Below, one piece after another: positions 1 to 52,851 of a stretch of DNA of 52,851 bases (its first letter is position 1; each line of letters opens with the position of its first letter). Source of the DNA: a virus. Taxonomy: Duplodnaviria; Caudoviricetes. The stretch covers positions 1 through 52,851 of IMG/VR virus record IMGVR_UViG_3300043753_000018. One strand, written 5' to 3'. The translations under genes were made by a program, and so were the position numbers. The notes beneath the pieces are model-generated. The model ran no database searches and was not told the DNA's origin. It was given only the letters and a program-made list of their open reading frames with translations.

Positions 1-2
1 CC

Positions 3-36
3 AGCCCCGTCCACCCCGCCGGTGACGGGGCTTTCT
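3..36 (+). terminator. Putative intrinsic terminator/hairpin upstream of tRNA
   Basis: agccccgtc...gacggggct stem followed by ttctc. Confidence 0.5.
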
Positions 37-45
37 CATGCCCAA

Positions 46-119
46 TCCCCGCTGGTGCAACTGGCAGCACGCCGCGCTCTGGACGCGGAGACTTCGTGGT
101 TCGAATCCACGGTGGGGAG
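46..119 (+). tRNA. tRNA-Gln(CTG)
   Basis: Acceptor stem TCCCCGC/GTGGGGA, anticodon arm CCGCG-CT-CTG-GA-CGCGG, T arm CGTGG-TTCGAAT-CCACG, discriminator G; CCA not encoded. Confidence 0.92.
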
Positions 120-246
120 CTCGACGGCACGGATGCCGATGCAGTGTCCGGACGGCGCAGGAGTACGCACCCTGCCCGTGCCGCCAACCATGCCCGGGCG
201 CGGCCCGCCGGCAGGACTCCCCAACCTCACCCCCTGGAGCACCCTC

Positions 247-531
247 ATGCCCAGCACCCGCGCCCGCAGCACCCTGCGCGCCGTCTCCCGTGACGAGCAG
301 CGCGCCACCGCCCGCCCCAACCCGGGCCACGGCAAGAGCCGCACCGAACGCCGCAAGCACGGCTGGCGCGGCGACCTCGGCGCCAGCATCCGCACCCCGC
401 GGCCGATGCGCCGGCACTTCGGCGGCATCCTCAGCACGTTCGGCCTCCGCATCCCGACCTCCGGCCAGATCCGAATCGACGCCAAGCGCAACGCCCGCGC
501 CGCCTTCTGGGCCGAGCGCTGCATCGGCTGA
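247..531 (+). CDS. Small basic hypothetical protein
   Basis: GGAG RBS before ATG 247; GC3-rich codons. Confidence 0.6.
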   Translation: MPSTRARSTLRAVSRDEQRATARPNPGHGKSRTERRKHGWRGDLGASIRTPRPMRRHFGGILSTFGLRIPTSGQIRIDAKRNARAAFWAERCIG

Positions 532-533
532 CC

Positions 534-764
534 ATGGCCGAACTCAATCCGCTCCAGGTCGACTGTCCGCTGTGCGGCGAGCCCATCCAACTACCAGCGG
601 GCCTCGTGCTCGACGGTGGGCCCGAGCCCACCAGGGCGGACATCCTCATCGACCTCGATCCAGCCCGGCGGCATGCCCGAACCCACGCTCCCGATCCTGC
701 GGACGTCGATGCCAGGGGGCCCGTGATGAGCGCCGCGCTGGCCACCTTCGGCATCCCCTGGTAG
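534..764 (+). CDS. Hypothetical protein with CxxC motif
   Basis: ORF directly after previous gene; CPLCG motif. Confidence 0.55.
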   Translation: MAELNPLQVDCPLCGEPIQLPAGLVLDGGPEPTRADILIDLDPARRHARTHAPDPADVDARGPVMSAALATFGIPW

Positions 765-835
765 CCGACGATCTGCGCCGGCTCGGCTTGGACTGACCAG
801 CGCATCAACCGCCCCAACCCTCAACGGAGGAAACC

Positions 836-1120
836 ATGTCCAAGATCGCCGACGCCCTTCACGACCTCCTTCACAAGGTCGCCGAGCGGTTCGAGGAGGT
901 AGGCCACCCGGCCGCCGCCGAACTCCGCGCCATCCACACCCGCCTCCACACCGACGCCGCCACCGTCACCGGTGACGCGGCCGCTGACGCCCGTCACATC
1001 GAGGCCGACGCCGAGCACGCTGCGGGCCCGGTCGTCGCCGAGGCCGCCCACGACGCCGAGCACCTCACCGCCCCGACCACGCCCACCGCCGAGCCCCCGG
1101 CGGCCACCCCCGCCAGCTGA
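836..1120 (+). CDS. Hypothetical protein
   Basis: Strong GGAGG RBS; TGATG coupling to next gene. Confidence 0.75.
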   Translation: MSKIADALHDLLHKVAERFEEVGHPAAAELRAIHTRLHTDAATVTGDAAADARHIEADAEHAAGPVVAEAAHDAEHLTAPTTPTAEPPAATPAS

Positions 1121-1572
1121 TGGCACGGCCCCCGGCGAACCGGCGACCGGCCCACCAGGTGCCGGTCACCGAGCGCCGGCGGGCCGCCGTCCAACTCAAG
1201 ATCCAGGGGAAGAGCTGGCAGGAGATCGCCGACCTGCTCGGCTACGACTCCAAAGGCTCAGCCTGCGGCGACGTCCGGCGCGCCCTGGAGAACGCCGTCA
1301 AGGCGCTCTCCATCCCGCTGGAGGAGTACCGGCAGCTGGAGCTGGACCGGCTCGACGTCATGCAAGACGCCCTGTGGCCCAAGGTGCTGGAGGGCGACAC
1401 CCGGGCCATCGACACCGCACTCCGACTCATGGACCGCCGCGCGAGACTACTCGGCTTGGACGCACCGACCCGCACCGAGGGGGTGCTGACCCTCGATGCC
1501 ATCGACGCCAGCATCGCCCACCTCACAGCCCAGATCGACGCTGCTCGAACACAAGCTGACCAGGCTGAATGA
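1120..1572 (+). CDS. terS: Terminase small subunit
   Basis: N-terminal HTH (GKSWQEIADLLGY), RRARLLGLDAP motif, directly upstream of TerL. Confidence 0.8.
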   Translation: MARPPANRRPAHQVPVTERRRAAVQLKIQGKSWQEIADLLGYDSKGSACGDVRRALENAVKALSIPLEEYRQLELDRLDVMQDALWPKVLEGDTRAIDTALRLMDRRARLLGLDAPTRTEGVLTLDAIDASIAHLTAQIDAARTQADQAE

Positions 1573-3070
1573 GCTGCGCCGACTGATCGCCGAACGCGAC
1601 CAGCTGGAGGCCGAACGGCTCCGCAACCTCGACGTGTTCGCGGCCCTCGGCTTCACGCCCAACCCCGGTCCGCAGAGCCGCTTCCTCGACCTGCCCGACG
1701 AGAACATCGACGTCCTCTACGGCGGGGCAGCCGGCGGATCCAAGTCCACCAGCCTCCTTCTCTACTCCCTGCGCTCCTGCCAGCGGTACCCCGGCCTCCA
1801 GGCGTTCTGGTTCCGGCGCACCTTCCCCGAGTTGGAGCACTCGGTGCTGCGCATGCTGACCCGCTACCAGCACGCGCGCAGGCTCGGCGCCCGCTGGAAC
1901 GGCAGCAAGTACGAGTTGCGGTTCCCCAACGGCTCGACGCTGACGTTCGGGCACGCCAAGAGCGTTGACGAAGCCGTGGCGCTCCAGAGCGCGGAGATCA
2001 ACCTCCTGCTGCTGGACGAGCGCACCACGATCCCCCCGGACGTGGTGGACATGCTCTACACCCGCGTCCGGTCCGGTGTCGAAGGCGTCCCTTGCCTGGG
2101 CATCCGATCCGCTACGAACCCGGGCGGCATCGGCCACTCCCGGGTGAAAGCCGAGTACGTGGACGCAACCGACCAAGGGCGCCAGGAGATCACCGACAAG
2201 GCCCAACGCCGACGGCTGTTCATCCAGGCCCGCACGTCCGACACCCCGCAGCTCGGCGCCCAGTACGAGGCATCCCTGGGTGGCCTGGACGAGAAGCTCC
2301 GCAAGGCCTTCTTGGACGGCGACTGGAACGTCTTCGCTGGTCAAGCCTTCTCGTCCTGGCGCTACGACCGGCACACCGTCGAACCGATGCCCCTACCCGC
2401 CAGCTGGCGTCGCCTCGCCGGCGTGGACTGGGGCTTCGCCAAACCGTGGGCCGTGGTCTGGTGCGCGGTCGACGAAGACGGACGCGCGTGGCTCTACCGC
2501 GAGCTGTACGCGACACAGGTCGGCGAGGCCGAGCAGGCACAGCGGATCGTCTCGGCGGAGGCTGGCGAACAGGTCTCGGTCCGGTATGCGGATGACGCCA
2601 TGTGGGCCAGCAGGGGTGACGCCAAGGCCATCTCCACCGTGTACGCGGAGAACGGGGCGCACCTGACGAGGGCGGGCAAGGGCGAGCGGCTCATCGGCTG
2701 GCAGCGCGTGCGCTCCTACCTGGCCGACGGACCAGCGTGCGCACACCACCGCGCGCAGGGCTGGACGGAGTGCCCGATGCTGCACGTCTTCCAGTCGTGC
2801 TCGGACTTCATCCGCACCCTGCCATCCGTGCCGCACGCAACGACGGGCAATCCCGAGGACATCGACACCAACGCCGAGGACCACATGGCGGATGCGTTGC
2901 GCTACCTGTTGATCAACCTCGGCGGCGGGGCGTCGCTGCTGCTGCACGACGACAAGCCCGAGACGGCCGACGGCCTGCTCCAACCGTTCGGTCTCTACGC
3001 CGTCCCGCCCGAGCTGGCCCCCAACCCGCTCGCCGGCGACGGCAGCACCCAGAGATCCCCATGGGCGTAA
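1496..3070 (+). CDS. terL: Terminase large subunit
   Basis: Walker A YGGAAGGSKS, Walker B LLLLDE, ATNPGG coupling motif, nuclease DWG and DHMADALRY. Confidence 0.95.
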   Translation: MPSTPASPTSQPRSTLLEHKLTRLNELRRLIAERDQLEAERLRNLDVFAALGFTPNPGPQSRFLDLPDENIDVLYGGAAGGSKSTSLLLYSLRSCQRYPGLQAFWFRRTFPELEHSVLRMLTRYQHARRLGARWNGSKYELRFPNGSTLTFGHAKSVDEAVALQSAEINLLLLDERTTIPPDVVDMLYTRVRSGVEGVPCLGIRSATNPGGIGHSRVKAEYVDATDQGRQEITDKAQRRRLFIQARTSDTPQLGAQYEASLGGLDEKLRKAFLDGDWNVFAGQAFSSWRYDRHTVEPMPLPASWRRLAGVDWGFAKPWAVVWCAVDEDGRAWLYRELYATQVGEAEQAQRIVSAEAGEQVSVRYADDAMWASRGDAKAISTVYAENGAHLTRAGKGERLIGWQRVRSYLADGPACAHHRAQGWTECPMLHVFQSCSDFIRTLPSVPHATTGNPEDIDTNAEDHMADALRYLLINLGGGASLLLHDDKPETADGLLQPFGLYAVPPELAPNPLAGDGSTQRSPWA

Positions 3071-3186
3071 CCGACGACACCGGCCCGGACGAGCCGCCCG
3101 GCGAGGACCTGGACCAGGACGGCGACGACACCGGCCCCATGACCGCCGAACGCGCCTCCGCGCTGATCGCGAAACGCATCTACTGA
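3061..3186 (+). CDS. Short acidic hypothetical protein
   Basis: 41-aa ORF filling the TerL-portal gap, GC3-rich. Confidence 0.4.
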   Translation: MGVTDDTGPDEPPGEDLDQDGDDTGPMTAERASALIAKRIY

Positions 3187-3199
3187 CAGGGGGTGGGCT

Positions 3200-4729
3200 G
3201 TGGCCTGGTACGACCGCCTACTCCGCCGCTCGGTCGACGAGGCGGCCTCCGCGCCGGAAACCGCCGGCAGCACCCCGCCGAGGCTCGGCTTCGAGTACGG
3301 CATCGGCCGGATGGGCCTGACCGAGTGGAACCAGGGCAACGACGGCAGCGGGACCGCGCAGAACCGGGCCGCCCAGCTGGGTGAGCTGTACGACGCGTAC
3401 CTTGCCTGCCCGTGGGCGTCTGCTTGCGTGGACACGATCGCGCGCACGATCACCGCGGGCGGCGTGGAGGTCAGCTGGTGCGCGGACACTGGCGAGGGCG
3501 AGGAGATCCCGCCCAAGCCCGCCAACGTCCTCCAGCTCCAGGCGCTGCTCGACTACATCAACCCCCGCGAGGACGTCCGCCAGCTGCTGCGCGGCGCCCT
3601 CACGGACCTGCTGGTGTTCGGCGACTCGTTCATCGAGGTCGTGTGGTTCCTCGGCCTGCCGATCGCCTTGTACAGCCTGGACGTGCCGAGCATGCGGATC
3701 ATCGCCGACCCGCACGGCGAGGTCGAGAAGTTCGTCCAGATCACCGAACAGGGCCAGCGCGCGGAGTTCGCGCCCGAGCAGGTCATCCACATCAGTCTCG
3801 ACAGTCCGCGTGGCGGCCTGTACGGCGTCTCCCCGACGCAGAAGGCGCTCCTGTCGGTCACGACGTGGCTTTTCTTCAAGGCCACGCAGAAGGAGCTCGG
3901 CCGCAAGGGCGTGCCGCCGGTGCTGCACGTGGACCAGCCGGTCGGGATGACGGACGCGGACATGCGCCGCTGGGATGCCCAGTACCGGCAGCGCAACCTC
4001 GGCTCCCGCAACATCGGCGCGCCGATCATTACCCGGGCCGGCGCGGCCGTTGGCGAGCTGCAGCCCGCCAAGTTGGCGGACATCGAGTCCACGCTGACTC
4101 AGTGCCGCGACGAGGGCCTGACCGTCTACGGTGTGCCGCCGGCACAGATCGGGATCATCGAGTCCGGCAGCTTGGGCGGCGGCACCGGGGAGAGCCAGTT
4201 CAAATCGTTCCAGGTCAACACCTGCCAGCCGTACGCTCAGGCGCTCCTGGAGAAGCTCAACTTCGCGCTGTTGCGGGCCTTCGGCATCACGGACTGGACG
4301 ATCAACTTCGGGTCCATCGACTGGCGTGACTCCCAGGTGATCGAGAACATCTACGACACCCGGCTGCGCAACGGCGCCTGGACGCTGAACAAGTACCGCG
4401 ACGCGATCGGCGAACCGCCGGTCGACGGCGGCGACGACGCCGTGCTGGTGGACAGGCAGAACCTGGTGCTGTGGGCCGACATGGCCCGCATGTCCGAGGC
4501 AGTGATCTCCAAGGCCGCCGCGCCGGCCGCGGCGGCAGGGATCGACGTCACGGCAGCCGGGGTGGACATGGTCCCCGAGCCGGAGCCCGAGCCGACACCG
4601 CCCGCCCTCGCCCCGTTCGCAGGCCAGCCCCCACAGGGCAACGAGCAGCCCGAGGACGACCGGCCGCCCGAGGAGACGTGGGATGACCTCTACCAGCGAC
4701 TCCTCACCGAGGCCCTCGCCCGACTCTGA
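3200..4729 (+). CDS. Portal protein (HK97-like)
   Basis: Follows TerL; motifs DLLVFGDSF, EQVIH, GLYGVSP, YGVPP, WTLNKYR. Confidence 0.92.
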   Translation: MAWYDRLLRRSVDEAASAPETAGSTPPRLGFEYGIGRMGLTEWNQGNDGSGTAQNRAAQLGELYDAYLACPWASACVDTIARTITAGGVEVSWCADTGEGEEIPPKPANVLQLQALLDYINPREDVRQLLRGALTDLLVFGDSFIEVVWFLGLPIALYSLDVPSMRIIADPHGEVEKFVQITEQGQRAEFAPEQVIHISLDSPRGGLYGVSPTQKALLSVTTWLFFKATQKELGRKGVPPVLHVDQPVGMTDADMRRWDAQYRQRNLGSRNIGAPIITRAGAAVGELQPAKLADIESTLTQCRDEGLTVYGVPPAQIGIIESGSLGGGTGESQFKSFQVNTCQPYAQALLEKLNFALLRAFGITDWTINFGSIDWRDSQVIENIYDTRLRNGAWTLNKYRDAIGEPPVDGGDDAVLVDRQNLVLWADMARMSEAVISKAAAPAAAAGIDVTAAGVDMVPEPEPEPTPPALAPFAGQPPQGNEQPEDDRPPEETWDDLYQRLLTEALARL

Positions 4730-5492
4730 CCGGCCCGCAACCCTCCAACTCGGCCAGCTCACCGGGCAGTGGCGGCAGGTCTACGCGGCACGCGCCGCGC
4801 TGCACGCCACCGCGGACGCCACCGTCCTGACCGCCTGGCGGCGCGACCTGCGCGACGTTCGGATCGGCGACCTGGTGCGCCAGTTCCGGCAGGCGGCCGG
4901 TGTCGGCGAGGACCACCTGGACGCCGAACAGCGCCGTCACCACGCCGTCGCGCTGGTGCTGGCCGCGCTCATGGCTCAGCCGTGGACGCGGACCCGCGCC
5001 GCGCTGCGGCTCGCGATCCAGCGGGCCCGGGCCGCCGGCCGCGACGCGGTCGCCCAGCTGGCCGGAGACGACCAGGGCGACGAGGACGACCAGGGCGACG
5101 AGGACGGCGAGGAACCCGCCGCCAACGACGCGCCCGGCCCGGCTCTGACCGGGACGCTCCTCGGCCCGATCCTGGCCGCCGCCGCCCGGCGGGCGGCCCG
5201 ACTGCTGGCCACTCCCGGCGGCGACCAGGCGGACGCCCTGCGCGCCCTGCTCACGGCCGGCGCCGACCTGCTGACCGCCACCGACCTGATCGTGTCCCGG
5301 GCCTACACCTCGGCACTGGTCGGGGCGTGGCGCACACGCGGCGCCCAGCAGCTCGACTACGTGACCGCCGGGGACGGCCGGGTCTGCCCGGCCTGCGAGT
5401 CCGCCGAGGACGGCAGCCCGTACCCGGCCGCGACCGTCCCGCAGCCGCCCCTTCACCCACGCTGCCGCTGCATCGTGCAGCCCACCACCTGA
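4683..5492 (+). CDS. Head morphogenesis protein (MuF/SPP1 gp7-like)
   Basis: C-terminal TAGDGRVCPAC...PPLHPRCRC; follows portal. Confidence 0.82.
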   Translation: MTSTSDSSPRPSPDSDRPATLQLGQLTGQWRQVYAARAALHATADATVLTAWRRDLRDVRIGDLVRQFRQAAGVGEDHLDAEQRRHHAVALVLAALMAQPWTRTRAALRLAIQRARAAGRDAVAQLAGDDQGDEDDQGDEDGEEPAANDAPGPALTGTLLGPILAAAARRAARLLATPGGDQADALRALLTAGADLLTATDLIVSRAYTSALVGAWRTRGAQQLDYVTAGDGRVCPACESAEDGSPYPAATVPQPPLHPRCRCIVQPTT

Positions 5493-5504
5493 CGGAGGCT
5501 CACC

Positions 5505-5894
5505 ATGCCGCACGGCCCGCTCGTCAACGCCGGCCCCCGCGACCCGATCACCGTGTTCTCGGCGGTCGGCCAAACCATCACCGCGAGCGCCGACAGCGGG
5601 GGGCTGGACTTCAGCCAGATCAGCTCAGGCATCGCGTCCGTGTACGTGAACGGCGCCAGCGGCACGACCCCCTCGATGACCTGCTACATCGACGTGCAGG
5701 ACGCCAACGGGCTGTGGCTCCAGGTGGCCACGATCGGAGTAGCGCTCACGTCCGGCCCCAACTTCACCTTCGGCAACTTCGGTCCCGCCAGCGGCTCCGG
5801 CTACGTCCTCACCGGCACCGGGCGCCTGCGGTGGGCCGTTACCGGCACCACGCCGAGCTTCACCGGCGTCAACTTCTCCGTGATCGGCAGGTGA
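5505..5894 (+). CDS. Hypothetical beta-rich virion protein
   Basis: GGAGG RBS; Ser/Thr/Gly-rich composition; in head module. Confidence 0.65.
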   Translation: MPHGPLVNAGPRDPITVFSAVGQTITASADSGGLDFSQISSGIASVYVNGASGTTPSMTCYIDVQDANGLWLQVATIGVALTSGPNFTFGNFGPASGSGYVLTGTGRLRWAVTGTTPSFTGVNFSVIGR

Positions 5895-5898
5895 GCCT

Positions 5899-7545
5899 GT
5901 GCCCGGAATCGCCACGATCCGCGGGACCGCGATCCGCCCCGGCGTCTCCCGCAACGGCCGCCTCTACACCCGCGAGGTCCTCGCCGCCACCGTGGCGAAG
6001 GCCCGGGAGCGCATCGCGTCGGGGCCGCCGCTGACGATGCTCACCCACCACGGCGCCGAGGACGACTCCTCACGGATCGTCGGGCGCCTCACCGCACTGG
6101 AGCAGCGCGACGACGGCTCGGTCGGGTTCACTGCCGAGCTCGCCGACACCGCGCACGGCCGCGACCTGGCCGCCCTGGTCACCGGCGACGAGCCGTTCCT
6201 CGACGGGGTCAGCATCCGCGGCTGGTGGGAGGGCTCGGTCCGGACGGTGCAGCACGACGGACAGCGCGTCGAGACCGCGGACTCGCTGACGCTGGACGGC
6301 CTGGACTTCACGAAAACGCCTGGCGTTCCCGGTGCCCGGGTCGAGGTCGTGGGCGAGCTCGCACACGAGTCGGCCGACGGCCGGCACCTGGTCTACGAGT
6401 CCATCACCGAGGCCTCCGCAGCGAAGGTCCGGGCGCCGTACGGCGCTGTGCAGTACGCGGACCCGGGCTACCGAGACGGCGTGAAGCGCTACCCGATCGA
6501 CACCGCCAAGCACGCCCGCGCGGCCTGGTCGTACATCAACCAGGCGAAGAACGCCGCCGGTTACACCCCCCAGCAGCTCAAGCGCATCCGGTCGCGGATC
6601 AAGGCGGCCCTGAAGCGATTCGGAGTCACCGTGTCCGAGACCACCAACTTCGGGGCCGTCACCGAGTTCTACGGCGACGTGCCCAGCGGCGAGGGCGGCG
6701 GGTTCTGCATCGACGCCTACAACGGCCCCGTGTCGATCACCCTGCGCTGCTGCGGCATCGACCCTGCCGAGCTGCGCGTGATCGCCGCAGCCGCGATGGA
6801 CGCCGCCGTTGGCGCGCTCCAGTGCCTCGACCCGGACATGGACGCCGACATCGACGTGCCGGGCGCCCCGGATGCCGACACCGACGGCTCCATGGAGGCC
6901 GGCGGTCGTCCGGACGACGACCAGATGGAGAGCGTCCATCGCCATGTGGCCCCCGGCGAGGAGGCCACTGCCGAGCACTGGGACCTGGTGCGCCGCGCGG
7001 GCATCCCCACCCCGCCTGGCACCCACCTGACGGCCTCGATGGTCAACCAGGCCATCAACATCCTCGCCGAGACCACCCCGACCGGCCCGGCCGGGGAGAC
7101 CACCGAACACCAGGAGGTGCCCGCCGTGAGCGAGCAGCCCACCAACGCGGCCGTCGCCGAGGCGGCCACCACCCCGGCCGCCCCGCAGATCGTCCTCACG
7201 CAGGAGCAGTTCGCCGCCCTGCTCAACCACGTCGGCACCACGCCGGCCGCTCCCGCGCCCGCGGCGACCGAGTCCGCCCCGGCCCCGGCGCCCGTCGCCG
7301 AGACCCAGGAGCAGATGATCGCCCGCCTCATCACCACCGGCGTCGCCACCGCCGTGGAGACGCTGAAGGCCGACCTGCGCACCGAGATGCAGCAGGTCGG
7401 GCCCCAGCGCATCGGCCTGGCCATCCGGACCAAGACCACCGAGTCGGACATGCCCACCGACCGGTCCTTCGACGAGCTGCCCCAGGCCCAGCGCGACCAG
7501 CTGGAGCGCGACGGCCTGCTCCGGGCCTTCGGCTTCGCCAAGTAG
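5899..7545 (+). CDS. Capsid maturation protease fused to DUF6582-like domain and scaffold
   Basis: N-terminal SRNGRLYT...H...GVSIRG protease-like region; YADPGY...RYPIDT...ARAAWSYIN domain; Ala/Pro-rich scaffold-like C terminus; precedes capsid gene. Confidence 0.8.
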   Translation: MPGIATIRGTAIRPGVSRNGRLYTREVLAATVAKARERIASGPPLTMLTHHGAEDDSSRIVGRLTALEQRDDGSVGFTAELADTAHGRDLAALVTGDEPFLDGVSIRGWWEGSVRTVQHDGQRVETADSLTLDGLDFTKTPGVPGARVEVVGELAHESADGRHLVYESITEASAAKVRAPYGAVQYADPGYRDGVKRYPIDTAKHARAAWSYINQAKNAAGYTPQQLKRIRSRIKAALKRFGVTVSETTNFGAVTEFYGDVPSGEGGGFCIDAYNGPVSITLRCCGIDPAELRVIAAAAMDAAVGALQCLDPDMDADIDVPGAPDADTDGSMEAGGRPDDDQMESVHRHVAPGEEATAEHWDLVRRAGIPTPPGTHLTASMVNQAINILAETTPTGPAGETTEHQEVPAVSEQPTNAAVAEAATTPAAPQIVLTQEQFAALLNHVGTTPAAPAPAATESAPAPAPVAETQEQMIARLITTGVATAVETLKADLRTEMQQVGPQRIGLAIRTKTTESDMPTDRSFDELPQAQRDQLERDGLLRAFGFAK

Positions 7546-7629
7546 TAGCCCGCTCAACAGCTGAACATCCGACCGCCCCAGCCGATCGAGCTGGGGTGCC
7601 CGCCATGGCAGCGATGGTCACCCACCCCT

Positions 7630-7662
7630 GAGCCCCGAGCCGATCCGGCCGGGGCTTTTCTC
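7630..7662 (+). terminator. Hairpin plus T tract between protease and capsid genes
   Basis: agccccg...cggggct followed by tttctc. Confidence 0.5.
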
Positions 7663-7685
7663 ATGCCCCGGAAGGACCCATCGCC

Positions 7686-9053
7686 ATGGCGACCGAACTG
7701 AAGGAGGCGCTGACTGCTGCTGGCAGCTCCGCGCTTATCCCGAAGGTCATCGACCCCCAGCTCCTCGACTACCAGCGGCGTTACAGCCCGCTGGTCCGCG
7801 TCACGCCGACCAAGCAAATCGCGACCACGACGTATTACTTCAATCAGTTGACCAACAGGGTCGCTGGTGGCTTCGTGACCGATGGCGGCGCCCGCCCGGT
7901 CGCGAACAGCACGTACGTGCAGAACAGCTTCCAGATCAAGCAGTTGCAGGCCGTGGGCGGGGTCACGGGCTACGCCCAGAAGGTGACTCAGGATGTGATT
8001 GGTGACCTGCTCGCGCAGGAAATCCAGTCGACGATCCAGGGCCAGTACTGGGACATCGAGACCGCGATGCTGTGGGGCAACTCCGCCGCCACCGCGAACG
8101 ACCCGTGGCCGCAGTTCGACGGCCTCGACACCCTCGTGTCCGCGTACAGCGGTACCGGCCAGAACGTCATCGCCGGCGGCGGCAACGCCCTGTCGCTGTC
8201 CTACCTCAACAAGCTCATCGACCTCGTCCAGTCGAACGCCGCGATGTCGCCGTTCAACACCGGATGGATGATCATCGGGTCGTCCACGGCGTTCTCCATG
8301 CTGGCCGGACTCCTCGTCAACCAGCAGCGGTTCATGGACGTCGAGGTCAAGCCCGGCCTGGTCGTGCAGTCCTACCGCAACATCCCGCTGATCGAGTCGT
8401 CCTTCATCGGCACGCACCAGGTCAACTTCGGCACCGTCACCACCGGCACCGCCACCACCGGCGGCACCCTGGCGGCCGGCACCTACAAGTACCAGGTGTC
8501 CGCGGTCATCGCCCGCTCCGGCGAGACCATCGCCTGCTCCGAGGTGTCACAGACCACCACCGGCTCCACCTCCACGGTGACCCTGTCGTTCACCACCCCG
8601 ACGGGCCTGGACTCGGCGAGCCCGATCTCGTTCAAGGTGTACCGCACCAGCGGCGCGACCGGCACCGAGACGCTGCTCGGCTACGTCGACGCGATCGTCG
8701 GCACCGCCGCGGACGGCATCACCCCCATCTACGCCACCTCGATCGTCGACACCGGCACCGCGCTGGTGCCGCAGAACGGCGCCACCGTCCCCGGCGTCCT
8801 GCCGACCAGCTACAACGGCACCAACACGGGCGCCGTGCCGCGGGCCAACGGGACCATCGAGGACCTGTACCTCGTGCCCCGCGACCCCAACTTCCTGGTG
8901 AGGCCGTACGTGCGCGAGCTGCAGCCGATCGAGGTCGCGCCCACGGTTTTGTCGCCGGACACGCTGCCGTTCGCGCTGGCCACGGACACCTGCCTGGCTG
9001 TCCGGGCACCGAAGTTCATGGCGAAGCTGTCGAACGTCGCCGTCTCGCTGTAG
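7686..9053 (+). CDS. Major capsid protein with internal Thr/Gly-rich beta-domain insertion
   Basis: Position; LIPKVIDPQL, ETAMLWG...FDGL capsid-type motifs. Confidence 0.85.
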   Translation: MATELKEALTAAGSSALIPKVIDPQLLDYQRRYSPLVRVTPTKQIATTTYYFNQLTNRVAGGFVTDGGARPVANSTYVQNSFQIKQLQAVGGVTGYAQKVTQDVIGDLLAQEIQSTIQGQYWDIETAMLWGNSAATANDPWPQFDGLDTLVSAYSGTGQNVIAGGGNALSLSYLNKLIDLVQSNAAMSPFNTGWMIIGSSTAFSMLAGLLVNQQRFMDVEVKPGLVVQSYRNIPLIESSFIGTHQVNFGTVTTGTATTGGTLAAGTYKYQVSAVIARSGETIACSEVSQTTTGSTSTVTLSFTTPTGLDSASPISFKVYRTSGATGTETLLGYVDAIVGTAADGITPIYATSIVDTGTALVPQNGATVPGVLPTSYNGTNTGAVPRANGTIEDLYLVPRDPNFLVRPYVRELQPIEVAPTVLSPDTLPFALATDTCLAVRAPKFMAKLSNVAVSL

Positions 9054-9111
9054 CCCACCGGTCCGGCCCCGACTACTCCCGGGGCCGGGCCCCCATGGAA
9101 GGAGGCCCGCT

Positions 9112-9339
9112 GTGCGGCTGCGCAAGAAGGGCACCGGGTCCAGCTCCCACGGCCACGTCTGGACCGAGCCGGGCCAGGTTTTGGATATCCCGGTCGAGGA
9201 CGCCGCCGAGCTGGTCGCGATCGCCCCGCACGAGTTCGAGGCGCTGCCGGACGCGCCGGAGCCGCCCAGCGAGGGCGACCCGAACGAGGCGCGGAAGCAG
9301 CGCCCGGGCGGCCGCCGGACGGCCGTAACCGAGGCCTGA
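9112..9339 (+). CDS. Hypothetical protein (head-associated)
   Basis: AGGAGG RBS before GTG; directly after capsid gene. Confidence 0.7.
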   Translation: MRLRKKGTGSSSHGHVWTEPGQVLDIPVEDAAELVAIAPHEFEALPDAPEPPSEGDPNEARKQRPGGRRTAVTEA

Positions 9340-9343
9340 ACCG

Positions 9344-10018
9344 ATGCCCGCCGACAGCCCCACGCCGCTCGTGACCTGGGCCCAACTCACCGAGGGGCCA
9401 CTGGGCGACCTGGTCCGCGCCTACCAGGCCGGCCAGCCACAGACCGACCTCGTGTCGGAGGCCACCCGCCTGTGTGAGGAGCACTGCGACCGCAGGCTCG
9501 CCCCGTTCACCGGGCTGGTTGAGACGCACCGCGCGGACGGGATCGACCCGGACGAGTACATGGACTCCGGGGCGATGCCGCTCGATCTGGCCGGCTCGCT
9601 CGGCCGCAACTGGGCAGCCAGCTTCGGCAGTACGGCGATGATCCGGCGCATGCACCTGTCCGAGTACGCGCCGCGCTACCCGGAGATGTGGGCCTACTCC
9701 AACGTGTCGGTGCAGGTGGTGCGCTCGTACGGTGGCAGTGAGACCGTGCTGCCCGGCAACCTGACCATGGGCCCGCAGCCGGACACCGGACTCATCTGGT
9801 TCCAGCTCGGCCAGTTCATCCCCGCCGCGTCGGTCATCCAGGTGACGTACGGCGGCGGCTACCAGACGGTGCCGGCCTCGCTGGTGCGGGCCGCGAAGTT
9901 CATGGCCGGCTCGATCGCGGCGACCGAACTCGACCCGCAAGGCCAGGCCCACGGTCACGACCCGGACCTCCTGCGCGCCAAGGCCGAGGACATCCTGACT
10001 GCCTACGTGAGGTCTTGA
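9344..10018 (+). CDS. Head-to-tail adaptor protein
   Basis: EATRLCEEHCDRR and VTYGGGYQTVPASL motifs typical of gp6/gp15-like adaptors; position. Confidence 0.75.
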   Translation: MPADSPTPLVTWAQLTEGPLGDLVRAYQAGQPQTDLVSEATRLCEEHCDRRLAPFTGLVETHRADGIDPDEYMDSGAMPLDLAGSLGRNWAASFGSTAMIRRMHLSEYAPRYPEMWAYSNVSVQVVRSYGGSETVLPGNLTMGPQPDTGLIWFQLGQFIPAASVIQVTYGGGYQTVPASLVRAAKFMAGSIAATELDPQGQAHGHDPDLLRAKAEDILTAYVRS

Positions 10019-10692
10019 TGTCCTGGGGCATGCCGCAGCCGACGGCAGCTGCTCGGCAGACGGTGAAGCGGCACCTGTCGCCCGAGGCCCGGGCCCGCAT
10101 CTCGGCCCGGATGAAGGGCAGGCCGCACCCGCACCGCGGGCACCCGATCAGCACCGAAACCCGCGCGAAGATCAGCGCCGCGCTCAAGGGCCGGCACCAC
10201 GCCGGGCACTCGATGTCCGCGGCGGCCCGGGCCAAGCTGAGCGCCAAGCTGAAGGGGCGGCACCACGCCGGCCACAAGCTCAGCGCCGCCCAACGCGCGA
10301 AGCTGGCCGCCAAGTTGAAGGGGCGCAAGCGGAAGCCCCTGTCCGCGGCCGCGAAGGCCAAGCTGGCCGCGCGGCTGAAGGGGCGGAAGCGGAAGCCGAT
10401 GAGCGCCGCGGCCCGCGCGAAGCTCGCCGCCCGACTCAAGGGCCGCCCGCGTCGGCCGATGTCGGCCGCGGCGAAGGCGAAGATGCGGGCCCGGATGAAG
10501 GGCCGGCCCCGGAAGCCGGGGCACCGCCGGCCGATGTCCGCTGCCGCGAAGGCGAAGCTGTCCGCCCGGCTGCGTGCCGCGCACCACCACGGCAGCCACA
10601 AGCGGCGCCCGATGTCCCCGGCCGCCCGCGCGAAGGCGGCCGCGACCCGGCGCGCCCACCCCCGCAAGCAGCAGAGGAGGCGCCGCCGTTGA
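10018..10692 (+). CDS. Ultrabasic protein with nine NUMOD3-like repeats
   Basis: Repeats of (L/I/M)SxxxRAK(L/I)SAxLKGR; only two acidic residues; overlaps both neighbours. Confidence 0.8.
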   Translation: MSWGMPQPTAAARQTVKRHLSPEARARISARMKGRPHPHRGHPISTETRAKISAALKGRHHAGHSMSAAARAKLSAKLKGRHHAGHKLSAAQRAKLAAKLKGRKRKPLSAAAKAKLAARLKGRKRKPMSAAARAKLAARLKGRPRRPMSAAAKAKMRARMKGRPRKPGHRRPMSAAAKAKLSARLRAAHHHGSHKRRPMSPAARAKAAATRRAHPRKQQRRRRR

Positions 10693-11186
10693 GCACCGCT
10701 GACGCTGTCGCCCGCGAGGCTGCGTGGCTGGCCACATCCGGCGACGGGTTGCCCGCCCTGCTGGCCTCGGCCGGGGGCCCGTGGGACATCGTCCAGGCGT
10801 ACATGCCGCGCACCCCGGCCACCGCGAAGCGGCAGATCTTCGTGCTGCGGCGGCGGATCACGGAGAATCGCTTCGGCGCCCCACGCAAGATCGACACTTA
10901 CCAGCTGCATCTCACGCTGTGGTGGCCGCTCGGCTCGACCACGACCGGCGCCCCGCTGGCGGAGACAGAGCAGGCCAACCTCGATGCCGCGATCGACCTG
11001 TTGCTCCAGCGGATCCGCGGGTACCCAACCGACCACTCCCACGGCGGCCGGTTCCTGTCCGTCGCGGAAGCCCCGGCTGGCGCGGAGATCGCGGTCGACT
11101 TCGCCGATCCCGTGCAAGGGATCGGCCAGGGCGTGCTCACCGCCACCGTCACCTACTCCGCGGACGACGCCGACTTCACGGCCTGA
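10689..11186 (+). CDS. Putative tail terminator/completion protein
   Basis: Position ahead of major tail gene; size and alpha/beta pattern. Confidence 0.6.
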   Translation: MSTADAVAREAAWLATSGDGLPALLASAGGPWDIVQAYMPRTPATAKRQIFVLRRRITENRFGAPRKIDTYQLHLTLWWPLGSTTTGAPLAETEQANLDAAIDLLLQRIRGYPTDHSHGGRFLSVAEAPAGAEIAVDFADPVQGIGQGVLTATVTYSADDADFTA

Positions 11187-11207
11187 CGCCCGTCAACCAC
11201 CCGTCAC

Positions 11208-11238
11208 GGCCCCCGTCACCACGGGGGCCTTCGTGTTT
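11208..11238 (+). terminator. Putative intrinsic terminator
   Basis: ggcccccgt-cacc-acgggggcc stem-loop followed by ttcgtgttt. Confidence 0.55.
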
Positions 11239-11251
11239 CCCGGAGGCCCCC

Positions 11252-11491
11252 GTGTCCGTCACGGCCCCCTACCCGCAGCGCAACGCCGGGGACAGCCCGG
11301 TCGACGTACCCGCCATCCCGGCGACCGTCCAGCCCGGCGAGGTCGTGCTGTGGCCGCACCCGATCGCCGGGTTCGAGCCGGTCCCGGCCGAGCCGCCCGC
11401 ACCAGCCGCGAAGGCCGCCCCCGCCAAGACCACCCCATCGCCGGCCGAGCCGGCCCAGCCCGCAGCCGCCGGCGCGGCCGGTCAGGAGTAG
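11252..11491 (+). CDS. Pro/Ala-rich hypothetical protein
   Basis: GGAGG RBS before GTG 11252. Confidence 0.65.
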   Translation: MSVTAPYPQRNAGDSPVDVPAIPATVQPGEVVLWPHPIAGFEPVPAEPPAPAAKAAPAKTTPSPAEPAQPAAAGAAGQE

Positions 11492-11494
11492 ACG

Positions 11495-12670
11495 ATGACC
11501 CAGCTCGCCCGCTACGGCACGCTCGGCCTGGCCAAGGAGGTCACCTCGGGTACGTACGTCACCCCCGCGGTTGGTATCCCGTACACCGGCAGCTCCGGGT
11601 TCGAGGACATGTACGACCAGATCAAGGACGAGAGCGTCAGGGGTGACGACACCGTGCTGCACGGCTCTTACCAGGGCCCCGCGCATGCCGAGTGGTCGAT
11701 CGACTGCCTGGCCTACCCCGACCTGACCGGCCACTTCCTGTGCGGGACGATCGGCCCGGACACGGTCACGGCCGGCATCACCACCTCGCTCAGCGCGGCC
11801 ACGCTGGTCGGCGCGACGTCGATCTCGACCGCGGTCTCGCTCCCGGCCGGCACGGTTGTCAAGGTCGGCAGCGGCGCGGCGATCGAGTACGCCTGGACCG
11901 ACGGCGCCGCAACGGGCTCGGGCCCGTACGTCTCCAACGTGACCACGGTGCTCGGCAAGATCGGCGTCAACCGGGTCGGTCTGGCCAACGCGCACAGCTC
12001 GGCGGACCCGGTCCTCACCCCGACGACCCACCTGTTCAAGCAGTCGCCGAGCACCGCGCTGCCGACCTACTCGCTCACCTACTTCGACACCATCCAGTAC
12101 CTGAGCTGCAGTTACGCCCGGTTCTCCGAGCTCCAGGTGAAGATCGACCCGAAGGGCGCGGTCTCCCTCTCCAGCAAGATGACCTCCTTCCCGAGCACGA
12201 GCGCGTCCAGCGTGAGCGAGACGTACAGTCAGTACGATCCGCTGCTCGGCTGGTCCTGGGGGCTCACGAACGCGGGCGCCAGTTCGACCCGTGGCAAAAC
12301 GCTGGACGCGACGATCAAGCGCGCGGTCGAGGCGATCGCCAGCTCGGACGGCACGCAGAATCCGCGCGAGGTCTTCGCGGGCGCCATCGAGTTCGACGCG
12401 ACACTCAAGGCGATCTTCGAGAACAACACCGACTTGGCGCTGTTCCTCGCCAACTCGCAGCAGCCGCTGACCGCGTCGCTCCAGCAGCCGCTCAGCCGCG
12501 GCGGCCAGTCCCTGTCCCTGACCAGCTCGAAGTCGGCCTGGTACAAGGGCAAGCGGGACATGTCTGGGTCGTACGCGATGGCGGACTTCTCCATCTCCGG
12601 CGTCTGGAACTCGGTCGACGGCGGCGCCGTCCAGGCGACGCTGACCAACTGGCAGACGACCGCCTACTGA
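11495..12670 (+). CDS. Major tail (tube) protein
   Basis: GLAKEVTSGTYVTP N-terminal motif; precedes tail chaperone and TMP. Confidence 0.85.
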   Translation: MTQLARYGTLGLAKEVTSGTYVTPAVGIPYTGSSGFEDMYDQIKDESVRGDDTVLHGSYQGPAHAEWSIDCLAYPDLTGHFLCGTIGPDTVTAGITTSLSAATLVGATSISTAVSLPAGTVVKVGSGAAIEYAWTDGAATGSGPYVSNVTTVLGKIGVNRVGLANAHSSADPVLTPTTHLFKQSPSTALPTYSLTYFDTIQYLSCSYARFSELQVKIDPKGAVSLSSKMTSFPSTSASSVSETYSQYDPLLGWSWGLTNAGASSTRGKTLDATIKRAVEAIASSDGTQNPREVFAGAIEFDATLKAIFENNTDLALFLANSQQPLTASLQQPLSRGGQSLSLTSSKSAWYKGKRDMSGSYAMADFSISGVWNSVDGGAVQATLTNWQTTAY

Positions 12671-12780
12671 CGGCCGTCCCCTGATCTCCCGGCGCGGTCC
12701 GGCAGCGCGCGAGCGTTGAGGGCGCGGGGACGCGTCGCCGCCGCGCCGGGACCCCTCCCCACCCCTCACGAGGAGCCTCC

Positions 12781-13311
12781 ATGTCCACTCCCATGTCCGA
12801 CCAGCAGCCGGCGCCGGTGTATCCGCCGGCCCCGCAGCCGGTCCCAGCGACCTTCGTCCCGCAGCCCGTCCCGTCGGCCGCCCCCGCCGCGCCGGTGCTG
12901 CCGCAGCTCGCCGACCAGCAGGCCACCGCCGTGCAGATCCCCGAAGGCGGCTACGCACAGCGGATCGTGCGGATCCCGCTGCCCCAGTTCCACCTCGCGG
13001 AGGTCCCGGCGCCGTGGGTGGAGATGCGCAACCCCGGGCTGATGGCCCAGGAGGCGTTGGAGGAGATCGGCCACGGGCTGACCGGCGTCACGATCGGGCC
13101 TGATGGGCAGCCCAGCGAGGCGGACAGTGAGCTCGTGCTTGCCACGATGGCCAGGTTGCTGCGCCGCTGGTGCATGTGGGACGCGTCCAGCGAGGACGAC
13201 GTGCCGCCCCTGCTGCCGGAGACCGTGACTGTGGAGTCACTCCGCAAGGCGCCGCTGGGTGTTTTCCGAGCGATCGGCGCGGCCTTCGTGGAGCTGCAAA
13301 ACCCTCAGTAG
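12781..13311 (+). CDS. Tail assembly chaperone (gpG-like)
   Basis: GAGGAG RBS; between tail tube and TMP; ends at slippery-like GCAAAACCC. Confidence 0.75.
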   Translation: MSTPMSDQQPAPVYPPAPQPVPATFVPQPVPSAAPAAPVLPQLADQQATAVQIPEGGYAQRIVRIPLPQFHLAEVPAPWVEMRNPGLMAQEALEEIGHGLTGVTIGPDGQPSEADSELVLATMARLLRRWCMWDASSEDDVPPLLPETVTVESLRKAPLGVFRAIGAAFVELQNPQ

Positions 13312-13556
13312 GGCCGGATTCGTCGTACCTCAACGACGTGCTCTGGCCTGCGGAATCGGTGTACGAGGGCACGTGGGCGTCCGGCCCGGTGCCCGTTGAA
13401 ATGCAGTGGGTCGAGTTGATGCGCGAGTACCGGTGGTCCTGGCGCGACTTCGAGCAGACGCCACCGTACGTGCGCCGGGTCTTCTGGGACCTGATGGTGG
13501 CCCGGCGCGACGCCGAGCGCGAGGCGAGCGAGCGCAACAACAGGAAGCGAGGCTGA
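13296..13556 (+). CDS. Tail assembly chaperone frameshift extension (gpT-like, -1 frame)
   Basis: Open -1 frame (AKPSVGPDSSYLND...WSWRDFEQTP) overlapping the chaperone stop. Confidence 0.65.
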   Translation, partial: AKPSVGPDSSYLNDVLWPAESVYEGTWASGPVPVEMQWVELMREYRWSWRDFEQTPPYVRRVFWDLMVARRDAEREASERNNRKRG

Positions 13557-13557
13557 C

Positions 13558-14019
13558 ATGCCGGAGTTGGCCAGTGGGGCGATCGCGCAGGCGATCGCCC
13601 GGGCGAGCGAGGCGGGCGTCGCACGCGCGGCGATCGCGCTGGAGTCCCTGGCCGAAGCGGTGGAAGAGCAGGCCCGGGCCAACGCCAGCAACGGCAGCCA
13701 CCCCTATGGCACGCCGACGCCGGCGCGCCCCGGCGAGGGCCCGGCGCAGATCTCCGGCACCCTGGTGGCCTCGATCGGGCACGCCCCGATCACGAAGGAC
13801 CCTGCGGGATGGGCGACGAAGGTCGGCCCGCGGCAGGGCTTCAGCCCGCCGTACGGGAAGCGCCCCACCCCGGCGCACCTGTACGGCTACTACCTGGAGA
13901 CCGGCCTTCGCAACGGGACGACGTATCCGTGGTTGAAGCCGGCGGCGGACAGGGTGGTGCCGGCCGCCGCGGGGATCCTCGCCAAGGCCTTCGGCGGCGA
14001 CTGGGTGGCCGAGGCCTGA
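13558..14019 (+). CDS. HK97 gp10-like neck/tail-completion protein
   Basis: PARPGEGPAQISGTLVASI and YGYYLETG...YPWLKPA motifs. Confidence 0.7.
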   Translation: MPELASGAIAQAIARASEAGVARAAIALESLAEAVEEQARANASNGSHPYGTPTPARPGEGPAQISGTLVASIGHAPITKDPAGWATKVGPRQGFSPPYGKRPTPAHLYGYYLETGLRNGTTYPWLKPAADRVVPAAAGILAKAFGGDWVAEA

Positions 14020-14020
14020 G

Positions 14021-14500
14021 TCAGTGCTGCGGGGCGACCGAGCAGCCGTATGAGGCGTCGGTGCCCCGGAGGTTGCCGCCGATGTCGCCGATCTGCGCGA
14101 GCGGCACGGGCGCCCGGTAGGCGTGGGTGCCGGCGTCGATGTGGTCGTCGTGGCGGTAGATCGTCCCGTCCGTTCCTGACGCGTGGGTGATCAGCTCACC
14201 GGCCACCGTGGTGGTGGCGGTCCAGCTCATCGTGCCGTCGCCGTTGTCCCGGTAGGTGATCGCGCACTGCGGGTCGCCGGGGTAGGTGAACGTCGGCGCC
14301 GCGGCGGCTGGCACCGCTGCCGCGGGCGTGGTGGTGGTCGCGCTGTGCGGCGCCGTCGTTGTGCTCGCCGCCGGCCGGGCAGGGCTGGCCGCGGCCGGCT
14401 TGCTCAGGCTCTGCTTTGCGCCGGAGACCATGCCCGCGACCACGACCGGCACGCACACCAGCACCGCGATCCCGATCCCCATCTTCTTGCCCGTGCTCAT
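14021..14500 (-). CDS. Membrane-anchored/secreted protein (moron) antisense within tail operon
   Basis: Basic N terminus plus hydrophobic helix, Ala/Pro/Thr linker, compact beta domain with two Cys; GC3-rich on minus strand. Confidence 0.75.
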   Translation of the reverse strand: MSTGKKMGIGIAVLVCVPVVVAGMVSGAKQSLSKPAAASPARPAASTTTAPHSATTTTPAAAVPAAAAPTFTYPGDPQCAITYRDNGDGTMSWTATTTVAGELITHASGTDGTIYRHDDHIDAGTHAYRAPVPLAQIGDIGGNLRGTDASYGCSVAPQH

Positions 14501-14616
14501 CGGCGGCCTCGCGCCCTGCTGGCTCAACTCTCCCCCTCGGCCCGGCAGTCCCTGTGGGCTCAGCACGGTAGCCCCTTCCGCGCGCCCGCGCACCTGATTC
14601 GCACCGAGGAGGGCAC

Positions 14617-17544
14617 GTGAGCAGCGAGATCGGCGACCTGTTCGTCACCCTGCGGGCCGTCACCGACCCCTACACCGGGCCGATGACCGACGCGGCAGGC
14701 ATCGGAGAGGACGCGACCAGCCGCATCATGACCGCGGCATCGCAGATGGCCGCCTCTCTCGACGAGAGCGCCCAACTCGCGGCCGCCGCGTTCAAGTCGA
14801 TCCTGGATGCCGCCACCGAGCTGGCCGAGGGCCTGGTCGAGCCCCTAGCCGCTGTCAAGACCAGTGTGCGCCAGGTGGCCTCCGCTGTTCGTGCCCTGGG
14901 CACTGCTGCGACGGGCGCGGAGGAGACCGCCGCGCCCGCTTTCGATGCGATCTCCGCCAGTGCTGATCAGATGGCCACGGTGCTCGATGCGGCCCTCGCC
15001 ACGGCGCAGGCTTCGGTGGCTGGCCTGGACGCCGAGTTCACCGCGGCGGCCGTCGGCGCGACCACGGCGGCGACGGAGATGAAGGCTGCTGGCGCGGAGG
15101 GTGCGGCGGCGGCGACGGAGGCCGGGGACGCTGCTGCGGCCTCGGCCGGCGAGTCGTCAGCCGCGTTGGACGGTACAGCTGGTGCGCTGAGCAAGTACGT
15201 GTTGGGGCTGGCCGCGACCGGTGTCGGCCTGTTCGAGGCGGTCAAGGGCGCGACCCAGTTCAACGGCGTGATCACACAGCTGAACACGCAGGCCGGGGTG
15301 AGCAAGACGCAGTTGGCCAGCCTCGGCGACGGAGCGCTCGATCTGGCCGGGCAGGTCGGGCAGAACCCGGACAGTTTGGCCGAGTCACTGCTGCACGTTG
15401 AGTCGAATTTCGAGTCAATGGGGATCAGTGGCGCCAATGCCCTGAACATAGTGAAGATTGCCGCAGAGGGTGCCACCACCGGTCACGCTGACCTTGTGGA
15501 CGTCACCAATACTTTGACTGCGGCCGTCGCAAGTGGCATTCCTGGCGTGCAGAATATGGGCCAAGCAATGGGCCAGTTGAATGCAATCGTAGGCTCCGGC
15601 GATATGAAGATGCAGGACCTTGCCGACGCATTCGGTTCCGGCATGGTAGCCACCGTAAAGGGATTCGGACTGTCCTTGACTGACGTCGGGGCGGCTTTGG
15701 CAACATTCGGCGACAATAATATTCGCGGGGCTGTCGCTGGCACTGATCTGCGAATGACCGTACAGGCATTGGCTGCCCCCGTGTCAACCGCTGGGGCCGA
15801 GCTGGACAAGCTCGGCCTGAAGCAAAACACCCTCGCCCAGGACATGCAGAAGGGCGGGCTGAAGCTCGCCCTCGAAGACCTCATGAAGCACATGAAAGAC
15901 GCTGGCGTCACTGCTGACCAGCAAGGTGCTGTAATTACGGAGGTTTTCGGAAAAAAGGCCGGAAGCGGCATCAACGTCCTCACTGACCAAATGGACCGCT
16001 TCGAATCCAAGTATCCGGCAATCACTGCCGGAGCAAATTCCTTCGGCGACGCCTGGAAAACCGCCTCACAGACCACCGCAGTTGAGTTTGATCAGCTCAA
16101 GTCCGGCCTTGAGGCTATGGGCATCAAGCTCGGCCAGATGCTGCTGCCGTACATCACGAAGTTCCTGGGCTGGATCCGGGATGGCGTCAGCTGGGTGACC
16201 AGTCACAAAGCGGCGATGGAGGGCTTGGCGGCGGTCCTAGGCGGGGTTCTCCTGACGGCGGTGGTGTCGATCGCGGGCGCGGTCGCGACCATGTCCGCCC
16301 CATTCACCCTGGCGGAGGTGGCGATCGCCGCTGTCGGCGCGGCCATCTTCTACGCCTACACCCACTTCAAGACTTTCCGCGAGATCGTCAACGACGTGGC
16401 GTCATTCCTCAAGGCCGCGTTCGTGGTGGCCTGGCACGCCGCGGGTGCGGTCATCGACTGGTTCCGCACGACGGTACTGCCCGCATTGAAGACCGCCATC
16501 AAGGACGTCATCGACTGGTTCAACAGCCACAAGGAGGACTTCAAGGCCGCGTGGGACAAGGTGATGCACGACGTTCAGGTGATCGCCAAGTGGTTCGATG
16601 ACAACGTCCTCAAGTGGGTCGAGGCCCGCGTTGCCGAGCTCGTCACCTGGTGGCACGACCACTCGCAGGAGATCTCCGAGGTGTGGAGCGTCCTGTGGAA
16701 GGGAGTCAGCGATGAGGTCAGCACGATCTGGGACGGCGTCATCAAGCCGCTGCTGTCAACCATCGCCGGGTTCTGGGCCCTGATCTGGGGCGTGATCAGG
16801 GACACGGTGGAGACCGTGTGGAAGCTGATCTCCGACGTCATCACCACCGCGCTGCACTTGATCGAGAACGTGATCGGCCTCGTGCTCGATGTGATCACCG
16901 GGAACTGGGGGCGCGCCTGGAAGGACCTGAAATCCCTGGTCAGTGACGCGTTCACTGACGTGCTGCACTTCATCGGCGACGCCGTCTCCGGCTTCGGGAC
17001 GCTCCTGTACGACGCCGGAGCCAACTTGATCAAGGGGCTGATCAACGGCATCGGCTCGATGATCGGCGGGATCACCAGCACGATCAGCGGGATCGCCAAG
17101 ACCGTCCGGGACTACTGGCCGTTCAGCCCGGCGAAGACTGGCCCGCTGAGTGGCAGCGGCTCGATGGACATCGCCGGGGCGAAGATCGGCGGGATGCTGG
17201 CGTCCGGCATGCACTCGTCTGCCGGGGTGGTCACCCAGGCCGCCGCGCGGCTGGCGGGGATCGCGGCGGGCGCGGGCGGCGCTGCGATTGCGTCTGGGCC
17301 GGCCGGCGGCTTCCTGCCGTCGGCCGGCGGCACAGGCGCGCTGACGATCGGCGGAAGCGGCGCGGGCCTGGAGGCGCTGGCTGTGGCCCTGTCGTCCGCA
17401 GGCGCATCCGCGCCGGCGGACAGCGAGCAGCTTCCGCCGATCGTCGTCCAGGTGGACGGTCGCGAGCTTTTCAAGATCATGCAGACCCAGGCGCTCCGCA
17501 ACGGCAGGCGCAACCCCACCACCGGGCTCGTCTACTCGACATGA
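14617..17544 (+). CDS. Tape measure protein (TP901-type)
   Basis: 975 aa, Ala-rich; GAVAGTDLR...EVFGK core; Trp-periodic repeats; PFSPAKTGPL C-terminal motif. Confidence 0.93.
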   Translation: MSSEIGDLFVTLRAVTDPYTGPMTDAAGIGEDATSRIMTAASQMAASLDESAQLAAAAFKSILDAATELAEGLVEPLAAVKTSVRQVASAVRALGTAATGAEETAAPAFDAISASADQMATVLDAALATAQASVAGLDAEFTAAAVGATTAATEMKAAGAEGAAAATEAGDAAAASAGESSAALDGTAGALSKYVLGLAATGVGLFEAVKGATQFNGVITQLNTQAGVSKTQLASLGDGALDLAGQVGQNPDSLAESLLHVESNFESMGISGANALNIVKIAAEGATTGHADLVDVTNTLTAAVASGIPGVQNMGQAMGQLNAIVGSGDMKMQDLADAFGSGMVATVKGFGLSLTDVGAALATFGDNNIRGAVAGTDLRMTVQALAAPVSTAGAELDKLGLKQNTLAQDMQKGGLKLALEDLMKHMKDAGVTADQQGAVITEVFGKKAGSGINVLTDQMDRFESKYPAITAGANSFGDAWKTASQTTAVEFDQLKSGLEAMGIKLGQMLLPYITKFLGWIRDGVSWVTSHKAAMEGLAAVLGGVLLTAVVSIAGAVATMSAPFTLAEVAIAAVGAAIFYAYTHFKTFREIVNDVASFLKAAFVVAWHAAGAVIDWFRTTVLPALKTAIKDVIDWFNSHKEDFKAAWDKVMHDVQVIAKWFDDNVLKWVEARVAELVTWWHDHSQEISEVWSVLWKGVSDEVSTIWDGVIKPLLSTIAGFWALIWGVIRDTVETVWKLISDVITTALHLIENVIGLVLDVITGNWGRAWKDLKSLVSDAFTDVLHFIGDAVSGFGTLLYDAGANLIKGLINGIGSMIGGITSTISGIAKTVRDYWPFSPAKTGPLSGSGSMDIAGAKIGGMLASGMHSSAGVVTQAAARLAGIAAGAGGAAIASGPAGGFLPSAGGTGALTIGGSGAGLEALAVALSSAGASAPADSEQLPPIVVQVDGRELFKIMQTQALRNGRRNPTTGLVYST

Positions 17545-17556
17545 TGGGAGGGCATC

Positions 17557-20500
17557 GTGAGTAACCCGCTGCTCGGGGGCTTGGTCGACCCGTTCACCGC
17601 GGCGACCATCAACGCCGCGGTGTGGAACGCCTCCAGTGGCTCCGGCGTCAGTCTCGCGGCGCCGGGCCGGGTGGCGGTGCAGGCCACCAGCGCCTACCCA
17701 GCGCTCGGCGCCGGTGGCCCTTACGAGGCGACCGGGCAGTCCCTGTCCGCCCGCGTCACCCCGGCGCTCGCCGGGACCGGTGGCGCCGTGGTCCAGACGA
17801 TCTTCAAGGTCGAGCAGGACGCGAGCGACACGGCGTACTTCGTCTGCCAGCCGGGCAGCTTGTGGCAGGCCGTCGTCATCAACGCAGGCGTGTACACCAC
17901 GGTCACGCTGCCTGCTTACGATCCGACCGCGCACGCCTGGTGGCAGCTCACCGAGGCCTCGGGGCAGTGGCTGTTCTCGGTCAGCGCTGACGGCTTCAGC
18001 TGGGCCCAGCTGGCGTCGATCCCGTACACCTGGTCCCCGCACGCGGTGTCGGTCTACTACATCTCCGGGTCCTCGGTGGTCACCGGCGAGACCGCCTACC
18101 TGGAGCACGTCAACACCCCGGCCGGGTCCGGCTCGCTGCTGCCGAGCTGGCCGCAGGTCAGGTTCGAGGTCGCCTTCAACACCGGTGGCAGCATGACGAA
18201 CCAGCCGTCGTACGTCGATCTCTCCTCGCGGCTGCGCGGCAGCTGGTCGGCTGAACTCGCCGGCAGGCAGTACGAACTCGACCAGATCCAGAGCGGCCAG
18301 GCGACGCTCAGCTTGTGGAACCTCGACGGGGCGCTTGACCCGACGAACTCCTCCTCCCCGTACTACCCGGGCGTCGTGCCCATGCGGTCCTGCCGCCTCC
18401 AGGCCGTGTGGCCGCCGACCCGCAACCTGTTCCAGCCGGCCTACGCCTCCGGGACCGGCGGCAGCTGGTACGCCTGGCTGGGCACCGCTGCCCCGGCGAC
18501 GGGTCTCGCGCCGGCGCCCACCGGGCACACCACCGCGCTCGCCTGGACGTTCCCCGTCACGAGCAGCGGCGCGGGCGGCTGGCCACTCGTGACCGGCGCC
18601 ACCAGCACCGGTGCGGACGCCACGGCGTGGCCGGTCGTCGGCGGTCAGCCGTACGCCCTGTCGCTGTGGCTGTCGCGCTCCACGGGCGGCGACCCCACGG
18701 TGATCGCGACGCCATACATCCTCTGGTACGACCAGACCGGCGCGCAGATCGGTGAGGTGGGTACCACTGTCACGGTGCCGGTCCAGCCGGCTTGGGCACA
18801 GGGCACCCTCACCGCAACCGCCCCAGCGACTGCCGTCTCCGCGCGCATCGCCTGCTGGCTAGGCAACACCTCGACCACCGCCGTCAACACCTTCTACATC
18901 ACCGCGATGCAGCTGGAGCAGTCCGCCGCGGTGACGCCGTGGACGGCGGGCGGGGTGATCTACCCGATGTGGAGCGGGTACGTGGAGCGGTGGCCAGCGG
19001 TGTGGGCCCAGCAGGGCACCTACGGCACGATCGAGCTGACGTGCGTGGACCTTCTTGCGGGGCTGAGTGATTTCACGCTCCAGCCCTCGTTTCAGGCTCA
19101 GTTGCAGGCGCTCGGCCCGAGCATGCTGTATCCGCTCGATGAGGGGCAGGGGGCCAGCCAGTTCGCCGACGCGACCGGCCAGCGAAGTGCGCGCTTCCCG
19201 TGGGCGGCGCCGAACGGCGGGGCGGGGGCGTCGATCACGTCCGGCACGTCAGTGACGGGCAGCGGCTTCGTGGGTGCGCCGGGGCCGGTGACGACGATCT
19301 CCAACCCGACGCCCGGCGTCAACGCGGCGTCGCAGGCGATGTACATCAGCGCCCCGTGGGCCGGCCCGTGGGGGCCGCCTACGAGCGGCGGCTGGACCCG
19401 CGTGATCAGCTTCCGGACGCCCGTCACCTCAGTAGCCACGCTGATGGTGGTGTGGGCGGCCTCGGGGCCCGGCGCGTTCGGGTCGGGGCAAGCTGGCAGC
19501 CAGGCGTACTTGCAGATGGGCATCGACTCCAGCGGACACTTCGGCGCGGCGATCAGCAACGCCGCGGGTACCGCCACGACATCCGTCAGCGTGCCGGATT
19601 TCTCGTGCCTGGACGGGAATTGGCACACAGCGGTCATCCAACTCTCGTCCGACGGCAAAACGTTCACGGTGGCCTGCGACAACCACGGCTACCAGGCCAC
19701 CACCGCGAACGACTACCACCCGACCGGCTGCGTCAACGACACGGTCGGCGTGCTCCTCTTCAACAGCGCCGCCTACGAGTCGTTCAGCGGAGACGTCGCC
19801 TACATCACCGAATTCCCTTACGCCATCGGCAATGTGGCGGCGTTCGACCTCGGCAACGGGGTCTCCATGGGCTGGGCTGGGGAGAGCAGCGCGGCCCGGG
19901 CTCAGCGGATCCTGACGATGGCGGGCTACGGCGGCTCCATCTCGGCCGTGAGTGCCACCACGGCCATGGGTGGCGCCAATCTCGGTGGGACGGACGCCAT
20001 GAGCGCCCTGCAGTTGGTCGCGGACAGCGAGGCCGGGCAGGTTTTCGTGGACGCGTCCGGGACGCTGTGGCTGACGGGCCGGCGCTGGCGCTACATGCAG
20101 GCGACTGCCACCGCGGTGTTCGGGGAGGAGCAGGCGTCCGGCGAGATCCCGTACCTGGGCGACATCACTGTGGATTTCGACCCGACGCATATCTACAACG
20201 CGGCCGCGGTGACCAACGTGGTGGCGCCCGGGTCGCCGGACCAGCCCGTGGCGACCGCAGCCAACTTGGCGTCGCAGGCGGCTTACCTGCCGCGGACCCT
20301 GCCGCGCAGCATCAACGTGCAGGACACCACGCAGCCGGCGGTGGCCGCGCAGTACCTGGTGCAGCAGTACGGGCAGCCGCTGGCGCGTGTCTCGCAGGTG
20401 ACGGTGGATCCGGCGAGCAACCCGGCGCTCTGGCCGGCCGTGCTCGGCTTGGGCTTCGGCTCCCGGGTGGCGCTGAACCGCCGGCCGGGCGTCGCGCCTG

Positions 20501-20991
20501 AGGTTTCCCTCCAGCAGTTCGCGGAGCATCTGACCTGGAACGGTGACAACCAAGGGAAGCTCCAGCTGGCCCTGCAGCTCACCCCTGCGGCGCCGTTCAC
20601 CGGCTGGGGGCTGGCCGCACCCATGCACACCACGCTGGCGGCCCCGGCGACCGCTGGCACCAACACGATCACCCTCTCGCCGCTGTCCGGCTCCGCGAGC
20701 AACACCGCGGCGTCCGCACTGCCGGCGGGGACCGTGCTGACGGTCGGCTACGGCACCGCGGCCGCCGAGACCGTGACCGTGGCGCCGGGCGGCGTCGCCA
20801 CCACCAGCCCCGGCTACACCAGCGTCGTCGTCACCCTGACCGCCAACCTCGCCAGCAACCACGCGTCGGGCGCGACCGTCTGCCAGCCCCTGCCGGGCAC
20901 CGTCACGCTGCCGAGCACGGTCAGCTACCCGACCGGCCTGGACACCGGAGCCACCCTGACCGCCACCGGCGGCCCCCGCGCCGCCTACTGA
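17557..20991 (+). CDS. Large minor tail/tail-tip protein (lectin/CBM-like, LamG-like and hub-like regions)
   Basis: Follows TMP; GRQYELDQIQSGQATLSLWNLDGALDP motif; YPLDE...WHTAV LamG-like; DSEAGQVFVDASG. Confidence 0.85.
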   Translation: MSNPLLGGLVDPFTAATINAAVWNASSGSGVSLAAPGRVAVQATSAYPALGAGGPYEATGQSLSARVTPALAGTGGAVVQTIFKVEQDASDTAYFVCQPGSLWQAVVINAGVYTTVTLPAYDPTAHAWWQLTEASGQWLFSVSADGFSWAQLASIPYTWSPHAVSVYYISGSSVVTGETAYLEHVNTPAGSGSLLPSWPQVRFEVAFNTGGSMTNQPSYVDLSSRLRGSWSAELAGRQYELDQIQSGQATLSLWNLDGALDPTNSSSPYYPGVVPMRSCRLQAVWPPTRNLFQPAYASGTGGSWYAWLGTAAPATGLAPAPTGHTTALAWTFPVTSSGAGGWPLVTGATSTGADATAWPVVGGQPYALSLWLSRSTGGDPTVIATPYILWYDQTGAQIGEVGTTVTVPVQPAWAQGTLTATAPATAVSARIACWLGNTSTTAVNTFYITAMQLEQSAAVTPWTAGGVIYPMWSGYVERWPAVWAQQGTYGTIELTCVDLLAGLSDFTLQPSFQAQLQALGPSMLYPLDEGQGASQFADATGQRSARFPWAAPNGGAGASITSGTSVTGSGFVGAPGPVTTISNPTPGVNAASQAMYISAPWAGPWGPPTSGGWTRVISFRTPVTSVATLMVVWAASGPGAFGSGQAGSQAYLQMGIDSSGHFGAAISNAAGTATTSVSVPDFSCLDGNWHTAVIQLSSDGKTFTVACDNHGYQATTANDYHPTGCVNDTVGVLLFNSAAYESFSGDVAYITEFPYAIGNVAAFDLGNGVSMGWAGESSAARAQRILTMAGYGGSISAVSATTAMGGANLGGTDAMSALQLVADSEAGQVFVDASGTLWLTGRRWRYMQATATAVFGEEQASGEIPYLGDITVDFDPTHIYNAAAVTNVVAPGSPDQPVATAANLASQAAYLPRTLPRSINVQDTTQPAVAAQYLVQQYGQPLARVSQVTVDPASNPALWPAVLGLGFGSRVALNRRPGVAPEVSLQQFAEHLTWNGDNQGKLQLALQLTPAAPFTGWGLAAPMHTTLAAPATAGTNTITLSPLSGSASNTAASALPAGTVLTVGYGTAAAETVTVAPGGVATTSPGYTSVVVTLTANLASNHASGATVCQPLPGTVTLPSTVSYPTGLDTGATLTATGGPRAAY

Positions 20992-21005
20992 CCCCTGGAG
21001 CCGCC

Positions 21006-21542
21006 ATGGCCCTGGCCAGACCCACCCCGTACAGCTGGTCGGTGGGTGACACGATCAGCGTCACCCTGCTCAACGCGATTCGCGACGCCCTGAACTGGTC
21101 CCAGCAGCCGCCCGTGTTCATGGGGTACGGCACGACCTCGCAGTCCGTCGGCAACACCGGCTGGGCCGGGCTGAGCCTAGGAGCCTCGGTGGTCGACTCG
21201 TACAGCGGCCACTCCACCACCACCAACCCGTCCAGGTACACGTGCCAGACGGGGGCGGCCGGCTGGTATCTCGGCTCCGGGGTCTACGCCCCGGTGGCCA
21301 ACTCGACCGGATTCCGGGCGGCCAGATTGCAGGTCAACGGCAGCCCAGTGATCGGGGGTGCCGCCTACCTGATCAACAACAGCACGGTGGAGATGGGCGC
21401 CGTGACGCCCACCGTCCCCTTCTATCTCAACGTGGGGGACTACGTGGAGGTTGCCGGCTGGCAGAACACGGGCAGCTCCCTCGGCACCTCCCTGGATGTC
21501 GATCTCCGTTGCGCTCTGGGGGTGTGGTTCCTGCATGCCTGA
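21006..21542 (+). CDS. Minor tail protein/short fibre
   Basis: WSVGDTISVTLLNAIRDALN N terminus; YLNVGDYVEV C1q-like beta strands. Confidence 0.75.
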   Translation: MALARPTPYSWSVGDTISVTLLNAIRDALNWSQQPPVFMGYGTTSQSVGNTGWAGLSLGASVVDSYSGHSTTTNPSRYTCQTGAAGWYLGSGVYAPVANSTGFRAARLQVNGSPVIGGAAYLINNSTVEMGAVTPTVPFYLNVGDYVEVAGWQNTGSSLGTSLDVDLRCALGVWFLHA

Positions 21543-21942
21543 CACGCCCTTCCCCATGCCAGCGGCCGGCCCGCGGTGCGGCCACTGCCAGGAGCCCGCG
21601 CTCGTGCACTGGCTGCGCCGCCCAACTGCGGCGGAGTTCACCGCGGTTCTCGCCGCGGACAGTGCGCGCCGTGCTCGCGAGATCGAGGCCGCCGACCCGG
21701 ACGGGCCGCCCCCGGCGCTGTGGCCTGCACCGACCGCCGAGGCCACGACCATCGCCGTGTACGCCTGCGCCACGCACGCGATCCACCTGGACGCCGCCGC
21801 CCTGGTGCACGCGGCTTCCTGCACGGCGCCGAGCCCCGGCCACCTACCGGGCTGCGACTGCACGCCCGAGCCTGCGCCGACTCCCAAGCCGCTGACCGGC
21901 CCGAAAACGACGTTGCCGACCGGCTGGGTCCTGCCGGCCTGA
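21535..21942 (+). CDS. Cys/His-rich hypothetical protein
   Basis: Overlaps previous stop; CGHC, CATH, C...CDC. Confidence 0.65.
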   Translation: MPDTPFPMPAAGPRCGHCQEPALVHWLRRPTAAEFTAVLAADSARRAREIEAADPDGPPPALWPAPTAEATTIAVYACATHAIHLDAAALVHAASCTAPSPGHLPGCDCTPEPAPTPKPLTGPKTTLPTGWVLPA

Positions 21943-21960
21943 CCTGTCCCCACCCTCACG

Positions 21961-21985
21961 CCCCGCCGTGTGCGGGGCTTTCGCA
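21961..21985 (+). terminator. Putative terminator after tail genes
   Basis: ccccgc-cgtgt-gcgggg followed by ctttc. Confidence 0.45.
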
Positions 21986-21996
21986 TGCCTGGAGGC

Positions 21997-22461
21997 ATGA
22001 TGACCGACCACGACCATCACGAGGTCGCCGCGCACGACCAGGGCGGCTCCGCGCACTGGATCGCCCACGTGCCCGCGCACGAGCCCCGCGAGGGCGACCC
22101 GCACTACCACCTGTTCCACGCCGCGAAGGAGCGGATGCGACGCCTCGGTCTGCTGAGGTGCGCGATCCCCGGCTGCACCTTCCCGGGCCCGATCGAGCTG
22201 CACCACACGCACGTGGAGTTCTCACTCGCGGGCGGCGTCGATCTGGAGCTCGCTTCGAAGGCGTTCGGCCACCACTTCGAGGGCGACGACGACTTCGCGG
22301 CCTGGGTGGAGTCGCCGGGGAACCTGGAGCCGCTGTGCCCGGTCCATCACCGCACGCACCTCGGCGTGCACGTCCTGCCGGGCCCGCTGTGGGAGCCGCT
22401 GCGGGTGTGGCGGGCCGACATGGCGCCCCCGGCCGAGGCCGTCCAGGGGGCGGACCGATGA
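21997..22461 (+). CDS. HNH-like, His-rich protein
   Basis: CAIPGC...ELHH...GNLEPLCPVHHR pattern. Confidence 0.65.
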   Translation: MMTDHDHHEVAAHDQGGSAHWIAHVPAHEPREGDPHYHLFHAAKERMRRLGLLRCAIPGCTFPGPIELHHTHVEFSLAGGVDLELASKAFGHHFEGDDDFAAWVESPGNLEPLCPVHHRTHLGVHVLPGPLWEPLRVWRADMAPPAEAVQGADR

Positions 22462-22799
22462 GCCGGGTCAGCGAGTTCAACGAGCGCCTGGCGGTCCGGG
22501 CGACGCGGGCGTTCGGCAGCATGTGGACGACCTACGGCCTGTTCCTGTACGGGTTCCTGCCGGTCCTGCTGCCCGGCGCGATGACCGCGCTCCTGTACTG
22601 GTCGAACACGGTGCAGTTGTGGAGCTTGCCGCTGCTGATGGTCGGCCAGTCCGTCCTCGGCCGCGCCGCTGAGCGCCAGGCACGCGAGACCCATGACGCA
22701 GTACTGGAGGAACTCGCGCTTCTCCGTGCCGAACGCAGTCGGCAGCCTGCCGACGCTGCCGCACTCGCTGATACCAACACCCCACCCCTGGAGGACTGA
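22458..22799 (+). CDS. DUF1003-like two-TM membrane protein (holin candidate)
   Basis: NERLA..TRAFGSMW, two hydrophobic segments, QLWSLPLLMVGQ; coupled to endolysin. Confidence 0.7.
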   Translation: MSRVSEFNERLAVRATRAFGSMWTTYGLFLYGFLPVLLPGAMTALLYWSNTVQLWSLPLLMVGQSVLGRAAERQARETHDAVLEELALLRAERSRQPADAAALADTNTPPLED

Positions 22800-23695
22800 T
22801 GGGCATCTACGGCCAGGACTGGGCCAGCTACCAGCCCGCACAGCCGAGCACGACCGGCCTGAACTTCGCCTTCGTCAAGATCACCGAAGGCATGACCTAC
22901 ACCAACCCCGAGTGGACCAGCCAGCGGGACACCGCCCGCGCCGCGGGCCTGGTGGTGGGCTACTACCACTACCCGGACATGACCCACGCGCCGGAGACCG
23001 AGGCGGACCACTTCCTCTCGCTCGCGCAGCCGCAGCCCGGCGAGATGCTGTGCCTGGACTGGGAGGGCTACGACACCACCAACTCGGCCGTGCCGCACGC
23101 CACCCAGCTCACCTACAAGGAGACGTTCCTCCGCCACCTGAAGGCGGCGGCGCCGCACCAGCCGGTCGGCCTGTACTGCAATGTCGACTACTGGGAGAAC
23201 GTCGACACCACGGGGTTCTCCCAGGACTTCCTGTGGATCGCGACCGCGGGCCTGCCGGCCGGGCAGCCCGGGATCAAGGCGAACTGGCTGTTCCACCAGT
23301 ACTCCAGCTCTGGCGGCGCGGATCAGGACTTCTGCCACCTGGGGAGCACGGCGGAGCTACGGTCGTGGGCGCTGGGCTTCCAGCCTGCCCCGACGCCGGC
23401 CCCTGCTCCGGCTCCCGCCCCGGCTCCCGCGCCGAAGCCGACCCCGCAGCCGTCCCACCCTGCGTGGCCCGGGGAGTACCTGCGGGTGCAGTCCCCGATG
23501 CTGCATGACGGCAACGTCCGCACCTGGCAGCAGCGCATGCACGACCGCGGCTGGAGCATCACGGTCGACGGCTGGTACGGGCCCGCCTCGGCGAGCATCT
23601 GCCGCCAGTTCCAGCAGCAGAAGCGCCTGACCGTGGACGGCATCGTCGGCCCGCAGACGTGGGACGCGGCCTGGACTGACCTGGTTACCCGGTAG
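22799..23695 (+). CDS. Endolysin: GH25 muramidase plus peptidoglycan-binding domain
   Basis: GQDWASYQ, FVKITEG, GYYHY, LDWE, WLFHQY; PAPA linker; VDGWYGP...FQ...VDGIVGPQTW. Confidence 0.93.
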   Translation: MGIYGQDWASYQPAQPSTTGLNFAFVKITEGMTYTNPEWTSQRDTARAAGLVVGYYHYPDMTHAPETEADHFLSLAQPQPGEMLCLDWEGYDTTNSAVPHATQLTYKETFLRHLKAAAPHQPVGLYCNVDYWENVDTTGFSQDFLWIATAGLPAGQPGIKANWLFHQYSSSGGADQDFCHLGSTAELRSWALGFQPAPTPAPAPAPAPAPAPKPTPQPSHPAWPGEYLRVQSPMLHDGNVRTWQQRMHDRGWSITVDGWYGPASASICRQFQQQKRLTVDGIVGPQTWDAAWTDLVTR

Positions 23696-23703
23696 GGGGC
23701 GGC

Positions 23704-24030
23704 GTGGATTCCACTGGCATCGTCGCCGTGGACGACCTGGTGATCTGGTCGGTGGCTCTCACGGCGATCGCCGGGTCTGCGGCTCTGCTCTGGCGCCTCA
23801 CCCGCGGTGTGCGGCGCCTCCTGAGCCGGCTGGACGAGTTCGTCGATGACTGGCAGGGGACGCCGGGTCGGCCCGGGGTCCCGGGGCACGAGGGGGTGAT
23901 GGCGCGGCTCTGCGGTATCGAGGATCGGCTCGCTGCGGTTGAGCACGAGCTCCATCCGAACTCGGGTGGCAGCTTGCGTGATGCCGTCGATCGGGTTGAT
24001 CAGCGCACTGCCCGGCTCGACCCCGCGTAG
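23704..24030 (+). CDS. Single-TM membrane protein of lysis cassette
   Basis: N-terminal TM; ELHPNSGGSLRDAVDR motif common after actinophage lysins. Confidence 0.75.
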   Translation: MDSTGIVAVDDLVIWSVALTAIAGSAALLWRLTRGVRRLLSRLDEFVDDWQGTPGRPGVPGHEGVMARLCGIEDRLAAVEHELHPNSGGSLRDAVDRVDQRTARLDPA

Positions 24031-24039
24031 ATCTGCCTC

Positions 24040-24069
24040 GCCCCCGTTCGCCTTCGGGCGGGCGGGGGC
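24040..24069. terminator. Bidirectional terminator hairpin
   Basis: gcccccgttcgcc-ttcg-ggcgggcgggggc between convergent genes. Confidence 0.75.
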
Positions 24070-24076
24070 GGCTTCG

Positions 24077-24235
24077 TCATGTCTGCTCACGGTGCTGGGG
24101 ACAGTGGCAGGTAGGCCATGGTCGGCGGCGACCGTAGAGCCCGGGGATTTGGCCGGGGGTGGTGTGGCACGGGGTGTGACCGTACTGCCGACCCTCGGGG
24201 GTGACCTTGTAGGTGCGGATGGTGATGGCGGACAT
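24077..24235 (-). CDS. Small hypothetical protein (CxCxxH)
   Basis: GGAG RBS before MSAITIRTYKV; C-terminal CHCPQH. Confidence 0.55.
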   Translation of the reverse strand: MSAITIRTYKVTPEGRQYGHTPCHTTPGQIPGLYGRRRPWPTCHCPQHREQT

Positions 24236-24312
24236 GGCTGCTCCAGGTGGCTTGGCTGGCCGGTTTGTCCATATTCCAACCGGTTGCACTGGCCATCCAT
24301 TCCCGGGATCGG

Positions 24313-24615
24313 CTACTCGCCCCGGGCCGCCCGCACGGACGCGTCCCACGCCTGCCAGAGCGTCGCCGGATCCTGAAGAGCAGGGTGCCGGCGCACCGCC
24401 GAAGCCGCCTCGGCCCGCACCTCACGCAGCCGGATCAGCTCCGCGTCCTCCTCCGGCTCCCACGACGCGCGCTCCAGCGACTGGTCCTCAAGGGGATAGA
24501 GCTCCCGGCGCCGAGCACTCACCTCGGCCACGTACTCACCGACCGCCTCATCGGCGGCGATGCGCTCGCGCTGGAGCTGAATGAGGTCGTCGGGCAGGGG
24601 GAGCGGGTCAGGCAC
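24313..24615 (-). CDS. Hypothetical helical protein
   Basis: LPDDLIQLQR...AVRRHP; GC3-rich. Confidence 0.65.
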   Translation of the reverse strand: MPDPLPLPDDLIQLQRERIAADEAVGEYVAEVSARRRELYPLEDQSLERASWEPEEDAELIRLREVRAEAASAVRRHPALQDPATLWQAWDASVRAARGE

Positions 24616-24843
24616 GGTCGGATCCTAGGGCAGAGGTCGGACGGACAGATGGCCACTCGCCGAAGCTGCGGCGGGCGACCCACATCATCATCGTACTGGC
24701 GTTCGATTAACTCTCGTCGCAGACACGCAGCCGCTCCCGTCCGGGTTCTGGCCAGCTGCCGTGGCAGCGCACGGCAGCGATCTACTGACGGAACGTCACT
24801 CGGCGGGCATACACTCGGCGCAGGGTCTTCGAGAGGGGATGCA

Positions 24844-25080
24844 GTGCCTGATACAGCACTCCGCACCGAGTTCGTCTACGACGTCCGCTACGTCCTCGCG
24901 CCCGACGGGGAGACCGCACATACCCGCCGCGTGACGGTCGTGGACCCCGATCCACAGCCGGGCATGGGCCCATCGCTCGGACGCATCCACCAGGCGCTCC
25001 GCGAGGCCATCGGCCGACCAGAGGTGCGGGAGGAGCTTCAGCTCCTCTGGGTGCGCGCCCCAGAGGACGCCGAGGCTTAG
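24844..25080 (+). CDS. Hypothetical protein
   Basis: GAGGGG RBS before GTG 24844. Confidence 0.55.
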   Translation: MPDTALRTEFVYDVRYVLAPDGETAHTRRVTVVDPDPQPGMGPSLGRIHQALREAIGRPEVREELQLLWVRAPEDAEA

Positions 25081-26114
25081 GAGCGCTGGCGGGCGTCGGC
25101 GAGGCGCATCGAGTAGAACGCGGCGTCGCGCGGGTACCCCTCCAGGCTGGCCAGGCCGCGTTCCAGCGCGTCGGCAGCCATGCTCCAGTCGCGTGCGGCG
25201 TGCGCGGCCTCGCCCAGCAGCAGCGTCGCCCGAGTCGGGGACAGCCAGTACAGCCAGCCAGGCCGCTCGCCCTCGTCCGGCACGCGCAGCGCCAGGTCGT
25301 AGGCCTCCTGGGCAAGGCGCCGCGCCAGATCCCGGTCACCGGCCGCCGCGGCAGCCATCGCCGCAGTGTGCTGTGCGATCGATTCCGCCGCCGGCGACAG
25401 CCGACCCGAGCCGCTGACCGCCGTCTCCGCAGTCCGCAGCGCCCGAACCGGGTCGCCGCCGCCGAGCGTGTAGTAGGCCCGCACCCGGGTGATCCAGCTC
25501 GCCATGTCCGCCGATCCCGCATCGAGCGACCAGCCGTGCGCCAGGTCGAGCCAGGACATTGCCGCCCCGTGTCGCCCCTGCCCGTGGGCTACCCAGCTGA
25601 GCCAGTGCGCGTGTTCGGCGGCGAGGAGCAGCAGCCGGTCCGCCGCTGGCCCCGCCGCGCCGGGGATGAGACGGGTGACCGCGTCAAGCTGGGAGCGGAC
25701 CACGGGCCACAGGTCGGCCCCAGAGCCGTCGTCCTCGGCGCGCCGGTGCTCGGAGAGGACACGGGCGATCCAGTCCGCGGCGCGTAGGTCGGTGCGGCCA
25801 GCGGTGTGGGCGCGGGCGATGCGCTCGGTCAGTTCCGGGTCGGGTGACCAGCTCGTGTCGGCGGTGGTGAGTCCCAGGAGCTCGGGCGGCACGCGTAGTC
25901 CCTCGGTGAGTCGGTGGATGACGGCCGCCTGCTCGATGCGGCGCCGGCCGCGCTCAATGAGGCTGATGTGCGATTGCGGCATGCCGATCAGCGCGCCGAG
26001 TTCCAGTTGGCTGATCCGGGCTGCTCGCCGGTACTCGCGGAGTACCGCGGCCCAGTCGGAGGCGGCCCAGGCGGCGCGCAGGCGGGGGTCCGCCCATGGT
26101 CCTGCATCAGGCAT
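25077..26114 (-). CDS. XRE-family HTH regulator with helical TPR-like C-terminal region
   Basis: LREYRRAARISQLELGALIGMPQSHISLIERGRR; helical repeats typical of Streptomyces XRE-TPR regulators. Confidence 0.85.
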   Translation of the reverse strand: MPDAGPWADPRLRAAWAASDWAAVLREYRRAARISQLELGALIGMPQSHISLIERGRRRIEQAAVIHRLTEGLRVPPELLGLTTADTSWSPDPELTERIARAHTAGRTDLRAADWIARVLSEHRRAEDDGSGADLWPVVRSQLDAVTRLIPGAAGPAADRLLLLAAEHAHWLSWVAHGQGRHGAAMSWLDLAHGWSLDAGSADMASWITRVRAYYTLGGGDPVRALRTAETAVSGSGRLSPAAESIAQHTAAMAAAAAGDRDLARRLAQEAYDLALRVPDEGERPGWLYWLSPTRATLLLGEAAHAARDWSMAADALERGLASLEGYPRDAAFYSMRLADARQRS

Positions 26115-26210
26115 GTCCTGACGATACGTCAGACGTATATCGCTGCGTATCGCATTCATCGCGTTTGGTGACGACGATCTGCCTCAGGATCTCCCGCCAA
26201 GAGGTGACAG

Positions 26211-26399
26211 ATGAGCAGAGCAGCGTCCACGGTCGTACAGGCTGAGCCGCCGCGACCCCTGACCTACGAGCAGCTGCACGAGCAACAGTGCATTGCCTGC
26301 TCGGCTACCACCGACCTGCGGCCGGCCGGGCACCGCACGGTGAACGGTCTCGCGTGGGCCGTGGTCGCCTGCCCCAAGCACGAGGGAGAGGCCTCCTGA
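26211..26399 (+). CDS. Small zinc-finger-like protein
   Basis: CIAC...CPKH; GAGGTG RBS; divergent from XRE regulator. Confidence 0.7.
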   Translation: MSRAASTVVQAEPPRPLTYEQLHEQQCIACSATTDLRPAGHRTVNGLAWAVVACPKHEGEAS

Positions 26400-27331
26400 T
26401 GAAGGCGACGACCGATCCCCGGTACGCGGAACTTCGCGCCGCCGTCAGCGACTTCATCAAGAAGCACGGGTTGCACCCGGACCCGGACACATACCTGGCG
26501 CACGGGTACGTGGACCTGTGCCTCCGGGGGTGGCCGACCGCGGCTGGCGCCCCCCTTCGGCTGGCGGCGGAGTGGGCGATCTGGACCTGGCTGGCCGATG
26601 ACGTCTTCGACCAGGAACTCCGCGATGCCTCTCTGAAGGACATCAACGAGTTCGTCCTGGCACTGCTGGACACCGCGACCGAGGCCGACCAACCAAGCAC
26701 TGTCGACCATCCGATCGTGCAGGCCCTGGCGGACCTGGTCCGCCAGACCCGCCAGGTGATGCCGGCCTACTGGTGGCGCCGGTATCACGAGCAGCTGGCC
26801 GCCTGGATCCACGCAGCATCCTCGAAGCTGACGCTGTTCCTGCGGACGGGCCACACTCCGACCCTTCGCGAGTACATGGGGGTCCGGCCGGCCGACGGCG
26901 GGATGCTGCTCGCCGCGATGTGGACCGAGCTGGCGGAGCAGTGCATCACGCCCGACTGGCGTAACCCCGCGGTCCAGGGCATGCTCAGCGCGTTCTCGAC
27001 GTGCGGATGCCTGGCCAACGACCTTGCGGCCACCGGCAGCCAGGACACGTTCACCGCGGTCTACGCCCTGGTCAACAGCGAGGCGATGACCGTGCTGGAG
27101 GCCCGGCAGCACGTGGCCACCCTGCTCCGGGCCGAGGAGAAGCGCTTCTGGTGGCTCTACACCTCGGTCCGGCGCGACTTCGACGAGGACCCGCAGCCCC
27201 CCGCGATCGGCGAACTGGTGATGAGCACGTCCCGGTTCGCGCTCATCATCGACCGTTTCCGCTGTGCACTGGCCGAGTGGACCGCGGGCAGCTCCCGGTA
27301 CGCGCCGCCGACGCAGCCCCAGGCGGTGTGA
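26399..27331 (+). CDS. Class I terpene synthase/cyclase-like protein
   Basis: DDVFD (DDxxD), YMGVRPADGG (pyrophosphate-sensor Arg region), degenerate NSE motif NDLAATGSQ, WTAGSSRY (WxxxxxRY); about 310 aa. Confidence 0.85.
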   Translation: MKATTDPRYAELRAAVSDFIKKHGLHPDPDTYLAHGYVDLCLRGWPTAAGAPLRLAAEWAIWTWLADDVFDQELRDASLKDINEFVLALLDTATEADQPSTVDHPIVQALADLVRQTRQVMPAYWWRRYHEQLAAWIHAASSKLTLFLRTGHTPTLREYMGVRPADGGMLLAAMWTELAEQCITPDWRNPAVQGMLSAFSTCGCLANDLAATGSQDTFTAVYALVNSEAMTVLEARQHVATLLRAEEKRFWWLYTSVRRDFDEDPQPPAIGELVMSTSRFALIIDRFRCALAEWTAGSSRYAPPTQPQAV

Positions 27332-27549
27332 TGATGCCCGACTCGACCTCGACGGCGATCGTCGTCAACGTGGCGCTCACCCCCGCTAAGGGCTACCAAC
27401 TGGAGATCGACGGGTCCGACGCCCATCCGTTCATCACGGAGGCGGACGCCACTGAGAACCTGCACGCAGTCGTCGATGACTGCGTGCGGGGGGCTCTGGG
27501 CTTCCCCTCGCGCGTGGCACTCGCAATCAACATCATCGAGACCCAGTGA
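27331..27549 (+). CDS. Hypothetical protein
   Basis: TGATG coupling to terpene synthase gene. Confidence 0.6.
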   Translation: MMPDSTSTAIVVNVALTPAKGYQLEIDGSDAHPFITEADATENLHAVVDDCVRGALGFPSRVALAINIIETQ

Positions 27550-27797
27550 TGACTCAGGCGCCTACGTTCGGCGCGAGCCTGGAGCGGTCGTACGACCCCG
27601 CCGGCCTGCTCCAGGACCTGGCCGTCATGCAGGACGCGATGGACGCGGTGAGGCGCGGCCCCGGCGGCCTGGAGGCGGTGCGGGAGCTGTTGATCCTGAC
27701 CACCCTCACCCGGCTGGTCATGCGCCGCCTCGTGCTCGCCTCACTGGCAACGGCGATGACGCGCCACGCCGAGGCGGTGAACCCGCCGACACGGTGA
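27546..27797 (+). CDS. Hypothetical protein
   Basis: GTGA overlap with previous ORF. Confidence 0.55.
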   Translation: MMTQAPTFGASLERSYDPAGLLQDLAVMQDAMDAVRRGPGGLEAVRELLILTTLTRLVMRRLVLASLATAMTRHAEAVNPPTR

Positions 27798-27929
27798 CCC
27801 CTGATCGGGCTGCCCGGGCCGTACGCCCCCTTCATCCCGGGCAGCCTGCTCCACCCGCTGGTGGAGCGGCCGTGCCGGGTGCTCGCCCACCGGCAGTGGG
27901 CGAGCACTGCGCAGCCGGCACGGCCACAA

Positions 27930-28169
27930 CTACTCCCAGAACAGCCGCAGGATCGGCACGTCGAGCGCGCGGGCGAGGGCGGTGAGGTCGTCCAGGGTGG
28001 GCGGGGCTTGGGCGAGCTCCCAGCGGCCGATGGTGCGCCGGTCGACGCCAGCCAGTTCGGCGAGGCGCTCTTGGCTGAGGCCGCGGTGCTGCCGGAGTCG
28101 CCGAATGCGGTCGCCGACATCGCGGCGCTGCTGGAGCTGGTGGTCGTCGGGGGTTCGGGTCGGCGGCAC
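27930..28169 (-). CDS. XRE-family HTH protein
   Basis: IRRLRQHRGLSQERLAELAGVDRRTIGRWE...LARALDV. Confidence 0.88.
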   Translation of the reverse strand: MPPTRTPDDHQLQQRRDVGDRIRRLRQHRGLSQERLAELAGVDRRTIGRWELAQAPPTLDDLTALARALDVPILRLFWE

Positions 28170-28225
28170 CCGATGACCGTCACCCGTTCATGATCAAAAG
28201 TCTGTACGTATAAGGCGTCACTTGA

Positions 28226-28241
28226 TCGAACCAAGGTTCGG
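28226..28241. promoter_or_regulatory. LexA (SOS) box-like site with adjacent -10 element TATAGT
   Basis: TCGAAC-CAAG-GTTCGG against the actinobacterial consensus TCGAAC-N4-GTTCGA, in an AT-rich intergenic region. Confidence 0.7.
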
Positions 28242-28294
28242 ATATAGTTCGAGCACCGCAGCAGTCCCGGGGGGACCGAGACCCGGAGCACACC

Positions 28295-28531
28295 CTGAGC
28301 ACCCCGCAGCACCCTGCCGACCAGCACCGCACCCCGGGCTGGAGTCTCGCCCAACCGTTCAATCGAGAAGCAGCAGCGAACGATCTCGTCGAAGCCTCCC
28401 GGCTGATCACCCAGCTCGCCAAGAGCGACGACGGAAGCCAGGCTCACGCGGTCGCCCTCCAAGAGGCATGCCGCATTTCGAGTCAGATCTCCGCACGCAT
28501 CACTCAGCATCTGCCACCGAGCGAGCAGTAG
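28295..28531 (+). CDS. Putative 78-aa SOS-controlled protein with CTG start
   Basis: GGAG 6 nt before CTG; open frame (M)STPQHPADQ...HLPPSEQ fills the gap; absent from ORF track. Confidence 0.45.
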   Translation: MSTPQHPADQHRTPGWSLAQPFNREAAANDLVEASRLITQLAKSDDGSQAHAVALQEACRISSQISARITQHLPPSEQ

Positions 28532-28549
28532 GGGCCCGCGGGGTCGAGG

Positions 28550-29530
28550 TCAGGTGCCCGCAGCTGCTTCTTGCTGCCCCCACCAGTACCCCAGCTGGGC
28601 CAGCGAGTTTGCGCCCGAGACGCGCTTGATCTCCGCGATCTGGGAATTCACCACGCGCGGGCTGATGTTGAGCGCCCGGGCGATGCCGGCCTGAGCGGTG
28701 CCAGCTACCAATAGCTGGATCACCTCACGCTGCTGCTCGGTCAGGATGGCATCGGAGGGCAGCTGGGCGCCTCGCCAGACGGACGCCCGGGCCCAGTCCC
28801 TGTCGAACAGCTGCGCAGCGTAGTGCACGACCCCTGGATCGTGCAGGATCAGCGCTCGGATCGGATCCGCGTCGGGAGCCGGTGGCGTGTGGTCGGTGAC
28901 GACGGCCGTGCGGCGGTCGACGATGATCGCGCGCAGGAACGACTCGTCCAGTGTGCGCACATGTGCCCCGGCTACTGTGACCCGCTGGACGTGCCCGGCC
29001 GTGGCCGCGTCTTGGCGTGCGGACATGCGGTAGAGCGTGCGCATCGCGACGCCGCGCTCCAGGGCGGCCAGGTCGCGAGAGAGCGCGAGCGCGAGGGTAT
29101 CTGCCGGCCGCGGTCCGCCAGGCTGAGCGGCGAGGATCTCTTGTGTGGCGCTGGCGACGAGCTCGGACAGTCTGGCGTTGATGGTGTCCAGGCCGGAGAT
29201 GTACTCGACGGCTCCGCGGACCAGCTGCGGCTCGGCGCGCTGGTAGGCGACGGCCAGGTGTCGGAGCCGCTCGGGGAGCGCGCTTGCCTCCGCCATTGCG
29301 GCGCCGATCTCGCGGTACATCCGCTCGCGCTTCTCGGTCAGGACCTCCAAGGGGTCCCGGGCGATGAACCTGTCGGTTGGGCCGTGGGGGTGAGGGAGTA
29401 CAAGCCCGTACGCGAGCAGCTCGGCGAGTGCTGGGCTGTCCAGGTCGGGCGCTGGCACCCGGTGCGCGAGCAGGGCGTAGAGCGACTCGGCCTCTGGGCT
29501 GAGGGTGGTCAGCTCGGGCGGTGTTGACAC
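28550..29530 (-). CDS. TrmB-like/PLD-like sensor domain plus LuxR HTH transcriptional regulator
   Basis: N-terminal HTH-like (ESLYALL...LLAYGLV); EILAAQP...RGVAMRTLY...AIIVDRRTAV...LFDRDWARA; C-terminal LTEQQREVIQLLVAG...IARALNIS. Confidence 0.85.
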   Translation of the reverse strand: MSTPPELTTLSPEAESLYALLAHRVPAPDLDSPALAELLAYGLVLPHPHGPTDRFIARDPLEVLTEKRERMYREIGAAMAEASALPERLRHLAVAYQRAEPQLVRGAVEYISGLDTINARLSELVASATQEILAAQPGGPRPADTLALALSRDLAALERGVAMRTLYRMSARQDAATAGHVQRVTVAGAHVRTLDESFLRAIIVDRRTAVVTDHTPPAPDADPIRALILHDPGVVHYAAQLFDRDWARASVWRGAQLPSDAILTEQQREVIQLLVAGTAQAGIARALNISPRVVNSQIAEIKRVSGANSLAQLGYWWGQQEAAAGT

Positions 29531-29550
29531 GTCGTCTCGGTGCCTCTCGC

Positions 29551-29578
29551 GCGAAGTATCGCAGTGCGAACTTTCGCA
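29551..29578. promoter_or_regulatory. Tandem imperfect palindromes between regulator and peptide gene (candidate operator)
   Basis: GCGAAGTATCGCA and TGCGAACTTTCGCA. Confidence 0.45.
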
Positions 29579-29692
29579 GGCTACGGCCCTTGATGACCCT
29601 CTGTCGAGATCGTCAGACTGGGTGTGCAGGCCCGGCCGCACTGGCCGCGGTATCTCCCCCAACGCGCCCAAGATCGGACACAGGAGGCCCAC

Positions 29693-29881
29693 ATGCGCCA
29701 CATGCGGAATGTGCTCGCAGCTCTCGCCCTGATCGCCGCCTGCTGGGCGGCCGTTGCAGCGGCCGTCGCGCCCGTCACTACCCAGGCGGACTCCGGCTGG
29801 AACGTCGTGCAGCCGTCCGATACGGGCTGGAACTCGGCGCCGGCCCCGACGATCCTCGTCTCGGACACCGGCTGGAACTAG
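29693..29881 (+). CDS. Secreted pre-peptide with three D(S/T)GWN repeats (candidate signalling peptide precursor)
   Basis: AGGAGG RBS; Sec-type signal (MRHMRNVLAALALIAACWAAVAAA), then ADSGWN, SDTGWN, SDTGWN-stop. Confidence 0.8.
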   Translation: MRHMRNVLAALALIAACWAAVAAAVAPVTTQADSGWNVVQPSDTGWNSAPAPTILVSDTGWN

Positions 29882-30170
29882 CAGGCACGTCCGGGCGCGG
29901 ACTCGTTCCGCTGACCGGGCCCAGAAACGCCCGTGGCAGTGCCCGCTCTACTCGGGCGCTGCCACGGGGGATCGAGGAGGCTGGGAGTTGCCTGTGTGGC
30001 AATCCTAGCCAGACCTCATTCCGTTCCGCGTCCGCCGTCTGGCGGGGCGGGATGGCCGCCAGGGTAGACGACCGGCCCCCTCTCACCCTGGCGGATCGGC
30101 GCCCCCAGCTGCTGCTCGTAGCTGGGGGCGCCGTCGTGTGCGCGTATGGACTGACCTGCGGAAACACCGT

Positions 30171-30467
30171 GATCATTTGGGGGTTTCACAGGAGACGATC
30201 TTGAGTGGGGAGACTGTGGTCGGACTGAGCGGGAGCGTAGGCGGAGCGTAGAGTCCGAGCGGCCATTAGGACTGCTCGGGCTCATGACCTGCCCAGATGT
30301 CCCATCCAGTGCAGGTTGGGGGCGCTCCTCGGGGCCGCTTCAAAGTTCCTGAACTTCATCATCGCTGAAGTCATCCGCCACCACGAGGCGATCGCCAGCG
30401 ATACCGAGACCAGCTGAAACGACTCAGGCTGACGGGCCGTCATCCTGATCTGTAGATCATTTGGGGG
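30171..30467. other. Putative attP region
   Basis: Largely non-coding, downstream of integrase; 13-bp direct repeat GATCATTTGGGGG at 30171 and 30455 resembles arm-type sites. Confidence 0.55.
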
Positions 30468-30490
30468 AGATTTCGGAGATCAACTCCGGA

Positions 30491-31768
30491 TCACTCCCAG
30501 ATGGTCTCCCAGCCGAGATTCCGCATCGCGCGCTGGAACGTCTCCTCCAACCCCTCCAGGCGACGCTCCCGCATCCGCGGAGTCGGCCGGCGGTAGACGC
30601 CCTTGATGCCATGGTACTTATGCCCCATCTGCTCGTGGGCCAACACCTCGGGCACCTCCAGCTCAGCCTGCAAGCTGTCGTGGAACCTGCGCAGGGTGCG
30701 CGCCGTCAGCCCCGGGAACAGCGGCTCCCACGCCTCGTGCGGTGGCCGGCCGCGGCCCCGCTCACGCTCCTCCCGGCCGTCGGCCGCCGGTCGCAGCGCG
30801 GTGTGCCACGTCGACCGCCACCACCACTTTCCCGTGGGAGTCGTGAACATCAGGTCGTGAGGAGACGTCGCCTTGCGCTCGTCGAGCAGCAGCGCGAGGA
30901 ACGGCGGTATGTCGATGTCCCGCGCGCTCTGCGGGTTCTTCGGGGCTTCGAGGCGCCGTACCGCCGTCCGCTTCCTCTCCTCGTTGTAGACGTAGTACTC
31001 GGCGAGCACGCCCTGGTCCTTGTCAACGCGCACGATGGGGCACTCGAACAGGGCGCCGTCGTGACGCTGCCGGCGGGTGAGGAGAGCGTTCGACTTCGCG
31101 AGGCCGATGCACTCCTCGTAGCGCATGCCGGTCCACGCCTCCGTGACGATCTTGAGCCCGTTCCACGGACCCAGGCGCCGCGCGACCTGGAGCACGACCT
31201 CCGGCGGTGGCAGCGCCTCGTCGTCGGCGTCCTGCTGCTGCGTCTGCGCCTGTTTGACGGTGGTGTGCAGACCGGTCAGCCGGCGGTTGTATAGCGGGTT
31301 GACCTGAAGCCGCTTCGCGTCGACCGCACCGGTAAGCATGTGGGACATCAGCCCGACCGCGCCGCGCACCGTGCTCTCCGCGTAGGTCTTGCTGCGGGCG
31401 CGCGCCCACGTCTCCACATCGAACCAGTTGAACTCGATCAGCTTGGTGTGCTTCCACTGCGGGAGGACGTGGTAGGTGAGCAGCTCGCGCCGGTTCATCG
31501 TCGTCCGACCGCGGGGTGAGTCTCCCTGGGCCTTCAGCCAGATCTCCGCCCACTCACCGAACGACGTGCGGGCCAGCTCCGGATCTACCCAGCGGCCGGC
31601 CCGAATCTGGGCCTCTTGCTCGTCGCCCCAGTCCTCCGCAGTGGTCTTGGTCGAGAAGCCAGGTTCCGAGCCCCAGGTGCCGTCTGGCTTTTTGTACCGG
31701 GCGCGCCACGTGTACTGCTTGGTCTGCCTGCCGTTTTTGACCTTGTAGACCTTCTCGGCGTAGGCCAT
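30491..31768 (-). CDS. int: Tyrosine integrase
   Basis: N-terminal arm-binding WRARYKKPDG...GF; TGMRYEE; RTLRR; QMGH...VY. Confidence 0.93.
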   Translation of the reverse strand: MAYAEKVYKVKNGRQTKQYTWRARYKKPDGTWGSEPGFSTKTTAEDWGDEQEAQIRAGRWVDPELARTSFGEWAEIWLKAQGDSPRGRTTMNRRELLTYHVLPQWKHTKLIEFNWFDVETWARARSKTYAESTVRGAVGLMSHMLTGAVDAKRLQVNPLYNRRLTGLHTTVKQAQTQQQDADDEALPPPEVVLQVARRLGPWNGLKIVTEAWTGMRYEECIGLAKSNALLTRRQRHDGALFECPIVRVDKDQGVLAEYYVYNEERKRTAVRRLEAPKNPQSARDIDIPPFLALLLDERKATSPHDLMFTTPTGKWWWRSTWHTALRPAADGREERERGRGRPPHEAWEPLFPGLTARTLRRFHDSLQAELEVPEVLAHEQMGHKYHGIKGVYRRPTPRMRERRLEGLEETFQRAMRNLGWETIWE

Positions 31769-31851
31769 GTGGTTCCTCCCCTTGCGCTTCCGCGTGACGG
31801 CGGCCGGGCCCGCGTGCCGCGGGACCCCGCCGTCATGGTGGCGCCGTGGTG

Positions 31852-32031
31852 CTACACGGCGGATGGCTGCTGAGTCTTCGGGTCCGACTGCGCGCTGACC
31901 ACCTGGGCGAGCCGCTCGACCTGCTCGTCGCTGAGCAGTGAGGACACCCAGAGAACCGGCTCGCATCCGGACTCTCTGTCGACGTAGGCAAGTCCGCCGT
32001 AGGGGATGTTCACAACCTGCTGTACCCGCAC
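31852..32031 (-). CDS. Small hypothetical protein between repressor and integrase
   Basis: 59-aa frame MRVQQVVNIPYGGLAYVDRE...; GAGGGG RBS; below ORF track cut-off. Confidence 0.5.
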   Translation of the reverse strand: MRVQQVVNIPYGGLAYVDRESGCEPVLWVSSLLSDEQVERLAQVVSAQSDPKTQQPSAV

Positions 32032-32167
32032 GGGGTACCCCCTCTTACCTGGTTGGGTGGCCCCCTCTCAGGTAGTGGTCATGCTGTCACACAGGCGTAC
32101 AGCCCCGCAGCTGATCGTGATCGTGTTGAAGGTAAAGCATTCAACTAGATGTCGACATGATCAGTCG

Positions 32168-32701
32168 TCAGTCTTCGTCGGAGAAGATGTCGCGAGCGGC
32201 TCGCTGCAGCTGCGCCCACTTCCGCAGACGGGCGCGCATCTGCTCTGGGCTCGCGTTCGGCTGCTTCCCTCGCTTGAGGATCAGCACTGCGACGCTGTCT
32301 GGATCGTCCGGCGCAAGGTCGATCACGTCGCCAGCGACGACCTGGCCACCCAGCAAGGCCAGCTTCACGTGCTCCGACAGGTCGTCAAGCAGGGTGTCGA
32401 CCTCAGGAGAGCCCTGGTTCGCCCCCTCCGCTGCCGGGGCAGGCGTGGGAGCCGCGCCAGCTTCGGAGAGAGTCGGCTCCTCGCCGGCCAGGACGGCCAC
32501 GATGGACTCCGCAGTCCACCCGAGTGCCTGCGCGATGCTCCGGTGGGATAGCTGTGGACGCGCGTAGCTGCGGCCGCGCTCAACCCCCTGCACCGCACTT
32601 CTGCCGAGGCCGGCGGCCTCGGCCAGCTCGATCTGCGACATGCCGATGGCCTGTCGTCGCTGCCGGATGGCTTCGCCGAGCCGCTCCCAGTCCTGCTCCA
32701 T
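32168..32701 (-). CDS. Immunity repressor (XRE HTH, no S24 peptidase domain)
   Basis: LGEAIRQRRQAIGMSQIELAEAAGLGRSAVQGVERG; divergent from Cro-like gene; upstream of int. Confidence 0.85.
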   Translation of the reverse strand: MEQDWERLGEAIRQRRQAIGMSQIELAEAAGLGRSAVQGVERGRSYARPQLSHRSIAQALGWTAESIVAVLAGEEPTLSEAGAAPTPAPAAEGANQGSPEVDTLLDDLSEHVKLALLGGQVVAGDVIDLAPDDPDSVAVLILKRGKQPNASPEQMRARLRKWAQLQRAARDIFSDED

Positions 32702-32913
32702 GAGCACATCATGCCCTACCTGCATGCAACCACGGCATACGGATCCAGCCCTTTTGGCCTGCGAAGCGAGCCTTCGAATGTGACCGCTGGGTTGCATGGG
32801 CTCAATCCGCGCCACGGAGAGCTCATAGAGAGAGCTCCATTCTGTAGGGAGTTCGTAGCCTCAGTGAGCTTCAGATGCTTGCAGAGTGAGCCTCGGCGTG
32901 CTTTGCTTCTCTC
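32702..32913. promoter_or_regulatory. Divergent lysis-lysogeny switch region
   Basis: Lower-GC intergenic region; recurring GTGAGC(C/T)TC and GAGAGCTC motifs; CATGCAACC/GGTTGCATG inverted pair. Confidence 0.6.
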
Positions 32914-33120
32914 GTGACACCGAACGGCACGGCGATCCGGAGCCTCCGAGAGGCTCGCGGAGTGAGCCTACGAACCCTTGCAGCTCGAACTGGTAGGGAT
33001 CGTGGCCATCTCTCGCGGGTGGAGCGGGGGCTCGCGGGTGCGAGCGAGGAGATGCTCCGCGAGATAGCGCGGGTCCTCGGGGTGCCGGTCGCCGCCATCA
33101 ACCGAGAGGAACTGCCGTGA
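32914..33120 (+). CDS. Cro-like XRE HTH protein
   Basis: IRSLREARGVSLRTLAARTGRDRGHLSRVERG. Confidence 0.88.
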   Translation: MTPNGTAIRSLREARGVSLRTLAARTGRDRGHLSRVERGLAGASEEMLREIARVLGVPVAAINREELP

Positions 33121-33377
33121 CCGCGAAGAAGGTCGCGCCGGCACTGCCGGACTGGCTCACCGCCGCTGACCGGCTCCGGCTCTACACGGCCGAGGAGGTG
33201 ATCGAGATGAAGTTGCTGACGCACACCCTGCGGACCCTGAAGGACGCGGCGTACGGCAGGCGCGTCCCGCACGTGAAGGTCGCCGGAAAGGTGCGCTTCC
33301 GCCTCGACCACGTCTGGCAGATCCAGCAGGCCGGTGAAGTCGACCCGGCCACCCGCGGGCGCCGCCGCGCCGCCTGA
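33117..33377 (+). CDS. Excisionase-like HTH protein
   Basis: LYTAEEV...RVPHVKVAGKVRF pattern. Confidence 0.75.
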   Translation: MTAKKVAPALPDWLTAADRLRLYTAEEVIEMKLLTHTLRTLKDAAYGRRVPHVKVAGKVRFRLDHVWQIQQAGEVDPATRGRRRAA

Positions 33378-33465
33378 TCCGCCCCCAGAACGTGGGCGGG
33401 CCGCCCCGCTGCACACGGGACGACCCAGGGCCCACCGATCAACCACCACAGAAGGAGGCAGACCC

Positions 33466-33822
33466 ATGTCTGACCCTACCGAACTCCAGTCCCAGTCCGA
33501 CGTGCTGCGCATGCTGGCTGACCTGACCGAGACCGCCATCAACGCCGGGGTGAGCATGACCCCTCTCTGGTCGGTGCCCGCGTCCTGCCTGGTCGTCGGC
33601 AGCCTCCAGTCGGAGACCGGCGAGGCGGTGCGGGCGCTGGAGCAGTGGCGCCACCTGCTCGGCGAGCACAGCGTCAGCAGCTACCGGTACGTCGACCCGC
33701 AGTACGGCCCGCGGCAGGTGTGGAAGGTCATGGCCCGGCCGGGCGGGGTGTCCGTGTGGCTGACGGCGAGCACGCCGGCCCGGGCGACCGCCCGTCGCGG
33801 GCTGACGGCGGTGGCCGCGTGA
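33466..33822 (+). CDS. Hypothetical protein
   Basis: AGGAGG RBS. Confidence 0.7.
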   Translation: MSDPTELQSQSDVLRMLADLTETAINAGVSMTPLWSVPASCLVVGSLQSETGEAVRALEQWRHLLGEHSVSSYRYVDPQYGPRQVWKVMARPGGVSVWLTASTPARATARRGLTAVAA

Positions 33823-33977
33823 GCCCCCTGGTGTGGTTGGACGCTGCCGCCGCGGTGTGGCTGGTGCTGCTCCTCGCGGCCGGCATCGAGGACCACATCG
33901 GCTGGGCCAAGCCCTTGTGCCCGTGCGGTTGTGGCCGCCCGTACGACAAGCACGTCACCCCGCGGAGGCTCTCGTGA
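33819..33977 (+). CDS. Small membrane protein with CPCGC motif
   Basis: GTGA overlap; TM segment. Confidence 0.5.
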   Translation: MSPLVWLDAAAAVWLVLLLAAGIEDHIGWAKPLCPCGCGRPYDKHVTPRRLS

Positions 33978-34120
33978 TCGCCGCTGTCCTGCTCGTCCTG
34001 CTGCTCGCCCCGCTGGTGGTCGTCACCGGCTACGGCCTCGCCCTGGCGGTCCGGATCGCCCCGGTTGTGGCCGCCGACATCGCCGCCTACCTCACCACCT
34101 GCACGAAGGAGCGCCGCTGA
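33974..34120 (+). CDS. Small hydrophobic protein
   Basis: GGAGG RBS; GTGA overlap. Confidence 0.5.
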   Translation: MIAAVLLVLLLAPLVVVTGYGLALAVRIAPVVAADIAAYLTTCTKERR

Positions 34121-34359
34121 TGAACGGCCCCCAGCACTACCGCGAGGCCGAGTGGCTGCTCGAAAGGGCGCACCACTTCACCTACGGCGATGGCGCGGAC
34201 CCGGTCGTCGGTGCCGCGCTGGCCGCCGAGGCGCAGGCGCACGCCACGCTGGCGCTCGCCGCCGCCACCGCGCTCGTGGACGAGACGCCGCGATCCGACT
34301 CATTCACCAACTACCGCTCGTGGCAGGCCGTCGCGGGCGCCGATGGGAGCAACCGATGA
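34120..34359 (+). CDS. Hypothetical protein
   Basis: MNGPQHYREAE...AQAHATLALAAATA, a common actinophage small-ORF pattern; AAGGAG RBS. Confidence 0.7.
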   Translation: MNGPQHYREAEWLLERAHHFTYGDGADPVVGAALAAEAQAHATLALAAATALVDETPRSDSFTNYRSWQAVAGADGSNR

Positions 34360-34802
34360 TGCCCGCGATCCCGTTCCTGCCGGCCTTCCTGCGTCGCCGG
34401 CCCGAGTCCGCGCCGTGGCAGCCGGGCAACCCGGCCCGGCTCGCCGAGGACCTGCGCGAGACGCAGGAGCACGGGGCGGACCTCGCCCGCCAGCTGACCG
34501 CCGCCCGGCAGTTCGCCGACATCGAGGCGGCGGCCCGGGCCGCCGCCGAGCGGCGCGCCGAGCAGGCCGAGGCCGCGCACAAGACCGCCGCCGAGGAGTT
34601 CACCATGGCGCACCGTGACCTGCGCGAGCTGACCGACGTGTGCGGCCGCCTGGAGACCGCGAACACCTGCCTGCAGTCCGAGATCACCGGCCTGCGCACC
34701 GCGAACGCTGGCCTCCAGAAGCAGTTGGCCAACGCCATGGGCTACGACGACGCCGCGCTGAACGCGATCGAGACCGGCACCGGCCAGCCCCGCAAGGCCT
34801 GA
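34356..34802 (+). CDS. Coiled-coil hypothetical protein
   Basis: ATGA overlap; heptad-like pattern. Confidence 0.65.
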   Translation: MMPAIPFLPAFLRRRPESAPWQPGNPARLAEDLRETQEHGADLARQLTAARQFADIEAAARAAAERRAEQAEAAHKTAAEEFTMAHRDLRELTDVCGRLETANTCLQSEITGLRTANAGLQKQLANAMGYDDAALNAIETGTGQPRKA

Positions 34803-34858
34803 CCCTCCCGCACTTCCGCCGGGCGCCACGTGCGCCCGGCCCACCAGGAGACACCCTG

Positions 34859-35836
34859 ATGAGCACTGAGATTGTGCGGGCCGCGCCCGTTACCGCGTCG
34901 CTGCAGGACATGGTCCGGTACGCCGAGCACCTCGCGAACGCCAACCTGCTGCCCGGCCAGTACCGCAAGCAGCCCGCCAACGTGCTGTACGCCATGGAGT
35001 ACGGCCGCACCCTCGGCATCACCCCGCTGGCCGCGATCACCGGCATCCACGTCATCGAGGGCAAGCCCTCGGCCAGCGCCGCCCTGATCTCCGGCCTGGT
35101 CCGGCAGGCCGGCCACAAGCTCCGGGTGAAGGGCGACGGCCAGTCCGCCACCGCCCAGATCATCCGCAGCGACGACCCCGACTTCGTCTACGAGGTCACC
35201 TGGGAACTCCGCCGGAACCCGAACGGCAACCCGAACGCGGAGGACGCCAAGCTCCTGAACAAGGAGGTGTGGCAGAAGTACCCGGCCTCGATGCTGAAGG
35301 CCCGCGCGATCACCGCGGTGGCCCGGGATGCGTGCGAGGAGGTGCTGTTCGGGCTGCACTACACGCCGGAGGAGCTCGACGTGTACGTCGACCAGGACGG
35401 CAACCCGGTGGACGCGCCGGTGCAGCCGCTGCGCGCGGTCGATGGTGAGCGTCGAGGCCGTGACTTCCTGCAGGAGGCGTACAAGGCCACGGACACGGAC
35501 ACCGTTCGGCGCCTGTGGCAGGAGGCCAAGGCCGACGGTCGTCCGGAGGACTACCTGGCGAGCATCGCCGAGGTCGGCCGCGACCTTGCTGCCGAGGCTG
35601 CTGCTGCTTCGGCCTCGGCTTCTGCGCCGGCCGAGCAGGTGGTGGACGCCGAGATCGTCGGCGAGCAGGACGAGCACACTGCCGCGCTGGACGCGCTGCG
35701 GGCCGCCGCGCTCGCCGCCGGCATCGCGGCCACGCTCGACACCGACTTCAAGGACTCGTACGGCGTCCCGCCGGCCGAGGCCAGCGTCGAGCAGCTCCAG
35801 CAGATGACCGCGATCCTGGCGGGGGCCGCCGCGTGA
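34859..35836 (+). CDS. RecT-like ssDNA annealing protein
   Basis: LLPGQYRKQPANVL...GIHVIEGKPS...WQKYPASMLKARA...GLHYTPEEL. Confidence 0.85.
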   Translation: MSTEIVRAAPVTASLQDMVRYAEHLANANLLPGQYRKQPANVLYAMEYGRTLGITPLAAITGIHVIEGKPSASAALISGLVRQAGHKLRVKGDGQSATAQIIRSDDPDFVYEVTWELRRNPNGNPNAEDAKLLNKEVWQKYPASMLKARAITAVARDACEEVLFGLHYTPEELDVYVDQDGNPVDAPVQPLRAVDGERRGRDFLQEAYKATDTDTVRRLWQEAKADGRPEDYLASIAEVGRDLAAEAAAASASASAPAEQVVDAEIVGEQDEHTAALDALRAAALAAGIAATLDTDFKDSYGVPPAEASVEQLQQMTAILAGAAA

Positions 35837-36363
35837 GCCTCCAGGACGCTTCGGCCCGCGAGGCCGTGTTGAAGGCGCTGTCCGACCGGATCGGCGACGC
35901 GTTGAAGGCGGTCCGCGCCGAGGTGCAAGCCGAGTTGGACGCGGCGGCCGCTGTCCGGCAGGTCGAGGCGCGGCTGCCAGACGGCAAGCTGGTCGCCAAG
36001 GTCTCGCTGACCGACCCGGCCCCCGCCGCAACGGTGGTCGATCCCGAGGCATACCTGGCTTGGGTCCGCGACCACCACCCCGCTGGCAAGGACAACGTCG
36101 TGAGGCGGTTCGTCACGGAGGTCCGGCCGGCGTTCACCACCGCGCTGCTGGGTGAGTTGACGGCCGCCGGGGTCCCGGAGTGGTGCGACCAGGAGTCCGG
36201 CGTGGTGCACACCGTGCCCGGGGTGGAGATCCGAGCGACCCGCTCCCGCTCGCACTCTGTCCGGTTCGAGAAGGCGGGCCGCGAGCTGGTGGCCGCAGCC
36301 TGGCAAGCCGGACTGCTCGGCGCCCTGGTGCTGCCCGAGTTGACCGCGGGCGGTGCCGAGTGA
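35833..36363 (+). CDS. Hypothetical protein (RecT-linked)
   Basis: GTGA overlaps at both ends. Confidence 0.7.
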   Translation: MSLQDASAREAVLKALSDRIGDALKAVRAEVQAELDAAAAVRQVEARLPDGKLVAKVSLTDPAPAATVVDPEAYLAWVRDHHPAGKDNVVRRFVTEVRPAFTTALLGELTAAGVPEWCDQESGVVHTVPGVEIRATRSRSHSVRFEKAGRELVAAAWQAGLLGALVLPELTAGGAE

Positions 36364-36902
36364 CCGCGATGCCGTCGCTGATCGCGGCCGCGCAGGCTGG
36401 GGACGACGATGCCCTCGCCGAGCTCTACCGCCTGCACCAGCCCGTTGTGCACCGGTACATCGCCCACCGCATTGCCAGCCCGCAGACGGCCGAGGACCTG
36501 ACCCAGGAGGTCTTCATCCGGGCCTACCGCAAGCTGGGCACCTTCCAGTGGACCGGTCGGCCGTTCGGCGCCTGGCTGATGACGATCGCCCGGAACATCG
36601 TCCTGGACGAACTCCGGCGCCCGGTGTACCAGCGCGAGGTGCTCGCGGACGACGTCGGCGTCTGGGAGCCCCCGGCAGTCCCCTCGGTGGAGGCGCAGGT
36701 GCTCGCCGACCTGGACGCCGAGCCGGTCCGTGCCGCCCTCCGTTCGCTCCTGCCGGCCTGGCGGGAGGTGCTGGTTCTGGAGCACTGGGCGGGCCTCTCG
36801 AACCCCCAGATCGGGCAGCGCACGGGACGCACCACTGGCGGAGTCCGAACGCTCAAGTACCGCGCCAGCACGGCGCTCCGCCACCAACTCACCGCCGCGT
36901 AG
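36360..36902 (+). CDS. ECF sigma-70 factor, BldN/AdsA-like
   Basis: AQAGD...AEDLTQEVFIRAYRKLGTFQWTGRPFGAWLMTIARN; region 4 GLSNPQIGQRTGRTTGGVRTLKYRA. Confidence 0.88.
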   Translation: MTAMPSLIAAAQAGDDDALAELYRLHQPVVHRYIAHRIASPQTAEDLTQEVFIRAYRKLGTFQWTGRPFGAWLMTIARNIVLDELRRPVYQREVLADDVGVWEPPAVPSVEAQVLADLDAEPVRAALRSLLPAWREVLVLEHWAGLSNPQIGQRTGRTTGGVRTLKYRASTALRHQLTAA

Positions 36903-36956
36903 GCCCGCCGGGGCCGCCAGCGTGTTGGCAGCCCCGGCCAACCCAAGGGACAGCAC

Positions 36957-37400
36957 ATGCTCACAACCACGGAGCGCGGCGACCTCGCCGAGCAGCTCCT
37001 CCCCATCGCGGCCCGACTCTCCTGCCTCGTGCACGGAGACGGCGACCAGCGCGACATCCACCAGACCATCGCCCGCCTCGGCCAGGACGAGCGCGACGCC
37101 CTGCTCATCGTCCTTGCCGGGCTGGTCGACCCGGAGGCCCCGGTGGCCGACGCCCTGCGCTACCTGACGTGGGACGAGCACGGCCGCCCCGCCGCGCCCG
37201 GTCCGCTCGCCGGCACGATCCGCTCGCTCGCCGACACCGGCGAGTGGCCGCTGGTCGGCTGGCTGTCCGAGGACATGCTCCGCTGGGAGCGCGAACGCAC
37301 CCTCCGCGCAGCAGCGCGCCGCGGCGAGACGCACAGCGAGATCGGCGTCCGCCTCGGCGTCAGCAGCAAGACCGTCGAACGCTGGCTGGCCGCGTCATGA
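36957..37400 (+). CDS. HTH DNA-binding protein
   Basis: C-terminal GETHSEIGVRLGVSSKTVERW. Confidence 0.75.
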   Translation: MLTTTERGDLAEQLLPIAARLSCLVHGDGDQRDIHQTIARLGQDERDALLIVLAGLVDPEAPVADALRYLTWDEHGRPAAPGPLAGTIRSLADTGEWPLVGWLSEDMLRWERERTLRAAARRGETHSEIGVRLGVSSKTVERWLAAS

Positions 37401-37621
37401 CGGCCCCGCACCGCGGCCGGCACGCCGACCCCGTCGACCGGGTCGAGTCCTACGCGATCAGCAGCACGGCCACCACGCCGGCCGACCGGGACAGCGCCCG
37501 GGACGGGATCGTGCGCCGCGCCACGTCGATGGCCGACCTCGGCCGCCTGCTCGCCGCCCTTGGCCTCGACGACCCGGCCGAACTCCTCGCCCAGCTCAAC
37601 CCCCAGGGAGACGCAGCATGA
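37397..37621 (+). CDS. Hypothetical protein
   Basis: ATGA overlaps. Confidence 0.55.
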   Translation: MTAPHRGRHADPVDRVESYAISSTATTPADRDSARDGIVRRATSMADLGRLLAALGLDDPAELLAQLNPQGDAA

Positions 37622-37809
37622 GCCAGCCCGAGTCCATCCCGTACGACATCAACGCCGACATCGAGACCAACGAGCAGGCCCTGCTCGGCGCGCTGATGAG
37701 CGGCCGACCGCTGGCCATCTTCGCGAGCGACGCCGCCGACGTGCCGCCCTTCGTGCTCGGCCTGAGCCTCAGCCGGGTCGACGACGAGGAGAGCGGAGCA
37801 ACCCGATGA
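37618..37809 (+). CDS. Hypothetical protein
   Basis: GGGAG RBS; overlaps. Confidence 0.6.
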   Translation: MSQPESIPYDINADIETNEQALLGALMSGRPLAIFASDAADVPPFVLGLSLSRVDDEESGATR

Positions 37810-38231
37810 CCACCGTCGCCTACACCATCCTCGCCGAGGACGGCCCGGTCACCGTCCAGGCCCAGCCCGCCACGCCCGGCCTCTACGTCTACGAGCAGGC
37901 GGACACGGTCGACGTCGGCGCCCTCTGCCGCTGGCGCCTCGGCCACCACTCCGGGCTCCAGATCGCCCGCTTCCGCAGCGCCGAAGACGCGCACCGCGGG
38001 GCCGCCATGCTCGCCGACTGGACCACCTGGACCGACGACGCCGACAGCCTCCGGGGCAGCATCGCCAGCTGTGAGGACCGCACTGAGTTCCTGCTGATCA
38101 TCCAGGACATGGGCGGCCACCTGGGGAACTGCGCCCACCCAGCGCCCGACCCGAACTGGCCGATCCGCGGCGGCTACGGCGAGTCCTGCGCCCACGCGGC
38201 CGGCATCAGCTGCCGCTGCACCTGCGACTGA
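37806..38231 (+). CDS. Hypothetical protein with Cys-rich C terminus
   Basis: ATGA overlap; GC3-rich. Confidence 0.6.
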   Translation: MTTVAYTILAEDGPVTVQAQPATPGLYVYEQADTVDVGALCRWRLGHHSGLQIARFRSAEDAHRGAAMLADWTTWTDDADSLRGSIASCEDRTEFLLIIQDMGGHLGNCAHPAPDPNWPIRGGYGESCAHAAGISCRCTCD

Positions 38232-38327
38232 CCGCACCGTCCGTACGGCCCGTGGCGGGGCCGGCCGCGAGTCCCCCGCCACGGGCGCACCACCACCCGC
38301 ACCAGCACCGCCCTGAGAGAGGCCCCG

Positions 38328-39212
38328 TTGAGCATCGACGCCATGCACTGGGTGTGGAACCGGTCCCAGACCAAGGGGAACCCGCGCCTCGTCATGCTCA
38401 CTGTGGCCGACAAGGCGCCCGGCCTCGACTGCATCACGCGCATCGGGATGACCGAGCTCATCAAGCGGCTGAACGCCTCGCGGTCCACAGTCCAGGCGGC
38501 CCTCGACAAAGCGTTGGAGAGCCGCGAGCTGGTCGAGCTGGAGAAGGCCCGCGGGACTCGTCCCGCGCTCTACCAACTGCCGTTCGCGGTCGGGTATCGG
38601 CGTTCCGACGACGACGCTAGCGGCCCGGAATCCGGGCCCCTAGGCCAATCGCAGGGGCCCGAGTCTCGGGCCGCTACGCCACAGCAGGGGCCCGAAATCC
38701 GGGCCGGTGGTGAAGACGCTAGGGGCCCGAAATCCGGGCCGGAGGGGCCCGAAATCCGGGCCTCTAGGGGCCCGAAATCCGGGCCCCTCTACCAACCCAG
38801 TTCCACCATAGGTGGATCGATCGAACGATCCCCCGCCGTCGGCCCGCAGATCCCCGACTTCGCCACCGACCTCTACCGGCAACTGAACAACGCTGGCATG
38901 GCCGTCACCTGGCAGCTGTCCGACACCGAGTGGTTCAAGATCCACGCCCACATCAAGCGCTGCGGCCCTGAGTTCATCGTCGCCTTCACCCGCGACCGCT
39001 GGAACCACAGCAACCCGCCCCAGACAGCCCGGTACCTCACCCGCATCTGGGACCAAATGCCCGACGCTCCCCAGGGCGCCGAGCAACCCGGCACTTCAGG
39101 CACGCCCGCCCTGCGCGGCGTCCCCGGCCCAGCCGGCCCCCTCACCAACAACCAGCGAAAGCGCGCTCTCCTCGCCGAGGCCGCCGCCCAACTCGCCGGA
39201 GGCACCGGATGA
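38328..39212 (+). CDS. Replication initiator (lambda O-like, N-terminal wHTH)
   Basis: MSIDAMHWVW...RLVMLTVAD N terminus; internal iteron array. Confidence 0.8.
   Translation: MSIDAMHWVWNRSQTKGNPRLVMLTVADKAPGLDCITRIGMTELIKRLNASRSTVQAALDKALESRELVELEKARGTRPALYQLPFAVGYRRSDDDASGPESGPLGQSQGPESRAATPQQGPEIRAGGEDARGPKSGPEGPEIRASRGPKSGPLYQPSSTIGGSIERSPAVGPQIPDFATDLYRQLNNAGMAVTWQLSDTEWFKIHAHIKRCGPEFIVAFTRDRWNHSNPPQTARYLTRIWDQMPDAPQGAEQPGTSGTPALRGVPGPAGPLTNNQRKRALLAEAAAQLAGGTG
38621..38788. repeat. Six palindromic iterons (putative replication origin)
   Basis: GGCCCG-(A/G)A(A/G)TC(T)-CGGGCC six times inside rep gene. Confidence 0.8.
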
Positions 39213-39937
39213 CCCCCGACCAGATCGGCCCGTTTCTGGAGCGCGTCAGCCTCACCGACCCACGCATCCTCCCCGACGACCAAGCCGAAGCGCTCGCCGC
39301 CACCGCCCTGTGGGCCGTCGCCATGGCCGAGGTTGACGCCCAGTTCGCCCTGAACGCGGTCGCCAAGCACTACGCGCAGTCGCCCTACCTGGTGAAGCCC
39401 TCCGACATCGCCGCCCAGTGGCGCACCCACGTCCGCAACCGCGCCGAGCGCCACGTCGACCCCGTGCCGGCCGCCGACCCCGAAGACCCCGCCGCGTACA
39501 ACGCCGAGCTCCGCGCCAGCCGAGCCGCCGCAGCCGCCAACGTCATCCCGCTCCACGGACCGCGCGCCGCACTCGGCCCCGGCCGCTACGAAACCACCGC
39601 CCTCAACTACGAGGAAGAAGACCTTGGCGCCATGCGTCTGGACGGCGACCTCGCCCGGATGTGGACCGGCGTGGGCCAGCAGGCCAAGGACGACAACGCG
39701 CGGCGCAAGGCGCTCGTCCTCGCCCATCCCGACCTCGCCGAGCGGATCGGCAAGGCGCCGATCAACATCCGCCCAGACGCCTGGACCGGCTACGTGCCCA
39801 TGGAGATCGGCGTGAACGGCATCAACCGCTCGCCGATCCGCCGGGCGCTCGCCGCCCTGGTCGCCGAAGCCGAGCAGCGCGCCACCGTCGCACCCGCACC
39901 GGCCGCAACGCCAGACGACGCCAGCGCGGCCCGTTGA
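39209..39937 (+). CDS. Putative helicase loader/inhibitor (G39P-like N terminus)
   Basis: Directly after rep; W...ALNAVAKHY...KPSDI pattern. Confidence 0.6.
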   Translation: MTPDQIGPFLERVSLTDPRILPDDQAEALAATALWAVAMAEVDAQFALNAVAKHYAQSPYLVKPSDIAAQWRTHVRNRAERHVDPVPAADPEDPAAYNAELRASRAAAAANVIPLHGPRAALGPGRYETTALNYEEEDLGAMRLDGDLARMWTGVGQQAKDDNARRKALVLAHPDLAERIGKAPINIRPDAWTGYVPMEIGVNGINRSPIRRALAALVAEAEQRATVAPAPAATPDDASAAR

Positions 39938-40025
39938 CGGGCCACCAGCCGCCGAACAGCACCACCCGCGCCCCGAGCGCCACGCACGCCGCCACACACG
40001 CCACACCACCCCCAGGAGCCCTCCC

Positions 40026-40334
40026 GTGCAGATCCGCATCACCCACGACGACCCGAACAAGCCCACCGAGATCATCACCGTGATGGCGCCCGCCGGTGAC
40101 AACGGCTGGAAGTACACCGACATCGACGGCGACCGCATCGCCGTGTTCACCGCCAACATCGAGGGCACGCCCGGCGTGTACTTCCGCACCGACCCGAACG
40201 GCGCGGCGATCCCGCTCGCCGACCTGGAGGCGTTCATCGCCGCCGTCCGGGAGACCGCGCAGCGCTCCGCCGAGAACTCGACCGAGGGCATCGCCACGGC
40301 AGGCACCGGCGCCCCGATGCCGCAGGAGGGCTGA
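40026..40334 (+). CDS. Hypothetical protein
   Basis: AGGAG RBS. Confidence 0.65.
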   Translation: MQIRITHDDPNKPTEIITVMAPAGDNGWKYTDIDGDRIAVFTANIEGTPGVYFRTDPNGAAIPLADLEAFIAAVRETAQRSAENSTEGIATAGTGAPMPQEG

Positions 40335-40337
40335 CCG

Positions 40338-40592
40338 ATGGCCGACACGCAGCCCGAGCACGAAGAGCCGTGGGCAGCCCAGCGTGACGCCTCCTGGTAC
40401 TCGCGCCCCGACGTGTACAGCGACAAGGTCATCCACGTCGCCGGCCGCGAAGACCGGGAAGGGTTCATGTCCCGGTGCGGCCGGTCCGTCCTGAACGACG
40501 GCATGACCTGGGAACTGGACGAAGTCCCGGCCGGCCTGCGCTGCCGCAGCAACGGCTGCCGCCAGGCATGGCCCGCGGTAGGCCCGTCATGA
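40338..40592 (+). CDS. Hypothetical Cys/His protein
   Basis: GGAGG RBS; H...CG...CRSNGC. Confidence 0.6.
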   Translation: MADTQPEHEEPWAAQRDASWYSRPDVYSDKVIHVAGREDREGFMSRCGRSVLNDGMTWELDEVPAGLRCRSNGCRQAWPAVGPS

Positions 40593-40906
40593 CGGGCCTC
40601 GCAGTCGCCGCTCTCGCCGTGGTCGGCGTAGGCGCAGCCCTCCAGGTCGCCCGGCGTGCGGCGGCCCGCTGGTGGGCTCGCGTGGCGGCGGTTGCCAACC
40701 AACGCCCAGCCAACCCGACCCCGCCGGTCCCGCGGATCCCGGCGGACGGGTACCCGCAGATCCTGCCCGCGGGCGAGGCAGGCCGGCACGGCAGGAGCGG
40801 CTGCTCGTGCAGGCCGCTGCTGGGCGTGCAGGTGACGCCTGCCGGGGATCCGGTGGCGGTGCTGCTGCACCAGCCACTGGCTTCGGGCCCGCCTGCGGCC
40901 CGCTGA
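40589..40906 (+). CDS. Membrane-anchored hypothetical protein
   Basis: ATGA overlap; N-terminal TM. Confidence 0.5.
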   Translation: MTGLAVAALAVVGVGAALQVARRAAARWWARVAAVANQRPANPTPPVPRIPADGYPQILPAGEAGRHGRSGCSCRPLLGVQVTPAGDPVAVLLHQPLASGPPAAR

Positions 40907-41018
40907 CGGCCGATCACCGCCAGGCGCGCACCCGGCGAGCCGCGCGCACTCTTCGGTGGCCCTGACGCCCGTCACGGGCCGCCACGACACCACCCCGCAC
41001 CACAGCACGGAGGCACAC

Positions 41019-41324
41019 GTGATCAGCAACAGCCCCGCCCCCGACCAGCCCACCGCCGAGCAGCAGGCACGCCGCAGAAGCCCGCAAGAGGAGGCCGTGC
41101 TCGGCTCGTTGCTCGCGTGGGCCGACCGACACAACGTGCCGGTCACCATCCGAGACCTTGAGGAGTTGGTGCCGCGGCTGGTGGTGGCCACGCGAATGGC
41201 GGGCCCGCGCCAGGTGCCCGGCGCTACGCCGAAGGCCGGCGCGACCGCGGCCGATGCCCGGCGGATCGCGGCGCGGCTGGAGGCCGGGTTCGCGCAGCCG
41301 GCCGACGGCGAACGGGCAGCGTGA
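41019..41324 (+). CDS. Hypothetical protein
   Basis: GGAGG RBS before GTG. Confidence 0.6.
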   Translation: MISNSPAPDQPTAEQQARRRSPQEEAVLGSLLAWADRHNVPVTIRDLEELVPRLVVATRMAGPRQVPGATPKAGATAADARRIAARLEAGFAQPADGERAA

Positions 41325-41367
41325 AGGGCCGCACGGCGCGGCCGGGCGGCTGACGGGGCGCAGCGGG

Positions 41368-41556
41368 TTACTGCTCGGCGGTCAGCTCGGGGCGCTTCGG
41401 GAGCTTGGCGCCTGGCCGGCGCAGGTACCAGCTGACCAGTTCCTTGATCACGGTGCCTCGGTCGCTGTCGACGCTGGCGGTGGCGGTCTTCAGGTCTTCC
41501 CAGTCCTCGTCGGAGAACCGGACTGACCGGTGCTGGCTCTTCGGGGCGTTTGGCAT
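41368..41556 (-). CDS. Ribbon-helix-helix (CopG/Arc-like) regulator
   Basis: RSVRFSDEDWEDL...RGTVIKELVSWY. Confidence 0.75.
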   Translation of the reverse strand: MPNAPKSQHRSVRFSDEDWEDLKTATASVDSDRGTVIKELVSWYLRRPGAKLPKRPELTAEQ

Positions 41557-41572
41557 GGGCCGATCGTAGCCG

Positions 41573-41643
41573 GGTGTACGTACGCGGGGCTAGTCAAAGG
41601 GCTTGCGGTGTACGTACACCCCGCACTATGGTGTACGTACACC
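41573..41643. promoter_or_regulatory. Three GGTGTACGTACACC-type palindromic operators over a sigma70-type promoter
   Basis: Copies at 41573, 41607 and 41630; TTGCGG-18 nt-TATGGT. Confidence 0.75.
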
Positions 41644-41662
41644 GCAACGGAGGGGAAGTCCG

Positions 41663-42004
41663 ATGAACAGCCGCCACACCCACTGCCTCCGCTGCGGCCG
41701 CAAGCTCACCAGCACCAAGCCCACGACCGCTGGCTACGGCCCCACCTGCACCCGCAAGGTCAAGGAAGCCGCCAAAGCCAAGGTCATCGCCGCCCACAAG
41801 CCCCACCTCATCGCCAAGGCCGAGGAGCTCATCGAGCAGGGCGGCATCGTCCCGATCCGCGCCCGGCGCGTCTTCGCCGTCATCTCCAGCGACGGCAGCA
41901 CCACCTACAAGACCGCGCCGCAGGGCTGCACTTGCCCGGCCGGCATCAAGGGCCGGTTTGTCTGCTACCACCGCATCGCCGCCGAGATCATCACCGCCGC
42001 CTGA
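41663..42004 (+). CDS. DUF6011-like plus SWIM zinc-finger protein
   Basis: CLRCGRKLT...GYGPTC and CTCPAG...CYH. Confidence 0.75.
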   Translation: MNSRHTHCLRCGRKLTSTKPTTAGYGPTCTRKVKEAAKAKVIAAHKPHLIAKAEELIEQGGIVPIRARRVFAVISSDGSTTYKTAPQGCTCPAGIKGRFVCYHRIAAEIITAA

Positions 42005-42034
42005 CCGTCCGCCACCTACACGAAAGACCCCGTC

Positions 42035-42271
42035 ATGACCAAGCTCATGTACCGCGTCACCGCCGAAAACGCCACGGGCTCCCGTTACGGCAGCGACTCC
42101 ACCGGCATGGACCCGCAGGCCCTCGCCGACCGGATCGCCGCTGACACCCGGGTCGCCCGACCGGACCTGTCCGGCCCGCTCACCATCCACGTGTGGGCTC
42201 CCCGCGAGGACGAGCACTACCGCCTGCCCACCCCCGCCGACGCCCACCGGTTCGACTACCCCGACGCCTGA
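42035..42271 (+). CDS. Hypothetical protein
   Basis: GC3-rich ORF in operon. Confidence 0.6.
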   Translation: MTKLMYRVTAENATGSRYGSDSTGMDPQALADRIAADTRVARPDLSGPLTIHVWAPREDEHYRLPTPADAHRFDYPDA

Positions 42272-42348
42272 TCGCCGCCCGGGTGCCCGTCCCGCACGGG
42301 CGCCCCACGAGGCACTCAGCCGACCAACCACCCGCCGAGGAGCGCCCG

Positions 42349-42486
42349 TTGCGCACCCACTGCCACGCCTGCGGGCGCCCCGCCGACACCACCGACCACA
42401 ACGGCGACCCCGCCTGCGACGACTGCCTCACCACCTGGGCCGACCAGGACGACGCCGCCGAATACCGCCACTACGCCTACCACTGA
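42349..42486 (+). CDS. Small CxxC...CxxC protein
   Basis: GAGGAG RBS before TTG. Confidence 0.5.
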   Translation: MRTHCHACGRPADTTDHNGDPACDDCLTTWADQDDAAEYRHYAYH

Positions 42487-42496
42487 GGAGCACCCC

Positions 42497-42829
42497 ATGA
42501 CCGACACCCGTGCCCAGTACACCGCCGCCCTGCGCCAGTTCGCCGACTGGCTCGACGCCAACCCCCAGTACAACGCGCCCACGTCCCAGAAGCTCCTCCT
42601 GCCACTGCTCACCAACCCCGCCGTCCGCGAGTTCGCCGACCGTCACGGCCTGGAGGTGGCGACGGATGCCGAGGGCAACCTGTCGGCCGAGATCGCGTTC
42701 GGCCCGATCGCCTACCACGTGTACGGCTACGTCGACTTCGCGGCGCACGTCGCCGCCAAGAGCGAGCGCGACGCCCGCCGGTGGGCCGACCAGAACGGCC
42801 TCGACCTGGTCACCCGGACCGACGGGTGA
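42497..42829 (+). CDS. Hypothetical protein
   Basis: GAGGAG RBS; ALRQFADWLDANP motif. Confidence 0.7.
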   Translation: MTDTRAQYTAALRQFADWLDANPQYNAPTSQKLLLPLLTNPAVREFADRHGLEVATDAEGNLSAEIAFGPIAYHVYGYVDFAAHVAAKSERDARRWADQNGLDLVTRTDG

Positions 42830-43017
42830 CCCACCCCCGCGCCATCGCCGAGCCGTCCGCCTGCCGCCACTGCGACATCCCGTACCGCGAGCACTACCAG
42901 CAGTGGACCCAGGCGGCCGGCCGGCACCAGTGGACCGCCCCGACCGACAGCCAGATGCTCGCCCGCATGCTGGCGCGCCGTGCCAGCCGCACCACCACTG
43001 ACCGGAGACCGCGATGA
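42826..43017 (+). CDS. Small Cys/His protein
   Basis: CRHC...H...H; GTGA overlap. Confidence 0.6.
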   Translation: MTHPRAIAEPSACRHCDIPYREHYQQWTQAAGRHQWTAPTDSQMLARMLARRASRTTTDRRPR

Positions 43018-43304
43018 CCGCCCCCACCGCACGCGACCGCCTGTTCGTCGAGCTCACTGGCCCGACCGAGTGGGACGCCGACGTCTTCGGCCTGCCCGAG
43101 TCCAAGGCCGGCGCCCTCCTCGACGCCTACCGGGACCAGGTGCTCGCCGAAGCCGCGCAACTGGTCACATCCACCTCGCTCGCCCGGCTGGACGCCATCG
43201 ACGAGGACGACCAGCGCCCCAGCGACTGGGAGCAGCACCAGGAGTGGTGCGCCGCCGCCGTTGTGCTGCTCGCGGCCCGCACTGCCCCGACCGCGACCGC
43301 CTGA
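43014..43304 (+). CDS. Hypothetical protein
   Basis: ATGA overlap; GGAG RBS. Confidence 0.6.
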   Translation: MTAPTARDRLFVELTGPTEWDADVFGLPESKAGALLDAYRDQVLAEAAQLVTSTSLARLDAIDEDDQRPSDWEQHQEWCAAAVVLLAARTAPTATA

Positions 43305-43306
43305 CC

Positions 43307-43492
43307 GTGTCCGCCGAGCCGTACATCTCCTGCGACGGGCGCCCTGACGGCGACGTGTGCCCGACCTACGACTGCCCGCCCGGCGCCCGCACGTTCACGG
43401 ATGCTCGCCGCAAGCTCGCCCGCCAGGGCTGGCACCGCCGGCCCGACGGCCGGGACATCTGCCCCGTCTGCTGGGTCGCCGGCCACCGCTGA
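43307..43492 (+). CDS. Small zinc-binding protein
   Basis: CDG...C...GW...DICPVC. Confidence 0.55.
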   Translation: MSAEPYISCDGRPDGDVCPTYDCPPGARTFTDARRKLARQGWHRRPDGRDICPVCWVAGHR

Positions 43493-43509
43493 CGTCTGTC
43501 TGACGCCCG

Positions 43510-43770
43510 TCAGTGGACCAAGACCCCGACCACGACGAACAAGCCCGTCGTGATCAAGACGGCCGCTACCAGCCAACCCGGTTGGTCAGCGAATCCCTGC
43601 CTGCGGCCGCGCGCTCCGGGCTGGCTGCCGCTGTTGCTGTCGCCCCAGGGGCGCCAGGGGAGGTTGTCCCCGCCGCCGTGATGGTGGTGGTGCCCACCGT
43701 GGTGGTGGCCACCGAACCCGCCGCCGTGGTGGCCCCCGAAGTCCCCACCGCCGTGCCCTCCGCCGTCCAT
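43510..43770 (-). CDS. Gly/His-rich protein with C-terminal TM helix
   Basis: GGHHGGGFGGHHHGGHHHHHGGG; GC3-rich on minus strand. Confidence 0.6.
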   Translation of the reverse strand: MDGGGHGGGDFGGHHGGGFGGHHHGGHHHHHGGGDNLPWRPWGDSNSGSQPGARGRRQGFADQPGWLVAAVLITTGLFVVVGVLVH

Positions 43771-43889
43771 CCCGCACCCCCAGGTAGTAGCCGTACGCAC
43801 AGCCTGGCACGGCTAAGCCCCGCAGAACCTCAACAAATCCTCTGGCCCTGTGCCGCCGCACACCGCGGCGGCCCCAACCCAAGGAGCAC

Positions 43890-44231
43890 TTGATGCCGCT
43901 CGACCCCGCCCGTGCCGCCGACGAGGCCATCCGCAAGCTCAACCACGCCACCATCGCCCCGAAGCGGCCGATCCCGGCCCCGGCCATCAGCGCCACCATG
44001 CAGGCCCTCGTGCACATGGTCGACCGCATGCCGCAGGCCCTGGAGCAGCTCGGCCACCAACTCCAGGTGGGCCTCACCGAGGACGCGATCCGCATGGACA
44101 CCGGCGAGCAGCCGGCCGCCCCCGTCGCCGAGGTCCTCGGCGCCCTGGACGACGCCGCCACTGCTCTCCGCGCCCTGTCGACCGCGCTCCACCGCGCGGC
44201 CTCGCCGTTGTTCCAGATGGCTGCCCAGTAG
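43890..44231 (+). CDS. Hypothetical helical protein
   Basis: AAGGAG RBS. Confidence 0.7.
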   Translation: MMPLDPARAADEAIRKLNHATIAPKRPIPAPAISATMQALVHMVDRMPQALEQLGHQLQVGLTEDAIRMDTGEQPAAPVAEVLGALDDAATALRALSTALHRAASPLFQMAAQ

Positions 44232-44306
44232 CCCACCAACACCCGCCCGGCACCGCGCCGGGCGGGCCACGGCCCCGTCATGACGCCCCCGAGAGAGGCC
44301 ACCGCA

Positions 44307-44858
44307 GTGAGCCAGCACCAGTACCACGACCAGGTCCGCCAGCAACTCGCCACCGCACAGGACGCCCTACGCGCAACCGAAGCCGAACGGGACAGCGTCT
44401 ACCGCGAACGCGCCCAGCTCCTCGCGTGGCTCGCCGCACTCCACCCCGCCGTCATCACGCCCGCAGCCGACGTGAACGAACCCGACTGGCAGATCCTCTA
44501 CCTGACTGCGGGCGGCCGACAGATGTCCTGGCACATCAGCCCCAGCGACGCCGAGCTGTTCAAGCGCGTGCCGCACGTGCCCGCCGACGACCCTCGGGCC
44601 CAGTGGGACGGCCACACCACGGCGCAGAAGTACGACCGCATCCGGCAGCACACCACCGTGGTCAACCTGCTGCACGGTGGGCAGCCGGTCGATCCCGCCA
44701 CCCGCGCCGGGATCGCCGAGGCCCGCGTCGCCGCCGTCCGGGCACTCGCCGCCGAACTCGCCGACGGCTGCCGCTGGAGCGCCAACGCACCCGCCATCGG
44801 CGAGGAGATCCTCGCGGCCCTCGACGGGCCCGCCGACGGGTCGTCCTGCCAGCACTGA
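44307..44858 (+). CDS. WDGH-motif protein
   Basis: YRER...QMSWH...WDGHTTAQKYDRI. Confidence 0.7.
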   Translation: MSQHQYHDQVRQQLATAQDALRATEAERDSVYRERAQLLAWLAALHPAVITPAADVNEPDWQILYLTAGGRQMSWHISPSDAELFKRVPHVPADDPRAQWDGHTTAQKYDRIRQHTTVVNLLHGGQPVDPATRAGIAEARVAAVRALAAELADGCRWSANAPAIGEEILAALDGPADGSSCQH

Positions 44859-44960
44859 CGCCCGTCACGGCCCCGCGCGCCCGATTCGGCGCTGCCCCGT
44901 TGATCAGGCAGAGGCGCGCGGTGCACTCGGCGCGCCCCCTGCTGCACGCCGGAGGCCGCC

Positions 44961-45668
44961 CTGAACACCGCACGCGCCCGACAGCACCTCCAGGTCATCC
45001 GCGACCACCTCGGCGACCTCCAGGCCGCCGTCCACTGCCCGCCCGCCCCCGTCTGGCCACCCCGCCAACTCTCCACCCACCTCCGCGCCCTGGCCGACGC
45101 CGAAGCCCGCGCCGAGCGCGCCGAACGCGCCGAGCTCGCCCTGGTCGACAAGCGCGCGCCGGCCAACCTCGACGCCTGGGAAGCGTGGGAGACCGTCAAC
45201 GACCTGCTGTTCGACCTCGCCGACGAGATCGCCGCCGAGGTCCAGATCCGCTATGACGCCGACGACCCGCGGTTGTGGCACTGGCAGCAGTCCCGGCCCG
45301 CGGGCGTCCACTGGGCCGCCGTCTACGTGGACGGCCGGCTCGAAGGCGTCGACCTCGACGGATTCCTCGGGCTGCCCGACTGGCTGATCGCTCACGCCGA
45401 CCAGGTCGCCGAGGACTGCGCCCGCCGCACGCTGGTGACACTCGGCCTCGACCGCCGGCACACGCCGATCCCCGGCCGCGGCTGCCCCTGGTGCCACCAG
45501 GAACTCACCCTCCACACCGGCCCGGACGAGCCGCCCACCGTCACCTGCCCGGCCGGCCCCCACTGCCAGGCACCCGTGCCCGTCGACCCGCGCACCGGCC
45601 GGCGCGTCTGGGACTGGCGCCACCTCCCCGCACTCCTCACCGCCCTCAACCGGCAGGAGGCGGCGTGA
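44961..45668 (+). CDS. Hypothetical protein with C-terminal zinc ribbon; probable CTG start
   Basis: GGAGG 5 nt before CTG; frame open and GC3-rich for 104 codons upstream of first canonical start; CPWC...CPAGPHC. Confidence 0.65.
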   Translation: MNTARARQHLQVIRDHLGDLQAAVHCPPAPVWPPRQLSTHLRALADAEARAERAERAELALVDKRAPANLDAWEAWETVNDLLFDLADEIAAEVQIRYDADDPRLWHWQQSRPAGVHWAAVYVDGRLEGVDLDGFLGLPDWLIAHADQVAEDCARRTLVTLGLDRRHTPIPGRGCPWCHQELTLHTGPDEPPTVTCPAGPHCQAPVPVDPRTGRRVWDWRHLPALLTALNRQEAA

Positions 45669-45724
45669 TCGACCCCACTGATCCGCTCGGCCACTTCGTT
45701 CCACCGAACTACTGGAGACTCCAG

Positions 45725-46033
45725 ATGAACGACAAGCAGCCGCCGCAGCCCGGGGACCGCGTCCGGGTCACCTACGAAGCGATCATGGACCACGTCAGCC
45801 CGAACGGCTGCGTCGTCCTCCTGCCAGGCGATGCCAAGGTCGCGCAGCGGTTCAGCGTGCTGCCCTCGGCCGCCATGGTGGAGACCCTGCCACCCCTGAC
45901 TCTGGCCGAGCGCATGGCCGCCCTGGCCGACGAGCTGGAGGAGAAGGGGTGCGTCGGCTACTACGACGCCACCCGCGATGCCGTTCAGCGGATCCGCGAG
46001 GAGCTGGCGGCAGCGGAACGGGAGCAGTCGTGA
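45725..46033 (+). CDS. Hypothetical protein
   Basis: GGAG RBS; QPGDRVRVTYE SH3-like start. Confidence 0.55.
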   Translation: MNDKQPPQPGDRVRVTYEAIMDHVSPNGCVVLLPGDAKVAQRFSVLPSAAMVETLPPLTLAERMAALADELEEKGCVGYYDATRDAVQRIREELAAAEREQS

Positions 46034-46542
46034 TCGAGCAGCAGCCCCGCCCCGGCGACATCGGCCTCACGACCATTACCGGCCCGGTCGGCACCGCGAT
46101 ACGCCTCGGCCAGTGGCTCAACGGCGACGGATTCAGCCAGTTCGAGCACGCGTTCGTGGTCGTCAGTGACACCGAGCTGGTTGAGGCGATGCCCGGGGGC
46201 GCCCGGATCGCCCCGCTGACGGAGTACGACGGCCGTCACGTGGCCTACGTCGCCCCGGGCAACCTGACCGACGGGCAGCGGATCCTGATCGCCGAGTGCG
46301 CCCGGCAGCTGGTCGGCACCCCGTACTCGTTCGCCGACTACGCCGCCCTGGCCGCGCACCGCTTCCACCTGCCCCTGCCCGGCCTCCGCCAGTACGTTGC
46401 CGACAGTAGGCACATGATCTGCTCCCAGCTCGCCGACGAGGCGTACCGGCGGGCTGGCATCGCGCTGTTCACCGACCGCCGCTGGCCCGGCTACGTGACC
46501 CCCGCCGACCTCTGGCAGCTGCTGGGCGGTGAGCAGCAGTGA
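46030..46542 (+). CDS. Permuted papain-like NlpC/P60 (YiiX/YebB-like) hydrolase
   Basis: PGDI...EHAFV...VEA...GTPY...MICSQL, with His preceding Cys. Confidence 0.8.
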   Translation: MIEQQPRPGDIGLTTITGPVGTAIRLGQWLNGDGFSQFEHAFVVVSDTELVEAMPGGARIAPLTEYDGRHVAYVAPGNLTDGQRILIAECARQLVGTPYSFADYAALAAHRFHLPLPGLRQYVADSRHMICSQLADEAYRRAGIALFTDRRWPGYVTPADLWQLLGGEQQ

Positions 46543-46997
46543 AGCCGACTCCAGTGGTCGTGCAAGTCGATGGCGGGCGGCCGATCACCGTGACGGTGGA
46601 CCACATCGTGCTCACCGAGGACCGCCCCATCATGTCGGTCGTGCCGCGTCTGCGGCTGGAGCTGGAGTTCCCGCTGACGCCGGAGTTCGCGGACTGGTGG
46701 CGCGCCCTCGTTGCCCCAGACAGCGGCGATCAGGCACCCGATCGAGCCGCCGAGCGGACGGTCAGCGCGTTCTGCCAAGCCGACGCCCACCTCGACTGCC
46801 GGACCGGCTGCCGCTGCTGGTGTCACTCGACCTGCGCCCACCTGATCCCGTACCTGGCCAGTGACAACTGCCAGTCGTGCGGGGCGACTCCGGAGGAGAT
46901 GGTGCCCAACCCGGCAGAACTCCGGCAGGCGAACGCTGAAGCGCGCCGACAGGCAGCCATCAAGGCGCGCCTTCGGGGCGGCGGTGAGCAGCGGTGA
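46539..46997 (+). CDS. Cys-rich hypothetical protein
   Basis: GTGA overlap; several CxC/CxxC motifs. Confidence 0.6.
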   Translation: MKPTPVVVQVDGGRPITVTVDHIVLTEDRPIMSVVPRLRLELEFPLTPEFADWWRALVAPDSGDQAPDRAAERTVSAFCQADAHLDCRTGCRCWCHSTCAHLIPYLASDNCQSCGATPEEMVPNPAELRQANAEARRQAAIKARLRGGGEQR

Positions 46998-47206
46998 GCT
47001 TCGACGGTCTGGGCCCGCTGCTGGACAGCGACGGCCCGTGGGAGACGGCGCAGTACGTCGGCCCGGGCAGCAGCACTGATTTGGTGGACCCGTTCGGCCT
47101 CATGGAGCTGGTTGCCTGGATCCCGATGCGGCGCCCGGCCGTGTGCCCGGGCCGGTCGTGTCTGCTGTACGGCACCGAGCACCAGCACACGGGGAGGCGG
47201 CGGTGA
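46994..47206 (+). CDS. Hypothetical protein
   Basis: GTGA overlaps. Confidence 0.5.
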   Translation: MSFDGLGPLLDSDGPWETAQYVGPGSSTDLVDPFGLMELVAWIPMRRPAVCPGRSCLLYGTEHQHTGRRR

Positions 47207-47547
47207 GCGGGACGGTGCACGTCCAGCTGTCCTGGGACTACTCCGACGAGCTGTTCGAGGGCTTCGACCCCCGGCCGCCGTCGTGGTGGGACCGGGATCC
47301 TAAGAAAGCTGCCGACGTCAGCGGTGGCCTGTACGAGGTGCCTGCCGATCAGGTCGCCCGCTGGGACGCCGCGGAGGACGCATGGCTCGCCGCCCGGGCG
47401 GAGATCCGGGCATTGATGGAGGCCCGTGCCGCCGAGCAGCGGGCCGAGCGTGAAGCACGGGAACGCCGCGAGGCCGAGGCCCGGGAGCGCGAGGAGCGGC
47501 GGCGGGCGGAGATCCGCCGGCAGCTGTACGGCGGGAGGCAGCGGTGA
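47203..47547 (+). CDS. Hypothetical protein with charged coiled-coil C terminus
   Basis: GGAGG RBS; GTGA overlaps. Confidence 0.6.
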   Translation: MSGTVHVQLSWDYSDELFEGFDPRPPSWWDRDPKKAADVSGGLYEVPADQVARWDAAEDAWLAARAEIRALMEARAAEQRAEREARERREAEAREREERRRAEIRRQLYGGRQR

Positions 47548-47969
47548 GCGAGCACCCGGCGGTGGAGTGGCTGCGGGAGGCGCACCAGCAGGCCGAGGAG
47601 CTGGCGCGGGCGGCCGGCGGCGACGAGTGGTCAACACACCCCCACGGGTGGCACCTGTCGGTGCGCGACGCCGGAGAACACCCGGTCGCGAACGTGCCGA
47701 TTCGGCTCCCGGGCGGGGACGACCACGGGACCGCCGGGCACATCGCGCTGCACGACCCTGCGGCAGTGCTGCGCCGAGTCGCGGCCGAGCGGGAACTGCT
47801 GGCCGCGCACCGGTCTGTCCGGGGGCAGGGCTTCGACGGGTACCGGTTCGTTGGGATCGACGCCTGTGCCAGTTGCGGCACTGCCGAGGAGTACGCCGTG
47901 CCGTGGCCGTGCCGGACGGTGCTGCTGCTCGCCAAGGCCTGGGGCTGGACGGAGGGCGCCGAGAGCTAG
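47544..47969 (+). CDS. DUF6221-like protein
   Basis: HIALHDPAAVLRRVAAER...WPCRTVLLLA. Confidence 0.7.
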   Translation: MSEHPAVEWLREAHQQAEELARAAGGDEWSTHPHGWHLSVRDAGEHPVANVPIRLPGGDDHGTAGHIALHDPAAVLRRVAAERELLAAHRSVRGQGFDGYRFVGIDACASCGTAEEYAVPWPCRTVLLLAKAWGWTEGAES

Positions 47970-48142
47970 TCCCGGGTCCAGTGCCACGGCGCTTCTTCTT
48001 TCCACTCGGGTTGGTTGTCGCGGCACGGGCAGATCTCGCGGCGACCACCGCATCCGTGAACGTCGCAGCAGGGATCAGGGCAAGGGTCGGGGCAGGTGTT
48101 GCTGAGGAAGTCATCCCAATAGCCGGGCGGCCGCGGGCTCAT
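47966..48142 (-). CDS. Small Cys-rich protein (7 Cys)
   Basis: GGAGG RBS; CPDPCPDPCCDVHGC...CPC. Confidence 0.5.
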   Translation of the reverse strand: MSPRPPGYWDDFLSNTCPDPCPDPCCDVHGCGGRREICPCRDNQPEWKEEAPWHWTRD

Positions 48143-48385
48143 TACTGCCTCCAGTTCGGACGACTTGTTGACGGGGACGTCCAGCGAGAGGCCACGGTAC
48201 AGCTTCAGGCAGGAGTACTGACGGCCGTCAACACCCGCTGACCAGCGTTGACTTGGCATCCGCGAGAAGTCGTGACGGACCGTCGCAAACCCTGCTAAAG
48301 TGCCCCGTACTACAACAAAAAACGGCCCCGCCGGGAGACTGGAACTCTCGCCGACAGGGCCTCACCAGAGGAGATCAGACCTCCC

Positions 48386-49309
48386 ATGGCTGTCGCACAC
48401 CCTAGCGCGACCAGCGGCCTGACGGCGCCCAGCCCCGTCACGACGCCCTCGCGCACCAAGAACCGGCGCCGCCGCCCCGCCAGCTACTGGCTCGCCATCA
48501 TCGCGGCCAGCGCCACCATCGCCCTCACCAGCGTCACCTTCTGGCTGTCGTACGAGGCGCTGCACGACCTCGCGGCCGGTCACCACCTGATCGGCGCCCG
48601 CGCCTGGGCGTGGCCCGCCACGATCGATGCGTTCATCGTCGTCGGCGAGGTGCTCATCCTCCGCGCGAGCCTGCTGCGCCGGATCGACTGGCTCGCCGTC
48701 GTCCTCGTGGCGCTCGGCTCGATCGGCTCGATCATCCTGAACATCGTGTCCGTGGGCGCGCACGTGGACGGCACCACCCGAGTGGTCGCCGCCGTGCCGC
48801 CGGTTGCCGCGTTGCTGGCGTTCACCGCGCTGATGAGGCAGCTCTACCGGGCCCTCGCCGCAGATCAGGAGGAGACGGACCCGAGTCCCGAGGAGTACGA
48901 GCTCGCCCGGGCCGAGGCGCTGGCGGCCGTCGCCGCGCGGATGCCGGCAGCGCCTGTTGCGCCCGTCATGACGCCCCCGCTGCCGCCGATGCCCGCCGCG
49001 CCGCCCGTGCTGCCGCCGGCGGCCCCGCAGCCCACAGCGCAGCAGCCGCCCGCGCCCGAGCAGCCCCCAGCCGGACCGCCGCCGATCGCCTACAAGTACG
49101 CGGCGTGCCAGGCCATCCGGCCGCTCTACGACGGCGGCTTCCGGCCCGGCACCGCCTCCATGCGCGCCGCCCTCACCGCCGCCGGCTACAGCGGCCCCAG
49201 CAGCGACGGCTACATCCGCGGCACTCTGCGCGCCGAGGTCGAGCAGCACGAGCCGCACCTCACCACGCTCCCGGCCGAGCCCGTCCAGCTCTTCGCCGCG
49301 ACCCCCTGA
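48386..49309 (+). CDS. DUF2637/SpdA-like membrane protein
   Basis: FWLSYEALHDLA...AWAWPATID...NI...AAVPPVA; four TMs plus Pro-rich tail. Confidence 0.8.
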   Translation: MAVAHPSATSGLTAPSPVTTPSRTKNRRRRPASYWLAIIAASATIALTSVTFWLSYEALHDLAAGHHLIGARAWAWPATIDAFIVVGEVLILRASLLRRIDWLAVVLVALGSIGSIILNIVSVGAHVDGTTRVVAAVPPVAALLAFTALMRQLYRALAADQEETDPSPEEYELARAEALAAVAARMPAAPVAPVMTPPLPPMPAAPPVLPPAAPQPTAQQPPAPEQPPAGPPPIAYKYAACQAIRPLYDGGFRPGTASMRAALTAAGYSGPSSDGYIRGTLRAEVEQHEPHLTTLPAEPVQLFAATP

Positions 49310-49314
49310 CCGCC

Positions 49315-49476
49315 GTGGACGCCCTCCTGTGGGCGATCCCCGCCGTCCTCGCGCTCGCCGCACTCACCCTTGCCGTCCTGCCCCGCCAGGACGCGGTGCT
49401 GATGCTGCGCGCCTTCGCCGGCCTGTGGATCGCCGCCCTCGTGCTCGCCCTCCCGCTGCTGCTCTCCAGGAGCTGA
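49315..49476 (+). CDS. Small two-TM protein
   Basis: Hydrophobic ORF in operon. Confidence 0.55.
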   Translation: MDALLWAIPAVLALAALTLAVLPRQDAVLMLRAFAGLWIAALVLALPLLLSRS

Positions 49477-49482
49477 CCCGCC

Positions 49483-49806
49483 ATGCCCCTCGACCTCGCC
49501 GCGCTGCGCCCCGCCTACAACGGCACCGCACTCCTCGCCTCCGCCGCTTTCACCGCCCCCTACTGGGCCCACGTCCTCACCAGCATCGGCACCACCGGCG
49601 ACGGCTCCGGCCCCCTCGGCGCCACCGCCCTCGGCCTCGCCGCCGCCGCGATCGCCGACCGGACACTCCGCTACCCGGACCGCGACGGACGGATCCACGA
49701 CCTGTGGCTGCCCCGGGTCGCACTCTTCACCGTCGCCCTCGGCCCGCTCTACAACCCGCACACCGCCGCCCTGATGCTCAACTTCCTCACCGGAGCCGCC
49801 TCGTGA
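49483..49806 (+). CDS. Membrane protein (spread-cluster type)
   Basis: AGGAG RBS; hydrophobic segments. Confidence 0.65.
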   Translation: MPLDLAALRPAYNGTALLASAAFTAPYWAHVLTSIGTTGDGSGPLGATALGLAAAAIADRTLRYPDRDGRIHDLWLPRVALFTVALGPLYNPHTAALMLNFLTGAAS

Positions 49807-50351
49807 ACGCCACCGTCACCCTCGGCGGCCTCGTCGTCGGCCTGATCCTGCTCATGCGCGAGTTCCTGCCCGTCGCCTGGCAGCTGGTCGGCAAGCGCGG
49901 CGGGTCCGTCAAGCTCGACAAGGGCGAGGCCCCCGCCAGCAAGGGCTTCGATGTCCGCGCGCACGCGCCGTTCCTCGGCGGCCTCGCCATCGGCATGCTC
50001 GCCATCTCCTCCCCGGGCGGCATCATCGGCACCACCGCCGCCCGGATCCTCGGCCTGTCCAACACGATCGGTGACAAGGCCCTCGCCACCGGCACCGGCG
50101 CAGCCAGCACCGCAGTCACCCGGCACGCCGCCGCGCACGTCACCCCGGCCGGCGCCGTCATCACCCTGCTGCTCATCGCCGGAGTGATCATCCTGCGCAA
50201 GAGCCTGCCCAAGCCCGCCCGCAAACAGTTGATCGCCGGCCTGTGGTGCGGCGCCACCCTCGGCCTGTCCTCCGGCGCCGCCGGCCTCACCGGCAGCGTG
50301 CTGATCCCAGCCGCCAACCAGCTCGGGGCAGCGCTCGGCGGTGCGGCGTGA
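49803..50351 (+). CDS. Multi-TM membrane protein (spread-cluster type)
   Basis: GTGA overlap; 3-4 TMs. Confidence 0.7.
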   Translation: MNATVTLGGLVVGLILLMREFLPVAWQLVGKRGGSVKLDKGEAPASKGFDVRAHAPFLGGLAIGMLAISSPGGIIGTTAARILGLSNTIGDKALATGTGAASTAVTRHAAAHVTPAGAVITLLLIAGVIILRKSLPKPARKQLIAGLWCGATLGLSSGAAGLTGSVLIPAANQLGAALGGAA

Positions 50352-50920
50352 AGGCGGGTTGGCGGGTCCGGCGCCTGGTCGACGGGTCCGCGGTCGTCGG
50401 CGGCCGCGTGCGCCGTGCGTTCATCCCGCTCGACGAGGACGGTGAGATCCGGCTGCTGGCCGCCGCGGCCCGGTGCGGCGTCGGCCTGTGGATCGGCAGC
50501 GGGATCTTCGGCGGTGCGCACCCGTCGCCGCTGCTGCTCGCGGCTGGCACCTGCGCCTGGTGCGTCGCCGCGTGGCGCGCCGAGCCCGAGGAGCAGCAGG
50601 AGCAGACCGAGGAGCAGGGCGCCGCCGGACCGGTGTACACCGACGCCGAGATCCACCAGGACGCCACCGATCGGCTGCGCGAGCTCATCGGCGACCGCAA
50701 CGGCGTCCACCTCAGCGTGGTGCTCGCCGACTGGCAGGCCCGGCGCTGGGTCGCCCCCGAGGTGACCGGGGCCGAGCTCGGCCGCCAGTTCCAGCGCCGC
50801 GGCATCCCCGTCCGCGCCTCGCTGAAGGTGTCCGGGAGCGTGGGCCCCGGAGTGCACCGGGACGACCTCCCGGCCGCCGCCGAACCCCTCCCCGAGGCCA
50901 CTTCCGTGGCCGCCGGGTAG
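50348..50920 (+). CDS. Membrane-anchored protein with C-terminal wHTH-like domain
   Basis: Two TMs, acidic linker, RNGVHLSVVL...LGRQFQRRGIPVR...GVHRDDL. Confidence 0.65.
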   Translation: MKAGWRVRRLVDGSAVVGGRVRRAFIPLDEDGEIRLLAAAARCGVGLWIGSGIFGGAHPSPLLLAAGTCAWCVAAWRAEPEEQQEQTEEQGAAGPVYTDAEIHQDATDRLRELIGDRNGVHLSVVLADWQARRWVAPEVTGAELGRQFQRRGIPVRASLKVSGSVGPGVHRDDLPAAAEPLPEATSVAAG

Positions 50921-50977
50921 GAGGTAGACGCGCAGGTCACAGCGCACCTACCTACCCCACCTACCTGACTACCTACC
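50916..50977. repeat. Cluster of CTACC/GGTAG short repeats
   Basis: ggtaggaggtag...acctacctacc-ccacctacct-gactacctacc. Confidence 0.65.
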
Positions 50978-50989
50978 CCTGGAGCGAAC

Positions 50990-51085
50990 ATGCGCCGCCT
51001 GATCGCCGCCCTGGCCGCCGGCATCTGCCCGCAGTGCGGATGGTGGGCCGAGCCCGGCCATCAGTGCCACCCCGCCGACCGCTGA
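50990..51085 (+). CDS. 31-aa Cys/His peptide
   Basis: GGAG RBS; CPQCG...HQCH. Confidence 0.4.
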   Translation: MRRLIAALAAGICPQCGWWAEPGHQCHPADR

Positions 51086-51222
51086 CCAACCCGCCCGCCA
51101 GATCCGCGACGGGTGCCGCGAACCAATTCGTGGCCCCCACAAGCCCGTTCGAGTGACAACGCGATTCGGGACGCGCGAGGATCGGCGCGTAGCCACGAGC
51201 CGCCAACCGAAGGGACCCCGCA

Positions 51223-51486
51223 ATGACGCCCACCGTGACCACCTTCCTGCTCCAGCAGCTGCTCGACAGCCCCGCCGAGAACCCCGTCCTGTACGTGAAC
51301 CTGGACGGCGACGAACCCGCCCTCGACGTGTGGGCCGGGGCCTACGTCTCGCACGGCGCTGTCGTCACGACCCGCGCCGACCTCATCGACTCGCTCGGCG
51401 ACGACTGGAGCAGCGACGACCTGAAGGACTGCGCGACTGACCTCCAGGAGACCGCCGACGAAGTCCTCGCCACGCTCGCCCGCTGA
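51223..51486 (+). CDS. Acidic hypothetical protein
   Basis: AAGGGA RBS. Confidence 0.65.
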   Translation: MTPTVTTFLLQQLLDSPAENPVLYVNLDGDEPALDVWAGAYVSHGAVVTTRADLIDSLGDDWSSDDLKDCATDLQETADEVLATLAR

Positions 51487-51514
51487 CACGCCGCCCCACC
51501 CCGCGACCGAACCC

Positions 51515-51548
51515 GCCGCCCCGGACCACTGCCCGGGGCGGCTCTTCT
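51515..51548 (+). terminator. Putative intrinsic terminator
   Basis: gccgccccgg-N8-ccggggcggc followed by tcttct. Confidence 0.6.
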
Positions 51549-51556
51549 GCGAGAGG

Positions 51557-51892
51557 ATGCGCCCCATGAGCGAGATCGTGGAGTCACCAGCCGGCCACGC
51601 CAGCGCGATCCTTGCGCTCGGCCGCCGCCTGGCCGAGCAGTACCAGCAGGACAACGGCGCCAGCTACCAGCTCGCCAGCCTCGCGCACCCAGTCGTCTGC
51701 AAGCAGGCCATGCAGGCGACTCAGGCCGAACAGGACTTCCACGCCAGGTGCCAGGCCCTCGGCGGGATCACCCCGGACGCTGCTCGGCAGATCCTGGCTG
51801 ACACCGTTGCCGAGGCCGACCAGCATGGGCTCCCGGCGGGCGAGGTCTGGGATCGGGCCTGGCAGCGTGCCATCGAGGAGAGCATGCGGTGA
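51557..51892 (+). CDS. Hypothetical protein
   Basis: GAGG RBS; overlaps next gene. Confidence 0.6.
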   Translation: MRPMSEIVESPAGHASAILALGRRLAEQYQQDNGASYQLASLAHPVVCKQAMQATQAEQDFHARCQALGGITPDAARQILADTVAEADQHGLPAGEVWDRAWQRAIEESMR

Positions 51893-52332
51893 CCGGCGAC
51901 CTGGTGACTTTCCTGCGTGACCGGCTCGACGAGGACGAGCAGGCCGCACGGGCCATGCCGTCGGGGCCCTGGAGGTGGAGCACGGTCGAGGATGGCGGCT
52001 GCGAGTGGGACAAGCTGACCGGCGCGGACGAGCAAGAGGTGCTCAGCTCCGGAGACGCTTCGAGCGATAGCTCCTGGATCCGCCGGCACGAGGCACTGGA
52101 CGCCTACCTGCACACGGTCGATCCGGCGCGGGTGCTGGACGAGGTCGACGCCAAGCGAAAGGCGCTCGCCCTCTACGAACGGGCCTCGGCGGACGCCGAG
52201 TCACCCGATCACCTGGTGGCCATGCCTGGCCGGGTCCAGTGCCTCGCGCTCGAACCAGTCTTCCGTCTGCTCGCGCTGCCGTACCGCGACCACCCCGACT
52301 ACCGGCCCGAGTGGGCGCCCCAGGGGAGCTGA
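51889..52332 (+). CDS. DUF6221-like protein (second paralogue)
   Basis: DLVTFLRDRLDEDE...DPARVLDEVDAKR...LALPYRDHPDYRPEW. Confidence 0.8.
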   Translation: MTGDLVTFLRDRLDEDEQAARAMPSGPWRWSTVEDGGCEWDKLTGADEQEVLSSGDASSDSSWIRRHEALDAYLHTVDPARVLDEVDAKRKALALYERASADAESPDHLVAMPGRVQCLALEPVFRLLALPYRDHPDYRPEWAPQGS

Positions 52333-52334
52333 TC

Positions 52335-52664
52335 GTGCCCTTCTTCCACCGCCGCCAACGGGCGCCCAGGGCCAGCCAGGTAGACATCCAGGTTCTCGAA
52401 CACGACGTCTACGGCGAGGAGCCGCCAGTAGGCAGCGCAGCCGCTCTCGTACTCGGCCTGCGCGCGTTGGGCGCGGCCGGGACCAGCAGCCGCGAGATGA
52501 TGCACGCCATGAGCGAGTGCACCGCCACCGGAACCATCCGCATCGGGACCGAGGACATCGTCGTCATCTGCAACCTGCGGCCACACGAGGGGGAGCAGCA
52601 CCACGACATCGTCCACGGCGACTGGAACGCCCTGCCGGACGGCCTTGACCAAACCGTGATCTAG
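52335..52664 (+). CDS. Hypothetical protein
   Basis: GGGAG RBS; C-terminal C...C...H...H. Confidence 0.55.
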   Translation: MPFFHRRQRAPRASQVDIQVLEHDVYGEEPPVGSAAALVLGLRALGAAGTSSREMMHAMSECTATGTIRIGTEDIVVICNLRPHEGEQHHDIVHGDWNALPDGLDQTVI

Positions 52665-52724
52665 CCTGCACACTGTCCCACGGGTGTTCAGCGTGCCCAG
52701 AAACCGCTGAGAACCCCGAGAATG

Positions 52725-52851
52725 CCAGCCCCGTCCACCCCGCCGGTGACGGGGCTTTCTCATGCCCAATCCCCGCTGGTGCAACTGGCAGCACGCCGCG
52801 CTCTGGACGCGGAGACTTCGTGGTTCGAATCCACGGTGGGGAGCTCGACGG
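52725..52851 (+). repeat. Terminal direct repeat, copy 2 (includes duplicate of the tRNA)
   Basis: Identical to 1-127. Confidence 0.95.

Follow-up and report, generated by a model that had tools for sequence, protein, structure and literature searches.

A class I terpene synthase homologue with an altered NSE motif is carried as accessory cargo by a tailed phage

Introduction

The known cargo of tailed phages includes toxins, bacteriocins, and some genes of metabolism, and the terpenes of soil actinomycetes are known as odours, antibiotics, and animal attractants. The closest described relatives of the phage protein reported here are bacterial class I sesquiterpene cyclases, such as T-muurolol synthase from Roseiflexus (PDB entries 9hqd and 9hqi) and pentalenene synthase (1ps1), which, like it, are single alpha-domain proteins of about 310 aa; epi-isozizaene synthase and the N-terminal domain of geosmin synthase belong to the same group. 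We use the NSE/DTE motif as defined in PMC10509563, (N,D)Dxx(S,T)xxxE. Six enzymes are quoted there with an NSE triad; each is active on FPP or GGPP and has both the Ser and the Glu. The same source describes a branch with deviating motifs in which the enzymes were low yielding or inactive.

The viral terpene synthases in print to which PMC13524828 refers are those of giant viruses (Jung et al. 2023; Park et al. 2025). Among the biosynthetic gene clusters of prophages, bacteriocins make up the overwhelming majority, next to one case each of an NRPS-like, ectoine, type 3 PKS, and homoserine-lactone cluster, and the passages describing them mention no terpene cluster of phage origin (bioRxiv 10.1101/2020.10.01.322628). 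In our literature search, we came across no published terpene synthase (TS) from a tailed phage. Here, we describe a TS homologue in the IMG/VR virus record IMGVR_UViG_3300043753_000018, of which we analyzed the whole stretch of 52,851 nucleotides (the window).

Results

The open reading frame announced in the initial annotation was recovered at exactly the same coordinates and encodes 310 aa (Table 1). All of the motifs named there are found in the translation: DDVFD (D67 to D71, with D67, D68, and D71 as the DDxxD residues), an Arg-bearing segment (Y159, then R163-P-A-D166-G167-G168, with R163 as the sensor Arg), ND(L) (N207-D208-L, with Ala211 at the Ser position of the NSE triad and D216 as the acid), and WTAGSSRY (W294, ending in R300-Y301). 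The proposed class I terpene synthase homology was borne out by Pfam family PF19086 (Terpene_syn_C_2), which matched residues 59 to 249 over profile positions 2 to 199 of 199 (E = 4.2e-25; 89.1 bits against a cutoff of 23.7), and PF03936 (Terpene_synth_C) also exceeded its gathering score (30.0 versus 26.3 bits; E = 4.1e-7). A sequence search of PDB chains placed T-muurolol synthase on top (E = 3.9e-12), followed by pentalenene, cubebol, geosmin, and epi-isozizaene synthases. As judged from these sequence scores, the family match is well beyond chance. The suggested likeness to pentalenene synthase stands at the superfamily level only, as the equivalog model NF045811 gave 34.2 bits against a required 675. 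None of the seven matches to NCBIfam product-level models reached the cutoff, the best one scoring 42.6 bits against 1200, and the product therefore cannot be named. PHROGs contain no TS family and returned a single chance-level match (E = 0.021).

The AlphaFold2 model of the protein (mean pLDDT of 93.4, pTM of 0.90) is all helical, with 14 helices, and adopts the isoprenoid-synthase alpha bundle that the initial annotation had led us to look for, with a TM score of 0.83 to T-muurolol synthase (9hqi). Among the Foldseek matches listed, nearly all were bacterial class I cyclases and one was fungal (TM scores of 0.73 to 0.85). We conclude that the phage very probably carries a genuine gene of the terpene synthase fold.

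We then looked into the genome that harbors the gene. The record ends in a 127-nt exact terminal repeat and encodes TerL, a portal, a major capsid protein, a tape measure, an endolysin, an integrase, and RecT, so that head, tail, lysis, and integration genes agree with the earlier description of the TS as phage encoded. A length of 127 nt is also a common assembler overlap. We rejected the idea that the repeat, with tRNA-Gln, represents the attL/attR sites of an excised prophage, since the gene order, with the terminase close to the start of the record and the integrase in its middle, fits a circular or virion-ordered genome. The TS gene is located between the lysis genes (22799 to 24030) and the integrase gene (30491 to 31966), outside the core modules, and two minus-strand genes stand between its operon and the late genes. 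Of 121 Kitasatospora genomes, 4 encode relatives of the capsid protein (59 to 60% identity), and none of these four contained a TS at an E value of ≤1e-20. Because four related prophages lack it, the TS is accessory, i.e., optional phage cargo (a moron). The carrier is probably a temperate soil siphovirus of Kitasatospora.

Evaluation of the gene order confirmed a four-gene, translationally coupled operon (26211 to 27797) with consecutive start/stop overlaps, the first gene ending with a 1-nt overlap with the TS ATG. A Shine-Dalgarno-like AGAGGTGA precedes the ATG at 26211. In 13 of 31 sources, the gene directly preceding the TS encodes a relative of the 62-aa protein; this protein matched no Pfam, PHROG, or PADLOC family, and the ESM Atlas places it among unnamed small actinomycete proteins. 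A complex prediction for the TS and this protein (score of 0.00, mark of 0.32) is evidence in neither direction. The 73- and 83-aa products likewise matched no known family in Pfam, PHROG, or PADLOC, and no PADLOC model matched any of the four operon proteins. A homologue of the 83-aa protein (69% identity over 59 aa) is encoded downstream of the closest TS relative, at bacterial locus L007. Beyond the last gene, a G+C-rich hairpin (−35.5 kcal/mol; z score of −3.2; none of 200 shuffled sequences folding equally well) likely marks the end of the operon. The divergent intergenic region would carry promoters, and a perfect 15-nt palindrome at 26124 to 26138, unique within the window, is a candidate operator. 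A consensus promoter scan of positions 24000 to 30500 yielded no sigma-70-like site, although such a scan is uninformative for an actinomycete phage of 70% G+C, and in the same interval, the sole terminator-like match of a simple scan lay inside the TS gene, on the minus strand.

Table 1. Features of the cargo region and its borders
Feature	Position	Strand	Details
GH25 endolysin	22799-23695	+	Lysis gene bounding the cargo region
Holin-like gene	23704-24030	+	Lysis gene bounding the cargo region
XRE-family HTH + TPR-like regulator	25077..26159	-	Divergent from the operon
Divergent intergenic region	26115..26210	.	Between the XRE-family gene and the operon
62-aa gene	26211..26399	+	Zinc-knuckle-like; invariant His23, Cys27, Cys30, Cys54
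TS gene (P0001)	26399..27331	+	310 aa; ATG 26399, TGA 27329-27331
73-aa gene	27328..27549	+	Overlaps the TS stop with its start (GTG 27328 or ATG 27331)
83-aa gene	27546..27797	+	Start GTG 27546 or ATG 27549 overlaps the stop of the 73-aa gene
Hairpin	27806..27848	+	13 bp, G+C-rich, 9 nt past the last operon gene, without a T tract
Cro/CI-type repressor-like gene	27930..28169	-	79 aa; convergent with the operon
Integrase (phrog_1)	30491..31966	-	Bounds the cargo and lysogeny region

The XRE-family gene was found divergent from the operon, as first annotated; its homologues begin at Met16 (26114), which is probably the actual start. The protein matches HTH_31/HTH_3 in Pfam, and its model combines an HTH with a helical-repeat TPR superhelix, for which Foldseek returned PlcR, Rap, and ComR at E values of 1e-3 to 7e-3 amid generic TPR proteins. 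Members of this family occur across actinomycetes at 58 to 85% identity, far more widely than the TS clade and without a TS, and we therefore rejected the regulator as a dedicated TS partner or terpene receptor. The absence of a prenyltransferase, also claimed earlier, was upheld: a search for polyprenyl synthases (PF00348) found none in the 52.8-kb record and was positive in 14/14 control genomes, so the substrate of the TS must be the host's.

The TS belongs to a small clade that is almost exclusive to Kitasatospora, with one to eight matches in each of 12 of the 121 genomes. Most members are chromosomal; others lie in three further viral contigs and in at least three prophage-like loci, and the viral copies are spread over three separate clades. 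Some copies in genome G003 are broken (fragments and one internal TAG). In viral contigs L002 and L003/L004, the cassettes follow lysis or tail genes. The same arrangement was seen in three bacterial loci (L007, L023, and L024) out of 27, with such phage genes within about 5 to 10 kb; when the other bacterial loci were compared with the window and the viral contigs, no such genes appeared. A search of five TS-rich genomes with TerL phrog_2 gave no match at an E value of ≤1e-10, but this query is too narrow, as the genome holding the prophage-like locus L024 was also missed. Of 30 loci whose neighbors were clustered, 17 have an XRE-family gene adjoining the TS, and scans of such neighbors detected an HTH in 9/9, weak TPR matches in 4, and DUF5753 in 2. 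Putative NUDIX genes recur close to the TS in 7 of these loci and genes for HAD-type hydrolases in 4, these labels coming from neighbor clusters with Pfam checked on one member per cluster.

Terpene cyclases had been called an unusual bacteriophage cargo, and a tblastn search of 50,697 phage records indeed returned no TS homologue. An alignment-based scan of IMG/VR revealed only three further contigs with TS relatives; a single-protein scan of IMG/VR found none, pattern-based scans being liable to miss divergent copies. Within the records searched, terpene synthase cargo is thus rare among bacteriophages.

The NSE triad was described at the outset as degenerate, correctly so because the HMMER alignment with T-muurolol synthase, which pairs DDVFD with DDQCD, R163 with an Arg, and RY with RY, sets NDLAATGSQ on NDVLSYPKE, with Ala211 in place of the Ser and Gln215 in place of the Glu. 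The stretch N207-D-L-A-A211-T-G-S-Q215 therefore departs from the canonical motif. In the structural model, helix H stops at residue 210, which would put the second metal site on a loop. We counted conservation over 50 clade members. The diphosphate-binding motifs are nearly invariant (D67, 50; D68, 49; D71, 50; R163, 50; D166, 50; G167, 49; N207, 50; D208, 49; R300, 49; Y301, 48), and at position 211, Ala occurs in 39 members and Ser or Thr in 5. Position 216 is acidic in all 50 (44 Asp and 6 Glu); the spacing from the Asn to the acid varies from 7 to 20, with a mode of 8, and the phage copy, with 9, is one residue out of register. That copy differs from the clade consensus at 6 of the 90 columns conserved at ≥90%, none of them in the motifs. 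We rejected private decay of the phage copy as the origin of the odd NSE, as it is a trait of the whole, selectively maintained Kitasatospora clade.

The clade is under purifying selection, with dN/dS values of 0.18 to 0.53 in the 33 TS pairs listed and 0.47 between the window and L007. Values of 0.2 to 0.5 are nevertheless high for a tightly constrained enzyme and weigh against the main reading proposed below. On the evidence of the alignment, the incomplete triad and the out-of-register acid also weigh against standard catalysis. Read in the same way, the clade appears to retain every diphosphate-binding residue and to have rebuilt the second metal site.

Discussion

We propose that the phage encodes a class I terpene synthase that uses host FPP and makes a sesquiterpene-type product from the prophage, and we give this whole statement, catalysis included, a probability of roughly 0.55. 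The operon is set apart from the late genes by two minus-strand genes and closed by a strong hairpin, from which we infer expression from the prophage under a promoter of its own. The enzyme would bind a host prenyl diphosphate via Mg2+ held on D67/D68/D71 and on N207/D208 plus the acidic D216, with R163 and R300/Y301 clamping the diphosphate. Judged by the size of the protein and its nearest relatives, the substrate may be farnesyl diphosphate, ionization of which would lead to a sesquiterpene-type product. The outcome would be a lysogenic conversion of the volatile or secondary-metabolite profile of the host, with whatever benefit this might bring.

The incomplete NSE triad also suits a protein that retained the fold and still binds a diphosphate or terpenoid, although turnover has been lost, serving as a ligand sensor, a regulator, or a binding protein with the small partners encoded beside it. 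In an actinobacterial branch described in PMC10509563, deviating motifs went along with low or absent activity, and the broken copies of G003 point the same way. We regard such a pseudoenzyme as doubtful, since the three Asp residues, N207/D208, R163, R300/Y301, and the acidic position 216 stay near invariant over about 50% sequence divergence, which would be difficult to account for unless metal-diphosphate chemistry were at work. That chemistry may have been diverted, making the protein a prenyl-diphosphate hydrolase or sink, a source of acyclic alcohols, or an enzyme for a non-canonical diphosphate, acting with phosphohydrolases whose genes neighbor the TS in bacterial loci. Replacement of the Ser by Ala throughout the clade, together with a second metal site of variable spacing, suggests altered Mg2+-B binding and would agree with this, as would the NUDIX and HAD-type genes. 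However, these neighbors lie 1.5 to 2.8 kb off, some on the opposite strand, the phage operon has neither type of gene, and the set of DDxxD, sensor Arg, and RY is that of ordinary cyclases, all of which makes a diverted chemistry unlikely.

The patchy, multicopy, and scattered distribution of the clade, with viral copies in three separate clades, would suit a mobile small-molecule system made up of the XRE regulator, the small Zn-type protein, and the TS. As a signal or defence module, it would either emit a terpene signal that adjacent HTH-TPR regulators read, allowing communication between phages or between phage and host, or, once TS activity is induced, drain FPP and so block superinfecting phages; the XRE-family genes that often adjoin the TS and the weak likeness of the phage regulator to PlcR, Rap, and ComR (E of about 1e-3) are consistent with it. 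Yet PADLOC recognized nothing in the operon, the regulator family is far commoner than the TS clade, which argues against a dedicated receptor, and RNPP receptors are only weakly matched by the regulator model, no more specifically than generic TPR proteins, so we consider this very unlikely. A broader proposal, which we consider quite unlikely, is that the regulator, the small zinc-type protein, and the non-canonical TS form a mobile chemical module traded among Kitasatospora phages and other elements, with the terpene as a signal or weapon: a diffusible or volatile product would be read by adjacent regulators to steer lysogeny or be used by the lysogen against competing phages or neighbors. 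Finally, the record is metagenomic, CheckV estimates its completeness at 60, and most clade members are chromosomal, as would be expected if host DNA had been misassembled onto a phage or if the record were a chromosomal island. Such an artefact is highly improbable: soil-run contigs bridge the cassette to phage genes without differences (23564 to 27186, linking the holin-like gene with the TS, and 27314 to 33000, from the TS end to past the integrase), read depth is even at about 29 to 40 over structural and cargo parts alike, a second study contains identical pieces of the record, G+C is uniform (0.69 to 0.72), and the same slot is occupied in other viral contigs.

Provided that the TS is active, a soil actinomycete would gain a terpene through lysogeny, and phages would have a new route for moving natural-product genes. 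Should the traded module prove real, its terpene would be the first small-molecule, non-peptide product of a tailed phage's own terpene synthase. With its rebuilt second metal site and its multicopy, mobile nature, the clade is of interest to terpene enzymologists.

Compared with the bacterial class I cyclases, the phage TS shows 16 to 24% identity and TM scores of 0.73 to 0.85, and its DDxxD, Arg, ND, and RY motifs align with theirs; unlike them, it lacks the NSE Ser and Glu, and its acid is predicted to lie on a loop of variable length. The sole match in BFVD at an E value of ≤0.001 was the terpenoid synthase of Orpheovirus (E = 1.6e-6; TM scores of 0.66 to 0.72; 13% identity), which comes from a giant virus infecting eukaryotes, whereas here a tailed temperate phage carries a bacterial-type enzyme. 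Like the prophage-encoded biosynthetic gene clusters described by Dragos et al., the TS is secondary-metabolite cargo of a temperate phage. The nearest known proteins are those of the Kitasatospora clade annotated as "terpene synthase family protein," such as P0003 from Kitasatospora sp. NPDC052896 (70% identity), which share the motif set of the phage TS. Most of these copies are chromosomal and some have recognizable phage neighbors, and the L007 copy shares the small upstream and downstream genes with the phage and is flanked by phage-family genes.

Phage genome and organization of the TS operon

The initial annotation had described a phage-encoded class I terpene synthase (TS) homologue, an interpretation that holds by Pfam match, predicted fold, and phage context. 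The window is an IMG/VR virus record of the direct terminal repeats class, with a CheckV completeness estimate of 60, and contains the phage genes listed in the table. G+C is even over 22 to 30 kb (about 0.69 to 0.72); it falls to 0.63 inside the tape-measure gene (14000 to 18000). Misassembly of the cargo is unlikely, because contigs from a soil run, which may be the source of the window, span 23564 to 27186 and 27314 to 33000 with zero differences, the depth of this run is even (about 29 to 40) across tail genes and cargo alike, and identical pieces were found in a second study, covering the tail region and 25963 to 26585 (the regulator/62-aa gene/TS junction).

The first and last 127 nt of the window are identical. 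This repeat (1 to 127 and 52725 to 52851) holds a whole tRNA-Gln(CTG), at 46 to 120 and 52770 to 52844, probably a single phage-encoded tRNA doubled by circular-assembly overlap. A third ARAGORN match (48324 to 48410, minus strand), possibly spurious, overlaps an ORF start at its 3' edge. Four or five degenerate 66-nt tandem units (64 to 71% identical), located at 10069 to 10508 between head and tail genes, fall inside overlapping ORFs of both strands and encode a repeated basic 22-aa unit. The 1,144-aa protein encoded after the tape measure (17557 to 20991, plus strand), presumably a tail or host-recognition protein, matches phrog_5313, of unknown function, end to end (E value, 1e-68).

Phage genes and TS operon of the window
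Feature	Position	Strand	Basis or place
Large terminase	1496-3070		PHROG/Pfam scans
Portal	3200-4729		PHROG/Pfam scans
Major head protein	7686-9053		PHROG/Pfam scans
Tape measure	14617-17544		PHROG/Pfam scans
GH25 endolysin with peptidoglycan-binding domain	22799-23695		PHROG/Pfam scans
Holin-like gene	23704-24030		PHROG/Pfam scans
Minus-strand gene	24313-24615	-	Between lysis genes and TS operon
XRE regulator	25077-26159	-	Between lysis genes and TS operon
62-aa gene	26211-26399	+	Operon gene 1
TS	26399-27331	+	Operon gene 2
73-aa gene	27328-27549	+	Operon gene 3
83-aa gene	27546-27797	+	Operon gene 4
Integrase	30491-31966	-	PHROG/Pfam scans
RecT	34874-35836		PHROG/Pfam scans

As annotated, the TS gene lies in a translationally coupled four-gene operon, with stop-to-start overlaps throughout, divergent from the XRE regulator. 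The first two genes have Shine-Dalgarno-like purine runs ahead of their starts, and a 13-bp hairpin (27806 to 27848; -35.5 kcal/mol, z = -3.2) follows the last gene. The divergent intergenic region, which contains a perfect 15-nt palindrome occurring once in the window, probably provides the operon with its own promoter; a consensus promoter scan found none for it. The operon is followed by a convergent 79-aa Cro/CI-type gene, by a LuxR-type regulator, and by the integrase. The LuxR/GerE-type regulator of this lysogeny region (28550 to 29701, minus strand, 383 aa) has a DUF7436/TrmB-like middle domain, and relatives of it are found near TS copies in two bacterial loci (L028 and L030). A polyprenyl synthase search of the record found no prenyltransferase, as had been claimed.

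Sequence and predicted fold of the TS homologue

The TS ORF is real and intact, encoding 310 aa, and its translation contains all the annotated motifs: DDVFD (D67 to D71), Y159..R163-PAD-GG, N207-D208-L, and WTAGSSRY (R300-Y301). The suggested profile search matched Pfam Terpene_syn_C_2 over essentially the entire profile (E value, 4.2e-25; 89.1 bits for a cutoff of 23.7), and the Terpene_synth_C cutoff was also passed. Among PDB chains, the best sequence match was T-muurolol synthase (E value, 3.9e-12), with further matches to a Streptomyces diterpene synthase and to pentalenene, cubebol, geosmin, and epi-isozizaene synthases. The alignment to T-muurolol synthase paired DDVFD with DDQCD, R163 with the sensor Arg, RY with RY, and NDLAATGSQ with NDVLSYPKE, so that the NSE triad lacks its Ser (Ala211) and Glu (Gln215), in agreement with the degeneracy noted initially. 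The proposed likeness to class I cyclases such as pentalenene synthase stood for the superfamily and not for that enzyme, since none of the seven matches to NCBIfam product-level models was near its cutoff (pentalenene synthase, 34 versus 675 bits). Judged by sequence, the protein is a superfamily member outside any named enzyme family.

Structure prediction, also suggested initially, gave the isoprenoid-synthase bundle and not the different fold that was to refute the reading: the AlphaFold2 model, for which an alignment of 50 sequences was used, was all-helical (mean pLDDT, 93.4; pTM, 0.90), and nearly all Foldseek matches shown in the PDB were class I terpene cyclases of bacteria (TM, 0.73 to 0.85; 16 to 24% identity), T-muurolol synthase being the top one (TM, 0.83).

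A small clade centered on Kitasatospora

A word-indexed search recovered 58 other proteins with 43 to 70% identity to the phage TS, all named ones being from Kitasatospora, and an exhaustive search of 1.84 billion representatives gave 176 relatives at an E value of ≤0.001, 23 at ≤1e-10, and 13 at ≤1e-30. The clade thus delimited is small, with a sharp gap to ordinary synthases (about 25 to 30% identity). Among 27 TS loci in species-representative genomes, 26 are titled Kitasatospora and one Streptomyces sp. The clade was present in 12/121 genomes of the closest relative's genus, with one to eight matches each (counting fragments as well as a copy interrupted by an internal TAG) scattered chromosome-wide. 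Two copies lie within a few kilobases at the Kitasatospora loci L009 (4492 to 5547, minus strand, and 9953 to 11029, plus strand) and at L018 (8666 to 9781 and 9953 to 11089, plus strand), which points to local duplication within the clade.

Terpene cyclases had been called unusual phage cargo, and tblastn of 50,697 phage records, a set perhaps without the window's own record, indeed gave no TS match; IMG/VR yielded three further TS contigs, two of them near-identical. The sole match in BFVD at an E value of ≤0.001 was a giant-virus terpenoid synthase.

Catalytic residues and possible activity

Residue conservation was counted in 50 clade members (mean column identity, 42%). For the three Asp residues of DDxxD the counts were 50, 49, and 50; R163, D166, and N207 are present in all members, G167, D208, and R300 in 49, and Y301 in 48. 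The NSE Ser position is occupied by Ala in 39 members and by Ser or Thr in 5; of the others, 3 have Gly and 3 a gap. An acid (44 Asp, 6 Glu) is invariant directly before an invariant Phe, at 7 to 20 residues from the Asn (mode, 8, the canonical spacing; window, 9); helix H of the model stops at residue 210, which would place this acid on a loop. By the Ala, the variable spacing, and the loop position, the second metal site is rebuilt clade-wide rather than decayed in the phage copy. The phage TS departs from the clade consensus at 6/90 highly conserved columns (A44G, P150T, R152H, L195M, A256S, and L284I), none of them in a motif. Nei-Gojobori dN/dS values of 0.18 to 0.53 in the 33 clade pairs listed (0.47 between the window and L007, its closest bacterial relative), probably inflated by codon bias, indicate purifying but not tight selection.

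We put ordinary Mg-dependent turnover of host FPP at about even odds and divide the rest among altered chemistry, a role limited to binding, and one in signaling or defense. The comparison excerpted from PMC10509563 cautions against assuming activity: the six enzymes with a quoted NSE triad, each of which acts on FPP or GGPP, carry both Ser and Glu in it, and activity is weak or absent in a branch with deviating motifs.

Neighboring genes

Relatives of the 62-aa protein are encoded directly upstream of TS in 13/31 sources (the window and 30 loci), one being an in-frame remnant fused to TS. Across 12 sequences of this family, His23, Cys27, Cys30, and Cys54 never vary, which suggests a zinc knuckle; the protein matched no family in Pfam, PHROG, or PADLOC, and its Atlas neighbors are unnamed small actinomycete proteins. 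By clustering, an XRE-family gene adjoins TS in 17/30 loci; all nine such neighbors scanned have an HTH, four show weak TPR matches, and two have DUF5753. The modeled divergent regulator of the window combines an HTH with a TPR-like superhelix (pLDDT, 88) and weakly resembles PlcR, Rap, and ComR. Its family is spread over actinomycete genera (58 to 85% identity), so it is a general element regulator and not a TS-specific receptor. NUDIX and HAD genes, found near bacterial TS copies in seven and four loci, respectively, are absent from the phage. In L015, a CutA1 divalent-ion-tolerance homologue (10918 to 11238, plus strand; E value, 4e-32) overlaps the stop of the TS copy, and a second member of its cluster occurs in L006.

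TS as mobile phage cargo

In a quick-method tree of 66 rows, built without P0002 (a reverse-strand translation) and without clade proteins of <280 aa, the window TS paired with the chromosomal P0003 of Kitasatospora sp. NPDC052896 (support, 99), that of the viral contig L002 grouped with the metagenomic P0004, P0006, and P0010, and that of the viral contig L003 fell in a distant subclade with P0061; given these separate groups, the three are not each other's nearest kin. Capsid relatives (59 to 60% identity) occur in 4/121 genomes of the genus, and none of these four has TS at an E value of ≤1e-20.

The gene order in L002 is endolysin, XRE-TPR regulator, 62-aa gene, TS, and Cro-like gene; in L003 and the near-identical L004, tape-measure and tail genes precede the regulator and TS. 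Among bacterial loci, L024 has tail proteins in common with L003 as well as a weak upstream match to GH25 (endolysin type), an endolysin is encoded 4 kb upstream in L023, and the flanks of L007 carry the holin-like family seen in the window together with two strong PHROG families (E values, 6e-159 and 2e-174). The TS cassette occupies the same slot in all these loci as in the window; comparison with the window and viral contigs revealed no phage genes in the other 24 bacterial loci. At 2.5 kb upstream of the L007 TS, a 730-aa protein (5283 to 7475, minus strand), another cargo product of this prophage-like region, matches the PHROG moron family "ADP-ribosyltransferase exoenzyme toxin" over its C-terminal 180 residues (E value, 2e-21).

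The clade, nearly confined to Kitasatospora, is small, multicopy, and mobile, and its second metal site is rebuilt. No publication describing a terpene synthase in bacteriophage or prophage cargo turned up in the full-text literature searched, which lay largely outside subscription journals. The prophage biosynthetic clusters listed in the excerpted text of a survey (10.1101/2020.10.01.322628) comprise bacteriocins and a small number of other types, with no terpene cluster among them, and a passage of PMC13524828, citing two giant-virus studies, has viral terpene biosynthesis examined in four genomes only. Beside these systems, the window presents a rare case: a temperate actinophage whose accessory cargo includes a class I terpene-synthase-fold gene of bacterial type.

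What the first reader, a model, noticed from the sequence alone, without database searches (positions are those of the whole stretch)
28550..29881. Candidate peptide communication system next to attP: repeated D(S/T)GWN pre-peptide and divergent TrmB/PLD-LuxR receptor
Seen in sequence: a 62-aa ORF with a strong RBS encodes a Sec-type signal followed by three near-identical motifs (ADSGWN, SDTGWN, SDTGWN), the last flush with the C terminus. It lies about 160 bp from a divergent cytoplasmic regulator with an HTH-like N terminus, a TrmB/PLD-like middle domain and a LuxR HTH. Two tandem GCGAA-N2-(T/A)TCGCA palindromes sit between them. The pair is directly adjacent to attP/int. Established knowledge: Bacillus phage arbitrium uses a secreted pre-peptide (AimP) and an adjacent intracellular RRNPP/TPR receptor (AimR) to bias lysis versus lysogeny. 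Inference: this is an analogous but non-homologous actinophage system in which one precursor releases several copies of a short Trp-containing peptide sensed by a non-RRNPP receptor. I know of no description of this in phages, but could not search.
Basis: partly seen in the sequence, partly recalled or inferred. Interest (0 to 1): 0.92.

Follow-up and report, generated by a model that had tools for sequence, protein, structure and literature searches.

The report
Phage-borne secreted Trp-peptide and regulator cassette
A soil actinomycete phage carries a small secreted peptide gene with repeated D(S/T)GWN units next to a cytoplasmic regulator, and the same pairing recurs on chromosomes, prophage ends and plasmids of Streptomyces relatives, which suggests an undescribed peptide signalling system.

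Summary
The window is a complete temperate siphophage with a 127-bp terminal repeat. It encodes a 62-aa signal-peptide ORF (29693-29881) with DSGWN, DTGWN and DTGWN. The first unit abuts the predicted signal-peptidase site and the last is flush with the stop codon. The ORF lies 162 bp from a divergent 326-aa regulator: a TrmBL2-like winged helix, coiled coil and PLD-like domain, then a LuxR/GerE HTH.

The linkage is conserved. All 5 closest genomic homologues (50-66% identity, prophage-end-like loci in Kitasatospora and relatives) have the same divergent precursor with 2-3 D[ST][GA]WN units and a dyad operator, TGCG-N6-CGCA in 5 of 6 sequences. Under one fixed screen, 22 of 65 regulator loci held such a peptide against 0 of 20 random loci. 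Units include DIIWT, EPSWE x4 and DSTW x9. Two of 3 Streptomyces plasmids examined carry it, including pSAM1.

No paper found describes it. The most likely function is a secreted-peptide/intracellular-receptor signalling cassette that is analogous to RRNPP/arbitrium but not homologous. Ligand binding is inferred only: the co-fold gave weak support (0.41 against 0.01 for controls). A role in lysis-lysogeny is not supported. The operator occurs only in the cassette's own intergenic region, and most family members fetched lie in bacterial genomes or on plasmids.

The parts
28550..29530 (-). 326-aa cytoplasmic regulator. It has a truncated winged helix, a long coiled-coil helix and a PLD-like (TrmB effector-type) domain, followed by a C-terminal LuxR/GerE HTH.
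   Evidence: ORF and start. (GerE 1.2e-7; DUF7436 and TrmB below cut-off). (TrmBL2 5bpd E=2.8e-10 over residues 34-251; NarL HTH over 257-322). (AF2 pLDDT 91.1). (Foldseek: TrmBL2 1.8e-12, Nuc/PLD 1.6e-8, TrmB).
29550..29578 (.). Two tandem dyads, CGCGAAGTATCGCA and TGCGAACTTTCGCA. This is the candidate operator, 20-48 bp upstream of the regulator start and 115-143 bp upstream of the peptide start.
   Evidence: these are the only two matches in the window; a dyad at the same aligned position in all 6 related intergenic regions. It reads TGCG-N6-CGCA in 5 of 6 and TGCA-N6-CGCA in L003, with paired changes in the arms (TGCGAA..TTCGCA to TGCGGG..CCCGCA).
29682..29687 (+). AGGAGG ribosome-binding site, 5 nt before the ATG.
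   Evidence: sequence.
29693..29788 (+). Predicted Sec-type signal peptide, residues 1-32, ending TQA. The cleavage site is inferred from the -3/-1 rule; SignalP was not available.
   Evidence: In all 6 close precursors an A-x-A type site directly precedes the first motif copy.
29789..29881 (+). Mature 30-aa region with the stop codon: DSGWN (29789-29803), DTGWN (29819-29833), DTGWN (29864-29878), TAG.
   Evidence: The motif copies are conserved in 5 of 5 homologous loci, while the spacers differ in length and sequence. Codons differ synonymously between copies.
29930..29968 (+). 16-bp-stem hairpin 48 nt after the stop codon. It is a likely transcription stop for the peptide gene, although it has no T-run.
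   Evidence: inverted repeat I1. The stretch aligns with L001 and L002. It was not called by the consensus terminator scan.
29969..30490 (.). Non-coding gap before int, the candidate attP region. It holds two GATCATTTGGGGG direct repeats (30171-30183 and 30455-30467) and two further inverted repeats.
   Evidence: Parts of this gap align with L001 and L002. The attP core is not verified: no match to the tRNA-Ile that flanks L003 and L004.
30491..31768 (-). Tyrosine integrase, 425 aa. It is context only, not part of the cassette.
   Evidence: PHROG 1, integrase, 8.7e-23. No Pfam hit at E<=0.01.

Best explanation
The pair is a two-gene signalling cassette, and the phage copy belongs to a large actinomycete family.

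Proposed mechanism:
1. The 62-aa precursor is exported by Sec and cut after TQA.
2. The 30-aa product carries three D(S/T)GWN units. The first unit's N terminus is set by signal peptidase and the last unit's C terminus by the stop codon. Extracellular proteases would release short Trp-containing peptides.
3. These peptides are taken up again and bind the PLD-like (TrmB effector-type) domain of the cytoplasmic regulator.
4. The regulator acts through its LuxR HTH on the dyad operator in the shared intergenic region. It thereby controls its own gene and the precursor gene, and possibly other targets not yet found.

The phage copy sits with other regulatory accessory genes beside int. It is most likely expressed from the prophage and reports the density of cells carrying the same element.

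Shown here:
- both genes are real and conserved;
- their linkage is conserved;
- the regulator's domain architecture;
- the conserved dyad;
- the repeated unit is the conserved part of the precursor.

Inferred only:
- export and processing;
- re-import;
- binding of peptide to regulator;
- the direction of regulation;
- the biological output.
For: 1. Linkage in close relatives. All 5 genomic loci that encode a 50-66% identical regulator have a divergent small ORF 122-179 bp upstream. Each has a signal-like N terminus and 2-3 copies of D[ST][GA]WN, the first directly after an A-x-A site and the last at the stop.

2. Only the unit is conserved.
- Spacers vary in length and sequence.
- Copies use different codons for the same residues.
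- L001 and L002 carry Ala in place of Gly in all three copies, written with different codons. The copies therefore change together.

3. Family-wide association under one fixed screen. The screen asked for a signal-like small ORF with at least 2 [DEN]xxW, or a C-terminal [DEN]xxW followed by 0-2 residues.
- 6 of 6 close loci.
- 11 of 40 paralogue loci from four genomes.
- 5 of 19 loci from a class-wide sample.
- 0 of 20 random 6-kb control loci from two of those genomes.
- Fisher one-sided p=0.001 for 22 of 65 against 0 of 20.
- Among the 39 non-close loci whose regulator scores E<=1e-60, 16 pass the screen. The number rises to 28 if variants picked by eye are added. None of the 20 more distant loci pass.

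4. Units differ between paralogues: DIIWT, DVIWT, DSAWT, NGIGWD, GDVTWG x3, EPSWE x4, DITW x2, NSSWP x2 and DSTW x9.

5. Plasmids. pSAM1 of S. ambofaciens ATCC 23877 has DTAWG x3 divergent from its regulator. S. chartreusis plasmid CP108843 has DTTWG x2.

6. No third conserved neighbour gene was found, so the module is two genes.

7. A conserved dyad lies in the shared promoter region with paired arm changes. The exact 14-mer occurs once in each of two host genomes, at the cassette.

8. Co-fold of the regulator (with alignment A1) and the 30-aa mature peptide.
- Score 0.41 (runs 0.41, 0.45, 0.41) against a best control of 0.01. The tool's verdict is 'weak support'.
- The mark was reached by 58 of 80 solved complexes and 2 of 110 mismatched pairs.
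- At 0.60 or under, however, only 7 of those 80 solved complexes reached it, and so did both mismatches that passed.
- The runs agree in at least 70% of contacts. Partner pLDDT was at least 42.
Against: - There is no direct evidence of export, processing, uptake or binding. SignalP was not available.
- The co-fold pass is of the weak kind. The tool says such a pass is more often wrong than right unless the guess was likely beforehand.
- TrmB-family effector domains that have been characterised bind sugars. TrmBL2, the best structural match, is described as a chromatin protein (titles).
- Many family members have no detectable peptide gene. This holds for 11 of the 39 closer loci and 20 of the 20 distant loci.
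- In the tandem clusters, 3-6 regulator genes sit beside one peptide gene.
- In one syntenic cluster the peptide gene is tail-to-tail with the regulator rather than divergent.
- Not all units are flush with the C terminus, for example in L082 and L086.
- My signal-peptide filter is home-made. It needed relaxing to catch L002 and L004.
- Some motif variants were accepted by eye.
- No output gene is known. The operator has no second copy in the phage.
Confidence: 0.5

Rival explanations
1. Regulator plus secreted effector, with no feedback. The regulator senses something else, such as a sugar or another small molecule, as TrmB proteins do. It switches on the neighbouring gene, whose product acts outside the cell. 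That product's repeated Trp units might bind the wall, spores, another cell or a phage receptor. The product is never sensed by the regulator.
For: - The effector domain has the TrmB/PLD fold.
- The operator lies between the two genes.
- Repeats could serve avidity rather than yield several signals.
- Many regulators of the family have no peptide neighbour.
- Clusters of several regulators share one peptide gene.
Against: - Spacer length and sequence are free and only a 4-6-residue unit is kept. This suits released short peptides better than a folded or multivalent binder.
- Copy number ranges from 1 to 9.
- Units differ between paralogues, with one regulator per unit type.
- The first unit abuts the signal-peptidase site and the last abuts the stop codon in the 6 close precursors.
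- The co-fold gave a weak pass with the regulator.
Confidence: 0.28
2. This is the first reader's specific reading: an arbitrium-like switch in which the peptide-bound regulator biases this phage towards lysogeny or away from induction.
For: - The cassette is on a complete temperate phage, next to int and 2.3 kb from a cI/cro-like divergent pair.
- The architecture parallels AimP/AimR as described in abstracts listed (PMC6536502, PMC13220667).
- The five closest homologues lie at prophage-end-like positions. These are beside tRNA-Ile (L003, L004), an integrase (L001) or syntenic phage accessory genes (L003-L005).
Against: - There is no second operator copy anywhere in the phage, including the cI/cro region.
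- No aimX-like target was identified.
- No relative was found in 50,697 GenBank phage records or in the IMG/VR pattern scan.
- Most family members fetched lie in bacterial genomes or on plasmids.
- The cassette sits among accessory regulatory genes (NsdA-like regulator, terpene synthase, XRE). That position is typical of lysogenic-conversion genes rather than the immunity region.
Confidence: 0.12
3. The small ORF is a RiPP-type precursor whose Trp is modified, by analogy with prenylated ComX (recalled, not checked). The regulator is simply the pathway regulator.
For: - A Trp is invariant in every unit.
- A terpene synthase gene lies 1.2 kb away in the window.
Against: - No modifying enzyme, and no third gene of any kind, is conserved beside the cassette in the 64 loci compared.
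- The terpene synthase has no counterpart in L001-L005.
- The precursors carry Sec-type signals rather than leader peptides.
Confidence: 0.05
4. The neighbourhood is chance: two unrelated accessory genes, or a spurious small ORF.
For: The small ORF has no database homologue by word search and no Pfam, NCBIfam or PHROG family.
Against: - 5 of 5 related loci keep the pair.
- 0 of 20 control loci pass the same screen.
- GC3 of the ORF is 0.86-0.89.
- The ORF has an RBS.
- Motif copies differ synonymously.
- Annotated counterparts exist on plasmids.
Confidence: 0.02

Closest known systems
RRNPP peptide quorum sensing, including phage arbitrium (AimP/AimR)
   Same: - A small Sec-type pro-peptide gene lies directly beside a 250-500-aa cytoplasmic regulator gene.
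- The conserved unit sits at the C-terminal end of the precursor.
- Units differ between paralogous pairs.
- The system occurs on chromosomes, plasmids and a phage.
Four of the five signature criteria listed in PMC10075063 are met (passages read).
   Different: - The receptor has no TPR domain. It has a TrmBL2/PLD-like fold plus a LuxR HTH.
- The host phylum is Actinomycetota, where that paper says signals are typically small molecules.
- Precursors carry 1-9 copies of the unit.
- No aimX-like output was found.
- Function is untested.
TrmB / TrmBL2 family of archaeal regulators
   Same: - N-terminal winged helix, long dimerisation helix and PLD-like effector-type domain.
- PDB profile E=2.8e-10 to TrmBL2.
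- Foldseek 1.8e-12 to TrmBL2 and hits to TrmB 3qph and 2f5t.
   Different: - The Pfam TrmB model scores below its cut-off (20.7 against 22.2 bits).
- A LuxR/GerE HTH follows the PLD-like domain.
- The host is bacterial.
- The proposed ligand is a peptide, not a sugar.
LuxR-type AHL receptors and LuxR solos
   Same: C-terminal GerE/LuxR HTH above the Pfam cut-off. A dyad operator lies in its own promoter region.
   Different: No autoinducer-binding domain was listed by Pfam at E<=0.01. The only NCBIfam match to an autoinducer-binding regulator covers just the HTH and is far below its cut-off (27.1 against 215.6 bits).
Multi-copy pheromone precursors, such as fungal alpha-factor (recalled, not checked here)
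   Same: One secreted precursor carries several identical short units separated by variable spacers.
   Different: The organism is a bacterium, the receptor is intracellular, and there are no recognisable dibasic processing sites. The likeness is one of logic only.

Membership tests
RRNPP (criteria as listed in PMC10075063) | Small pro-peptide (10-100 aa) | tested here: met
   62 aa. Homologues are 54-124 aa.
RRNPP | Pro-peptide secreted by Sec (SignalP) | tested here: inconclusive
   It has basic N-terminal residues, an uncharged hydrophobic stretch and an A-x-A site, by my own filter. SignalP was not available.
RRNPP | Receptor of 250-500 aa | tested here: met
   326 aa.
RRNPP | Receptor carries TPR repeats that bind the peptide | tested here: not met
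   No TPR family in Pfam at E<=0.01. The fold is TrmBL2/PLD-like.
RRNPP | Pro-peptide and receptor genes are direct neighbours | tested here: met
   162 bp apart and divergent. The same holds in 5 of 5 related loci.
Arbitrium (AimR-AimP-AimX) | AimR-homologous receptor and a downstream aimX-type target that controls lysogeny | tested here: not met
   No AimR/TPR match. There is no operator copy outside the cassette. An effect on lysogeny cannot be tested with these tools.
TrmB family | Winged-helix N terminus, coiled coil and effector-binding domain recognised by the family model | tested here: inconclusive
   Pfam PF11495 scores 20.7 bits against a cut-off of 22.2. The profile against PDB gives TrmBL2 at 2.8e-10 and Foldseek gives 1.8e-12. 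It is a distant relative with a different C-terminal end.
LuxR/GerE HTH regulators | C-terminal four-helix GerE-type HTH | tested here: met
   PF00196 scores 31.7 bits against a cut-off of 23.5. NarL, FixJ and GerE chains match residues 257-322.
AHL-type LuxR receptors | N-terminal autoinducer-binding domain | tested here: not met
   Not listed by Pfam at E<=0.01. The NCBIfam TIGR03541 match covers only the HTH, at 27.1 bits against a cut-off of 215.6.
RiPP / ComX-like modified pheromones | Adjacent modifying enzyme and a leader peptide instead of a Sec signal | tested here: not met
   No conserved third neighbour in 64 loci. The N termini are Sec-like.

The most novel reading that the evidence does not exclude
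Actinomycetes (Streptomyces, Kitasatospora and other genera of the class) possess a so far undescribed class of peptide cell-cell signalling.
- Sec-exported precursors yield one to nine copies of a short [D/E/N]-x-x-W-type peptide.
- Each peptide is sensed inside the cell by its own TrmB-like/LuxR one-component receptor.
- The cassettes have diversified into many specificities per genome.
- They travel on plasmids and temperate phages. This phage would then use one to talk to its own lysogens or to listen in on the host.
Probability: 0.4. Interest if true: 0.92.

Novelty: new variant of a known kind. Interest (0 to 1): 0.82.

Why it matters
Genetically encoded peptide signals with intracellular receptors are known from Firmicutes and their phages. 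For Actinomycetota, the literature I could search treats small molecules such as butyrolactones as the rule (PMC10075063 introduction).

If this cassette is a signalling pair, three things follow.
- It adds a non-homologous receptor fold to peptide quorum sensing.
- It gives a candidate role to a regulator family with 1,767 cluster representatives at E<=1e-30. The family was found in 46 of 151 sampled genomes of the class.
- It offers many candidate orthogonal peptide-receptor pairs in the main antibiotic-producing bacteria.

It is also directly testable. Two named public plasmids, among them pSAM1 of the laboratory strain S. ambofaciens ATCC 23877, carry annotated copies of both genes.

For phage biology, it would be the first candidate peptide communication module outside Bacillus-type hosts. 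Its link to the lysis-lysogeny decision remains open.

Tried and rejected
Searches and analyses that led nowhere or were set aside:
- A profile of 34 diverse regulators was too diverse for the search for related loci. I used the 11 closest instead (A2).
- The IMG/VR scan found 14 pattern matches, none a relative.
- GenBank phages gave no tblastn match. A blastn search of 28000-32000 found only a short integrase-region match to actinophage RP3.
- A word search with the peptide found only the peptide itself. The ESM Atlas gave only unnamed actinobacterial clusters, with a best score of 0.92, which chance reaches 4-10 times in 100.
- A repeat screen without the signal-peptide requirement was too noisy to use. 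Off-frame Arg/Trp-rich ORFs gave 7 hits in the control loci.
- 'W in the last 6 residues' alone was also noisy, with 5 of 20 control loci passing. It was replaced by the [DEN]xxW screen.
- An earlier stricter filter missed L002, L004 and L035.
- The consensus promoter and terminator scan found nothing in 28100-30600.
- The window's int-proximal gap has no match to the tRNA-Ile next to L003 and L004. The attachment site therefore remains unverified.
- One-mismatch operator hits in G003 were at control level, 8 against 14.
- Sequencing runs: no RNA holder was listed. Contigs of a second soil-metagenome study cover 29451-30100 without any difference. This shows only that the same phage sequence occurs there.
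- Plasmid H2 (L102) showed no signal-peptide ORF among ORFs of at least 30 aa near its regulator.
- Receptor-peptide co-evolution was not tested formally, because shared descent would give the same pattern.
- Literature: eight searches found no description of the cassette, of TrmB-LuxR regulators paired with peptides, or of the unit strings. The 12 papers that hold a unit string are unrelated, judged by title. I saw only listings and abstracts, except for passages of PMC10075063. Supplementary files were not consulted. Subscription journals are not covered.
Full report
WHAT THE WINDOW IS

The first and last 127 bases are identical. The record is an IMG/VR virus record classed as having direct terminal repeats. 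PHROG searches identify large terminase, portal, head protease, major head protein, a 1,144-aa tail-region protein, a RecT-like protein and an integrase. G+C content is about 70%. The closest relatives of its genes are in Kitasatospora and Streptomyces. It is therefore a complete or nearly complete temperate siphophage of a Streptomycetaceae host.

Contigs from a second soil-metagenome study carry the cassette region without any difference.

THE OBSERVATION

The peptide ORF:
- It runs from 29693 to 29881 and encodes 62 aa.
- AGGAGG lies 5 nt before the ATG.
- The N terminus is basic and then hydrophobic, and ends in TQA.
- The remaining 30 residues read DSGWN-VVQPS-DTGWN-SAPAPTILVS-DTGWN-stop.
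- GC3 is 0.86-0.89, which is coding-like for this genome.

The regulator:
- It lies at 28550-29530 on the minus strand and is 326 aa. The same length is on record in the protein collection.
- It starts 162 bp from the peptide gene, in the divergent direction.
- Pfam gives a GerE/LuxR HTH above its cut-off. DUF7436 and TrmB fall below theirs.
- A profile of 34 family members matches TrmBL2 chains over residues 30-251 (E=2.8e-10). It matches NarL, FixJ and GerE HTH domains over 257-322.
- An AlphaFold model built with that alignment has a mean pLDDT of 91.1.
- Foldseek places the model nearest TrmBL2 (1.8e-12), the PLD-family nuclease Nuc (1.6e-8) and TrmB.

The two tandem dyads at 29550-29563 and 29565-29578 are the only matches to TGCGAANNTTCGCA (up to 2 mismatches) in the whole window.

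The integrase follows after a 610-bp gap. The gap contains a 16-bp-stem hairpin 48 nt after the peptide stop and two 13-nt direct repeats. I could not verify the attP core.

IS THE LINKAGE CONSERVED?

A pattern scan of one genome per prokaryotic species with the 11 closest regulators returned 5 loci. They encode regulators 50-66% identical (best segment) to the window's. All five have a small ORF on the opposite strand, 122-179 bp upstream of the regulator. Each has a signal-like N terminus.

| Locus | Units |
|---|---|
| L001, L002 | DSAWN x3 |
| L003 | DSGWN x2 |
| L004 | DTGWN x3 |
| L005 | DTGWN x2 |

In all six precursors, counting the window's, the first unit follows directly after an A-x-A type site. 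These sites read TQA, RQA, ASA, ASA and ALA. The last unit is flush with the stop codon. Spacers between units differ in length (5 to 22 residues) and in sequence.

Unit copies use different codons for the same residues. Examples are GAC/GAT, TCC/TCG/TCT, ACC/ACG, GGC/GGA and GCG/GCC. Selection therefore acts on the peptide unit and not on the DNA.

In L001 and L002 all three copies carry Ala instead of Gly, written with different codons. The copies of one precursor thus change together.

A two-unit DNA pattern for D[ST][GA]WN-(9-19 aa)-D[ST][GA]WN-stop was run against 401 Streptomycetaceae genomes. It matched only in four genomes that carry this regulator subtype. The reversed control pattern gave zero matches. 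The L003 genome, whose spacer of 22 residues lies outside the pattern, was not matched.

The intergenic regions align over a dyad at the same position:
- window and L001: TGCGAAAGTTCGCA
- L002: TGCGAGAGTTCGCA
- L003: TGCAAGTTCTCGCA
- L004: TGCGGGTTCCCGCA
- L005: TGCGGATTCCCGCA

The outer TGCG...CGCA is kept in 5 of 6 sequences (L003 has TGCA), and the inner arm bases change on both sides. The exact 14-mer occurs only once in each of two host genomes, at the cassette.

WHERE THE CLOSE HOMOLOGUES SIT

- L003 and L004 have a tRNA-Ile gene 350-430 bp beyond the peptide gene.
- L001 has a tyrosine integrase there, in the same order as the window. L002 starts with a tRNA-like fragment.
- The small XRE gene that follows the regulator in the window (27930-28169) also follows it in L003, L004 and L005.
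- L005 shares the NsdA-like regulator at 70% identity.

These loci look like ends of related prophages. The cassette therefore travels with a lineage of temperate elements.

THE WIDER FAMILY

The four genomes behind L001 and L003-L005 each hold 8-15 regulator genes of this family at E<=1e-20. Some are tandem clusters of 3-6 genes.

I fetched three sets of loci:
- 40 paralogue loci from these four genomes;
- 19 loci from a sample of 151 genomes of the class, 46 of which had a match at E<=1e-25 (this tally includes one unpublished genome from which nothing was read);
- 20 control loci of 6 kb at evenly spaced coordinates in two of the genomes.

I applied one fixed screen to all of them. It asks for a small ORF of at most 140 aa with a basic N terminus and an uncharged hydrophobic stretch. 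It must also have at least two [DEN]xxW, or a C-terminal [DEN]xxW followed by 0-2 residues.

| Set | Loci passing the screen |
|---|---|
| Close loci | 6 of 6 |
| Paralogue loci | 11 of 40 |
| Class-sample loci | 5 of 19 |
| Control loci | 0 of 20 |

The control loci contained 45 signal-like small ORFs in 120 kb. Fisher's one-sided test gives p=0.001 for 22 of 65 against 0 of 20. It gives p=0.005 when the six close loci are left out.

One recurrent false hit, a conserved ~125-aa protein in L018-L020, is listed. Those three loci also have a genuine precursor.

Hits are confined to the nearer part of the family. Of the 39 non-close loci whose best regulator scores E<=1e-60, 16 pass the screen. 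That becomes 28 of 39 if I add variants that I accepted by eye: NGIGWD x2, DTWGWG, SLGWGG, TTAWD/TTAWG, DMGWN, DTSWGG, FDWD, DTGWP, DSSWG and STIWG. None of the 20 more distant loci pass.

The arrangement is mostly divergent, with 120-620 bp between the genes. It is tail-to-tail in a cluster next to dnaJ/hspR that is syntenic in four genomes.

Examples of units:
- DIIWT x2, DVIWT x2, DSAWT x2 and DDLGWA at the syntenic cluster;
- GDVTWG x3, DFVWP x2, EPSWE x4, DITW x2 and NSSWP x2;
- DSTW x9 in a 124-aa precursor.

All-against-all comparison of neighbouring ORFs in 64 loci found no third gene family that accompanies the pair.

MOBILE ELEMENTS

tblastn found the regulator family on 99 plasmid records: 96 Streptomyces, 2 Kitasatospora and 1 Actinacidiphila. 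Of these, 35 cover at least 80% of the query.

I looked at 3 of the 99.
- pSAM1 of S. ambofaciens ATCC 23877 has an annotated 75-aa hypothetical protein with DTAWG x3 divergent from the regulator gene.
- A S. chartreusis plasmid has a 62-aa protein with DTTWG x2, also divergent.
- In the third I saw none.

No relative was found in 50,697 GenBank phage records or in the IMG/VR pattern scan. The window is therefore a rare phage-borne case.

HOW IT MOST LIKELY WORKS

The anatomy is that of a secreted pro-peptide and an adjacent cytoplasmic one-component regulator sharing a regulated promoter region.
- Only a 4-6-residue Trp-containing unit is conserved in the precursor.
- Copy number is free, from 1 to 9.
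- In the 6 close precursors the first unit starts at the signal-peptidase site and the last ends at the stop codon.
- Different paralogues have different units.

These features fit short released peptides that must match a partner. The only conserved partner in the neighbourhood is the regulator.

A co-fold of the regulator (with its alignment) and the 30-aa mature peptide scored 0.41 (runs 0.41, 0.45, 0.41). The best of three controls scored 0.01, and the tool calls this weak support.
- The mark was reached by 58 of 80 solved complexes and 2 of 110 mismatched pairs.
- At 0.60 or under, only 7 of those 80 solved complexes reached it, and so did both mismatches that passed.
- The runs agree in at least 70% of contacts. 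Partner pLDDT was at least 42.

I take this as a small increment only. Export, processing, uptake (by an oligopeptide permease such as BldK; recalled, not tested), binding and the sign of regulation are all inferred.

WHAT IS NOT SUPPORTED

A role in the lysis-lysogeny decision is not supported.
- The operator motif has no further copy in the phage.
- No downstream target comparable to aimX was identified.
- The cassette lies among accessory regulatory genes rather than in the cI/cro region at 32168-33120.

The main rival reading is that the peptide is simply the regulated, secreted product and the regulator senses something else. This would fit the sugar-binding ancestry of the TrmB effector domain. 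It would also fit the many family members that have no peptide neighbour.

COMPARISON WITH KNOWN SYSTEMS

Measured against the five RRNPP criteria given in PMC10075063 (passages read):
- small pro-peptide: met;
- receptor length: met;
- adjacency: met;
- Sec export: likely, but not tested with SignalP;
- TPR receptor: tested and not met.

The cassette works like an RRNPP or arbitrium pair on paper but is not a member of that family. It is a distant relative of TrmB/TrmBL2 with a LuxR HTH added, and it lacks the autoinducer-binding domain of AHL receptors.

Eight full-text searches found no description of it. That holds only for the open-access and bioRxiv library searched. The family has 1,767 cluster representatives at E<=1e-30 in 1.84 billion proteins.

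VERDICT

| Claim | Probability |
|---|---|
| The pair is a real, conserved two-gene cassette | about 0.95 |
| The cassette is a peptide signal with its receptor | about 0.5 |
| It governs this phage's life-cycle choice | about 0.1 |

It is a candidate new form of peptide signalling across actinomycetes, with phage, prophage and plasmid copies. It can be tested directly in a standard Streptomyces strain.

Noticed in passing
window 26399-27331 (+): The phage encodes a terpene synthase (PF19086, 4.2e-25; weak matches to isoafricanol, cadinene and pentalenene synthase models). This is an unusual accessory gene for a phage. It has no counterpart in L001-L005.
   Followed up: partly
window 25077-26159 (-): A 360-aa regulator with an XRE HTH and an NsdA-family TPR-like region (NF053720, 2.2e-28, above its cut-off of 75 bits). 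It is 70% identical to a gene in the L005 prophage-like locus. An HTH plus TPR is the RRNPP-type architecture. I did not look for a peptide gene beside it.
   Followed up: no
window 27930-28169 (-): A 79-aa XRE/HTH_3 protein lies downstream of the regulator on the same strand. It is conserved in that position in L003, L004 and L005 (51-58% identity). It may belong to the module or may only reflect prophage synteny.
   Followed up: partly
window 1-127 and 52725-52851; 46-120, 48324-48410, 52770-52844: The 127-bp terminal repeat contains a tRNA-Gln(CTG) gene. A third, 87-nt tRNA-Gln call lies on the minus strand at 48324-48410.
   Followed up: no
G002:C16:141657-148659; G003:C1:3708997-3714058; G001:C5:4295841-4299901; G004:C42:25599-29744 (L017-L020): Tandem clusters of 3-6 paralogous regulator genes lie next to dnaJ/hspR and are syntenic in four genomes. 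Each cluster has one tail-to-tail precursor whose unit differs between species: DIIWT, DDLGWA, DVIWT and DSAWT. The regulators beside them are 50-71% identical.
   Followed up: partly
L027 4645-4806 and 4895-5056: Two identical copies of a 53-aa signal-peptide ORF ending ...TPDGCGACYPDVI lie about 1 kb downstream of a regulator paralogue. That paralogue also has a divergent DTSWGG-containing, Cys-bearing small ORF. This may be a different kind of secreted peptide.
   Followed up: no
window 15000-17000: G+C content drops to 0.63, against about 0.71 elsewhere. Short minus-strand ORFs sit inside the otherwise plus-strand structural gene block.
   Followed up: no
window 28170-28549: A 380-bp stretch between the XRE gene and the regulator gene has no ORF that passed my GC3 filter. 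It was not examined further.
   Followed up: no
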